Source of the DNA: Octopus sinensis
Lineage: Eukaryota
Direction of reading: 5' to 3'
Length of the DNA stretch: 64,000 nucleotides
Assembly: GCF_006345805.1 (NCBI RefSeq)
Contig: NC_043007.1
Span: forward strand, 49,724,001 to 49,788,000
The translations under genes and the position numbers were made by a program. Numbering within the stretch: position 1 is the first letter of the stretch; every line of letters starts with the position of its first letter. Below the pieces are notes generated by a model, which had not been told where the DNA came from, ran no database searches, and was given only the letters and a program-made list of their open reading frames with translations. Positions 1 to 64,000 of this stretch are shown in pieces.

Positions 1-2239
1 GACAGTGCCCACATCTATGGAATTATTTACGTTTATATACGTTTACGTAGCCAATTTGGAAGAGTCTATATAGCGTCGAAAAAACAAAAATGACTCTTTA
101 CACTTTGAGTTCAAATCCCATAGGAATTAGCTTTTCCTTTGATCTTTAAGTAGTTGATAAATAAGACTCGACCCCAGTCTAAAGTTGGGGTTGGATTTTC
201 TTCTTATCTTCTCTGCTTCTTATATTCTCTCTGTCTCTTGAAGAAATCGACTGTCAACAAATTTGTAGAGTTTGTTGACTCTTGGACTTCACTAATAGTA
301 AAATTCCACGAGTAATTGTCTGTCATGACGGTGCCCCTAATACTCTATCAATAATGGGGCAAGACAAAGTGAGAAGTGTTTATATGCTTAAGCAATACCT
401 TTTCTTAACGTAAAACTCTTGTTTTGTTTGTGAGTATATTTCATTAGTCAAGATATGTTGGTACGTAGTACTGAATTGAAATACTATATTCTTCTGAAGA
501 TGTGGTGTCTCAATCCTGTTATGAGATTCCTTATCTAATTATCATTGCATAACATACCAGTATTCGCTAGTGAAATACGTGTAAAATTAAATAATTCATG
601 ACATTAAAACACTTAAACTCTTTTTGATTCTAGGCTAGTTGAAATATGTTTATCACGTACTTCAACTGCCAAAAGGCAAATACACTGCAGTTACGGCGGG
701 GAGAAAGTCTTTCTTATAGTAAAATGTGTAAAAATTCGTTCAGTGTCGCCATCTATTAGGAATTTCAGACATCGATATTTTGTGGGTTTTTTTTTTACTC
801 TTGTCAATGAGATGTACCTAAGAAAGGCAACTCTGAATGAAGTTAATGAAGTCGTAGCTTTATATATATTTCAGTTAACACGTTGACTAATTTGCGCCAG
901 TAGATCATCCGATCGAGGTAAACAACGAAGCGTTCGCGCAAAGCAGCATTTAGGTATGAGCAGAATTTAGGCTAATTGAAATATGTTTGTTATATATTTC
1001 AACTGCTAAAAGGCAAATTCACTGCAGTTACCGTGGAGAAAACATCACTCTTATGGTAAAAAGGTGTGAACATCTGCAAATGGTAAACATCGCAAAGATG
1101 TTCCTGGGTCTCACGAGGTTTCGGGCGTTTCAACATCAGATTGCTTCGCTCACTTTACCCAACCGAGATTGATTAAATCCAGCTTTCATCCCAGTTGCAG
1201 CAGCAAACCACTGAAGTTTCATTTTTATCCCAAGCTTCAGTGAAAAAATTTATTGCCCTCCTCATTGCTACGTTTGTAACTCCAAGCTTAGTTAGAGCGT
1301 TGCAGAATGAATGTCCCACAAAATTTTGACAGGCCACTTCTATTGCCTTGCACCAAACCTGACAGTCCCGATTTCTGCACTGTTCTACTAACTACTGGTA
1401 TTGGATAAATTTTCTCTTGTGATTTTTTTCATGTTACTCTCCTAGTGCAAGGTTAGCTCACACATGATAACCTATTTATTGGCATTTGAGATCCTCACGT
1501 CTAGGCGGAGTGTCGTTGGCATGATGTGGTCTGCGAACGTTAATCGTTCCACAGTAAGTTGCCAGTCTGAGGAGGAAATGTCATACTTTCTCTTTGATGC
1601 TTTCCAGTTTAGAGGATTTGAGAAGGAGTTCAAGCCTGAATGATTATCACCAGGTCTCTCCTCTATTCCTCTGCCACTTGCAACGCTTGGCAGCCCTCCA
1701 CTTCCTAGCTATGGTAGCTTCAATGTCATATCCTGCTTCTTTTGAGTCACAGAAATTACTCACTCACTCACTCACTCACTCACTCACTCACTCAATCACC
1801 CTCTCACTCACTCAATCACTCATCCATTCACTTGTGTGTGTGCGTGCGTGTATGTATGTATGTATCTTTCTATACACACAGAGAGGAAAAGACAAAGCGA
1901 GCGAGAAAAAAGGAGGGATAGTGAGTGAGAGGGAGGGAGAGAGAGATTTCTCGCACGAACACACACAATATACATACACTGGTGAATGGGATACTTTCCA
2001 AGACACAACGCGATGACATCGCCATGTAAATACCAATATATGTAAAAAAAGAAGAGAGTGTGGGACAGTGAAAAGAATGATGTTATATCCAATATTTAAA
2101 TGCAAGTATATACAAATGTAAACATGTTTTGAGAAAACTGATATGAGAAAATCAGGTCTTATTAAAGGAAATGGAGTATAATTTTTGTAAAGGTTAGTGG
2201 GATATGGGCTAAAACTTTTTCAGCTCTTCAGAACGAGGC

Positions 2240-2660
2240 AAAGACCATTCTATAACACGCCATCACTGATGGTGGGTTATAGAAAAAGAACTTATACAAG
2301 GCCAAGATCACAGATCCCAACGGAGTAGCAAAGACGTATATCGGAATGAAGGGAAACTGTTCAAAGAAAGGTACACACAACACCTGGTATCATTCAGAGA
2401 TATAAAATATTAAAAAAACACGCAACATCCCTATCAAGTAGGATAGGGACATTAAAAGAAGGTAGAATAAGTAACTCCTGCCCTAGATAAAATGGAGCAT
2501 CATTTCTAAAGCCAAGAAATACAGTGAACCAAATATGAACTGTGTATCACTGAAAAACTAAATATCATACAGTCAACAGATAACATCCTGAATATTAGGG
2601 ATGAAATATTCTCCCCTTGCATGCACAAACAATATTTCACACTTAAACAGTTCAGAAATG
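2240..2660 (+). mobile_element. Decayed Penelope-like element, GIY-YIG endonuclease 3' remnant
   Basis: Manual translation across frameshifts gives LYKAKITDPNGVAKTYIGM..FKERYTQHLVSF..IKWSIISKAKKY..EKLNIIQSTDNILNIRDEIFSPCMHK, matching the PLE endonuclease pattern YIG.T...FK.RY..H..SF...IKWSI...LN.R.E....C.H. Confidence 0.7.
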
Positions 2661-3435
2661 AACCATCACCTGTACTGGTAATCTCACTGAACGCAAAATT
2701 TGAATATACATAACACACGAAGTCCACACACCGAAGAAATATGGCACCACGGCGAAATACCACAGCACACAAGCTTACAAACATTACATACGCTCAGAAT
2801 ATAATTTAAGATGGGAAACGGCAGTTTACCCAAAAGTCAATCCCAAGAGAAATAACCACTCAAAAGATTCCATCCAAGAGTCGCGCCCCTTCATTTAATG
2901 CTTTCCTTACAAGAATCTCTGCGAATTCAACGAAATTTTTTTACTCAAAATGGAGACGAACACCATTCCTCCATGTGATCAGCTTGAAAAATTGATATGT
3001 TATTGAGATATTTTTTGTAGTTTTCTTAACATGAAACCAATGGTAGCCTTAATTCAGAAATAAGGAAGTTCTATCCACCAATGCGGTGTTGGACACTCAT
3101 TTTCATCATTCGACATTTACGTTTATACACACACACACACACACACACACATATATGTATATCAAAAGGATGTGTTATAATATTATTCCACAGTCATACC
3201 ACCAATCCAATCATACTATTCAACATATACAAAAAAAATCCAATATGCCACCATCATCAGCTGCCTCACGGATATTTGGGTTTCGACACCTGAGCAGTAC
3301 CATTCAGTCTGGAGAATATACATGTATATATACATACATATATACATACATGTACACACACACACACACATATGCATGTATGTATATACATACATACACA
3401 CGCACACATATATATACATACATATGTATACATGC

Positions 3436-3437
<2 letters not shown>

Positions 3438-3521
<84 letters not shown>
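3438..3521. repeat. (TA)n microsatellite, one of dozens of TA/CA/TACA/TATC/GATA tracts in the window
   Basis: Seen directly; such tracts explain the poly-IY, poly-HT/CV and poly-SIYL ORFs. Confidence 0.98.
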
Positions 3522-3522
<1 letters not shown>

Positions 3523-3837
3523 TTACTCCAAGAAACAGTAAATCTGATTAGCTGTAAATTGCTCTCATAATTAGAAATAACAACGAAGCAGTCCTCAGAG
3601 AGTGTCTGTGCAGTGAAGAGAAAAAGGAGGTCCTTAGGTGCACCCTGTTTCTTAAAACATGTCTTTATCAGCGGACTTTAGTGAAACCAATGGAAAACAA
3701 AAGATACCGCAGGAGACTAGAAACTTCCGGTCTCTACAGAACGATCAGCTAAGGTAAACAGATTATATATCACAAAGATGCAAGATGTATTTTTCGTTGT
3801 AGGGTATGTATGTGTTAGAAGGATGTGTCTGTTATTT

Positions 3838-3878
<41 letters not shown>

Positions 3879-3884
3879 TGGCTC

Positions 3885-3953
<69 letters not shown>

Positions 3954-4004
3954 TCCCACACACAGACACACACACATAGGCGTTATACACATGTATCCAT
4001 AGGC

Positions 4005-4163
4005 GGGGACGTAGGTGTGTGGTAAGAAGCTGGCTTCACAAACACATGCTTCTGGGTTCAGTCTCACTGCGTGGTACCTTGGGCAAGTGTTTTGTACTAT
4101 TTCCTCGGGCCGATCAAAACTTTGTGAGTGGAATTGGTAAATGAAAATTGAAAGAAGACCGTC

Positions 4164-4229
<66 letters not shown>

Positions 4230-4440
4230 GTATACATATATACATGCATGTGTGTTTTTGTGTCTGTGTTTGTCACCGCTTGACCACCGATGCTGCTGTG
4301 TCTGGGTGCCCGTCACTTAATGGTTCGGCAAAGAGATCAATAGAATAAGTACTAGAAATAACTCCTAGAGTCGATATGCTCAACTAGAAAAACCCTCAAG
4401 AAGATGCTCCAGCATGGCCACAGTCAATTGACTGAAATAA
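4005..4440 (+). mobile_element. tRNA-derived SINE with internal (TA)n tract
   Basis: Head with A-box-like GTGTGGTAAGAAG and B-box-like GGGTTCAGTCTC; related pieces on the minus strand near 8700-8830, 23450-23600 and 24180-24290. Confidence 0.6.
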
Positions 4441-4617
4441 AAAAATAAAAAATAGAATACAACAATTCACATTGCTTCTCCAGCTACACGCAGACTCTTA
4501 TAAAGTACATATACACAAACATACGTTAATATTTACACGTAAAAACGTGTGTGCACATCCGTCTATTCAAATGTATGAGTATATACATACATATATATAT
4601 GTATGCGTTTATATGTA

Positions 4618-4709
4618 TATCCTTTAGCCAAGTAACTCGTTATAAGATCTGGGCCTGAGGATTTCTCATTTGACAATTTCTGTAGAAATCTTTCCAGTTT
4701 TACGCCATG

Positions 4710-4710
<1 letters not shown>
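4618..4710 (-). mobile_element. Possible non-LTR retrotransposon fragment
   Basis: KLERFLQKLSNEKSSGPDLITSYLAKG resembles the KSPGPD motif upstream of LINE RT domains; very short. Confidence 0.3.
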
Positions 4711-4743
<33 letters not shown>

Positions 4744-5859
4744 TGTATGTATGTATGTATGTATGTATGTATGTATGAATCTATGTATGTATCTATGTAT
4801 ATGTGTAGAGACATATATATATATCCATTAACAGCATAATGACGTTGTGTTCATGACCCATATAATCACAGCATGTTTTATCTGACTGATTGGTTGATGA
4901 TTCGTATGAAGACCTTTAGATTGACACCAATAGAAAAGATACTAGAAGGAACAATTAATTGGCGTTCTTTCTTCTCTTCCTGTGAGAATTAGCAGCCAAA
5001 TTTCCCTCAGTTCAATCCGTATCGCCTTCAAAATTAAATTACATATTAAGTAATGTTGTTAAAATTCAATATGCCTTTAAAAAAAGCGTGTTCACTCTAG
5101 CCTTTGTTGACAGATCTGCTTGATTTAGTTGACCATAGATTTTCTAATAACAACAACAATTTGGACTAATGGAGTTGATTTCAGAAACCCGCAATACTAG
5201 AATGGCATCATGATATGAAATTTTTAGTATTTCTACTTGGTTCGGGTTGAAATATTTTAGGGATATTACCGAAGAATGACGAAACGATCGTATTCAGGGA
5301 GTTTATGTAGACAGAATGTCTCTCTCAATACTCCCAGTGTTTCCATCTAAATACTCCTCCCAATTCCGATATCGGTAAATGCTTTTCAGTATAAACATAA
5401 CATGATGAATAGTCTTCATATATATGCATCTATGAACAAGTAGAAAGCACCGCACTTTCGCTAACTATTTTGAATCAAGGTATGGATGCCATGACCTTAT
5501 GAATGTGAACCCAACATTCTAACCATTAGGACACCCACGATGGAAAATAAATAAAGGGTGGCACACCTAATATGGCGTCCGTTTTAACGCGCTTACCTGG
5601 TTCTCGAATGCTTTTAGCAGAACACATTCCGTTGTAAGCATTCAAGCTAGAATCCTATTCTGTGGAAAACATTCTTACTCTAGTCATGGAGATTGCTTTC
5701 TAAATATTATTTGAAGAGAAACATGACACAATGGCACCCTGTTCGTGTCCTTATATAATTTTTTATGCTATAGTTTGGCACCAGTACCTAATTATACAAC
5801 AACAATAAGGTAATATTGATTTCAAATTGTTGCACAAAACCAGAATTTTGGGGGTAACG

Positions 5860-6020
5860 GTCAAAACCAATTAGATCGACTCCAGTGCTCAACTGGGGTA
5901 CTCATTATATCATCCCCAAAAGGATGACAGGCAAAGTTGGCTACGGCGGAATTTGAACTCAGAGCATAAAGACGGACGAAATGCCACTAAGATGGTGAGC
6001 TAGCAGATTCGTTAGCATTT
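5860..6020 (-). mobile_element. SINE (abundant family, consensus ...gcagaatcgttagcacgccgggcgaaatgcttagcgg...gagttcaaattccgccgaggtcgactttgcctttcatcc...)
   Basis: Reverse-complement match to the many other copies in this window. Confidence 0.65.
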
Positions 6021-7664
6021 CGTTAGTTATGATGACAAAGTATGGTTTCCACGTTCAATCCAAGGAATACAGCTTCAAAAGTTTCTTCTTTCTCGATGTT
6101 TTATTCGGTAAATATCAATGTTTTTCTTTTAGTTGATCATTTGGTTTGTCTCTAGAACTGAAGTGAATTTGGAAGTATGAGGCTCCACCACAGCAGGGAG
6201 TCATAGTCAAGGTGGCTGAGAATTTATGTCTTTCAAGAAATAAACATATCCTCTTGCATGTCTGCTTCAAATATTCTTAGGTCCATCCGGTTAATCTTCC
6301 GCATAGTTTTGCCATTTTCCTAATATTCACAGGGAGCGATGAGTCATAACTTATAACGGTTCACAAGACTCTTGAGAATTTTAATGGATTGGCAGAATCG
6401 TAAGAACATTCGACAAAATAACATAAGGTATTTCACCCAACTCTCAACGTTCTGACAATTAACACCAAGCTAAACCTTGTATTTATTCTTCCGGGTTTGA
6501 TGAAATATAATATCGGTCATGTACTAGGGTTAGTTATATACATATACATATATGTATACATGTATACACACACACATTATATATATAAGTGACCTTCTCT
6601 GTCTACCTCTCCCTCTATATATATTTATATATATTAAAAAATCAAACTTCTTACCCTCCCACTCTACATATGCATGGATGTGTGTGAGTGTGCGTGTGTG
6701 TGCGTGTATATGTGTATGAATGTTATGTATGTATCGCTCTTACACAAATATACTCGAACAAGTATATAAAAAAAACTCATACATATTGTCACATGTAAGT
6801 TTATGCGCACGCCTATACATGTGTGCTTTTCTCTTTTAAGTGCAAATATACGCGGTTATCTGGATACCTACGTGGTAGACACTTAACAAGTTATTCACCG
6901 ATTTCTTGCTATCTACCGAAGTTATTTTGGTTGCTCGAGTAGAAAGTTTTTCGCGTTAAGTACAAGGAACAGAGACAAAGATTAATAGAAAGAGAAAGAA
7001 AGAGAGAGAGAGAGAAAGAGAGAGAGAGGGGGGAAAGAGAGGTATACAAAAATAAAAACAAAATAACAGTTCTTTAAAACATAAAGAGTCTTGTGTAAGT
7101 TTTAAAGACTTCTGTGAGCAGAATGCACCCTTCCGCCACCCTGGCCGATGCGAAAGTGTAGAATGATGAATACTCTCTGTATCTTTTACTTTTAGCTATG
7201 AATTCTTCCTTGCTTGTTGACATCTGAATGTTGCAGCTGTGAACGCGAGAGAGGCGACTGGAACAAACAAACAAATGTAATCTATTAAAAAAATAAATCA
7301 AAACAAAGAGGAGAGTTTTGATAAAAGTAAAAGAAAAAAACGATGAAAATATAGATAAATGATTAAAAATATTAAATAATAAAAATAAAAATAAAGGAAA
7401 CAAATACAGGATTTTATTTTTCATTTTTGCTATCATTTTCATATGCACTTCATTTCTTTCGTGCTGGAATCGTTGTAGAATATTAATATAAATTCATATT
7501 TCTTTCAAGCAAACTGATACACGATTCGAAAAATACTCTCATTGATAAGATTTAAAAAAACAAACAAAAGACAAAAACGAATAAAGTTATCCTTACTATC
7601 GTAGGATTAAGACTATAATTTGTTCGACTTAGGTATAAGAATTTCAAATTTTGGTAGAAATGCT

Positions 7665-8025
7665 GGAAGTGGACTAATCGATTACATCTACCCCAGGACT
7701 CAACTGGTACTTATTTTATCGACCACAGTACTCAAAGGGTACTTATTTTATTGACTCAAGGACTCAAATGGCATTTATTTCATCGACCCCAGTACTCAAA
7801 TGATACTTATTTTATCAACTCCAGGACTCAACTGGTATTTATTTCATCGACCCTAGTACTAAAATGTTACTATTTAATCAACTCCAGCGCTCAAATGGTA
7901 CTTATTTCATCTATCGAAAAAGGATGAAAAGCGAAGTCGATCTCGGTGGAACGTAAAGACAGACGAAATGCCGCTAAGCATTTTTTCCGGCGTGCTAACG
8001 ATTCTGCAAGCTCGCCGCCTCAATT
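7665..8025 (-). mobile_element. SINE copy with an internal 32-bp segment expanded 7 times
   Basis: Units start at 7696, 7728, 7760, 7792, 7824, 7856 and 7887 (g(g/t)actcaa.tggtacttattttatcgac); SINE body follows at 7915-8025. Confidence 0.75.
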
Positions 8026-8239
8026 CAACTTATATATAATATTGTTACTTGTGTTAATTAGAAGTCCATATACATAGATGAGCCTAATAAACTAATGAAG
8101 CGTTAAGGATCTTAGTGAATACTGTTGTGGTAAAAGTAGGGAGGAGGAGTGGAATTAGCAGAGCTCATCTTTCTCCGAACAGAGGAAGAAACTCACCAAA
8201 CAAAGTCCTTCTCATCAGGTATTAATAATGTCACAATAT

Positions 8240-8640
8240 AAGTCGGCTGTTGGCAGAGTCTTTAGCACACCAGGCAAAATGCTTAGCGGTACTTCGTCCG
8301 TCTTTACATTCTATGTTCAAATTCCGCCGAGTTCGGCTTTGTCTCTCATCCTTTCAAGGTCAATAAATAAGTACCAATCGAAAATTGGGATCAATATAAT
8401 CATAATAACCAAACTTGTGTCAATAACCGATCTCTTGCCAAAGTTTGAAACCAATATCGTCACAATATAAGGTAGCGAGCTGGTCGAATCATTAGAACGC
8501 CTGGAAAAATGCATGGCGTTCTGAGTTCAAACTCCGCCGGCGTCTAGTTTGCCTTTCATCCTTTCGGGTTCGATAAAAAAAAAAGTACCAGGTTTAATGA
8601 AGGTAAGTACTGGGATCGACTATAATTCTTCAAGGTTGTG
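8240..8640 (+). mobile_element. Two adjacent SINE copies
   Basis: ttggcagagtctttagcacaccaggcaaaatgcttagcgg.. at about 8250 and gagctggtcgaatcattagaacgcc..gagttcaaactccgccgg at about 8477. Confidence 0.65.
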
Positions 8641-9199
8641 CCCCGCTAAGTTATGCGGTGTGTGTGTAAGCTTGGGGGGGGGGGCAAACACAAACACACA
8701 CCCTCAGATACATATGTGTATATATGTATATACGATGGGCTTTTTTCAATTTCCACTCACAAAGGCTTTGTCCACCTGGGGCTATATGGAAGACACTTGC
8801 ACAAGGCGCCACACTGTGGGACTGAAATCGGAACCATGTGATTCTTACCACATAGCCACGATTGGACGGGATGTTGGTCTCTCACAGGATTATTCATTTT
8901 TTACCAGCTGAGTGGTCGGAGCAATATGAAATGAACTGTTTTGGACAAGAACAAAACGTGCCGCCCGGTTAAAGGGTCGAGGCTAAAATCATACGATCAT
9001 GAGTGCAAGAATCTAACTACTCAGCCTCCACACGTCTCCATATAGCATTATAGCATTACATCAATGTTGTTATATTATGAGTCTTTTCTTATATTAGTTT
9101 TATATTAATATTATTGTGTTATATTAGTGTTGTTAGTCTTTTCATTATTTAATAGTATAAATAAATAATAAAGAAATCGTTGTTATAATATTATTTAAA

Positions 9200-9630
9200 T
9201 CGGTGAACTGACAAAATCGTTAGCACACCGGATAAAATGGCGGGTGGCGTTTCTTCTCGTTTTACGTACTGAGTTCAAATGCCACCGAAATCGAATTTAA
9301 CTTTTATCCTTTCGAGGTCGACAAAATAAGTACCAATCGAGAACTAGCGTTAATGTAATCCACTAGGCACTTCTCCCAGGCCTCGTGCCTAAAGTAGATA
9401 ATATTATTATATAAATAAAACTCTTTTTGATATATTAGTTAAATATCAATATTGTATGTTGGTAGGTTTGTAGAAAAGTTAGTGGGTGGGACTAAAATGT
9501 TATGCGGTAACTTTTCCGGTCATTTACATTTTGGGTTAAATCTTTGCCATTCACCAAGTTTTACCTTCATCCTTTCGCAGTCAAAAAATGTCAATCGTAT
9601 TGCCCAACGTTCAAAACGTTTGGTCCTGTT
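9200..9630 (+). mobile_element. Two further diverged SINE copies
   Basis: gaactgacaaaatcgttagcacaccgg..gagttcaaatgccaccg..gtcgacaaaataagtacc, and a more decayed copy from about 9460. Confidence 0.55.
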
Positions 9631-9712
9631 CTAGTAATGTTAAAAACAATATTATATTGGTAATTTATAAATCAGGTGTTATAAGCTATAAGCTATAATT
9701 ATGAGCAAAAAT

Positions 9713-9850
9713 GAAGGCGCGTGGCCTAGTGGTTATGATGTTACGTTCATGACCGTAATGTTATGGGTTTGATTCCTCAACTGTGTAGCAGTCCTTGAGT
9801 AAGGTATTCTGTTTCTCTCTGCTTTAGTGTACTCAGCTGAAAATGAGTAC
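9713..9850 (+). mobile_element. tRNA-derived SINE head
   Basis: A-box TGGCCTAGTGG and B-box-like GGTTTGATTCC at tRNA spacing; no intact cloverleaf or 3' acceptor arm. Confidence 0.55.
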
Positions 9851-10619
9851 CAGCCAAGTGCGGTGCGTCCCTCTCTCCTTCTTGCGGTTTTTACTTCCCT
9901 TTCTCCCTCTAGTTCAATCCATGAGAGGGCTGAAGGAGTGTCTGTATTTGCTCGTAGCTAAAACAATTAGCAAAAGCATGGTACAAGCAATCAAGTTATA
10001 TTCGTTCGCGGTGACGGCTACAAAATCTTATATTAGAATTACATTAGTTTTTTTTAGTTTTGTATCATTATCTACTTTTCACCTGTGCAGATAAAACGGT
10101 ATGAAAGAACCTTGAGAAACTCTGTACGCGTTCGGACGGACTGTTAGAAATAGCTGCCAAATATCCATCGCATCACACTTGAATGCTTAAACTCTGGAAA
10201 GATAAGTATATGATGTGATAAATATCCTGTCTGAAAATAATAACACGCTATAGTGACACTACACCGACTCTACCAAGATGGACAACATAACAGTAATAAA
10301 TGAAAGTCAGGTCTTGTATAACAATAGTAAATGAATAATTAAATGTAATTATCATTTTAAAAATGTTTCAGGTTATGTCATGCAAGATGGGTGAAAGATA
10401 AAGTAAATATTTGACGTAAACTGAGAAAGATGTATTTTGAAACTAGAAACTGTAAAGCTTACGTAAATCTACTATCAACAATGACTACTCTTTGATAAAT
10501 CGTTCATATATCAAATCTAAATTATTGATGCAGTCCGAAATAAAAGTTACACCAGGGCTGGGAACATGAGGAGAACTCAGGTTCGAAACTTGTTAGCGAG
10601 GCAACTTCTGATTTAGACT

Positions 10620-11090
10620 CGTAAGATTAGATGACTCAACACTGCATGGTGGCGCATGTCTTGGTAATTGTACGGTGGTGACTTTGGGTAGAGAGATAGT
10701 GACTGAGTCAAGATAAAGTGCCGACGACTCTTATTTAGAGTTAGGGTTACTTAACTCAATGCAGAGTGATAATGACTTCATTTACTGCGGCATTGACTCA
10801 AGGTAGTGTGATGGCCATTTTAAGTAGAAAAACGCTGGTGACTCCAGGCAGAGTGCTAGTGATTATAGTTAGAGAGAACGCGTCTAGTTTAAAGTGCTGG
10901 TGACTCTTAGAAGAATGGTGCTGTATAGAGTGGTATTGGCTTAAGGTAGAGTGACGGTGAAACTAGTTAGAATGCCGTTGATTCTAGATGGAAAGGGCGA
11001 GTCTAGTTAGAGCACTGATGACTCTATTTAGAGACTGGTGATTGTAATAAGAGCGCTAATGACTTAAGTTAGAGAGAATGTCTCGTTAGA
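10620..11090. repeat. Degenerate ~21-bp minisatellite
   Basis: Recurrent agagtgctggtgactctagtt-like units, e.g. near 10838, 10859, 10899, 11018, 11038 and 11059. Confidence 0.55.
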
Positions 11091-12294
11091 GCGGCGTGTC
11101 GTTCTTATCTTGCTTTCTTATGTTGCTCTGATATTATAATTAAATGATTTAATTATGGACACTAAGCAGTGCCAGTGATAGAAAATGAACGTCTGTCTGT
11201 CGTCTGGTTGTTCTCTATTGTATTCACTCCGGTTGCTTTCACCCTATTCCAGTAATCAAATATAATTACAGGAGACTCCTGTTATGAAGGACAAAGGGTA
11301 TAATGTCCGAACATTCCTCCACCATATCTGTCTGTCTGTGTGTCCATCCGTATGTTTGTTCGTCAGTATATATATCTATGTATCTATTAGCTCTGCCTCT
11401 GCGTGTGTTTGTATAAGTATATATTTATGTGTATGTATATGAATATAAGAATGTATGTAGATATGGTACACAAGCACACACACACGCATACATGCACAAG
11501 CACGCACACACACAATCACATACAAACACACACACACACACGCACACGCACACATGCAGACACACACATACACACCAACACACATACTCACACACACTCA
11601 CACACATACACACCAATTTAGAGCCCTCGCTGACGCCCTTCATGCAGATGATTTGGTAGTGATTGTTGATAGAACCTTGCACTAAAACTGCACCGAACAT
11701 CTTCCATCATATCGACAATACGAGTGTAATGACCTTTCATGACCTTTCATGACCTTTCATGACCTATGTGTCTATACAACTCTTTAATGTGGATAGAAGT
11801 TGATTGGTCTGTCACAGATCAAAAGACAATTATATGAAGCAGAAAAAAACAAAACAAAACCTCACCTATAACACAGACATATACAATATACATACACAAG
11901 TATAAAGTCATACATAAACACAAGCACACACTTCAACACACATGCACACACGCACACAATCACACACACGAATATCTTCCTTAGTTTTTATGTTTTAGAG
12001 ACTATGGTTGTGAGATCGTATGAAATTTGTTTTTTATCGGTTGAATTAAAAAAAAAATTAAAACCTTATTTATATATATATATATATATACCCTTTCATT
12101 AAAGCTGCAGAAACATCACAAAACTGTTACTCAAAGTTTTATATTTCCGTTCGTCGGACAGTTGTGATCAAGACTGATATAAAATTGTAATCACAACTGT
12201 CCGAGGAATGGAAACGCAAAACTCTCAGGTATTCGAGTTGTTCGAGTACTATTTTTTCCACCTTGTTTCGCATATATGTAACATACTCGTGTAT

Positions 12295-12368
<74 letters not shown>

Positions 12369-12419
12369 AAAAAATCGGCAATAATAATAACAGCAACAAT
12401 AAAAATAATAATTATGATT

Positions 12420-12570
12420 CTACTACAGCCACTAGAGATGAAATTTTGATGACCTGATAGTATTAAAGGCGAAGTCGGCCCCGATGGCATTTGAATTCAG
12501 AGCATAAAAGGGGATGAAATGCTGCTAAGCATTTTGCCCAGCGTGCTAACAATTCTGCCAGCTCGCCTCC
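12420..12570 (-). mobile_element. SINE copy
   Basis: ctaagcattttgcccagcgtgctaacaattctgccagctcgcc is the reverse complement of the SINE 5' end. Confidence 0.7.
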
Positions 12571-12591
12571 TTAATAATAATAATAATAATG

Positions 12592-12647
<56 letters not shown>

Positions 12648-12648
<1 letters not shown>

Positions 12649-12890
12649 GCAAATATAAAGATCTTGAAATAGAAATCAGCAAAATGTGGAACCTGAAGAC
12701 TAAAACAATACCTGTTGTCATAGGTGCCCTGGGCATGATAGCGAAAGGGACTGATTGCTACTCAGATACCAGGAAACCCAAAAATGGCAGAAATTCAAAA
12801 GATAGTGCTCATGGGAACTGCTCATATCCTACGTAAAATACTCTCTATGTAATCTCAAGGTTTAAAACAAATTTTTTTTAAAAATTAATT
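12648..12890 (+). mobile_element. 3' end of an R4/Dong-like (RLE) non-LTR retrotransposon
   Basis: KYKDLEIEISKMWNLKTKTIPVVIGALGMI and, after a frameshift, IPGNPKMAEIQKIVLMGTAHILRKILSM*; starts directly after an (AAT)n tract. Confidence 0.75.
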
Positions 12891-13029
12891 TATTAGACAT
12901 TCACTATTACAACACAAAAAAACCCCAAATATATGGCACACGACGTGAATTCCCAACCTGTTGTCTCTTGAAGTTTCTGGGTGAGACTTGGAGCCAACTT
13001 GCACAAACATAAAGCAAAAGTCAAACATA

Positions 13030-15043
<2,014 letters not shown>

Positions 15044-15047
<4 letters not shown>

Positions 15048-15579
15048 GCCCTGATGCAGTACCAGACAGTGGCTCTCATGGCTTCTGATCTTAACTGATT
15101 GGAAGTGTTATCATATGCATTTTTTTCTCTCGGTATAAAAGATGGGCTACAGCAAATATTCTGCTCAGTACCACAAATTTGCTTGTCAGTTGCTTGACCT
15201 TAACCAGTTGACCATGTCCCTTAGTGGCTGACGATATGTGCATCTCTGACCATGAGCAGAAGTAGTGGGGGAGCATCATAGCCGTGTGTTGAAAGGAATT
15301 CTTAGAGGTTTGGATAATTCACCTTTAGAAACATGGGTGATTCGTTCAACATCCTTAAGCAATCCGTATTCAAGGACCTTTTGAGCGAGATGGGCTACTC
15401 GAGCAGAGGAAAATTCTAACTGGGCTCCACCTGCAAGGTCATGCGCTGTTGTTGCGCACATATCGTTGTGATGCATGTGCCTGGTGTACCCTTATCAGAT
15501 GGGTAGCCATGATGGGCATACTGGGCTTCGTATATTTTACCCCAGTGTCACTTTGATGACATGCACTGCTCTCTCACTC

Positions 15580-15580
<1 letters not shown>
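15044..15580 (+). mobile_element. ~545-bp AAT-flanked repeat, copy 2
   Basis: Colinear with 13435-13980, same termini. Confidence 0.75.
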
Positions 15581-15641
<61 letters not shown>

Positions 15642-15644
15642 TAG

Positions 15645-15920
15645 CAGTACCAGGCACTGGCTCTCATGGCTTATGATCTTAACTGATTGGAAGTGCTATC
15701 ATGTACATGTTTTGTCTTGGTATAAAAGATTGGTTACAGCAAAGATTAGTTACAGCAAACATTCTGCTCAATACCATAGATTTGCATGTCAGTTTGAGTT
15801 TAACCAGTTGAGCATGTCCCGTAGTGGCTGATAATATATGCATCTCTGATCACGAGCAGAAGTAGTTGAGCATCATAGCCATGTGTTGAGGGAAATTCTT
15901 TGGATTTCGAATAATTCCAT
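15645..15920 (+). mobile_element. AAT-flanked repeat, 3'-truncated copy 3
   Basis: cagtaccaggcactggctctcatggc..gagcatcatagccatgtgttgag, interrupted before the PLE RT fragment. Confidence 0.7.
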
Positions 15921-15964
15921 TAAACTGTCCTGTGATCCTCCCCCCCCCCAAAAAAAAATACGTC

Positions 15965-16880
15965 GTCAGTGAACGAAGAACACCTATATTTTATGGTCTC
16001 CCTAAAATACACAAAATGTTCGAAAGATTTCCTCCATTGCGCCCAATTTGAAGCGGATATGAATGTTGCACGGCCAAAATTTCGTTATGGCTGGATGGCT
16101 TTCTGCTCCCCGTCGCAAAACGATCAAGTTCCTACTTTCGGGTTACCTTTGATTTTGTATCTAAAATCAACAACAGAGGCCGTATTGGGAATTTTTGTTT
16201 CTTTTTTGGTAACTATGGATGTTTCTTCCTTGGTAATCATGGATGTTTCTTCCAATATTGACCATAATGAAGGGGTAGAAGCATATATGGATGCCTTCGA
16301 AAAGCGGTCAAACAAAAGTATTCTATCAAATTTTCTCTGTAGATAATTGAGGTTTGTGTTAGAAAGTAACATAATGAAGTTTAGACAAAGATTTTACCAC
16401 CAGACGAAGGGTTGTGCCATGGGTACCCACATGGCAGTTAATTTCGCTAATGTCTTCATAGCGAAATTCGGGACTCAGTTACTGAAGACATTCAAACCCC
16501 TTCATGGTCGTGAACCAATACTCTGGTTACCGTTCATTGACGACTTCTTGCACTTCTGTGACTGTTATGCTAGGAACTATGGCTTTAAATCCAACATAAA
16601 ATTTTCGTCTAGTTTTCCAAAAACTAGCGTTGAATTTTTGGACACAAAAGTCAAGTTTTCTTAAGGTAGAATAGTGACAGAGTTATTTTGCAAGCCCACG
16701 TCATCCCATATTTATCTCCACCGCCGCTCCAATCATCCATATCATCTTATTCGGTCAAATCCGAAATCCCAATTTTGCAAAGATATTTTCCAGTTTATTC
16801 TCTGCCATCTGCTGCAATAGGTTCACCGTACATCTCTATGACCAAGTTCAGTTATGAAAATAGATTTCTTTCATTATAGG
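15965..16880 (+). pseudogene. Penelope-like reverse transcriptase, frameshifted
   Basis: TPIFYGLPKIHK..PPLRPI, LVTMDVSS(L)..NIDHNEGVEA, FYHQTKGCAMGTHMAVNFANVFI, WLPFIDDF, VEFLD, ELFCKPTSSHIYLHRRSNHP: the ordered PLE RT and thumb motifs. Confidence 0.9.
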
Positions 16881-17399
16881 GATTTCTTTCTGTTCAAAGG
16901 AATTAACCTAATTAGATTTGGTTAAGTCTATGATTTTTCCAAATACTATAATGCTCATAATTACGATAATGGCGTTTTAATTTGAATAAATTATTATTGC
17001 AATAAACCCATTAGAACAAATATCTGATGGTGAAAGTAGTGTGTAAGGATAAAAATGTTAGTTACGTAACACAATATTGAACGCTTGAATTAACTCTGAT
17101 ATAAGAGAGTTGTGGGTTAGTGAATTAAAACGAATAACAATTAATAGTGCAATTTGAACACCCTGTTCTTAAAAGACTGTAACATAGACTTTGAAGACAA
17201 GAGCATTTCATAATGAAAAATAATTGTTCCCCTAAATTTTATGTGCAAGAATTTATTTATGCGAAGTAGGTTGAAATTAATCATGGTTTTCATTCTATAA
17301 AATTTGGTTGGTTGGCGGATAGCGATTAGTATTTCTGGTGATGAGATGTCACACTATGTTGATCGATTGCTAATTGTTGGTGCTCGGTTTATAATTGAT

Positions 17400-17580
17400 C
17401 ACATGATGTATGTGTATCGCTCTCCAAGCTTGTCTCGGAAGTACATACAATGCTGCTGTTTTCTCTGTAGTAGTGAAATATGAGGTGCTACGTTGTTGTA
17501 GGCGATATTGTGTAGCCGTTCTGTCAGCCCTATATAGCCATACTGTCTTTTCTTGACTTCAGTACCCTATATTATGTATT
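17400..17580 (-). pseudogene. Possible GIY-YIG endonuclease fragment (PLE)
   Basis: Minus strand reads ..QYGYIGLTERLHNIAYNN.., resembling YIG.T.R; decayed. Confidence 0.4.
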
Positions 17581-18899
17581 TCTCAAGGTGTTTTCTTTTC
17601 AGAGAAACACATTAAAAATACTTTGAGAAATACCTTTAACAACTCAATGTTGGCTACTGTGACAGTAATAGTTCTGCATGATGATCTTTGATAACAGAAG
17701 TATTGCTCGACGTAGAATGGAAGTTCACTTATACATCAAACAATTGGGTCATTTGTTCCAGTTCGGGAAATGGTTCTTGGTAGAAGCAAAGTTTCTAGCT
17801 ATTCTAGTTTTATTCTGTAGATTTTAAAGTGGTATAAAATGAAGTAAAAGAAAGACATATTGTTATGTTTAAATATATTGGTCCTGATTAGACAGATAAA
17901 CAGACAGACAAGAAAACGCAGTTGTAGTTAGCTTACAAACTAACAAACTAAAAACAAAGTAAACACTAAAATATAAATATAAATAGCTTGTATATAGTTA
18001 GAAGACTAACGAGAAATAGCAGCCAGACAAGCCTGGAATCAAATCTTTCTACCTTTAAAAGGAAGGACACATCGGATAAAGTTGTTGTTTAGCTCTAAGT
18101 CAGACGAAGCTGTCCGTGTTTTTGAAAATCGAGGATCACGCTGTTGGTTATGTTCTTTGTTCTTAAAGAGAGCACTATGTGATCTGAGAGAGATCTTACT
18201 GCTAAGTTTAGCAAGACGAATAAACATGTTGAAAGCCTGTCGTATATTTACAATAGATAAAACATTTCTAAACAGGATGGGCACTGTTAGAACACCTTTA
18301 GTCGTATGCATGCTTGACCAAGGATGACTGCAGTTTTTAGCTCCAGCCGAAAATCTCACAAAAATTATAAAGCTTATTCCATATTAAATACAAAAAACTT
18401 ACTCCTAAATAATGCAACCAATATCCTAACATAAATGGAAATGTTCTCATGAATTGACCCTTAAAAACTCACTTGATCGTCATGTACTGTGGATAAATAT
18501 AAGAGTAAAATGAACTGTTTCTCATGAACTGCATCAAACTCACAGGCAAACATAAAATTTAACATGGCTGTCAAAGCCTCTTGCAGCTATCTACGTATGA
18601 TCGTTATAAATGAAGATTAGTGAGTATCACCACACAGCTCTAGTGACAGCATTTGAACTACTTTAGCTTTCAGTATCAAAGGAAATAAAGCTGGTCCTAT
18701 ATTCAATTTTTACGGCTGTCTGGTTAATAATGATGGTTACTCCCGTTGGTTTCGACGTATCAGCGTTTGCAGGAGGGGACATAGTTAAAAACATAAAAAG
18801 CAACTAAGAAGCTGCATATATTTGCGATGGCTGTGTGAATGTAATTTCAGTCAGTTCAGGTATGGATTTTGCTATGAAGTCGCAATAGAGACAGTGACA

Positions 18900-21065
18900 A
18901 TTTTGATTTTACCTGGGATTGGGCAAGTGTGTCTGTTGATTGCAGGTTATGGTTCTTTATTGTTCATTTTCTTCAATTCAAATTGTTTGGATGCCTCGTA
19001 ACCTTTTTTACGCTATGCAAATCGATGTCCCAAGATGTCAAGTTAAGCTGTAAAGATTTGGGGGATTGCTTCAACTTATGCTTATATCTAAGAACAAATC
19101 TTCCTTTACCGCGATATCCAACCACCTGTTAGCCATGCAGAAGACTTTTCGGAATGCGGTCATGTTTCATTCGAACATGTCCTAACTATCTGCACTGAAT
19201 TCCCATCAGCATGCTTTGAATACTGGAGATATCACACCTTCCTAAGATTTTGGCATTGAATATCCTATCTTGTCATTTTATGCTGCATATATTGTGCAAA
19301 AAGCAAATGTGGAAGGTTTCAAGTTTCTTCATGTCTGCTCCATAAAAAGCGTGCTCATAATACAAGATTTGTATTCACTTATTTTCGTTTTCAGACTTTC
19401 ATCGCGTTCATCCCACAAAGGATGGACAAGTCTTCCAAAAGCACTTGTTGCCTTAGCCATTCTAACATTGATTTTGTCGCCAAGAGTCTCTTCAAATTTA
19501 CTGTACTTCCAAGATGTTTAAATGACCTGATCCATTTGGGAGGCTTGTTGTTTATCATCAAGTTTGAATCTTGAGTATATCCTGCCCTAGGCCTTGGTTG
19601 GAATAAAGCACCATTCTTCTTGGTGCAGTCAGTCTAAATGCACGAGCTGCCGCAACAAACCTGTCGACCGTTTCCTGAATTCCCTCAAATATGTGAAAAA
19701 TCAAAGCACAACCATCAGCAAACAGTAAGTTATGCAGGATCTCTTCCTTGATCTGAAACTTTGCCCTTCCACATTTAATAGACCTCCTTCTGTGCGAAAC
19801 TGGAATTTTATACATTCATGTAGTCCCTAAAAGCATGCTGGAGCATCTTTGGAAAGAATATGGAAAAAAGTACAGTGGCAACAGAAAATGCCTCTGAACA
19901 TTGACAATTAGATATCACTGTTACCATCATTCTTTTATGCAGGGATACTATTACCTTCATCATATTATCAGAAAGTCCAACTTTTGACAACATTTTCTTG
20001 AGCGCCTCATGATTCACTGTATCAAAGGCCTTGGTCAAGTCGACAATGATCATATACAAATCAGTATCTTGTTCACATGCTTTCTTTCGAACTTGTCGGG
20101 GGGCAAATACCATGTCAACTGTGCCTCTCCCAGGTCGAAATCCACATTGGGATTCAGGATATATGCTGTTTATTACATGTTTATAGATGCGGTTGAGGGT
20201 TACCCTCGCAAGAATTTTTCCAGCTATTCACAACGTGCTTATTCCTTGTGATTATCACATATACTCTTCTTTCCTTTGAATTTGGACAAGTGCGTTATAG
20301 ATACATCTTTGAACTGCTGGGAAAGAGATTCACTTTCCCAGATCAAACAAATCAATTTGCGCAGCTTTCTTACAATTTGTCTGCCACCATGCTTGTACAC
20401 CTTTATAGGAATACGGTTTTGTCCAGGAGCCTGACCATTGGGAATTGTTTTGATAGCAGCACTTATCTCTTCCAAAGAAGGATCTTCCGCTAGTTCTTCA
20501 ATTATAGACCACTGGGGGATTTCGTTGATTACTTCAGAAGCGGTAGGATTCTTGATTTAATTACAGATTTAAAGTGTTCAGTCCAGCATTTCTGAATTTC
20601 ATTTTGCTACTTAGAGTTTTGTTCCACCGCTAGAAAGAATAGGTTCTGTGGCATCCTTTCTTGGACCAAATAAAACCCTTTAGATTGATATACAGTGCTC
20701 TCAAGTTGCGAGAGTTAGCAGCCTGTTCCAATTCTTGGGCATTTTTTGCCCACTATGAATTTTTCATCACACGCAGTTTTTCTGTGTAGTTTTTCTAGAG
20801 GAAATGTATAAGGATCTCAGTGTTGGTGAGGTTTTGTCTGAGATCCACGCCTTGTGTCTCTTGTGCAAAGTTTCTAGGAGAGGTTTAAATTGAGAATCGT
20901 TCTTGTCGAACCAATTTTGGTGCTTGCATTTCACGAACCCCAGAGCAACATCTGCAGATGATTTGATGCTGTCATGAATATTGTGCCATAACACCCCAGG
21001 ATCGTTACATTCCTTTATTACCGCTAGCTTTGAGTTAACAACAACATTTCCAGGTGTTTTGTCAA
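18900..21065 (-). mobile_element. Decayed RTE-clade LINE (5'-truncated)
   Basis: NWFDKND, EEISAAIKTIPNGQAPGQNRIPIKVYKHGG..LWESESLSQQFKD, DLYMIIVDLTKAFDTVNHEALKKML, NLLFADGCAL and LRYKHKLK in correct order on the minus strand. Confidence 0.9.
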
Positions 21066-22253
21066 TAACGTTGATAAAAGCTTTTCTAGTCTTTATTGGT
21101 GTATATTGACATGTGTATATCCGTCTGTGTGTGTAATACATTTATTAACATTCTGCACCAAGCTGATGTCATAAGAAAATAAGAAAAAAACAAGCGTTAC
21201 CTATATTTTATAAATGTCACATTTAGACACTGGAAACAATTTTAAGCATTTGTTCCCTGTTAGATATGTGTCCCTAAAAAAAGACGGTTGTATAAAACAC
21301 AAAAATTTCATATGGCTTTTATACAAACATTAAACGTAACGGACTGATTGATCGACTTACTATATCACACATTAAGTGATTATGTCTCTCTTCAGTAAAT
21401 TTCCATCCTTATTACAAACAATCAGAATGAAAGCATTCCACATTTACACATAATAAACATTTCTTACGTAGTCACAATCCCCACTTTGAAGGTTATATGA
21501 TACAAGATTGAATCAACCAGTATTTTAGCTGTATATATTTTATCGTTTCAGATAGAATGAATGGCTAAGTCAATCTCGGTGGGATTTCAAATAATAATGT
21601 GAAGTGAAGTGAATAAACGTAAGGTACTTTGCATTTTCTTCGGTCCATTATCTTTCAGTGTAGATTTCTAAATTTGGCTGAAGGTCATACATTTTAGAAG
21701 AGAAATGTACTCAGGTTTAATGATACCACCCTTGGTACATGACTGGCACACGTTTTATCAACTAGAGAAGATGAAAGTAAAATTCGATCCTGGTGAGATT
21801 TGAATATAGACTAGGGATGTTAACAAATACTAACAAGGCAATTAGTTCAGTGTCTTGCTGATTCTGTAATCAACAACCTCCAATATTAATTAAAATATGA
21901 GTCTTTGCGTTGGTACAAGGACACAATTTAAAATGAGAGATATATTTAATTAATTTAATTGCAGTATGCAGCTAACATCTATTTTACTATCAGAGGGTAA
22001 ACGCAGAATGCTAAAATATTTAAATTAAATTCTATAGAACAGTGTTTCGTACCCTAGATGACTGTACCTCCTTGAGGGCTTTATTAACTTGCAAGGAGAA
22101 AACAAATGTTAAGGAGCGCTATAGGGTGGCGGCGCTACGTGGCGTAGAGTGTTAAGGCTGCTCTTAAAAAACAAAAACTAGGTACAATACTTTTATCTTA
22201 AGCACATTCTCAATTATATTCCTTTCAAATATAATACCTCAAGCACAGAGAAA

Positions 22254-22376
<123 letters not shown>

Positions 22377-22389
22377 TGTGTGTGTGAGT

Positions 22390-22431
<42 letters not shown>

Positions 22432-23344
22432 TATGCATGTATGTATCATATATCTAACTGACTAACCAACAAACCAACCAACCAACCAACCGACCAACCA
22501 ACTAACTAACCAGCCAACCAACCAACAAACGAGCCAACAAACGAACCAACCGAACAACCGACCAACCAAACAAAATGACCGACTGACTGATGATATAGTG
22601 TAGTCAGTAATACATTGTTACTTAGTTTTCCCTGAGGGAGTAAAAAATCCTAATCAAACATTGGGACACTGACTCATTAAACGTAGCAGAAATATATTGC
22701 ACTACCTTGTCTGGAATGGAAATTTTCCTTTAAATGTTACCAAACATTAGAGAAAGAATCATTAAAGCAGCTGGGAGAGTTTCGGACATTATCCTGCGAT
22801 AGGAAAAAAAGTGGTGTATGTCACTAAAAGTGATATTCATTGGGAAAGCAGAAGAGTAAAGTTCAATGAATTGTGTGAAAAAAAAAAGGTATAGCAGAAA
22901 TCAATGTTAGTCTGCTTAATATGGGACGGTTATGCAGTACCAAAATCTTAACATGTATTTTAAGATATGGAAGAATGTCCTAAAAAAAATGAAAAAAGCA
23001 TTTCCATCTTCTGTGTAAGCATTTACTAGAAATACTGATTGTATTAACCCTTTCGCAGCTGTACATAAAACGATTACTAATTTTACGTTTGCGCTCTATA
23101 GTGTAGTTTAGTTTAGCAGAAATGACGTTTGCTTCACATATATTCACCTCTGTATAGGTTTGATGAGCAAGTATTGATATTTATGCGTATGCATTGATGC
23201 TCTATTAATTTAGCTGGTTCCGGTATAATATCTTTTATATTTGGTGTATAGTTGTACTTCGTTTTTGAAATATCATTGCCGAATAGATTTTTGCGTAACC
23301 ATGTATCTATATCACACACAAACACACAGACACGCGCGCGCGCG

Positions 23345-23391
<47 letters not shown>

Positions 23392-23702
23392 ACACACACT
23401 CACACTCATCATTTTATTCTTTTAATTCTCTCAGTCATTTTAGTCGAAGAAATTGACACCAGGACTTATATTTTATAAGCCTAGTACTTATATATAAGTA
23501 CGGTCCCTTGTGCAGAACTGCTAATTTACAAAGGGACATAAACGCAATAGCATCCGTTGTCAAGCGATGGCAGAGGGACAAACACAGACACGAAAATATA
23601 TACATACATACATACATACATACATACATACATACATACATACATACATACATGCATACATACATACATAAATACATGCATACATACATACATACATATC
23701 TA

Positions 23703-24150
<448 letters not shown>

Positions 24151-24323
24151 CACACACACACATATATACATACATACGACGAGTTTCTTTCAGTTTCCGT
24201 CTACCAAATACACTCACAAAACCCTAGTCGGTCCGAGGCCATAGTATAAAACATTAGCTCAAGGCGACACGTAATAGGACTGAGCCGGAAGTAAGCTACT
24301 TACCGCATGGCCGTGCCTGTGCC

Positions 24324-24362
<39 letters not shown>

Positions 24363-24399
24363 ATGTGTGTGTGTGTATGTGTTTATGTATATATATGTT

Positions 24400-24452
<53 letters not shown>

Positions 24453-24566
24453 GTATGTATATATATATATATATACTGTAGCTCGAATTTGCAGAATACA
24501 AGACGAAGACAAGTGTGGGAACATCAAACAGGTGTATTAGTTTAGCCCTCGGGATGAAGGGAAAAG

Positions 24567-24604
24567 TCTTTGACGTTTCGAGCCTATGCTCTTCGACAGA
24601 AAGA
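24567..24604 (-). ncRNA. Minimal type I hammerhead-like motif (A6U core variant)
   Basis: Minus strand TCTTT CTGTCGA A GAGC-ATAG-GCTC GAAAC GTC AAAGA: 5-bp stem I, 4-bp stem II, GUC site, loopless palindromic stem III (ACGU). Confidence 0.6.
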
Positions 24605-24658
24605 ACTGGGAGTTAAAAAAATAGTAGAGGGAATAATGTGTAGGAAATAAGGGGTCAA

Positions 24659-24701
<43 letters not shown>

Positions 24702-24817
24702 CGTGATCACCGTGACCGACCAGGCTATCAGATGTTGTTTCACATCGCTGGTCACAATGCGTTTCGCATTGTTTTAGCCTTCAAATGACGCCACCCCGCT
24801 GGCTAAGCGAGCAGGCC

Positions 24818-24895
<78 letters not shown>

Positions 24896-26795
24896 GCACC
24901 AACATATGGATGAGTCTGCCTGTGCATGAAAAGCTTTAAAAAATTGTGTTTGCGTGAAGACAGAAAGTGAGAGTGAAAGAGGAAAAGAGTGGTAAGAAGA
25001 GCGGGAGTGAAGGAAAGAGGAGGATAAAGGAGTGGGATGTAAAAACAGAGATGCAATGGAGAAGGTTAATACAGAAAGAGCTATAACAACGAATTGAGTT
25101 AATTTTTATGTCTCTTCTGTCGCTTAATTCATTCCAAGGTTAAAGTATAGCGAGACGGAAAGCATTTAGTAGTTGCATATTAAAATATATATATATAAGA
25201 TCTCCATAATTAAATGGCTTATGTAAATTGGTCTCGTAAAATGCCGGACGTTATTTAACTTTCTCTTGAAAGAAAATCAAAATACTGAAATTATCTGGAA
25301 TTTTATGCAATTGATGTTTACTTGTATTTCATCTTTCATTATAACCTTGATCTCACATTTGCTTTTTACTTCTTTTCCAGCTTACAAGATTCTCGGGTCA
25401 AAAGGAGAGACGAAGCACACGAATAAAGAAGATTGCATGAAAGTATGTATGCATGTACGTATTATGTTTGTATGTATGTATTCCTGTGTGTGTCTTTATG
25501 TATACATGTATGTGTTTCCATGTATGTATGTAAGTACATATGTATGTATGTTTGTATATATGTATATATGTATATATGTATGTATGTAAGTATGCATGTA
25601 TGCAAGTATGTATGCATGCACGTATGTATATACGTAAGTATGTATGTATTCATGTATGTGTTTCCATGTACGCATGTATGTATGTACGTATGCATGTATG
25701 TATGCATGTGTGGATGGATGGATGGATGGATGGATGGATGGATGGATGGATGGATGGATGGATGGATGGATAGGTGGATGTACATATGTACGTAGGTATG
25801 TATATATGTATGTACGTATATATGAATGCAAGAATGTATGAATGTATATGTGTACGATTTCGTATGTATGTATGTGTATGTATGCGTGTTTGTGTGTATG
25901 TGTGTATATATGTAAGTGTGTATGTATGTATCTACGTATGTATGATTACGTATGTCTGTAAAGAAGGGTGGATATAAGCATATATGTAAAAATGTATATA
26001 TACATATAAGTGTGTGTGCATAAGTGTATGTGTTTGCAATACATACATGTTTTATGATTTAGTGCTTAAATTTCATTAAGGTTAATTTTGCCTTTCAGGA
26101 GATCAAGTATAGTGTTACTGTATTCTCCCTCTTTGGCATAAAGATAAATGTAAATATTTATATACATACACCCCGCCCCGATATATATATATATATATAT
26201 ATCATAAATATATTGTATGTATGTCTTTCATCTATTTCTCTATCTATCTCTCTATCTATCTGTCTAAATATCTATGTCTGTTTGTGTGTGTGTGTGTGTG
26301 TGTGTGTCTGTGTGAGTGGATGTATGTGGATGTGTGTGTTCTTTTGTGTGTGTTTGTGTGTTCGTGCACGCGTGCGTGCTTGTGTGTATGTGTATGTGTG
26401 TGTGTGTGTGGTTCTAATCTGGTGATCATACAATGTACAAATATGAAAGAACTTCATGTTTTAAAACGAAAATTGCATAATTAAACTTATTCATATCCAT
26501 TCACCGTGGTCACAACGTTTCAGCCAGGTGTATATCCTGTAAACGTCATAAGAGGAGAAATATTCTTTTCTACTCTAAAGCACAAGGCCCGAAATTCTTG
26601 TGGAGGGTGCCATTTGATTAGATTTACAACTGGTACTTAATTTATCGACCCCGAAAGTATGAAAGGCAAAGTCAACCTCGGCGGAATCATCAGAGGAGAA
26701 ATATTAATATGCTTTCAATACTTACATACATATATGCATAAATACACACATACTATATGCATAAATACACACATACATGTCTGTTTGTTTGTCTG

Positions 26796-26872
<77 letters not shown>

Positions 26873-26999
26873 AAAATTCTTAGAAGGAATATAGAAATCT
26901 ATCGCTGTTGTTTGGATAACGAACGATCATGTTACAAATTCAAGTTTAGGAAAGTCTTATATACATTCTTCTGCTCTACATACATATTGTGTCGGTAAA

Positions 27000-27130
27000 G
27001 TTTGAGTTATCCCGTCTTTTCCATATAGTCATTTAGGTATTTCCTAACGTAACCAAAAGCACCAATGATTATTGTTATAAAAGTGAATCTGTAGCAAGGA
27101 CAAAGAAGCTGCAGGTTCTCATAGGATAAT
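27000..27130 (-). mobile_element. RLE-type non-LTR retrotransposon C-terminal fragment
   Basis: [26 protein letters not shown], corresponding to the (P)IIIGALG motif of RLE elements. Confidence 0.55.
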
Positions 27131-27265
27131 ACATACATACAATCATAATACATACATACATACATGCATGAATACATACATACATGCATACATATATGCA
27201 TACATACATATATACATACATGCATACATACATACACTTATGCGTGAGTATATATATGTATATAC

Positions 27266-27317
<52 letters not shown>

Positions 27318-27329
27318 GGAAACGTACAT

Positions 27330-27510
27330 CAAACAAGTTTGTCTTATTAGATGTCCGTCTTTACATTCTGAGTTCAAATTCCTCCAAGGCCGACTTTGCC
27401 TTTACTCCTTTGCGAGTCGATAAAAGAGGTACTTGTGGAACTCTGAAGTCAATATAATCGACTTACCCACTTCCGTGAAATTACAGGCTTTGTGCCAAAA
27501 TTTGAAATCA
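27330..27510 (+). mobile_element. SINE copy (5'-truncated)
   Basis: gtccgtctttacattctgagttcaaattcc..gactttgcctttactcc..gtcgataaaag..ggctttgtgccaaaatttgaaa. Confidence 0.65.
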
Positions 27511-29361
27511 ATATCAAAATGGCGAAGAAAAAATGCTTTTTATGCAAATTATGTATACGTATATAATTTGATTCCTGTTTTCAATTCATTGAACAAATAA
27601 TGCTTCTAGAGGATGCATGATCGCCTTTACTTTCCATTTAACTTGTGACACAAATCTAATTATGCTATCATTATTTATTTTGTCATTCAATCGTACATCG
27701 TGCAAATTGATTTGGCATCAAAATCTCATGGAATCTGCAGGATAAGAGACATAGAAATTTTTACAAATCTTTGGTAGAAATACTGTTATTTTATAATTGA
27801 ATGTTTGACTATATAATTACCCCGTTCCCGAATTTGTTTAATAATATAATCTTGCGTGAAGGTCACCCAGTTTTACACTCACTGTGTCGACTGGTTACTG
27901 TGACGCAAACATAAGGCGGAAATTACTTGTGACTTAACGTTCAGTTCTTACTTAATCTGTATTTTCATTTTAAACAGCACGTAGCGGAATATAACATTCA
28001 GACAGCATCCGGAAGTTGATTCAACAGCACAACATCCTGTCAAATCGACTCCTGCAGGCAGTCGACAGATGAAGTATCATAATTTACAAGTCAGGCAATA
28101 TTAGTGACGCAGAGTGAGGAAGTTTTAAGTTGATCGCCGTTATTTGCTCGTAAAAGTAGCAAAAGAATGAGTTAGAAGGAAATAAAGGAAAAAATAACAA
28201 CCAATAAGCTGACTCATGTAATTACTATGTAATTAGGGAAACCTGGCGAAGCCAGCTCGAACGACTAAGAGCCAGGCCCCATGTTCGTATTCCAGACTGA
28301 TATTATTTTAATTTCATAAATATATATTTCTATGACTACCGTTCGCTGCTTAATGTTATTGTTGTTGTCAAACACGCACCTCTCTGCATTTATAACAATC
28401 TTTTCTCTTTTGTACTTCTCTCTATTTATTAAATCTCAACACATACATTATAATAGACGTCTTAATGAATAAGTTAGTCAATCCATTTACACTATAATTG
28501 GCGTTTTCCTTTTATTATTGCTACTGTTGTTGTTAAACTCCAGGTGTTCTGTATTACTGCAAACATTTGAACATATGTGTTTTAGATAGATAGGTGTTTT
28601 AGATAAAACAATAAAATAAGGCAAGGACTTTGACTTAAATAAGCCAATAATATGAATTTGGGTAATGAGGTGAATATGTGATGTACAGAATTCTTAATAA
28701 ACTGGTATGAGTTTCTCCGTAGGAGAAAGAAGACAAATATAGAATCGAAATTATTAGCAGTTCTCAAACAAAAGATATGAAAATTTCAAAAAACAAAGAA
28801 TTATTTTACATGCTTAGGGGAAAGTTTGATATTTGTTTACGAGCAAGAGGAGCCGCTATAAATATATATTTCTGTCTACTTAACCCTCATTAATGCAGCT
28901 TTCTCAAATCAAGCCTTATCAGCTAACAAAGGTTTGCTCGTATAGAAAGAAAAAGATAATGGAATTTTGACCTGTACTTCACATGATTTTAAATTAAAAT
29001 GAGCTAACGAAAATGACTCGGAAAAATAAATTAATGGATGATATACTTGAAGCGTGTACTCATTGAATGAGGCCTCACTTAATGTTTGTCAAGCATGCAG
29101 GTCTCTGTACCTATAGAGTCTAACATTACTGATATTAGTGGTAACGTATGTATACATCTGCTTCTCCGACACGTATTTGCTTTGCCTTTCAATTCATCCA
29201 GAAAAACCTAGCTGAGAGAAATCCTATGGCTATGTCCGAGGAATAATTATGGTAGCTTAAATTAGTCCCGCCTAAGATTACCATAACTCAGTTTTTGCAT
29301 TACTAGAAAAGACAAACGTTTGCTATTCATTTATTTGTTCATGTGTGTGCATGCGTATAGC

Positions 29362-29449
<88 letters not shown>

Positions 29450-29562
29450 TATATATTTGTGTGCAAGATTTTTAATGTGAAATCGTGTGTTGAAACAGAT
29501 ATTGTTGTATTTCGGAATGGTCATTTTGCCAGTTTAGCTTTAGAAGGACCCTAGACAAACTT

Positions 29563-30003
29563 ATGCTAAGGATTAAGGTTGTTGAAAAGCCAGGCAACCC
29601 TATCAAATCCATAATCGGTAGAACCTACCCTTTTAGTAGAACCCCATGTACGGAGAGGTACTGTACTGTGTGTAGATTTAGCCCACAAACAAACTGTAAA
29701 GCCAGAAATGTAGTCTATAGTATAAGATGTATAGAGGGACGATGCAGTAACAAGACAACGACATACGTAGGGGAAACGGCACGAAGCATAGGAGAGCGAA
29801 TAAATGAAAATTGGAGAGAGCTTAAGGAAAGAAAGAGCTCATCGATTCTGTACCAACACGCCAAGCAGGAACATGGGCGCTCAATCAACAACATAGAAGT
29901 TAAAATCTTGTCTACACATAGAACAGGCGCAACAATCAGACAAATTACGGAAGCTACACACATAATAGAAGATAAACCTAGCCTGAATAGGAAACTGGAA
30001 TAG
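29563..30003 (+). pseudogene. Penelope-like GIY-YIG endonuclease domain (open frame, 5'-truncated)
   Basis: CTERYCTVC..NCKARNVVYSIRC..TYVGETARSIGERINE..SILYQH..EH..KIL..RQITEA..KPSLNRK. Confidence 0.9.
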
Positions 30004-30258
30004 AACACTAGCACACACCACAACATATGACAGAAGAAGATCCCCATAAACTGGTTACAATATAAACAAAACTGAAAACATAATAAAATAAAATAAAATA
30101 CACAGATAAATAAACAAATGGAAGTAAATAACTATATACATTTAAAAAATGTGTTTTTAAATAAAAAAAATTGAATTAAAAAAATTTTTTTTATATTATT
30201 ATTTATTACTAGTATTGTTGTTATACATACATACATACATACATAAATACAAGCATAC

Positions 30259-30332
<74 letters not shown>

Positions 30333-30748
30333 AATAATGATGATAATAATAATAATAAGTGGGTGTAAACACATGAACAAAATAAGAATAAACAAAAACA
30401 AAAACAAATTACACGAACGTATATAAACAGAAGATACAAATATTACAGGCATTCCCCCCCACACACACACTAACTAAACATAGACGCACATAGAGATATA
30501 CACATGCGCAAATGAAGACACATGCAATAGAAATACAAAATGGCTGATGGTTAGTAAGGAGAGACACACAAATAAGAAAGAAGATAGCAAAGGACCACTG
30601 ATGCGGTTACAGAAGTGTGACGAAAGAACTCTAGCCGAAATAAGATTAAGATTAATGTAAAAAATAAATAACACTGAAGCAAAGTAATACGAAATATATA
30701 GTGCGTGAGTTTTTATTGGCTAAACTGGCAATATGACCATTCTGAAAT

Positions 30749-30820
<72 letters not shown>

Positions 30821-31228
30821 GTGTGTGTCTGTGTGTCTGTGTCTATGTGTGAATGTATTTGTGTGTGTGTGTGAAAGTGTGCATGTATATGTATATATAC
30901 ACATATATGTATGTATAACTGTGTATATTTAAATTGCATTTCTTGTGCACAACCTCACATTCATTTGTATTCCTTTTTTTAGTCGTTTATTTGAATTGAC
31001 TATATACATACATACACACATATATATATATATATATATCTTCAGATAAAGATAATTATGCCCGGTCTATGAGGTTGGCCAGGGTTTCGCGTCCATAAAA
31101 CTCTTAGCTTTACAGCGTCCCGTCAGGCCCAAATGGCTTGTGTGCTATAACCTCTCTCCCAAGTAGAAGAAAAGACCATGTCTCTAGCTGTTGTACACAA
31201 AGGAGAATGGATTGTCTACCTTAGACCG

Positions 31229-31283
<55 letters not shown>

Positions 31284-31341
31284 ACAAAATAAATAATCTC
31301 TCTCTCTCTTCCTCTCCCTCTCTCTATATATATATAAATGC

Positions 31342-32753
<1,412 letters not shown>

Positions 32754-32935
32754 TATATATATATGCATATATGGGTACAAGACATCATAAAAGGTAAATA
32801 ACATGAAATGCGAAGAGCCGCTTTTTATATAACTTGTCTTGTTTTCCATTTATTTCTCTCGTTGTTCGCATAAAAAGTTTGTCTTCGTACTCCAGGTTGT
32901 TTATGTTTTGAGATGTCCTGTAACCATATATGCAA

Positions 32936-32996
<61 letters not shown>

Positions 32997-34393
32997 CATA
33001 TATATGCATGTATACATACTTATATATATTATTTATGTTGTTATATCATACATACATACACACATGCATGCATGCATACATACATACATACATACAGACA
33101 GACAGACAATAATTGACTAATAAATAAGATCTCTGGCTATTTTCTCTACAGCAATAATTTCTTAGTCATTTGTCCGATACCAAACCTCGGGGTAAACGAC
33201 ATTTTAAACTTTACCCAGTTATGCTATCTGAAAAATTCTCACGAATTTTGTCTCTTGAACTATCAAACTGAATCTAATCATGTAAAAGGATATGCTTTGG
33301 GGGGAGATTAAGCTGCTATTTCTAGCACGTTTAAATACAATGTAGAGGTATGCTACGTTGGATCATATATACATATAGGCATACCTGAGAAAATATAGCG
33401 TGTCGTGGTAGATGTAGGTGTTGTTTCTGGCAGTTCAAGATAATATTTGACAGCGAATGGGCTGAAATGCTGTGCTCATTGGTGGGAGGTGCAAAACCAG
33501 AAAGTACATCTTAACGATGTCTCCTTTTTTTATTTATATATTTGTTTTCAAATGGAATCTAAGAAGTTCAAAATAATGAATTTTTAATTCTACCGATCAA
33601 AATTCTATCAGAATTTTTGTCTGAAGATTCAGAATGATAATTTCTACTTGCTACTGAGATGTTCAAAATATTTAATTCTTATATATTCACCTGATGAAAA
33701 CGTTTGTTATTTTGCATGATGTAATACTTCTATTTATCAATAAAAACAAAAACACGTCTGAAACAGCTGTAGTGAACCACAATCCATCTGTTTTTATTTG
33801 TTTATACATGAATATATATGTGTGAGTGCGTGTGTGTGTGCGTGTGTGACAACCCAAGGTTGAAATTATACTAAAATTTTAATATAAACCTGGTTGTGGT
33901 CAAGAAAGTAAATTTATCAAGTTTTTCATCAGTTTCATATTAGTTCAAGCAGCATTTTTCTTTTCCTGATTGCTTAACTTCATTTTCTCCGCATTACTCC
34001 GTGCCAGTCGTATTGACCATTCAAAACGCCACCAGTTATCTGTAATAGAAACCACCACAATCACCACTACCATTAATACCGCCACTCTCACATTCATCAC
34101 CGTCACCTCTACAACGTCAACACCAACATCATCACCACGACTACTATCGAGAATATCACCACCATCACCAGTCTCACAACCACTGTCAACACCACCACCG
34201 CAACCTCCATCAGCAGCATCAGCACCAGTACGATTGGAACCACCATCCCACCCTCACCATTAACAATTTAACATACCACCCTCACCATATTTAGCGATTT
34301 CACATCATTTTGCCACGCTCATCTGACCTGACGCTTTTGGCTTTTCGCACCAGCAGTAGTATAAAATATGGTCTTTTAAATACTTTGTCATCT

Positions 34394-34500
<107 letters not shown>

Positions 34501-34504
34501 GTGT

Positions 34505-34540
<36 letters not shown>

Positions 34541-34563
34541 ATATACGTATATATATATATATA

Positions 34564-35468
34564 AATGAATGTTTTTATATATAATGAACGTGAAATACAG
34601 GAAGGGACGAACACGGAACACAGACAAATCATTCGAAGCCTTCAATCTTCAGTCAAACACCGAATCATCATAGCAAATTTCGGCTGTTCAATTCTGATAT
34701 TTGCTCCAACTCGGCCAGCCCCAAGAAAAAAAACTAAGCTGTAAGCATTAGATTTCTTGGTAGAAGACAGGAATGTGAACGCACAAGACGGATGTGAATA
34801 CAAGAGACGAAAACGAAATTGAAAACACTAATGAATAAACAAAATATATATAACGGTGGTTGTCATACGACTTTAGACCAAATGAGACAAAAACAACAAC
34901 AACAACATAGCTGGCGTAGAAATAATTACCGTTTCGGTAGCGGGGACACATGTTGGTCGAGATACGAAGGCCAACAGAATGGTTTAAGAAGCAGCAGGTC
35001 GCAGGAGAGAGAGAAAGAGAGACAGAGAGAGAGGGAATCAAAGAGGGTGGAAGGCAGGGGACAGAATCAGTGACCAAGAGAAAAGGAGAAAGAAGGGATT
35101 AAGGAGGATGGGAGGAAGAGGGGAGGAGGATGGGAGGAAGAGAGGGGAAGAATCGGAGGGCGCCAAAAAGTTTGGTGAAGAAGCAATGGCGGGTAGGAAA
35201 GACAGTGTGTATAGAAGTCGTGCAGGGTTTAAAATTGGACAAACAAACGGGGGGGGGGGGGGTGCACGTAACGCCGCAATAATATAAGAATGAATGTTTT
35301 TATATATAATGAACGTGAAATACAGGAAGGGACGAACACGGAACACAGACAAATCATTCGAAGCCTTCAATCTTCAGTCAGACACCGAATCATCATAGCA
35401 AATTTCGGCTGTTCAATTCTGATATTTGCTCCAACTCGGCCAGCCCCAAGAAAAAAAACTAAGCTGTA
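34564..35468 (-). repeat. 180-bp direct repeats (34564-34743, 35289-35468) flanking a unique spacer; related to the 31.4-32.7 kb repeat
   Basis: Period 725; shares gactgaagattgaaggcttcgaatg and gagcaa..cagccgaaat in opposite orientation; strand assigned only relative to that copy. Confidence 0.85.
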
Positions 35469-35485
35469 TATATATATATACGTAT

Positions 35486-35538
<53 letters not shown>

Positions 35539-35577
35539 TGCATATATATACATATGTATATATATATGTATTTATAC

Positions 35578-35611
<34 letters not shown>

Positions 35612-36879
35612 TTATATGTATATATATATGTATAAATACATATATATACATATATATACATATGTATATATGCATGTACATATATGAATACAGTAACACG
35701 CAAACACACACACACACACATTTGCCAGTAACTAATTTCCTCTGTTCACAATTTCCCATAAATACTTTAGTTGTTTTTGCATTTTACTCCTGCCATGAAA
35801 ATTAGTCCCAAGCGTAATTTTAATTTTCATTTGATATTATATTGAATAAGACTTTTTTTTTCTTAACCATGTTACTTTCGTATTCGTTCCTTCTTTTTCT
35901 TCAATGCTTCTTTTCTTCTTTTTTTTTATATTGACATTTTCTCAGTTGCTTTTCTGTCTTTTACGCAATTTACTTTTCGTCGCTTTTAAAAATAATTCCC
36001 CGCTTTTTTTTCTTTATTTATACTTTTTTCTTAGTTACGATTGAGAGGAGACATCAAAACATAAATGATAATAATGAAAATAATAATTAAATCATAATCG
36101 TTTATTTATTTATAATAAAATAATGATGATGATGTTGGTGGTGGTGGTTGTGGTGGTAGTGGTGGTGGTGGTGGTGGTGGTGGTGGTGGTGGTGGTATGG
36201 TGGTGGTGGTGGTGTTGGTGGTAGTGGTGGTGGTGGTGATGATGATACTTTTTTTCGTGTAAGATGGTATTAATTATTTTCGAAATGGAACTCGTTGTCG
36301 CTCCCTGAAGGATTCTACCAATTCTGTATTAGCGTCATTTAAAATTAGTATTGCAGATTTGTTCCGAAGGAAGAAAACGGTAGATTTTAATGTCCTTTAT
36401 ATATAGTTTAGCTTTCCCAAGCTAAACGTATTTGCGTTTGTGCTTGTGCACGTGTGTGTCTGCGTGTCTATATTTATCTATCCGTCTATCTCTCTCTCTT
36501 TTCTCTCACTCTCTGTATATGGGGTATGGTAGATGAGTTCAGCAAAAATTTTGATTTAGATGACTATGGTACTTACGTTGATTCACCAGTACGGTATTAT
36601 CCATACAATTTCAAAGTAAGGTGATTAAAATCAAAATAAGCAACAAAGATATCCAGAGGTAATGCAGTACGATCGTTTCATCCAACTGCATTTAATTGAA
36701 CAGTGCAATCATTACATCAATTTAAAATGCAGAGCAATCTTCAGCTGCACAAAGACATAGAATTCAATCAAATTAGAACTGATGGACACATTAGTATAAT
36801 TATACCTAAAATCTCCAAGAATTTAAGGAGATTGACAAAGAACATACTGTCTCACTCCAGCATAGAAGTTACTAAGTTC

Positions 36880-36914
<35 letters not shown>

Positions 36915-37123
36915 TACATAGAGCCAATTCAGTGAATAAGCACTTAAAAAGGCGAACATAAAAAAAACGAATGTGTGGACGTGCACTAGCATTAGTTTCA
37001 CGTTAAGAGTTTTTAACGTTTCAAACACGGCTCTTCGTCTAAAGGTAGAAGTCTAAAGAAGAAAAAGGAAAATCGCTAACGGCCCACTGTTGTTACACAC
37101 ACACACACACACACACAGATATG

Positions 37124-37205
<82 letters not shown>

Positions 37206-37477
37206 GCATCTATATCAAAACAAAGAATTATTAATGGGAGAATATCAATCGGAGAAAAATATTTTATAAGTTCTCTGTTAATACACCAGGATTTAAAAAA
37301 ATAATTACTTAAGAACATTGCGTATTCTTGTGGCAGAGTCATCACCATTCTCTATTGTAAATCTATGGTTGTTTTCCAGTTATACTGGTCTTTTACACAG
37401 TGATATACAAGACAAGGCATAAAGAATAGAAACTAAAATAAAGAAATATATAATGACCATTGTTTATGCTTCGTCTT

Positions 37478-37535
<58 letters not shown>

Positions 37536-37538
37536 CTA

Positions 37539-37570
<32 letters not shown>

Positions 37571-37594
37571 CCTATCTGTCTGTCTGTCTGTCTT

Positions 37595-37663
<69 letters not shown>

Positions 37664-37889
37664 ATATATATATATCTACTTACATATAAGAGACGAAAGT
37701 GTACATACATACATATAAAAAAATACAAAAAATGGGACAAGAATACAAAACATCCTGACAGATGATACAAAAAGGGACAAAAAAAAAACAAGGACGGGTC
37801 ATTCGGAGTTTTCTTCCGCCAGTCGAGCTCCAGATTGGATTTACAGTTTCGGCTGGTTGTACTCGAGACTGCTCCAATCTGGCCAGCTC

Positions 37890-38889
37890 CAAGGAAAATC
37901 TAATCCCATCAATCTAAAACTCTTTTGGTTTCAAAGCGAAGAACTCTGAAATGTCAGTTTCGACATCCTCCTGGCTTTGCCCTGATGAAACATCACTTCT
38001 TTTCGATTCACTAAATCGGGCCTTGTTTTCTTCAAAGCTTGGTTCAAACGCTCTAATTGCTGACAGTAGACTTGAGCATTGATTGTTGCAATAGGCGGTA
38101 ACAATTCAAAGTGAATTACTCCTTTGCAATCCCACCATATAGAGAGAAGAACTTTTTACCCATGAAGTTCCCTTCTCGGTTGTTGTCGAACCTTTTTCCC
38201 TTTTACCAAGCCACTGTTTACGACGTTTAACACTTCGATAGAAGATCTATTTTTCGTCACCAGTCACAAGTCTATCCAAAGTGGGTGAAATGATTTCGCA
38301 AGAATGGAGAGAAGAGCAGATTTGCGGTTGCTTTCGGACAATTCATGAGGCACCCATTTTCCAACTTTAGGAATCTATCCAAGTTGTTGAAGATGACGAT
38401 GAACAGTTGTATGGCTTGAACTAAGCTTTATTGCCAGTTCTTCAACTGATAATGCTGGATTTTCTTCAAGTAATGCTTCAAGGAACTTATCATCAAATTC
38501 AACTGGACGTCCTATTCGATCTTCATCTTCAAGGCTGACATCTCCACTTCTGAATTTTGCAAACCATCTTCTGCAAGTTCTTTCATTCAAGCATTCTTTC
38601 CTATAAACTGAGTGTATGTTTCAAGTTGCTTCGGCAGCAGAGTTTCCTTTTTTGTACTCATAAAGCATTATGTGTCTTAAATGCTCTTTGGATACTTCTA
38701 TGTTAGAAATGGTTTTAGTCAAAGAAATTTTAATTCTATTATTCTGTAAAATAATATTTAATTGGTGTAAGTGTACACAAATGCATATAAATAATTTTTA
38801 ATTCCATTAGACACTCTAAAATACTATTAAATTTCATTTAATTCTAAAAAACGTAAAATCGGACAGAACTTATGGGATGACCTGATATA
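37890..38889 (-). mobile_element. Mariner transposon, decayed and 3'-truncated
   Basis: TA-flanked TIR (TA)TCAGGTCATCCCATAAGTTCTGTCCG at 38860-38889; KEHLRHIMLYEYKKG, NERTCRRWFAKFRSGDVSLEDEDRIGRP, VTGDEK, INAQVYCQQLERL. Confidence 0.92.
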
Positions 38890-39848
38890 ATGCGTGTGTG
38901 TATAAATTTTCCAAAGAAAAGTTTGGCGGTGACTTCGACGTTCCGTCAGATAGTCAAGCCAGCAGTAGCTTCGAAGATAGTCATATTTTACTTGTAAAAT
39001 GTTACTAAACTTGCACTATATTGAAAGTATTAAGTAATCCATCGGTTTAATCATAAATTGTTTTTGTATAAAACTTGACATTAAAACAAATATTCCTATG
39101 TGCGTGTGAACGCGTGTGTGTGTGTGTGAGTGTGTGTGTGTGTGCGTGTGTGTGTGTTCTTGTGTGTGTGTGTGTGTGTGAGTGCAAGTGTGTGTATCTG
39201 TCAGTGTGTGCGTGTGTGTATGTATATGTGTGCTTCTGTATGTGTGTTTAAAACACACAAACGCACGCGCACGCACGCACGCACGCACACACAAACACAC
39301 ACACACACATGCACACACACATATGTTTACATCTGCAAACAAAGTTATCTTTGAAATTACTCAACCAATTGTTTGCAGTACTTATTTTCTGTCAACTTAA
39401 ATGCATCACCGTATATCTTAGAGAACAAAGAAGACAAATTCATCGACAATCACTTCTTTACACACCCCCACAAAGACACGCACACACATTCACCCACACA
39501 TACATGCACACACATACACACTTACAGGTACACACATTCGCCGAAACGTATGTGCACCCATGCACGACTTTATGCATTGAATCACTCCGCCTGTAAAGTT
39601 GCTTAAATCAACAGACCCTGAAAGGAAAATATTGACAGAGGATGGGCCATGTGAATGACATTTATTTTTCTGTCAGAGAATTTTGGTGGTAGTGATGGGG
39701 ATAAATGGCAGAGATGAACACGCACAAGCAATACACTATTAATTCAATACTTGTGTGTATGTGCATGAGTTTGTGTGTGTATATATATACAACATAAACA
39801 TATTCATGTATGTATGTATGTATGAATGTATGAATGTATGTATGTATG

Positions 39849-39903
<55 letters not shown>

Positions 39904-40131
39904 AGATATGCGTGTGCGTGTGTGTAGTGTCTGGCCTGTACAAGAGGATTTGCATCATCCATGTGCGCGTATATTTTGTATATTATATATGTATACTTTT
40001 CATATCATTTGTTCTCCCTTCCTTTGTTTCCCTCACTTTTTATGGAAGCCCCCACACGATTTGTACATTTATATATACATATACATACGTACCTACATAC
40101 ATACACACATACATACATACACTCGCACACA

Positions 40132-40181
<50 letters not shown>

Positions 40182-40300
40182 ATATATATACATATACTAC
40201 ATATAGCTTTGCTCGAAACGTAAAACACCCTTTCTTTCCTTTGCATGTACCACTTACTCGTGTACTTGTTTTTTCTTGTGCTTTTTGGGATTAACTTTAT

Positions 40301-40414
<114 letters not shown>

Positions 40415-40416
40415 TT

Positions 40417-43400
40417 ATAAATGAGGGTGAAAAATCGATATTAATTTAATAATACCATTAATTTAACACCAAGTGGCTTAGCACAAAAAACTACGGAGAG
40501 AAAATACAAATTTATACATAAATTATTAGAGAGTTATCCACTATGTGGATAACTCTAGTGCTAAAAATAGCTCCGAAGCAACCACAGAAGATCTGTTTCC
40601 AACTAGAATCAACATACATTTAGCGGAAGGAAAGTGAAATACAACGAATAAAATAGATTGACTCTATACAATTGTTTCATTACTAATGTAATATGTAGTT
40701 TTACTTACACTTACATCTATAAATCTTCGGTAGAGTTTGTCAGAAATGCAATTAATTAGATCGATTCGAGCATCAAAAGCACGAGCGGTCCAACCAATTA
40801 CATTTTTAGTTATGTCTCAACTTCCGCGCCAAAAGCATGCCTAGACTCCATTGGAAACGTATGCCGCATCAAATAAAATATTGACTGCCGCGTAGTTAAA
40901 TTTATAAAATTATAAATGAGGGTGAAAAATCGATATTAATTTAATAATACCATTAATTTAACACCAAGTGGCTTAGCACAAAAAACTACGGAGAAAATAC
41001 AAATTTATACATAAATTATTAGAGAGTTATCCACTATGTGGATAACTCTAGTGCTAAAAATAGCTCCGAAGCAACCACAGAAGATCTGTTTCCAACTAGA
41101 ATCAACATACATTTAGCGGAAGGAAAGTGAAATACAACGAATAAAATAGATTGACTCTATACAATTGTTTCATTACTAATGTAATATGTAGTTTTACTTA
41201 CACTTACATCTATAAATCTTCGGTAGAGTTTGTCAGAAATGCAATTAATTAGATCGATTCGAGCATCAAAAGCACGAGCGGTCCAACCAATTACATTTTT
41301 AGTTATGTCTCAACTTCCGCGCCAAAAGCATGCCTAGACTCCATTGGAAACGTATGCCGCATCAAATAAAATATTGACTGCCGCGTAGTTAAATTTATAA
41401 ATTATAAATGAGGGTGAAAAATCGATATTAATTTAATAATACCATTAATTTAACACCAAGTGGCTTAGCACAAAAAACTACGGAGAAAATACAAATTTAT
41501 ACATAAATTATTAGAGAGTTATCCACTATGTGGATAACTCTAGTGCTAAAAATAGCTCCGAAGCAACCACAGAAGATCTGTTTCCAACTAGAATCAACAT
41601 ACATTTAGCGGAAGGAAAGTGAAATACAACGAATAAAATAGATTGACTCTATACAATTGTTTCATTACTAATGTAATATGTAGTTTTACTTACACTTACA
41701 TCTATAAATCTTCGGTAGAGTTTGTCAGAAATGCAATTAATTAGATCGATTCGAGCATCAAAAGCACGAGCGGTCCAACCAATTACATTTTTAGTTATGT
41801 CTCAACTTCCGCGCCAAAAGCATGCCTAGACTCCATTGGAAACGTATGCCGCATCAAATAAAATATTGACTGCCGCGTAGTTAAATTTATAAAATTATAA
41901 ATGAGGGTGAAAAATCGATATTAATTTAATAATACCATTAATTTAACACCAAGTGGCTTAGCACAAAAAACTACGGAGAAAATACAAATTTATACATAAA
42001 TTATTAGAGAGTTATCCACTATGTGGATAACTCTAGTGCTAAAAATAGCTCCGAAGCAACCACAGAAGATCTGTTTCCAACTAGAATCAACATACATTTA
42101 GCGGAAGGAAAGTGAAATACAACGAATAAAATAGATTGACTCTATACAATTGTTTCATTACTAATGTAATATGTAGTTTTACTTACACTTACATCTATAA
42201 ATCTTCGGTAGAGTTTGTCAGAAATGCAATTAATTAGATCGATTCGAGCATCAAAAGCACGAGCGGTCCAACCAATTACATTTTTAGTTATGTCTCAACT
42301 TCCGCGCCAAAAGCATGCCTAGACTCCATTGGAAACGTATGCCGCATCAAATAAAATATTGACTGCCGCGTAGTTAAATTATAAAATTATAAATGAGGGT
42401 GAAAAATCGATATTAATTTAATAATACCATTAATTTAACACCAAGTGGCTTAGCACAAAAAACTACGGAGAAAATACAAATTTATACATAAATTATTAGA
42501 GAGTTATCCACTATGTGGATAACTCTAGTGCTAAAAATAGCTCCGAAGCAACCACAGAAGATCTGTTTCCAACTAGAATCAACATACATTTAGCGGAAGG
42601 AAAGTGAAATACAACGAATAAAATAGATTGACTCTATACAATTGTTTCATTACTAATGTAATATGTAGTTTTACTTACACTTACATCTATAAATCTTCGG
42701 TAGAGTTTGTCAGAAATGCAATTAATTAGATCGATTCGAGCATCAAAAGCACGAGCGGTCCAACCAATTACATTTTTAGTTATGTCTCAACTTCCGCGCC
42801 AAAAGCATGCCTAGACTCCATTGGAAACGTATGCCGCATCAAATAAAATATTGACTGCCGCGTAGTTAAATTTATAAAATTATAAATGAGGGTGAAAAAT
42901 CGATATTAATTTAATAATACCATTAATTTAACACCAAGTGGCTTAGCACAAAAAACTACGGAGAAAATACAAATTTATACATAAATTATTAGAGAGTTAT
43001 CCACTATGTGGATAACTCTAGTGCTAAAAATAGCTCCGAAGCAACCACAGAAGATCTGTTTCCAACTAGAATCAACATACATTTAGCGGAAGGAAAGTGA
43101 AATACAACGAATAAAATAGATTGACTCTATACAATTGTTTCATTACTAATGTAATATGTAGTTTTACTTACACTTACATCTATAAATCTTCGGTAGAGTT
43201 TGTCAGAAATGCAATTAATTAGATCGATTCGAGCATCAAAAGCACGAGCGGTCCAACCAATTACATTTTTAGTTATGTCTCAACTTCCGCGCCAAAAGCA
43301 TGCCTAGACTCCATTGGAAACGTATGCCGCATCAAATAAAATATTGACTGCCGCGTAGTTAAATTTATAAAATTATAAATGAGGGTGAAAAATCGATATT

Positions 43401-46400
43401 AATTTAATAATACCATTAATTTAACACCAAGTGGCTTAGCACAAAAAACTACGGAGAAAATACAAATTTATACATAAATTATTAGAGAGTTATCCACTAT
43501 GTGGATAACTCTAGTGCTAAAAATAGCTCCGAAGCAACCACAGAAGATCTGTTTCCAACTAGAATCAACATACATTTAGCGGAAGGAAAGTGAAATACAA
43601 CGAATAAAATAGATTGACTCTATACAATTGTTTCATTACTAATGTAATATGTAGTTTTACTTACACTTACATCTATAAATCTTCGGTAGAGTTTGTCAGA
43701 AATGCAATTAATTAGATCGATTCGAGCATCAAAAGCACGAGCGGTCCAACCAATTACATTTTTAGTTATGTCTCAACTTCCGCGCCAAAAGCATGCCTAG
43801 ACTCCATTGGAAACGTATGCCGCATCAAATAAAATATTGACTGCCGCGTAGTTAAATTTATAAAATTATAAATGAGGGTGAAAAATCGATATTAATTTAA
43901 TAATACCATTAATTTAACACCAAGTGGCTTAGCACAAAAAACTACGGAGAAAATACAAATTTATACATAAATTATTAGAGAGTTATCCACTATGTGGATA
44001 ACTCTAGTGCTAAAAATAGCTCCGAAGCAACCACAGAAGATCTGTTTCCAACTAGAATCAACATACATTTAGCGGAAGGAAAGTGAAATACAACGAATAA
44101 AATAGATTGACTCTATACAATTGTTTCATTACTAATGTAATATGTAGTTTTACTTACACTTACATCTATAAATCTTCGGTAGAGTTTGTCAGAAATGCAA
44201 TTAATTAGATCGATTCGAGCATCAAAAGCACGAGCGGTCCAACCAATTACATTTTTAGTTATGTCTCAACTTCCGCGCCAAAAGCATGCCTAGACTCCAT
44301 TGGAAACGTATGCCGCATCAAATAAAATATTGACTGCCGCGTAGTTAAATTTATAAAATTATAAATGAGGGTGAAAAATCGATATTAATTTAATAATACC
44401 ATTAATTTAACACCAAGTGGCTTAGCACAAAAAACTACGGAGAAAATACAAATTTATACATAAATTATTAGAGAGTTATCCACTATGTGGATAACTCTAG
44501 TGCTAAAAATAGCTCCGAAGCAACCACAGAAGATCTGTTTCCAACTAGAATCAACATACATTTAGCGGAAGGAAAGTGAAATACAACGAATAAAATAGAT
44601 TGACTCTATACAATTGTTTCATTACTAATGTAATATGTAGTTTTACTTACACTTACATCTATAAATCTTCGGTAGAGTTTGTCAGAAATGCAATTAATTA
44701 GATCGATTCGAGCATCAAAAGCACGAGCGGTCCAACCAATTACATTTTTAGTTATGTCTCAACTTCCGCGCCAAAAGCATGCCTAGACTCCATTGGAAAC
44801 GTATGCCGCATCAAATAAAATATTGACTGCCGCGTAGTTAAATTTATAAAATTATAAATGAGGGTGAAAAATCGATATTAATTTAATAATACCATTAATT
44901 TAACACCAAGTGGCTTAGCACAAAAAACTACGGAGAAAATACAAATTTATACATAAATTATTAGAGAGTTATCCACTATGTGGATAACTCTAGTGCTAAA
45001 AATAGCTCCGAAGCAACCACAGAAGATCTGTTTCCAACTAGAATCAACATACATTTAGCGGAAGGAAAGTGAAATACAACGAATAAAATAGATTGACTCT
45101 ATACAATTGTTTCATTACTAATGTAATATGTAGTTTTACTTACACTTACATCTATAAATCTTCGGTAGAGTTTGTCAGAAATGCAATTAATTAGATCGAT
45201 TCGAGCATCAAAAGCACGAGCGGTCCAACCAATTACATTTTTAGTTATGTCTCAACTTCCGCGCCAAAAGCATGCCTAGACTCCATTGGAAACGTATGCC
45301 GCATCAAATAAAATATTGACTGCCGCGTAGTTAAATTTATAAAATTATAAATGAGGGTGAAAAATCGATATTAATTTAATAATACCATTAATTTAACACC
45401 AAGTGGCTTAGCACAAAAAACTACGGAGAAAATACAAATTTATACATAAATTATTAGAGAGTTATCCACTATGTGGATAACTCTAGTGCTAAAAATAGCT
45501 CCGAAGCAACCACAGAAGATCTGTTTCCAACTAGAATCAACATACATTTAGCGGAAGGAAAGTGAAATACAACGAATAAAATAGATTGACTCTATACAAT
45601 TGTTTCATTACTAATGTAATATGTAGTTTTACTTACACTTACATCTATAAATCTTCGGTAGAGTTTGTCAGAAATGCAATTAATTAGATCGATTCGAGCA
45701 TCAAAAGCACGAGCGGTCCAACCAATTACATTTTTAGTTATGTCTCAACTTCCGCGCCAAAAGCATGCCTAGACTCCATTGGAAACGTATGCCGCATCAA
45801 ATAAAATATTGACTGCCGCGTAGTTAAATTTATAAAATTATAAATGAGGGTGAAAAATCGATATTAATTTAATAATACCATTAATTTAACACCAAGTGGC
45901 TTAGCACAAAAAACTACGGAGAAAATACAAATTTATACATAAATTATTAGAGAGTTATCCACTATGTGGATAACTCTAGTGCTAAAAATAGCTCCGAAGC
46001 AACCACAGAAGATCTGTTTCCAACTAGAATCAACATACATTTAGCGGAAGGAAAGTGAAATACAACGAATAAAATAGATTGACTCTATACAATTGTTTCA
46101 TTACTAATGTAATATGTAGTTTTACTTACACTTACATCTATAAATCTTCGGTAGAGTTTGTCAGAAATGCAATTAATTAGATCGATTCGAGCATCAAAAG
46201 CACGAGCGGTCCAACCAATTACATTTTTAGTTATGTCTCAACTTCCGCGCCAAAAGCATGCCTAGACTCCATTGGAAACGTATGCCGCATCAAATAAAAT
46301 ATTGACTGCCGCGTAGTTAAATTTATAAAATTATAAATGAGGGTGAAAAATCGATATTAATTTAATAATACCATTAATTTAACACCAAGTGGCTTAGCAC

Positions 46401-49400
46401 AAAAAACTACGGAGAAAATACAAATTTATACATAAATTATTAGAGAGTTATCCACTATGTGGATAACTCTAGTGCTAAAAATAGCTCCGAAGCAACCACA
46501 GAAGATCTGTTTCCAACTAGAATCAACATACATTTAGCGGAAGGAAAGTGAAATACAACGAATAAAATAGATTGACTCTATACAATTGTTTCATTACTAA
46601 TGTAATATGTAGTTTTACTTACACTTACATCTATAAATCTTCGGTAGAGTTTGTCAGAAATGCAATTAATTAGATCGATTCGAGCATCAAAAGCACGAGC
46701 GGTCCAACCAATTACATTTTTAGTTATGTCTCAACTTCCGCGCCAAAAGCATGCCTAGACTCCATTGGAAACGTATGCCGCATCAAATAAAATATTGACT
46801 GCCGCGTAGTTAAATTTATAAAATTATAAATGAGGGTGAAAAATCGATATTAATTTAATAATACCATTAATTTAACACCAAGTGGCTTAGCACAAAAAAC
46901 TACGGAGAAAATACAAATTTATACATAAATTATTAGAGAGTTATCCACTATGTGGATAACTCTAGTGCTAAAAATAGCTCCGAAGCAACCACAGAAGATC
47001 TGTTTCCAACTAGAATCAACATACATTTAGCGGAAGGAAAGTGAAATACAACGAATAAAATAGATTGACTCTATACAATTGTTTCATTACTAATGTAATA
47101 TGTAGTTTTACTTACACTTACATCTATAAATCTTCGGTAGAGTTTGTCAGAAATGCAATTAATTAGATCGATTCGAGCATCAAAAGCACGAGCGGTCCAA
47201 CCAATTACATTTTTAGTTATGTCTCAACTTCCGCGCCAAAAGCATGCCTAGACTCCATTGGAAACGTATGCCGCATCAAATAAAATATTGACTGCCGCGT
47301 AGTTAAATTTATAAAATTATAAATGAGGGTGAAAAATCGATATTAATTTAATAATACCATTAATTTAACACCAAGTGGCTTAGCACAAAAAACTACGGAG
47401 AAAATACAAATTTATACATAAATTATTAGAGAGTTATCCACTATGTGGATAACTCTAGTGCTAAAAATAGCTCCGAAGCAACCACAGAAGATCTGTTTCC
47501 AACTAGAATCAACATACATTTAGCGGAAGGAAAGTGAAATACAACGAATAAAATAGATTGACTCTATACAATTGTTTCATTACTAATGTAATATGTAGTT
47601 TTACTTACACTTACATCTATAAATCTTCGGTAGAGTTTGTCAGAAATGCAATTAATTAGATCGATTCGAGCATCAAAAGCACGAGCGGTCCAACCAATTA
47701 CATTTTTAGTTATGTCTCAACTTCCGCGCCAAAAGCATGCCTAGACTCCATTGGAAACGTATGCCGCATCAAATAAAATATTGACTGCCGCGTAGTTAAA
47801 TTTATAAAATTATAAATGAGGGTGAAAAATCGATATTAATTTAATAATACCATTAATTTAACACCAAGTGGCTTAGCACAAAAAACTACGGAGAAAATAC
47901 AAATTTATACATAAATTATTAGAGAGTTATCCACTATGTGGATAACTCTAGTGCTAAAAATAGCTCCGAAGCAACCACAGAAGATCTGTTTCCAACTAGA
48001 ATCAACATACATTTAGCGGAAGGAAAGTGAAATACAACGAATAAAATAGATTGACTCTATACAATTGTTTCATTACTAATGTAATATGTAGTTTTACTTA
48101 CACTTACATCTATAAATCTTCGGTAGAGTTTGTCAGAAATGCAATTAATTAGATCGATTCGAGCATCAAAAGCACGAGCGGTCCAACCAATTACATTTTT
48201 AGTTATGTCTCAACTTCCGCGCCAAAAGCATGCCTAGACTCCATTGGAAACGTATGCCGCATCAAATAAAATATTGACTGCCGCGTAGTTAAATTTATAA
48301 AATTAATTGCATTTCTGACAAACTCTACCGAAGATTTATAGATGTAAGTGTAAGTAAAACTACATATTACATTAGTAATGAAACAATTGTATAGAGTCAA
48401 TCTATTTTATTCGTTGTATTTCACTTTCCTTCCGCTAAATGTATGTTGATTCTAGTTGGAAACAGATCTTCTGTGGTTGCTTCGGAGCTATTTTTAGCAC
48501 TAGAGTTATCCACATAGTGGATAACTCTCTAATAATTTATGTATAAATTTGTATTTTCTCCGTAGTTTTTTGTGCTAAGCCACTTGGTGTTAAATTAATG
48601 GTATTATTAAATTAATATCGATTTTTCACCCTCATTTATAATTTTATAAATTTAACTACGCGGCAGTCAATATTTTATTTGATGCGGCATACGTTTCCAA
48701 TGGAGTCTAGGCATGCTTTTGGCGCGGAAGTTGAGACATAACTAAAAATGTAATTGGTTGGACCGCTCGTGCTTTTGATGCTCGAATCGATCTAATTAAT
48801 TGCATTTCTGACAAACTCTACCGAAGATTTATAGATGTAAGTGTAAGTAAAACTACATATTACATTAGTAATGAAACAATTGTATAGAGTCAATCTATTT
48901 TATTCGTTGTATTTCACTTTCCTTCCGCTAAATGTATGTTGATTCTAGTTGGAAACAGATCTTCTGTGGTTGCTTCGGAGCTATTTTTAGCACTAGAGTT
49001 ATCCACATAGTGGATAACTCTCTAATAATTTATGTATAAATTTGTATTTTCTCCGTAGTTTTTTGTGCTAAGCCACTTGGTGTTAAATTAATGGTATTAT
49101 TAAATTAATATCGATTTTTCACCCTCATTTATAATTTTATAAATTTAACTACGCGGCAGTCAATATTTTATTTGATGCGGCATACGTTTCCAATGGAGTC
49201 TAGGCATGCTTTTGGCGCGGAAGTTGAGACATAACTAAAAATGTAATTGGTTGGACCGCTCGTGCTTTTGATGCTCGAATCGATCTAATTAATTGCATTT
49301 CTGACAAACTCTACCGAAGATTTATAGATGTAAGTGTAAGTAAAACTACATATTACATTAGTAATGAAACAATTGTATAGAGTCAATCTATTTTATTCGT

Positions 49401-50019
49401 TGTATTTCACTTTCCTTCCGCTAAATGTATGTTGATTCTAGTTGGAAACAGATCTTCTGTGGTTGCTTCGGAGCTATTTTTAGCACTAGAGTTATCCACA
49501 TAGTGGATAACTCTCTAATAATTTATGTATAAATTTGTATTTTCTCCGTAGTTTTTTGTGCTAAGCCACTTGGTGTTAAATTAATGGTATTATTAAATTA
49601 ATATCGATTTTTCACCCTCATTTATAATTTTATAAATTTAACTACGCGGCAGTCAATATTTTATTTGATGCGGCATACGTTTCCAATGGAGTCTAGGCAT
49701 GCTTTTGGCGCGGAAGTTGAGACATAACTAAAAATGTAATTGGTTGGACCGCTCGTGCTTTTGATGCTCGAATCGATCTAATTAATTGCATTTCTGACAA
49801 ACTCTACCGAAGATTTATAGATGTAAGTGTAAGTAAAACTACATATTACATTAGTAATGAAACAATTGTATAGAGTCAATCTATTTTATTCGTTGTATTT
49901 CACTTTCCTTCCGCTAAATGTATGTTGATTCTAGTTGGAAACAGATCTTCTGTGGTTGCTTCGGAGCTATTTTTAGCACTAGAGTTATCCACATAGTGGA
50001 TAACTCTCTAATAATTTAT
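40417..50019. repeat. Tandem array of a 493-bp non-coding unit: 16 direct copies then about 3.5 inverted copies
   Basis: atgagggtg anchors at 40421, 40916, 41408, 41901, 42393, 42886, 43379, 43872, 44365, 44858, 45351, 45844, 46337, 46830, 47323, 47816; inversion at 48301-48305; inverted anchors (cat) at 48633, 49126, 49619. Confidence 0.98.
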
Positions 50020-50960
50020 ATATTTATATTTATATATATAATTGCAGTTCACGTTTGAAACTGATAAGTGCATTGTATTACGAAATTCTCGTTTATTCCT
50101 TCGTCATCCCAGATTCATACTACCGTTCTGTACTCGATGTTTCGTTCTGAAACTTGCGTATATTGACTACTAACACCAGGTTATTAGTATCGCAATGACC
50201 AAACATTCAACTACGGTAGAAGTTGAATAATATTAAGTTCGCAATTTACTCACATGCAGCATCTTTCTGAGCTTGTTGCTAATTCACTTCTTAACCAAAT
50301 TTAACATTTTTGAAGAGGAGTGGTCGCTAGCTACATTTTGGCATAAAAAATTGAAATTTGATCCAGTAGAAAAAAATTTACATCAAAATTTGTAGCAGCG
50401 TTATAGGAGAGTAGGTAACGCCACCAATCAAGTTTAGATCTAAATAACTTTTTTTTTAATTTTAAGAGCAAAATATATTTATCTTAGTTTCAATGATAAA
50501 AGAAAGCATGAATAATTTCATAGTTTTGGTCCCACGCAGCAAAACTTTGTATCAAAAATGTTGTGTGGTAAAAAAAAGATATAAGTAAGGCAAAAAATTG
50601 GATTTAAGTATAATTAGCTTTTTTATTTTAAAAACAAACAATATTTTAATTTAGCTTAAATGATAGATCTCAATTCGAGGAATTTCGTCGTATCAATTTC
50701 ATGCAATGATGTTTTAAAAGGAAAAAGTTATGAATGTTTGTTTCTCAAATTTGGGGGTGATAACATAGTTCTGTACATTTTTATGAATATAGTTCTATAA
50801 GGGGAATTTTAATATACGTCACCGGCCTTTTTGAAGTAAGGAAAAAATTATCAACGACACCGCTAATTGACACATTTGGCACATTATTAATTAGTATAAT
50901 AACATAGCCTGGAAAAAACATGGATTGTGTGGTAAAATGCAAGCAAGAGAAATAATATTA

Positions 50961-51723
50961 AGATCATAAACCTGAAAAATTACAGGATAATATATTACAC
51001 TTGCATCTGGTAAAGTACAGAACAAGAACATTTTTACTTAAAATATTGCAGCTAAGGATAAAATTTGAATATTAAATATTATTTAATTTTAATTTACAAA
51101 GTAACATTATAATTAAAAAGGGTACCATCATTTCGTTAAAATACTGACACACTAGTATACTTAAAAAAATGAGAACCAGAAGAAACAATATAACTAAAGT
51201 TTTATGCAAAATAGAATGGTACATATGGTAGGCAAATTCATTATGTAAAAAATAAGCATTGGGTCAAGAGTAAATATGTGAAGATTTGGCAATAGCTTAG
51301 GCAATAACTCAAGCAAATTTTACTGTGAATTTTTTGTTATTGGTAGATTTTTACTGTAAAATATAACTAATTTTTGTATTATTCTATTTATTGTACTAAC
51401 TAATTATGTACTACTATTATTTTTAATAACCTACTTTCAAATTTCTAATTATTATTTAATAATTGAAAAAATTAATATTTTTAAAGTGCCAAAAATATTT
51501 TGAGTTATTTTTAAAATCTTTAATAAAAGTGACAAATAGAAGTAATAACTTATAATAAAATGTTTACTTTTAATAAATATAAATATTTTATTTGAAATTT
51601 TATCCTTAGCTGCAATATTTTAAGTAAAATTTTTCTTGTTCTCTACTTTACCAGATGTAACAAGGTGTCCTGAACTTTTCCAAGTGTAATAACTTGTCCT
51701 GTAATTTTCCAGATTTATAATCT
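50961..51723. mobile_element. MITE/foldback-like element with ~120-bp terminal inverted repeats
   Basis: 50961-51080 (ctgaaaaattacagg..catctggtaaagt..aaaatattgcagctaaggataaaattt) is the reverse complement of 51580-51723 apart from one short insertion; AT-rich non-coding interior. Confidence 0.6.
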
Positions 51724-53309
51724 CGCATTTTTCCATGTAATCGAAATATATGTTTGTAATATATATATATAGTTATCTAAAGGAATTTCTAATCATTACT
51801 CTATATTTAGGGATAGGAATAAAGGTAACAGTACAGGGCTTAGTAAATTAATTTGGGATCTAAAAGACCACAATAAACAATTTAATTTAGATTGGTTGAT
51901 TCTCTCAATCTCGATACCTTATGAAAAAGGCAAGGGATTCTGTCTTCTCTGTAATTCTGAACTATTTTTTATTCTTTTTCCTAAAAATCTCCTTGTAAAC
52001 ACGGTTAAAGAGCGTGCATACCGATGTAAACATTGGCAGAAACACACCTTTATTTCAGATAAGTGATTTCTATTATTATATATAATTTAAACATTAATTT
52101 TCATTTTTCAGTTCACATTCGCTAGATATATCTTTTTCCAAGTCTCTATGGCTTTAGTTAATAGACATATAATCATACACTTCTCATTTATTTAGTTTTT
52201 TTATGCCTTCTCTTTCTATAGGCTACCTCTGACGTTATATCATATAACGTTTATTTGAAACAATATTAATAGCGTTCAGTTAATCACTATACATATCCAT
52301 CATTTTCTATTAAAATGTCTTATTAACGAGTTTCATTTCTTCACTTCCCTGAAGAAAAGATTGCATTGTTTTATACCATTTTATTCCTTTGGAATAATAT
52401 CAGTGATATCTTCGAAATGTGTCGGAAGTAAAAGCATTTGAATAACACCTGCGTTTAACTCCATTTATATATATATATATATATAATTATTGTTGTTATT
52501 GCTTTACTTCTCAGAGCTCTCAGTCTTGCTTGTTCTGGTTGATTCTGTAAAAGCTGGATGAATGATTCGGCCTCGGTATGTTCTCTCCACCAACCACAGT
52601 CTGATGATTTCCTACCCGTACTTCGATGCCGAAAAATTTAACATAATCATTATTCCAATTTCTACATTATTCCAATTTCTACCTCTTTCTTTTTTCTGTC
52701 AATTTGCAATTCCATTTATTATCCTTTTTCTGTTGCAAGTCTTATCATGTTGTGTTTCCACTTACCTATTTTGTTAATCTTCAGAATTCTTCCTTCCGTG
52801 GCTCTTTCTGTTGCTCTTAATTTATTTTCAATGTTCATGTTTACTTTATTCTATTTAATTATTTCAATACTATGAGGTTCTTACGTATGTATATGCATAC
52901 GTATGCATATATGTACGTGTACATGAATGTATGTATGTTTGTATAAAGAAACATTTACATGTATGTCGCTGTCAATATATATTTGGGGGTGTATTCATGT
53001 ATGCGTGTTGGATTTGCATATATCTATCCATCTATCTATCTTTTTTTCTATACAAAGACGTGCACATATACACACATACACGGTTACGGCAATGCTTTAA
53101 TTGAACATCTGTATGTGTGTATTTGTGTGTCATTTTGTATAAATATAATAATAGGTAATGACATTTGTACTCACACAAGTAAGTGGGTACGTGTGTGTAC
53201 ATTTGGAGATAACGCAAAGATAAAAGAACTGTAAACACTTATATAATGAAGATTATTCGCAGGTAACCTTCTTTGACAATGGGCAGATGATCAATATTTC
53301 TGACAGATT

Positions 53310-54015
53310 TCTTCTTCTTCTTCTTCTTCTTCTTTACCTTCTCCTTCTCCTTCTTTACCTTCTCCTTCTCCTTCTTCTCTTTCTCTTCTTCTTCTTCTTC
53401 TTCCTTCTTCGTCTTTCTTCTTCTCTTCTTCTTCTTCTCTTCTTCTTCTTCTCTTCCTTCTTCTTCTTCCTTTCTTTCTTCTCTTCTCCTTCTTCTTCTT
53501 CTCTTCTTCTTCTTCTCCTCTTCTTTCTTCTTCTGCTTCTTCTTCTCTTCTTTTCCATTTCTTCTTTTCTTCTTCGTTCTCTCTTCCTTCTTCTTCTTCT
53601 TTCTCTTTCTTTCTTCTTCTATCTTCCTTTTCCTTCTTCTCTTCTTCTTCTTCTCCTTCTTTTCTCTCTCCTTCTTCTTCTTCTTTCTTCTACTCTCTCC
53701 TTCTTCTCTTCTTCTTCTCTCTTCTCCTCTCTTCTTCTCTTTCTTCTTCTGATCTTCTTCCTCTCTCTTTCTCCTCTCCTCTTCTTCTTTATTCTTCTTC
53801 TTCTTCTTCTTCTCTTCTTCTTCTTCTTCTTCTTCTTCTTCTTCTTCTCCTTCTTCTCCTTCTTCTTCTTCTTCTGATATAAGAATATAGAATGATAAGA
53901 ATGAAGAAGAAGAAGAAAAGAAGAAGAAGAAGAAGAAGAAGAAGAAAGAAGAAGAAGAAGAAAGAAGAAGAAGAAGAAAGAAGAAGAAGAAGAAAGAAGA
54001 AGAAGAAGAAGAATG
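53310..54015. repeat. (CTT)n-rich tract followed by (GAA)n tract
   Basis: Pyrimidine tract to about 53877, short spacer, purine tract about 53903-54013. Confidence 0.95.
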
Positions 54016-54750
54016 ATAATAATAATAACCATGATAATAGTTATTATCATTATCATAATTCTTTCTGCTTTAGGAAAGAGGCGGGAAATTTTCTAAGGGC
54101 GGTGATTAGTGGATTAATCGATCCCAGTACTCGATTGGTATTTATTTTATCAACCCCGGAAGGGTAAAATTCAGAGCCAACCACGACAGCATTTAAAACC
54201 AGCTCATTTTACAGGCTGAGTTCAAACGTGATCATGGTCGAAATATTGCTAGGCACTTTTCCATGCGCACTGACGATTCTTCCAGGAAATGTTTCAACGA
54301 TCCTATACAGGAAAGACTTCAACATCGGCCAGTGAATGGGCCTCACAGATCCAGGATCACTGACTATCCAATGTTGTTCCCCAATATGCTTACAAATGTG
54401 TTTTTTTTTGTTCGCATTTACTAAGTACGTTAACCACGCCTGAGCTCTCACTTGCCAGTTGATGCCACTCTATCTGACATAGGGGAAAGTTAGAGAATCG
54501 TAAATAAATTCGTGAATTAAATATCACAAGTTTGTCAAATGCCAAACCAATGATCTACATACGGGTGCACGTAAACACAAAAGTCTTCCTTATTTACTCA
54601 TTATTCAACCGTTTAATAAAAACTTGTCAAATTCATCTATGTCTCACTAGATTGAAAATATGAACAGCCTTAATCATCAGAAATGGTCCGAGTGAGCTGT
54701 CTCTCCAAGAAAATAAAAGTGACCCCGATATTATGTAAATAGAGGAATTT

Positions 54751-54920
54751 ATCTGTAAATATAATACGTGAGAATTATTCGGTAGCCATGATAAAACTCC
54801 GGATGCCGAGGTGGAAGAGATAACTGAAGAGATGGCAGCGTGGATTTCCACCTCGGTATCCAAAACTCGGAGTTTTATCATAGCTACCGAATAATTGTCA
54901 CATATTATATTTACATATAT
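54751..54920. repeat. Imperfect inverted repeat, ~65-bp arms and ~30-nt loop
   Basis: aattattcggtagc/gctaccgaataatt, atgataaaactccg/cggagttttatcat, gatgccgaggtggaa/ttccacctcggtatc. Confidence 0.9.
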
Positions 54921-54932
54921 ATATATATATAT

Positions 54933-54972
<40 letters not shown>

Positions 54973-55039
54973 TGTTGACGAGCCACAGGTGATGCCTATA
55001 CCAGATCGTTTTATCTACTATAAATAGCCGCTAATTTCC

Positions 55040-55250
55040 ATCAAATCATACTCTTACCAAGTGAAGGAAATACTGGAAAATGTAATGGAAATATATATTG
55101 GAAATGTATATTGGAAATATTGAAAAATTTGATACATAATATGACAGATGGGCAAGGTCGGGGTACTTTTGATCACAGGTCAATTCATTAAAAGTTTCCT
55201 CTTTAAATTCATCTATGTTGGCAGCAACCTTCATGTGTTTAACCACGCTG
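55040..55250 (-). mobile_element. Possible mariner transposase C-terminal remnant
   Basis: ..YPDLAHLSY..FQYFLH resembles YSPDLAPSDY..LQHFL; heavily decayed. Confidence 0.35.
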
Positions 55251-57472
55251 CACTAAGAATCCCTGTCCCCACCTCACATTAGGTTTGGTCTTCAGTTTCA
55301 TGTTGCGTGTATCTGCCAATGAATATCGATACAACTGAATAGCTTTCGTCTTCTGTTAGTGTACAGAAGCCTCCAGAATATAACATGTAACAAGGTTTTG
55401 CTGTTCAGCACGATAGCATTGGCCAGCAAAGCTTACCCTATTTCGATCAACAAAAGTAGTTTTGGGTAGAATGTGCCAGTAAATCTCTACATTGATCTTA
55501 ACCCATCGCAAGGAAACGATCAAAACAAGATAATTATCAATTTATCAATTAAAATATTTTTTTGATCCAATGCTTTTTGTGTTATTCAGTAAACAAAATA
55601 GAATTTTTTGAAATGAAATACATCTATGCTACTTTGTACTGAAGAGCTGCAAACTATAGAGTATTAGCCAACAACTGTGAGAGATCAATATAAACATCAT
55701 GTATTTATGTACAATACCAACCTGGTTAGAGTTTCAAGAAGACAAGTCTCTCTCCTATAAAGGATTTCATAGATGACTGGGTACCAGCTTTAACTGTTCA
55801 CAGAGGTATACCTATGGCTTAAGGAAGTCTGCTAAATCTATTTGCATAATAAAACGCATTCTTAGCACGTAATGCGACTGATAACTAAAGGTAGCAGTAA
55901 TTTATTAAGTAAAGGGTTTCCAAATGATATATGTTTGAACAATTCTCTAGGCTTGTAGCTTGTCACAATGAGCAAGGTGTTACAATCCCTTCAAAGCAAG
56001 GCTTCAGTTAGATTTAATATGCCCTTAAGAGGTCATCAATTACAGTTCATTCGTCATTTATTACACTTGTAAAAATTCACGAGCGCCATTAATTCATGTA
56101 TCCTGGTTCCCCAAAGTAATAAATTTGAGTCATCGGCAGTCTACCTATCTTATTCAACTGTGATTAGCATTAGCAACACCACTACGTACACAAAATTTAC
56201 CTCCACTACCATCATCACTACCACCATTAACAATACCATCACCTCTCCCACCATCACTGCTGCTACTACCAGCACCACCAGCACCTTCACCACCACCACC
56301 ACCACCACCACCTCCTCCACCACCACTATCATCATCATCATCATCATCAAGAATAACAATAAAAAGTACAGCACCACAGTCACCAACACCAGCTTTCTTC
56401 CTATGTCAATCACCACCAACATCAACACCAACAACAAAATCGAAAACAGTATCACTTTATCTTCATCGCCAACGCTATTGCCACAACACCATCCATGCCA
56501 CCGTTACCGCCACCACTACCCCCATCACTACCACTACCACCACAACAACCACCACCACTACCACCAATACCTATACCATCACCATCACAACAACAACGAC
56601 AACACAATTGTCGTTGCCGCTATCACTGCCTCCTCCACCACCACCACCACCACAACAACAAAAAGCTACAGTATCAGAAACATTGTTCATTGACAATAAC
56701 AGTTGTCCCCTAATTTGCAGTGATCTGCTAACCAACATTTAACCCCTTAACAATGTATTCCCAGTTCAATTAAACCCTAATCATGTAATATCAGGTGATC
56801 ATCTACAAACAGATCAACCCCACCCCAATTCTCTAGAAACAAACCACATCTTTCTCCTTCCAGCGACGCCATGTTTTCCTTTTTATCGAGTCGTTATTCT
56901 TATAGCAATATTTTGGTTTAACGCTTTCGTTTAGATATTGTATTTATTTTATATTTCTTCCCCGGAGCCCCCAGTGGTGTCCTAATTAACAATAACAGTG
57001 ACAGACATGCGACATGAAGTAACGAACCTATGACCATATTGCCGCCTCCCTCCGTCGTATCTTACCGCCACATTACAACAACAACAACAACATTACTATC
57101 ACTCAATCTCCATCGACGCCTTCGCCATTATGCCGACAGCGGTGATAGCCACCGACTCCACCACCACCAACGTTACCACCACCACAACCACCACCTTTAC
57201 CACTAAAGTTACCACCACCACCATTTTTTTCTCATTTTCTCTAGTTGCGACTACATTGTTTTCGTTGTTTCATATTAATTCAGTTTTTATTGTTAGTAAC
57301 AACCGAGATGTTGATATAACACCTTCATTGATCCCGTTGCTGTTGCTGTTGCTGCTATTGTTGCTCTTGTCCTTGCAGCTGTCGGTGGCGCCGCCGAACT
57401 TGCTGCAGTGGTAGTTCGGTAGTTTATGTTATCGTCATAGTTGTGGGGCTAGATTTCTCGTCATCATTATCA

Positions 57473-57548
<76 letters not shown>

Positions 57549-57554
57549 TTCGGT

Positions 57555-57760
57555 GAGTTTCCTGAATCGTTAGCACGGCGGGTTAAATGCTTAGCGATAT
57601 TTGATCTGCCACTAGGTTCTGAGTTCAAATTTCATCGAGGTCGACTTTGCCTTTCATCCTTTCGGGCTCGATAAATTAAGTGCCAGTGGAACACTCGCGT
57701 CGATGCAATCGATTAGTCCCCTCCTCCCAAATTTCAGATCTTGTGCCTTCAGTAGAAAGG
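57555..57760 (+). mobile_element. SINE copy
   Basis: gaatcgttagcacggcgggttaaatgcttagcg..gagttcaaatttcatcgaggtcgactttgcctttcatcctttcggg. Confidence 0.75.
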
Positions 57761-58049
57761 ATTATTATAATTATTATATTATCTCGTGTTCCGTCTCGTT
57801 TTGTTACTGTTCCATCAGATTGTATTCTCTGGAGTGTTGCAAAAAATAACTATCTTCAACAACTTTCATTTCACACATTTAAGCACCAGATTGCAAAAGT
57901 CGACATTTTTACTAGCTTCGGGCTATTTTAATTACATTTTTTGTTTCAAATAAATATTTTTTGTTTTTGTATTTTTTTGCACTCTTGTTTTCTCTTCTGC
58001 CTTATGTAAGCATGCGCGCGCGTATGCGTGTATGTATATATATACTTAC

Positions 58050-58080
<31 letters not shown>

Positions 58081-58690
58081 CACGTATAACCTTTTAACCG
58101 ATAAACAGCATGATTAAATAGATGAAGAGTCAGTGTCAGCCTAATGAAAGATAAATTCGGCCGAGGTTACTCAACAACAATATTTTATTATTATCTTCTT
58201 TCATTATTATTTGACATCTACCCTTGCTTTCGAACTTCGCTTGACATCGAGAGAGAAAACAGAGAAAAACAGATAGTCAAGCCAGCAGTAGATTCGAAGA
58301 CAATCATATTTTCCTTGTAAAATGTTACTAAACTTGCACTCTATTGAAAGTATTAAGTAATCCACTGGTTTAATCTTAAAGTCGAAATCAGCAAATAGAT
58401 CGGCAGGATGACTAGCTGGAAAGAGAAGGAGGTGTTTTGTTAATACACGCATATTGGAACTGAAGAACGCCGGTTTTTGGGTGACATAAGGAAATTTGAA
58501 ATGAAATGCTGAATCACTAATTATAGTCACTCAAGAACAGGATATTAGAAAGAACTTGCTAAAGACAGATTAATAAATCTGTGGAAAAGGGAACAAAAGT
58601 ATTAACCATCTTTTAAGCGAGTACAAGAAGTTAGCTCGGAAAGATTATAAACGCAGGCATGAGTGTGTGTGAGTATGCGTGTGTGGTGTG

Positions 58691-58721
<31 letters not shown>

Positions 58722-58789
58722 TGTGTGTGAATAAATGCATTGAGATGTTAACTAAGTATGGTCATTCAAAGTAGCAGAAAAAGTGATAT

Positions 58790-59185
58790 GAACATGAACC
58801 AGCGGGTGTGATGAAGAATGATAATTACAAGATTTTGTGTGATTTCTTCATAATGACTAACCATACTATTGAATCAAAAGAAGCATGTAGACCAGATATC
58901 GTAGTGGACAAGAAAAAGAAAAGGAACGATATAGACTGTGCAATACCATAGAGTGAATACCAAAAAAAAAAAGAGAAATTGAGAAATGTAAGGACCTAAC
59001 CAGATAAATGAAGATATTGTGGAAGACAAAGGTGACACTATTTCTTGTGGTAATTGGTGTACTTGGCACAACATCCAACTGCTACCAATATCGTCAAAAT
59101 TTTAACTGTCGCTATCGGCCTGCAGAAAAGTGTAATTCTGTATTCTACAAGAATCCGAAGAAAGATTCTTAAGACCTGAGGAAAT
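58790..59185 (+). mobile_element. 3' end of an R4/Dong-like (RLE) retrotransposon
   Basis: HEPAGVMKNDNYKILCDF..NHTIE..RPDIVV..DCAIP..KDL..LW..VVIGVLGT..LQKSVIL..RKIL; short 3' UTR then (AAT)n at about 59240. Confidence 0.75.
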
Positions 59186-59250
59186 TTTCTTTGTTACCAA
59201 ACCTCCAGATAATATCAGTGTTAACTAAATTAGCATGTAATAACATAATG

Positions 59251-59324
<74 letters not shown>

Positions 59325-59329
59325 TTTGG

Positions 59330-59530
59330 CACAGGACCAGGTATTTCGGTGGAGCGGGTCAGACGATGCTATTGACCCCAGTACTTGACTGGTACTTATT
59401 TTATCGATCCCGGAATGGATAAAAGACAAAGCCAACCTCGACGAAACTTGAACTCAAAACGTAAAGAGCCGACAGAAATGCCGCTAAGCATTGTGCGTGG
59501 CGTGATAACAATTCTGCCAGCTCTCCACCT
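59330..59530 (-). mobile_element. SINE copy
   Basis: gaccccagtacttgactggtacttattttatcg..gaaatgccgctaagcatt..aacaattctgccagctc. Confidence 0.7.
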
Positions 59531-61026
59531 CAATGACGACGACAATAACAACAATAACGTTTGGGTAGCTGTCGATTCAATGAACTCCATTGCTTTCTTG
59601 CTATTTTATTTCCCAGCCACTAGCACAACCTGGGATCCACGATTTAGTCATTCGACATGATAGAAAACTCAGTGAAGACTCCCTCAGATCTATATAATGC
59701 GAAAAGTATTTGATAAAGTAGCTCGAAGTAGACTTTGTTTAGTAAAGAATTGAAGGACAGAAAGAAGAAGAAGAAGAAGAAGAAGAAGAAGAAGAAGAAG
59801 AAGAAGAAGAAGAAGAAGAAGAAGAAGAAGAAGAAGAAGAAGAAGACTTACCACTGTTACTGCTGCTGCTTCTACTGCTACTGTTGCTGCTGCTACTGTT
59901 GCTGTTACTGCTGCTGTAACAATAAAAAAAATGAGGTATGAGACATTGCTTTGTTAACTTATCCAAACAAACCTGCACTCCGCTGTTGCTGCTATGCGAT
60001 GTTGGGGATGATGTTTTGCAGGAAATGTCATTACGCATGAGCGGATGTTGTTGTTAGATTCGGCGAGGGGTGCAAGAAGTTACAATAGAGAAAACGAGGA
60101 AAGCAATATTCCACATTCTATGAAGTACACACACGCGCGCGTGCGTGTGCGTGTCTGTGCGTGCGCATATATACAGTTTGTATGCATGTATGTTTGTATG
60201 TATGTATGTATGTATGTATGTATGTATGTATGCATGAATATTTTCTGGCGGTGTTTGAGATGAAACTTTAAGGAATAAATCTAAACATTGCAAGGCATCT
60301 AGTCCGGTGGTTTACCTTGCATCTGCTAATTTAGCTTCTTAAACACAACAAAAGTAAGTGTGAGAAAGAATCGCTTTTGTAATTCTAGACAAAGCCCAAA
60401 TTCACTGTGATGATAGGAACGTGGGAATCAGTGGTCGTAGTGGTCGTGGTGGTGTTGGTGGTAGTGGTGATAGGTCTGCAGACCGTAAAACGCATGGGTC
60501 GCGACGTAGGTGGTTGTTGGTAGTAATGATAGGAAGTGGTATAGAACTAAGATGGAGCGGAATGAGTTGGGAAGAAGCGATATCTCAGCGGATTTTCCAG
60601 ACTCAAAGTCTCTATCAGTTATTTTACACTCGTAACCTTTTATTTAAAAATGGGCGCGATATAAGGGAATGACATATAAAGGGATGGAGTATAGTTGTAT
60701 GGGATACAAAGGGGTGGAATATAAAAAGAGTAGAAAGGCAGGTGACCTTGTTGCTTTGCAAGGTGTTTGGGACAGTTGGGAGGTATTTCAGAAAGAAATT
60801 GTCCTCACAATAGAGAGATAGAATGATTGCAATACAGTGCACCCAATGGTGAGTGCCGTCGACTATGAGAAACTGTAGGAAATTTGTTGGAATCAGTAAA
60901 GGTTCTTGTTTACACATAGATGGACAGAGCAATGTGCGCTTTTGTGCGAAAAGAAAGATTTTATGTATGTATGCATGCGTGCGTGCGTGCGTGTGTGTGT
61001 GTGCGTGTGAGTGTGTGTGTGTATAC

Positions 61027-61065
<39 letters not shown>

Positions 61066-61179
61066 TATAGATATAACAGAAGTAAATAGACACCATAAAA
61101 CATCATTTTATGTTTATTCTATCTTTTAAAGTTTCATATTTTTTTATTATTGACATGTTTTATGTTTCAGGTTCTGTAT

Positions 61180-61470
61180 GTGCTTAATTATGAAACATAC
61201 AAAAGAAGCCTTGGAAGTGTCTGAATTTCAAAGGCCGTATTGTGGGTCATTCTGAAGGTAGACGTAGTCAGCGTAAAATCGCAGAAAACTTTGGGATCCC
61301 ACTTTCTACAGTAAATAGTGCGATTGTGCAATTCACCAGAGAAAGGAAGGATTCCACATAGCCTCGCCCAGATCAACCAGGGCCCTCTAACAGGACCCTT
61401 CTTTTTGTTAAGAGAAGTGTGGAGGATAATCCAAGTTGTCAGGCCTCTGACATAGCAGAACAAGTTGATG
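61180..61470 (+). mobile_element. Tc1-like transposase N-terminal (HTH) fragment
   Basis: [50 protein letters not shown], with one frameshift. Confidence 0.75.
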
Positions 61471-61604
61471 TCAGTACCACCTTCTAGCAACGGGACCAGC
61501 AGATCAGCCTGGTTTCGGGCTGTTTCTGCGTCTCTTCAGTACTGGACCTCTCGTCTGCTAGAGATGGCAGTAGCACCTTATATATTTTTGCTTATGTATA
61601 TCTA

Positions 61605-61641
<37 letters not shown>

Positions 61642-62143
61642 CCAATTGCCAGTATTGCAAAGAGTCAAAACAACTCTTTTGATTCATATATCTAGCAACA
61701 CTTGTGCTGATTAGTGCCCTTGTTCACCTTTGTGACGTATAGATTTTTGCCTTTATGTTGTGAAATGGCGAATTGACCACCCATATTACTTATTTGTGTG
61801 TGTGCGTATGTGTGTGTGTGTGCGTATGTGTGTGTGTGTGTGAGTGTGTGTGTGTCTTCATGACAAAGATAGAGGTGGAAATATCAATATGCCATGAGTT
61901 TATGGTTTACAGTTCTTTCAGTGCATTTTGCATCGTAACACTAACCTCAACAGGCACATCTGAAGATTTGCTATATTATACATGTTATGTTAGTACCTTT
62001 TGGTAAGGTCTTAAATAGCCCATGAGATGACATCCACACTTATAACATATACGCACATAGTACATACAACCAGACATAGGTGCATACATATATTCATATA
62101 TTACAGGAGAGAAAGAGAAAGGGAGAGAGACAGGTAGGAAGAT

Positions 62144-62232
<89 letters not shown>

Positions 62233-62985
62233 CAAACAGGCAGGCGAACAAAGAGGCAGGCAGGCTGACAGATAGACGGACCGGCAGACAGACAAACAGA
62301 TGGACAGATAGATAAATAGATAGATAGATAGATAGATAGAGAGAGATAGATATGATGTTATAAACTGTATTATATTTGCTGTACGTTAGAAACTATTAAT
62401 AATTAACCTTTGTACGTGAACAGCAAAAGCCTGCGGTTGTCTCCTTTGTCGAAAAATTATCATTAATTCTTCACTGAAAGTATGTAAATTGCCTCTGGGT
62501 GATAATTGTTGTTGTTGTCTCCCTTTATTTAGAGATTTAAGCTTCTGCATTCCTTCGCAGATATGACGTCAACACCAGGATTAGCATATAGTCCCTTAAA
62601 TTATTTATCTAAAAATAAGGACAATGGTGTATTTGAGTTCTTTCCTTTACATCATTTTATATCTGAAATTATGCCTAGAATACATGTTTTTAGTTCTTTA
62701 GGTGCCACTATATTACATTCTCTAGCGAGACGTACTTATTAATCCCAGTTTGAAGAACTGTATACATCAAGTAGCGATTTAACGCTTGACGAACATTTAG
62801 TGCAAAGCAAAGCCTTCTTAATCCGTTTTTTTTTCGTCTTTTGCGCAGTACTTAGGTAAATGGTACCAACATGTGACGTCTTCAGATAAATTTATGTTGG
62901 CAGAAATACAGACACTACTACACACGTTGACACGCACACACATATATGTGTGCATACATACATATTACATACATACATATGGGGC

Positions 62986-63018
<33 letters not shown>

Positions 63019-63048
63019 TGTATGTATGTATGTATGTATGTATGTATG

Positions 63049-63202
<154 letters not shown>

Positions 63203-63311
63203 TGTTCATATATATATATATATATACATATACATATGTATATAGTAAATCCTAAAAATCGAAGAACAAACAAAAAAACAACGCAGACTCTCAGGGTAGG
63301 GAAGAAAGATG

Positions 63312-63346
63312 GCTTAACGTTTCGAGCAAAGCTCTTCTTCAGAAAC
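63312..63346 (-). ncRNA. Minimal type I hammerhead-like motif in a Penelope pLTR-like remnant
   Basis: Minus strand GTTT CTGAAGA A GAGC-TTT-GCTC GAAAC GTT AAGC; canonical core, site reads GUU in this copy. Confidence 0.55.
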
Positions 63347-63439
63347 AGAGGAAAATCCAATAGAAAAGGAAGACAGCGGAAAAAAATTGCTAACCATATA
63401 TATATATATATAGAGAGAGAGAGAGCTATATATATATAT

Positions 63440-63482
<43 letters not shown>

Positions 63483-63500
63483 TATAGAAATAAATAAATG

Positions 63501-63541
<41 letters not shown>

Positions 63542-63546
<5 letters not shown>

Positions 63547-64000
63547 TTAAAATTACTAAGTCTCTCTAAAAGAGATCACGGCAGCGTTCCTGGAAAATAA
63601 TAGTTATCGCCATACTAATATGGCATTCTTATAAAAATAAGAATAAAGCTGTCCGCTTATTAGCTCCATGAGGCCATCGCCTTAAGTTAGCTATTTGATA
63701 CACAAACTGTATCCATATAACCTTCGAACAAGGGAGGTCAGTCGCTCCACACTACTTGATCGACAGCTACAGACGCGTTTCGGGGTATTGCCTCTTTTCA
63801 ATGTAGCGTAGTCAGACCAGTAGGTGTCGCTTATGACAATCTCTGTTCGAAGGTTTTATTTACCTAGTTTCAGTGGAATACATCCACTTGTTTTCAATAA
63901 TAGAAATATTAAAATTACTAAGTCTCTCTAAAAGAGATCACGGCAGCGTTCCTGGAAAATAATAGTTATCGCCATACTAATATGGCATTCTTATAAAAAT
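63542..64000. repeat. Start of a 362-bp tandem repeat running off the window
   Basis: 63542-63638 is identical to 63904-64000 (97 nt); begins directly after (TA)n. Confidence 0.9.
63751..63812 (-). ncRNA. Type I hammerhead ribozyme motif with U3:A8 core
   Basis: Minus strand ACTAC GCTACA TTGAAAA GAGG-CAATA-CCCC GAAAC GC GTC TGTAGC TGTCGATCAA GTAGT: 6-bp stem I plus 5-bp extension, stem II with one mismatch, palindromic ACGCGU stem III, GUC site. Confidence 0.8.

What the first reader, a model, noticed from the sequence alone, without database searches (positions are those of the whole stretch)
40417..48305. Sixteen near-identical head-to-tail copies of a 493-bp non-coding unit inserted in a TA microsatellite
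Seen: 7.9 kb of exact 492-495-bp periodicity with no ORF, beginning abruptly at the end of (TA)n, like the hammerhead-bearing 362-bp unit. Inference: a long homogeneous concatemer with a sharp start fits one rolling-circle copying event of a small circular template (circular RNA via PLE RT, or extrachromosomal circular DNA) better than an old satellite. I could not find a canonical ribozyme core in this unit, so if it is an RNA replicon it uses an unrecognised motif or none.
Basis: partly seen in the sequence, partly recalled or inferred. Interest (0 to 1): 0.82.

Follow-up and report, generated by a model that had tools for sequence, protein, structure and literature searches.

The report
Two-armed tandem-repeat insertion at TA microsatellite
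A 9.6-kb block of 19.5 almost identical copies of a 493-bp non-coding unit (16 forward, then 3.5 inverted) sits between two copies of a 16-bp target sequence beside a TA repeat, which marks it as one recent insertion copied inward from both ends of a staggered break, most likely by a Penelope-like retroelement enzyme.

Summary
Sixteen head-to-tail 493-bp units lie at 40415-48300. Twelve of the 15 full units are identical and three differ only by 1-2-nt indels. There are no substitutions and no ORF longer than 35 aa. The array does not stop at 48305. It turns over at a 5-nt microhomology (AATTA) and continues for 3.5 inverted units to 50019. The whole block is flanked by the only two exact copies in the window of ATATTTATATTTATAT, a 16-bp target-site duplication.

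If each arm was extended from the target 3' end it abuts, both arms were copied from the same template strand. That is the twin-priming signature. This template strand is also the one with the more stable predicted RNA fold (z -6.6).

Three other non-coding tandems in the window (units of 362, 725 and 851 bp) also end in TA tracts. A 5'-truncated Penelope-like element (PLE) endonuclease fragment also lies between TA repeats.

Best reading (confidence 0.42): a non-autonomous, hammerhead-less element inserted as a multimer by a PLE-type enzyme. No ribozyme, no circle and no second locus could be shown. Copying of a DNA circle during break repair remains a serious rival.

The parts
40298..40398 (.). 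(TACA)n(TA)n microsatellite, the pre-existing target region to the left of the insertion
   Evidence: TRF row 40298-40419; sequence read
40399..40414 (+). Left copy of the 16-bp target-site duplication ATATTTATATTTATAT
   Evidence: Only two exact copies occur in the window, one at each flank of the array
40415..48300 (+). Forward arm of 16.0 units of 493 bp, running from unit phase 1 to about phase 491. Units 1, 2 and 4 carry 1-2-nt indels.
42993..43019 (+). Perfect 12-bp-stem, 3-nt-loop hairpin AGAGTTATCCAC-TAT-GTGGATAACTCT at unit positions 114-140. The coordinates give one example unit; the hairpin is present in every unit.
   Evidence: paired in every fold
48301..48305 (.). Inversion junction: a 5-nt microhomology AATTA shared by both arms, lying inside the 8-bp palindrome AATTAATT (48301-48308)
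   Evidence: junction compared with the continuation of each arm
48306..50019 (-). Inverted arm of 3.5 units, identical to the consensus. Counting the shared AATTA it runs from unit phase 341 at the junction to phase 102 at the outer end. The outer end lies 12 nt past the last hairpin (49981-50007).
50020..50035 (+). Right copy of the 16-bp target-site duplication

Best explanation
The block is a single, very recent insertion of a multimer of a 493-nt non-coding unit into the degenerate edge of a (TA)n microsatellite.

Proposed steps (all inferred except where marked as shown):
1. A staggered break left 16-nt 3' overhangs. These later became the target-site duplication (the duplication itself is shown).
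2. Both 3' ends primed synthesis at A/T-rich patches of the same template strand, the reverse complement of the + strand unit. The left end copied 16 units and the right end 3.5 units.
3. The two nascent strands have the same polarity and so cannot anneal along their length. They were joined through a 5-nt microhomology, which produced the inverted junction (junction and microhomology are shown).
4. The most likely enzyme is the reverse transcriptase/GIY-YIG endonuclease of a Penelope-like element acting in trans.
5. The most likely template is a multimeric or circular RNA of the unit.

On this reading the unit behaves like an animal 'retrozyme' but lacks the hammerhead. Which enzyme acted, whether the template was RNA, and whether it was a circle are all inferred, not shown.
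For: 1. One event. There are no substitutions across 19.5 units (95% upper bound about 3e-4 per site). Both ends are sharp. The flanking 16-mer occurs nowhere else in the window.

2. Strand polarity. The strand attached to the left flank's 3' end and the strand attached to the right flank's 3' end both read in the consensus polarity. If each arm was extended from the target 3' end it abuts, both are copies of one template strand. This follows directly from the arm orientations. The junction carries the AATTA microhomology.

3. Fold. The inferred template strand is the more structured one as RNA. Its z-score is -6.6, against -3.3 for the other strand. Circular folding gives -6.0 against -3.7. 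Twenty-four control folds (12 windows of 493 nt, both strands) average -0.96 with sd 1.55.

4. Context.
- All 7 observable ends of four unrelated or separate tandem elements in the window (units of 493, 362, 851 and 725 bp) lie within 13 bp of a (TA)>=5 tract. Only 7% of window positions lie within 20 bp of such a tract.
- The ORF at 29494-30000 is a PLE C-terminal GIY-YIG endonuclease with a CX4CX2C motif. It has 1405 homologues, the best at E 2.8e-40. Two of the longer hits, read by eye, carry PLE-type RT motifs upstream of the endonuclease.
- That ORF is a 5'-truncated copy lying between (AT)47 and (AT)34.

5. Literature.
- PLEs of the Naiad and Neptune type prefer (TA)n, form partial tandems with an adjacent inverted 5'-truncated copy, and Naiads lack hammerheads (PMC8557442).
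- Penelope can mobilise unrelated sequence in trans, with TSDs and palindromes at inverted junctions (PMC3846280).
- Animal retrozymes are tandem, low in GC, and have TSDs longer than 4 bp (PMC7229834).
Against: - The unit shares no significant sequence with the PLE remnants in the window. The best local score is 34, just above the largest of 20 shuffles (29), and was judged A/T-rich low complexity.
- No hammerhead or any other Rfam ribozyme is found on either strand at E<=10.
- No second locus of the unit was found in any collection searched. Mobility is therefore inferred from a single insertion.
- The TSD is low-complexity sequence next to a microsatellite.
- 'Head-to-head' orientation cannot be established independently, because the sense strand is inferred from the model itself.
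- The 30-40-bp 'tail' often seen at PLE ends is absent.
- TA repeats are also fragile sites, so the TA association does not separate an endonuclease from breakage and repair.
- Copy number and unit identity depend on an assembly I cannot check.
Confidence: 0.42

Rival explanations
1. A DNA-level event. A double-strand break in the fragile (TA)n tract was repaired by microhomology-primed DNA synthesis on an extrachromosomal circular DNA of the unit, by rolling-circle copying. Both ends happened to copy the same strand, and microhomology-mediated joining produced the inversion.
For: - Microhomologies of 3-7 nt occur at both outer ends and 5 nt at the junction, all in A/T-rich patches of the unit.
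- The array is perfectly homogeneous.
- Spread of euchromatic satellite arrays through eccDNA, with microhomology at insertion sites, is documented in Drosophila and Tribolium (PMC7403614, PMC11610590).
- No ribozyme and no PLE sequence is present in the unit.
Against: - A clean 16-bp duplication and a two-armed inverted structure are the textbook outcome of endonuclease-initiated target-primed synthesis. They are not typical of eccDNA reintegration.
- Four separate tandem or partial-tandem elements in 64 kb all end in TA tracts. Copy numbers of 1.26 and 1.54 look like PLE pseudo-LTR partial tandems.
- The strand asymmetry of the RNA fold would be a coincidence.
Confidence: 0.25
2. An ordinary local satellite. 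A small initial insertion or duplication, possibly already with an inverted piece, was expanded in place by unequal crossing-over or replication slippage and kept homogeneous by gene conversion.
For: - The only three variant units are units 1, 2 and 4 at the left edge. The chance that all three fall in the first 4 of 19.5 units is about 0.009. This is the classical pattern of more diverged array edges (cited in PMC11610590).
- The retrozyme preprint also invokes local amplification after insertion.
Against: - Both arms are multimeric (16 and 3.5 units), so two independent expansions would be needed.
- There are no substitutions at all. The variants are 1-2-nt indels in short runs, which are equally consistent with sequencing or polishing errors.
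- The right edge shows no variants.
Confidence: 0.15
3. An assembly artefact. The copy number, the identity between units or the inverted arm was created by collapse, polishing or a chimeric long read.
For: - Perfect identity of the inner units is what consensus polishing of a repeat produces.
- PLE-type tandem/inverted structures are known to confuse assemblies (PMC8557442).
- Variants occur only near the uniquely anchored left edge.
Against: - The inverted arm ends in the second copy of the TSD, followed by unique flank in the correct orientation. Both arms therefore belong to one coherent insertion.
- The junction is not a perfect palindrome (about phase 491 joined to phase 341), unlike fold-back read artefacts.
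Confidence: 0.08
4. A Helitron- or Helentron-type rolling-circle DNA transposon multimer, or a satellite carried by one.
For: - A perfect 12-bp hairpin lies 12 nt from the right end, as at Helitron 3' ends.
- The target is A/T-rich.
- Tandem arrays carried by Helentrons are known in bivalves and Drosophila (from my own knowledge; also cited in PMC11610590).
Against: - A 16-bp TSD is present, whereas Helitrons make none.
- The ends are not 5'-TC...CTRR-3'.
- The start and end phases of the array are not adjacent in the unit (phases 1 and 102).
- There are no flanking left or right transposon sequences.
- No Rep/helicase remnant was noticed among the stop-free stretches of 70 aa or more, which were read by eye and not searched.
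Confidence: 0.03

Closest known systems
Animal non-LTR retrozymes (tandem type I hammerhead repeats, thought to be mobilised by PLEs; PMC7229834 and bioRxiv 10.64898/2026.07.22.740005)
   Same: Head-to-tail tandem copies of a few-hundred-nt non-coding unit. Low GC (32.5%). TSD longer than 4 bp. PLEs are present in the genome. The predicted RNA is highly self-complementary.
   Different: No hammerhead and no other known self-cleaving motif. The unit, at 493 nt, is longer than the sizes recalled for animal retrozymes (about 170-400 nt, my own recollection). circRNA was not shown. The inverted second arm and the (TA)n target are not part of the published retrozyme description.
Insertion architecture of EN+ Penelope-like elements (Naiad, Neptune, Penelope; PMC8557442, PMC3846280)
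   Same: Partial or multiple direct tandem copies plus an adjacent inverted 5'-truncated copy. TSD present. A palindrome at the inverted junction. Preference for (TA)n. Naiads lack hammerheads. Unrelated sequence can be mobilised in trans.
   Different: The unit carries no RT or EN ORF. It shows no detectable similarity to the PLE remnants in the window. There are 16 + 3.5 units instead of 1-2. No 30-40-bp tail is present.
L1 twin priming (Ostertag and Kazazian 2001; cited from my own knowledge)
   Same: A TSD-flanked insertion made of two inverted segments. Their polarity shows that both target 3' ends primed on one template strand, with microhomology at the internal junction.
   Different: The template here is a repeated or circular 493-nt unit, not a LINE mRNA. 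There is no poly(A). The enzyme is probably not an APE-type LINE endonuclease.
Euchromatic satellite arrays spread by eccDNA or transposons (Drosophila 1.688 and Rsp-like, Tribolium Cast1-9; PMC7403614, PMC11610590)
   Same: A short, homogeneous array of a non-coding unit of a few hundred bp in a non-heterochromatic context, with A/T-rich microhomology at the junctions.
   Different: Those arrays are known from many loci and have eccDNA evidence. Here one locus is seen, with a clean TSD and an inverted arm.
Rolling-circle reverse transcription in the bacterial DRT2 defence system (PMC12039810)
   Same: A reverse transcriptase going round a short non-coding template makes long head-to-tail concatemeric DNA.
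   Different: DRT2 is a prokaryotic defence system that does not integrate into the genome. It is an analogy of mechanism only.

Membership tests
Animal non-LTR retrozyme | Type I hammerhead ribozyme in every repeat unit | tested here: not met
   Rfam gathering scan of the window gave 0 hits. An E<=10 scan of a dimer on both strands found no ribozyme family. No CUGANGA box on either strand.
Animal non-LTR retrozyme | Head-to-tail tandem copies of a short non-coding unit with low GC | tested here: met
   19.5 units of 493 bp, 32.5% GC, longest ORF 35 aa
Animal non-LTR retrozyme | Unit-length circular RNA in the transcriptome | not testable with these tools
   No expression data are available. 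Only predicted folds could be made.
PLE-type insertion (non-autonomous derivative) | Direct tandem copies plus an adjacent inverted 5'-truncated copy | tested here: met
   16 forward and 3.5 inverted units joined at 48301-48305. A head-to-head arrangement holds only if the sense strand is the reverse complement of the + strand unit, and that is inferred.
PLE-type insertion (non-autonomous derivative) | Target-site duplication | tested here: met
   The 16-mer ATATTTATATTTATAT is found exactly twice in the window, at the two flanks. Caveat: it is low-complexity sequence.
PLE-type insertion (non-autonomous derivative) | Insertion bias for (TA)n (Naiad and Neptune clades) | tested here: met
   Both ends of the array lie 12-13 bp from (TA)>=5 tracts. 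All 7 observable ends of four tandem elements in the window lie within 13 bp, against a 7% background of positions within 20 bp of such a tract.
PLE-type insertion (non-autonomous derivative) | Sequence shared with the pseudo-LTR or UTR of an autonomous PLE | tested here: inconclusive
   No significant similarity to the PLE remnants at 15.6-18.0 kb, 29.5-30.8 kb or 51.1-52.7 kb. Only degraded fragments are available in the window, so the genome-wide PLE set is untested.
PLE-type insertion (non-autonomous derivative) | 30-40-bp 'tail' extension at one end (optional feature) | tested here: not met
   The unit sequence abuts the TSD directly at both ends.
Euchromatic satellite DNA spread through eccDNA | Many dispersed arrays of the same unit and the unit present in the eccDNA fraction | not testable with these tools
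   No other copy in the window. No match in viral, metagenome, plasmid or phage collections. The source genome is not in the searchable collections.
Helitron / Helentron | 5'-TC...CTRR-3' ends and insertion between A and T without a TSD | tested here: not met
   The ends read TTATAAATG... and ...AATAATTTAT, and a 16-bp TSD is present.
Helitron / Helentron | Subterminal 3' hairpin about 10-12 nt from the end | tested here: met
   The hairpin at 49981-50007 is followed by 12 nt and then the TSD. With only one end of this kind, it may be a coincidence.
Classical heterochromatic satellite | Long arrays with measurable divergence between monomers | tested here: not met
   The array is 9.6 kb with zero substitutions and only three 1-2-nt indels.

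The most novel reading that the evidence does not exclude
The 493-nt unit, and perhaps the unrelated 362-nt unit in the same window, is a hammerhead-less 'retrozyme'. It would be a small non-coding RNA that is processed to unit length and circularised either by an unrecognised self-cleaving motif or by host enzymes. A PLE reverse transcriptase would then copy it by rolling-circle (or template-jumping) reverse transcription at TA-repeat nicks. This would be a class of circular-RNA-based mobile elements that ribozyme-based searches cannot see.
Probability: 0.15. Interest if true: 0.85.

Novelty: new variant of a known kind. Interest (0 to 1): 0.55.

Why it matters
How PLEs and the tandem 'retrozyme' repeats they are thought to mobilise actually integrate is still unsolved. 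There is no in vitro system, and most insertions are old or lie in repeats where ends cannot be read.

This locus is an unusually clean and apparently very young case. The TSD, both priming sites, the polarity of both arms and the internal joint are all readable to the base.

If the reading is right, three things follow:
1. Multimeric non-coding units can be inserted by two-ended priming at TA repeats.
2. A hammerhead is not needed for this.
3. Part of what is annotated as 'satellite DNA' in microsatellite-rich invertebrate genomes is born in single retro-insertion events.

The locus also supplies concrete substrates for experiments: the unit, its hairpin and the target.

Tried and rejected
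Ribozymes
- The Rfam gathering scan of the whole window gave 0 hits.
- E<=10 scans of a 493-bp dimer and of the 362-bp unit returned only chance sRNA and miRNA hits.
- A regular-expression search for hammerhead cores found nothing.
- HDV-like descriptor searches were not run.

Other copies of the unit
- There is none elsewhere in the window.
- Three exact-pattern scans of viral contigs were empty.
- The metagenome scan with the hairpin pattern gave two unrelated loci that share only the hairpin.
- Plasmid and phage BLAST searches were empty.
- Exact look-up of two 35-aa unit ORFs in the assembly collection found nothing.
- Full-text search for unit 20-mers, and for a 493-bp satellite, found nothing relevant.

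Organism
- The PLE endonuclease gave no word-index hits.
- The LINE RT fragment gave a best hit of 55% identity with no informative names.
- The source genome is not in the searchable collections.

Other checks
- No tRNA-like genes were found in the window.
- The four tandem units share no similarity, except the 851-bp and 725-bp units with each other.
- The unit shows no significant similarity to the PLE remnants.
- The Helitron reading was rejected on the TSD and the termini.
- A simple fold-back (perfect palindrome) reading was rejected because the junction joins about phase 491 to phase 341.


Full report
**Observation**

TRF finds a 493-bp period from 40415 to 48305, with 16.0 copies and 99% matches. 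Directly after it, a second 493-bp array with a different consensus runs from 48301 to 50023. Reading the sequence shows that this second array is the reverse complement of the first.

An anchor word recurs at spacings of 495, 492, 493, 492 and then eleven times 493. Twelve of the 15 complete units are identical. The other three are units 1, 2 and 4 from the left edge. They differ by +GA, -A and -T and carry no substitutions.

The inverted part (48301-50019, 1719 nt, 3.49 units) is an exact substring of the concatenated consensus. The real object is therefore 9605 bp, or 19.5 units. The 95% upper bound on substitution divergence is about 3e-4 per site.

The unit is 32.5% GC. Its longest ORF is 35 aa, and it has no other copy in the window. 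The inverted arm and the flanking duplication were missed.

**Boundaries**

- The left flank ends in ...(TA)n TATTTATATTTATAT, and the unit then starts at TTATAAATGAGG (phase 1).
- The right arm ends in ...hairpin-CTAATAATTTAT (phase 102), followed by ATATTTATATTTATAT ATATAATTGCAG.
- The 16-mer ATATTTATATTTATAT occurs exactly twice in 64 kb, at 40399-40414 and 50020-50035. Shuffles give an expected 0.1 matches even when one mismatch is allowed. I read this as a 16-bp target-site duplication, with the caveat that it is low-complexity sequence at a microsatellite edge.
- At the internal junction the forward arm (about phase 491) and the inverted arm (phase 341) share AATTA (48301-48305), which lies inside the palindrome AATTAATT. 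Because the two phases differ, this is not a fold-back palindrome.
- The second TSD copy and the correctly oriented unique flank follow the inverted arm. The arm is therefore part of the same insertion and is unlikely to be a chimeric-read artefact.

**What the geometry implies**

The top strand of the left arm and the bottom strand of the right arm both read in the consensus polarity. These are the strands covalently continuous with the two target 3' ends. If the insert was made by extending those ends, both were copied from one template strand, the reverse complement of the + strand unit.

Two nascent strands of the same polarity cannot anneal along their length. They must be joined by microhomology, which is what the junction shows. 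With a 16-nt stagger, this is the twin-priming geometry known from L1 (my own knowledge).

The inferred template strand is also the more structured one when folded as RNA:
- Linear fold: -139.9 kcal/mol with z -6.6, against -101 kcal/mol with z -3.3 for the other strand.
- Circular fold: z -6.0 against -3.7.
- Controls: 24 folds (12 windows of 493 nt from this window, both strands) average -0.96 with sd 1.55 and minimum -4.75.

The fold contains a long imperfect rod and the perfect 12-bp hairpin. The right arm's outer end lies in the unpaired 12 nt just 3' of that hairpin.

**Context in the window**

The window is eukaryotic and about 10% perfect microsatellite. It is full of transposon debris:
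- A mariner remnant (Pfam Transposase_1, 1.3e-19).
- A LINE RT fragment.
- PLE pieces, described next.

The ORF at 29494-30000 has 1405 homologues in the representative library, the best at E 2.8e-40. Two of the longer hits (P0139 and P0199), read by eye, carry PLE-type RT motifs followed by this domain at the C-terminus. Pfam sees GIY-YIG only weakly, at E 0.07. The ORF carries a CX4CX2C motif before the GIY core.

PMC8557442 attributes the CX2-5CxxC linker to Neptune, Nematis and Naiad endonucleases and suggests it may mediate microsatellite targeting. This copy is 5'-truncated. It starts 38 bp after (AT)47, and (AT)34 lies downstream.

Three further non-coding tandems also begin or end in TA tracts:
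- A 362-bp unit from 63543 to the window end.
- An 851-bp unit in 1.54 copies at 31445-32761.
- A 725-bp unit in 1.26 copies at 34563-35468.

All seven observable ends lie within 13 bp of a (TA)>=5 tract, whereas only 7% of positions lie within 20 bp of one. The 493- and 362-bp units are unrelated to each other and to the other two.

**Comparison with what is known**

The following properties are published:
- EN+ PLEs form partial tandems with an adjacent inverted 5'-truncated copy.
- They have TSDs and palindromes at inverted junctions.
- They can mobilise unrelated sequence in trans (PMC3846280).
- Naiads prefer (TA)n and lack hammerheads (PMC8557442).
- Animal retrozymes are tandem hammerhead repeats with low GC and TSDs longer than 4 bp (PMC7229834). 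A 2026 preprint argues that they derive from PLE pseudo-LTRs.

The present array matches the PLE insertion architecture feature by feature. It fails the defining retrozyme feature, because no hammerhead or any other Rfam ribozyme is found on either strand. It also shows no significant similarity to the PLE remnants available here. I therefore file it as working like a PLE-mobilised, retrozyme-like element, not as a member of the retrozyme family.

**Rivals**

- Spread of euchromatic satellite arrays through eccDNA, with A/T-rich microhomology, is documented. Repair synthesis on a DNA circle at a broken TA repeat could give the same product if both ends copied the same strand. I cannot separate RNA from DNA templates with sequence alone.
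- A circle is not required either. A long multimeric transcript, or end-to-end template jumping on monomers, would give the same product. The forward arm is 16.0 units long to within the junction microhomology. That hints at natural unit termini, but it could also be a coincidence of A/T-rich breakpoints.
- In-place expansion is suggested by the clustering of the three indel variants at the left edge (P about 0.009). It would, however, need two independent expansions, one in each arm.
- A Helitron is excluded by the TSD and the termini, although a hairpin lies 12 nt from one end.
- Assembly artefacts cannot be checked here.

**What could not be done**

The source genome is not in any searchable collection. 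The key test, whether the unit is dispersed at other TA repeats, remains open. There are no expression data.

**Verdict**

This is a real, cleanly bounded and very young two-armed insertion of a multimeric non-coding unit at a TA microsatellite. It is a new variant of known kinds (PLE-type or retrozyme-like insertion, or the birth of a euchromatic satellite). Interest is moderate to high because the insertion mechanics can be read to the base. The more exotic reading, a ribozyme-less circular RNA element, remains possible but unproven.

Noticed in passing
window 63543-64000: A second, unrelated tandem unit of 362 bp (at least 1.27 copies, 99% identical, cut by the window end) starts 1 bp after a (TA)n tract. 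Rfam at E<=10 finds no hammerhead and neither strand has a CUGANGA box. Its predicted RNA is strongly structured on both strands (z -6.4 and -7.0).
   Followed up: partly
window 31445-32761: A partial tandem of 1.54 copies of an 851-bp non-coding unit (97% identical). It starts right after (TA)60 and ends in a short (AT)5 stretch. It has the look of a PLE pseudo-LTR partial tandem.
   Followed up: partly
window 34563-35468: A partial tandem of 1.26 copies of a 725-bp unit (98% identical), with both ends in TA tracts. It shares about 150 bp with the 851-bp unit in the opposite orientation, and with a third copy near 37700-37906.
   Followed up: partly
window 29457-30000 (+), flanked by (AT)47 at 29365-29456 and (AT)34 at 30753-30820: A 5'-truncated Penelope-like element retaining only its C-terminal GIY-YIG endonuclease, with a CX4CX2C motif. 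It has 1405 homologues, the best at E 2.8e-40, and two of the longer hits read by eye have PLE RT motifs upstream. It sits between TA repeats.
   Followed up: yes
window 15890-16817 (+): A degraded PLE-type reverse transcriptase spread over several frames (motifs YGLPKIHK...RPI, GCAMG, FIDD). Pfam RVT_1 matches only at E 0.07. The Barwin Pfam hit at 15969-16346 (E 7.6e-5, just above its cutoff) lies in the same region and is probably spurious.
   Followed up: partly
window 51773-52063 (+): A 97-aa stop-free stretch (…LSKLIWDLKD…CLLCNSE…CKHW…) lies 1.7 kb to the right of the array. From memory it resembles a GIY-YIG-type domain of invertebrate repeats. Pfam gives no hit, so it is not confirmed.
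   Followed up: partly
window 40415-42386: The only three variant units of the 493-bp array (+GA, -A, -T, all in short runs) are units 1, 2 and 4 at the left edge. The remaining 15.5 units, including the whole inverted arm, are identical. This could reflect an array-edge effect, early-synthesis errors or assembly polishing.
   Followed up: partly
window 50961-51111 and 51556-51723: An inverted repeat (core arms 51001-51069 and 51592-51660, 93% complementary, 522 nt apart), like a MITE or foldback element, lying just to the right of the array.
   Followed up: no
window 37934-38620 (-) and 19561-21141 (-): A mariner transposase remnant (Pfam Transposase_1 at 1.3e-19 and HTH_48) and a LINE reverse transcriptase remnant (best database identity 55%).
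   Followed up: partly
window 13031-15917: A roughly 1-kb (AAT)n tract (13979-15045), with (ATG)n and other trinucleotide runs, is embedded in a 1.6-kb segmental duplication of about 80-89% identity.
   Followed up: no
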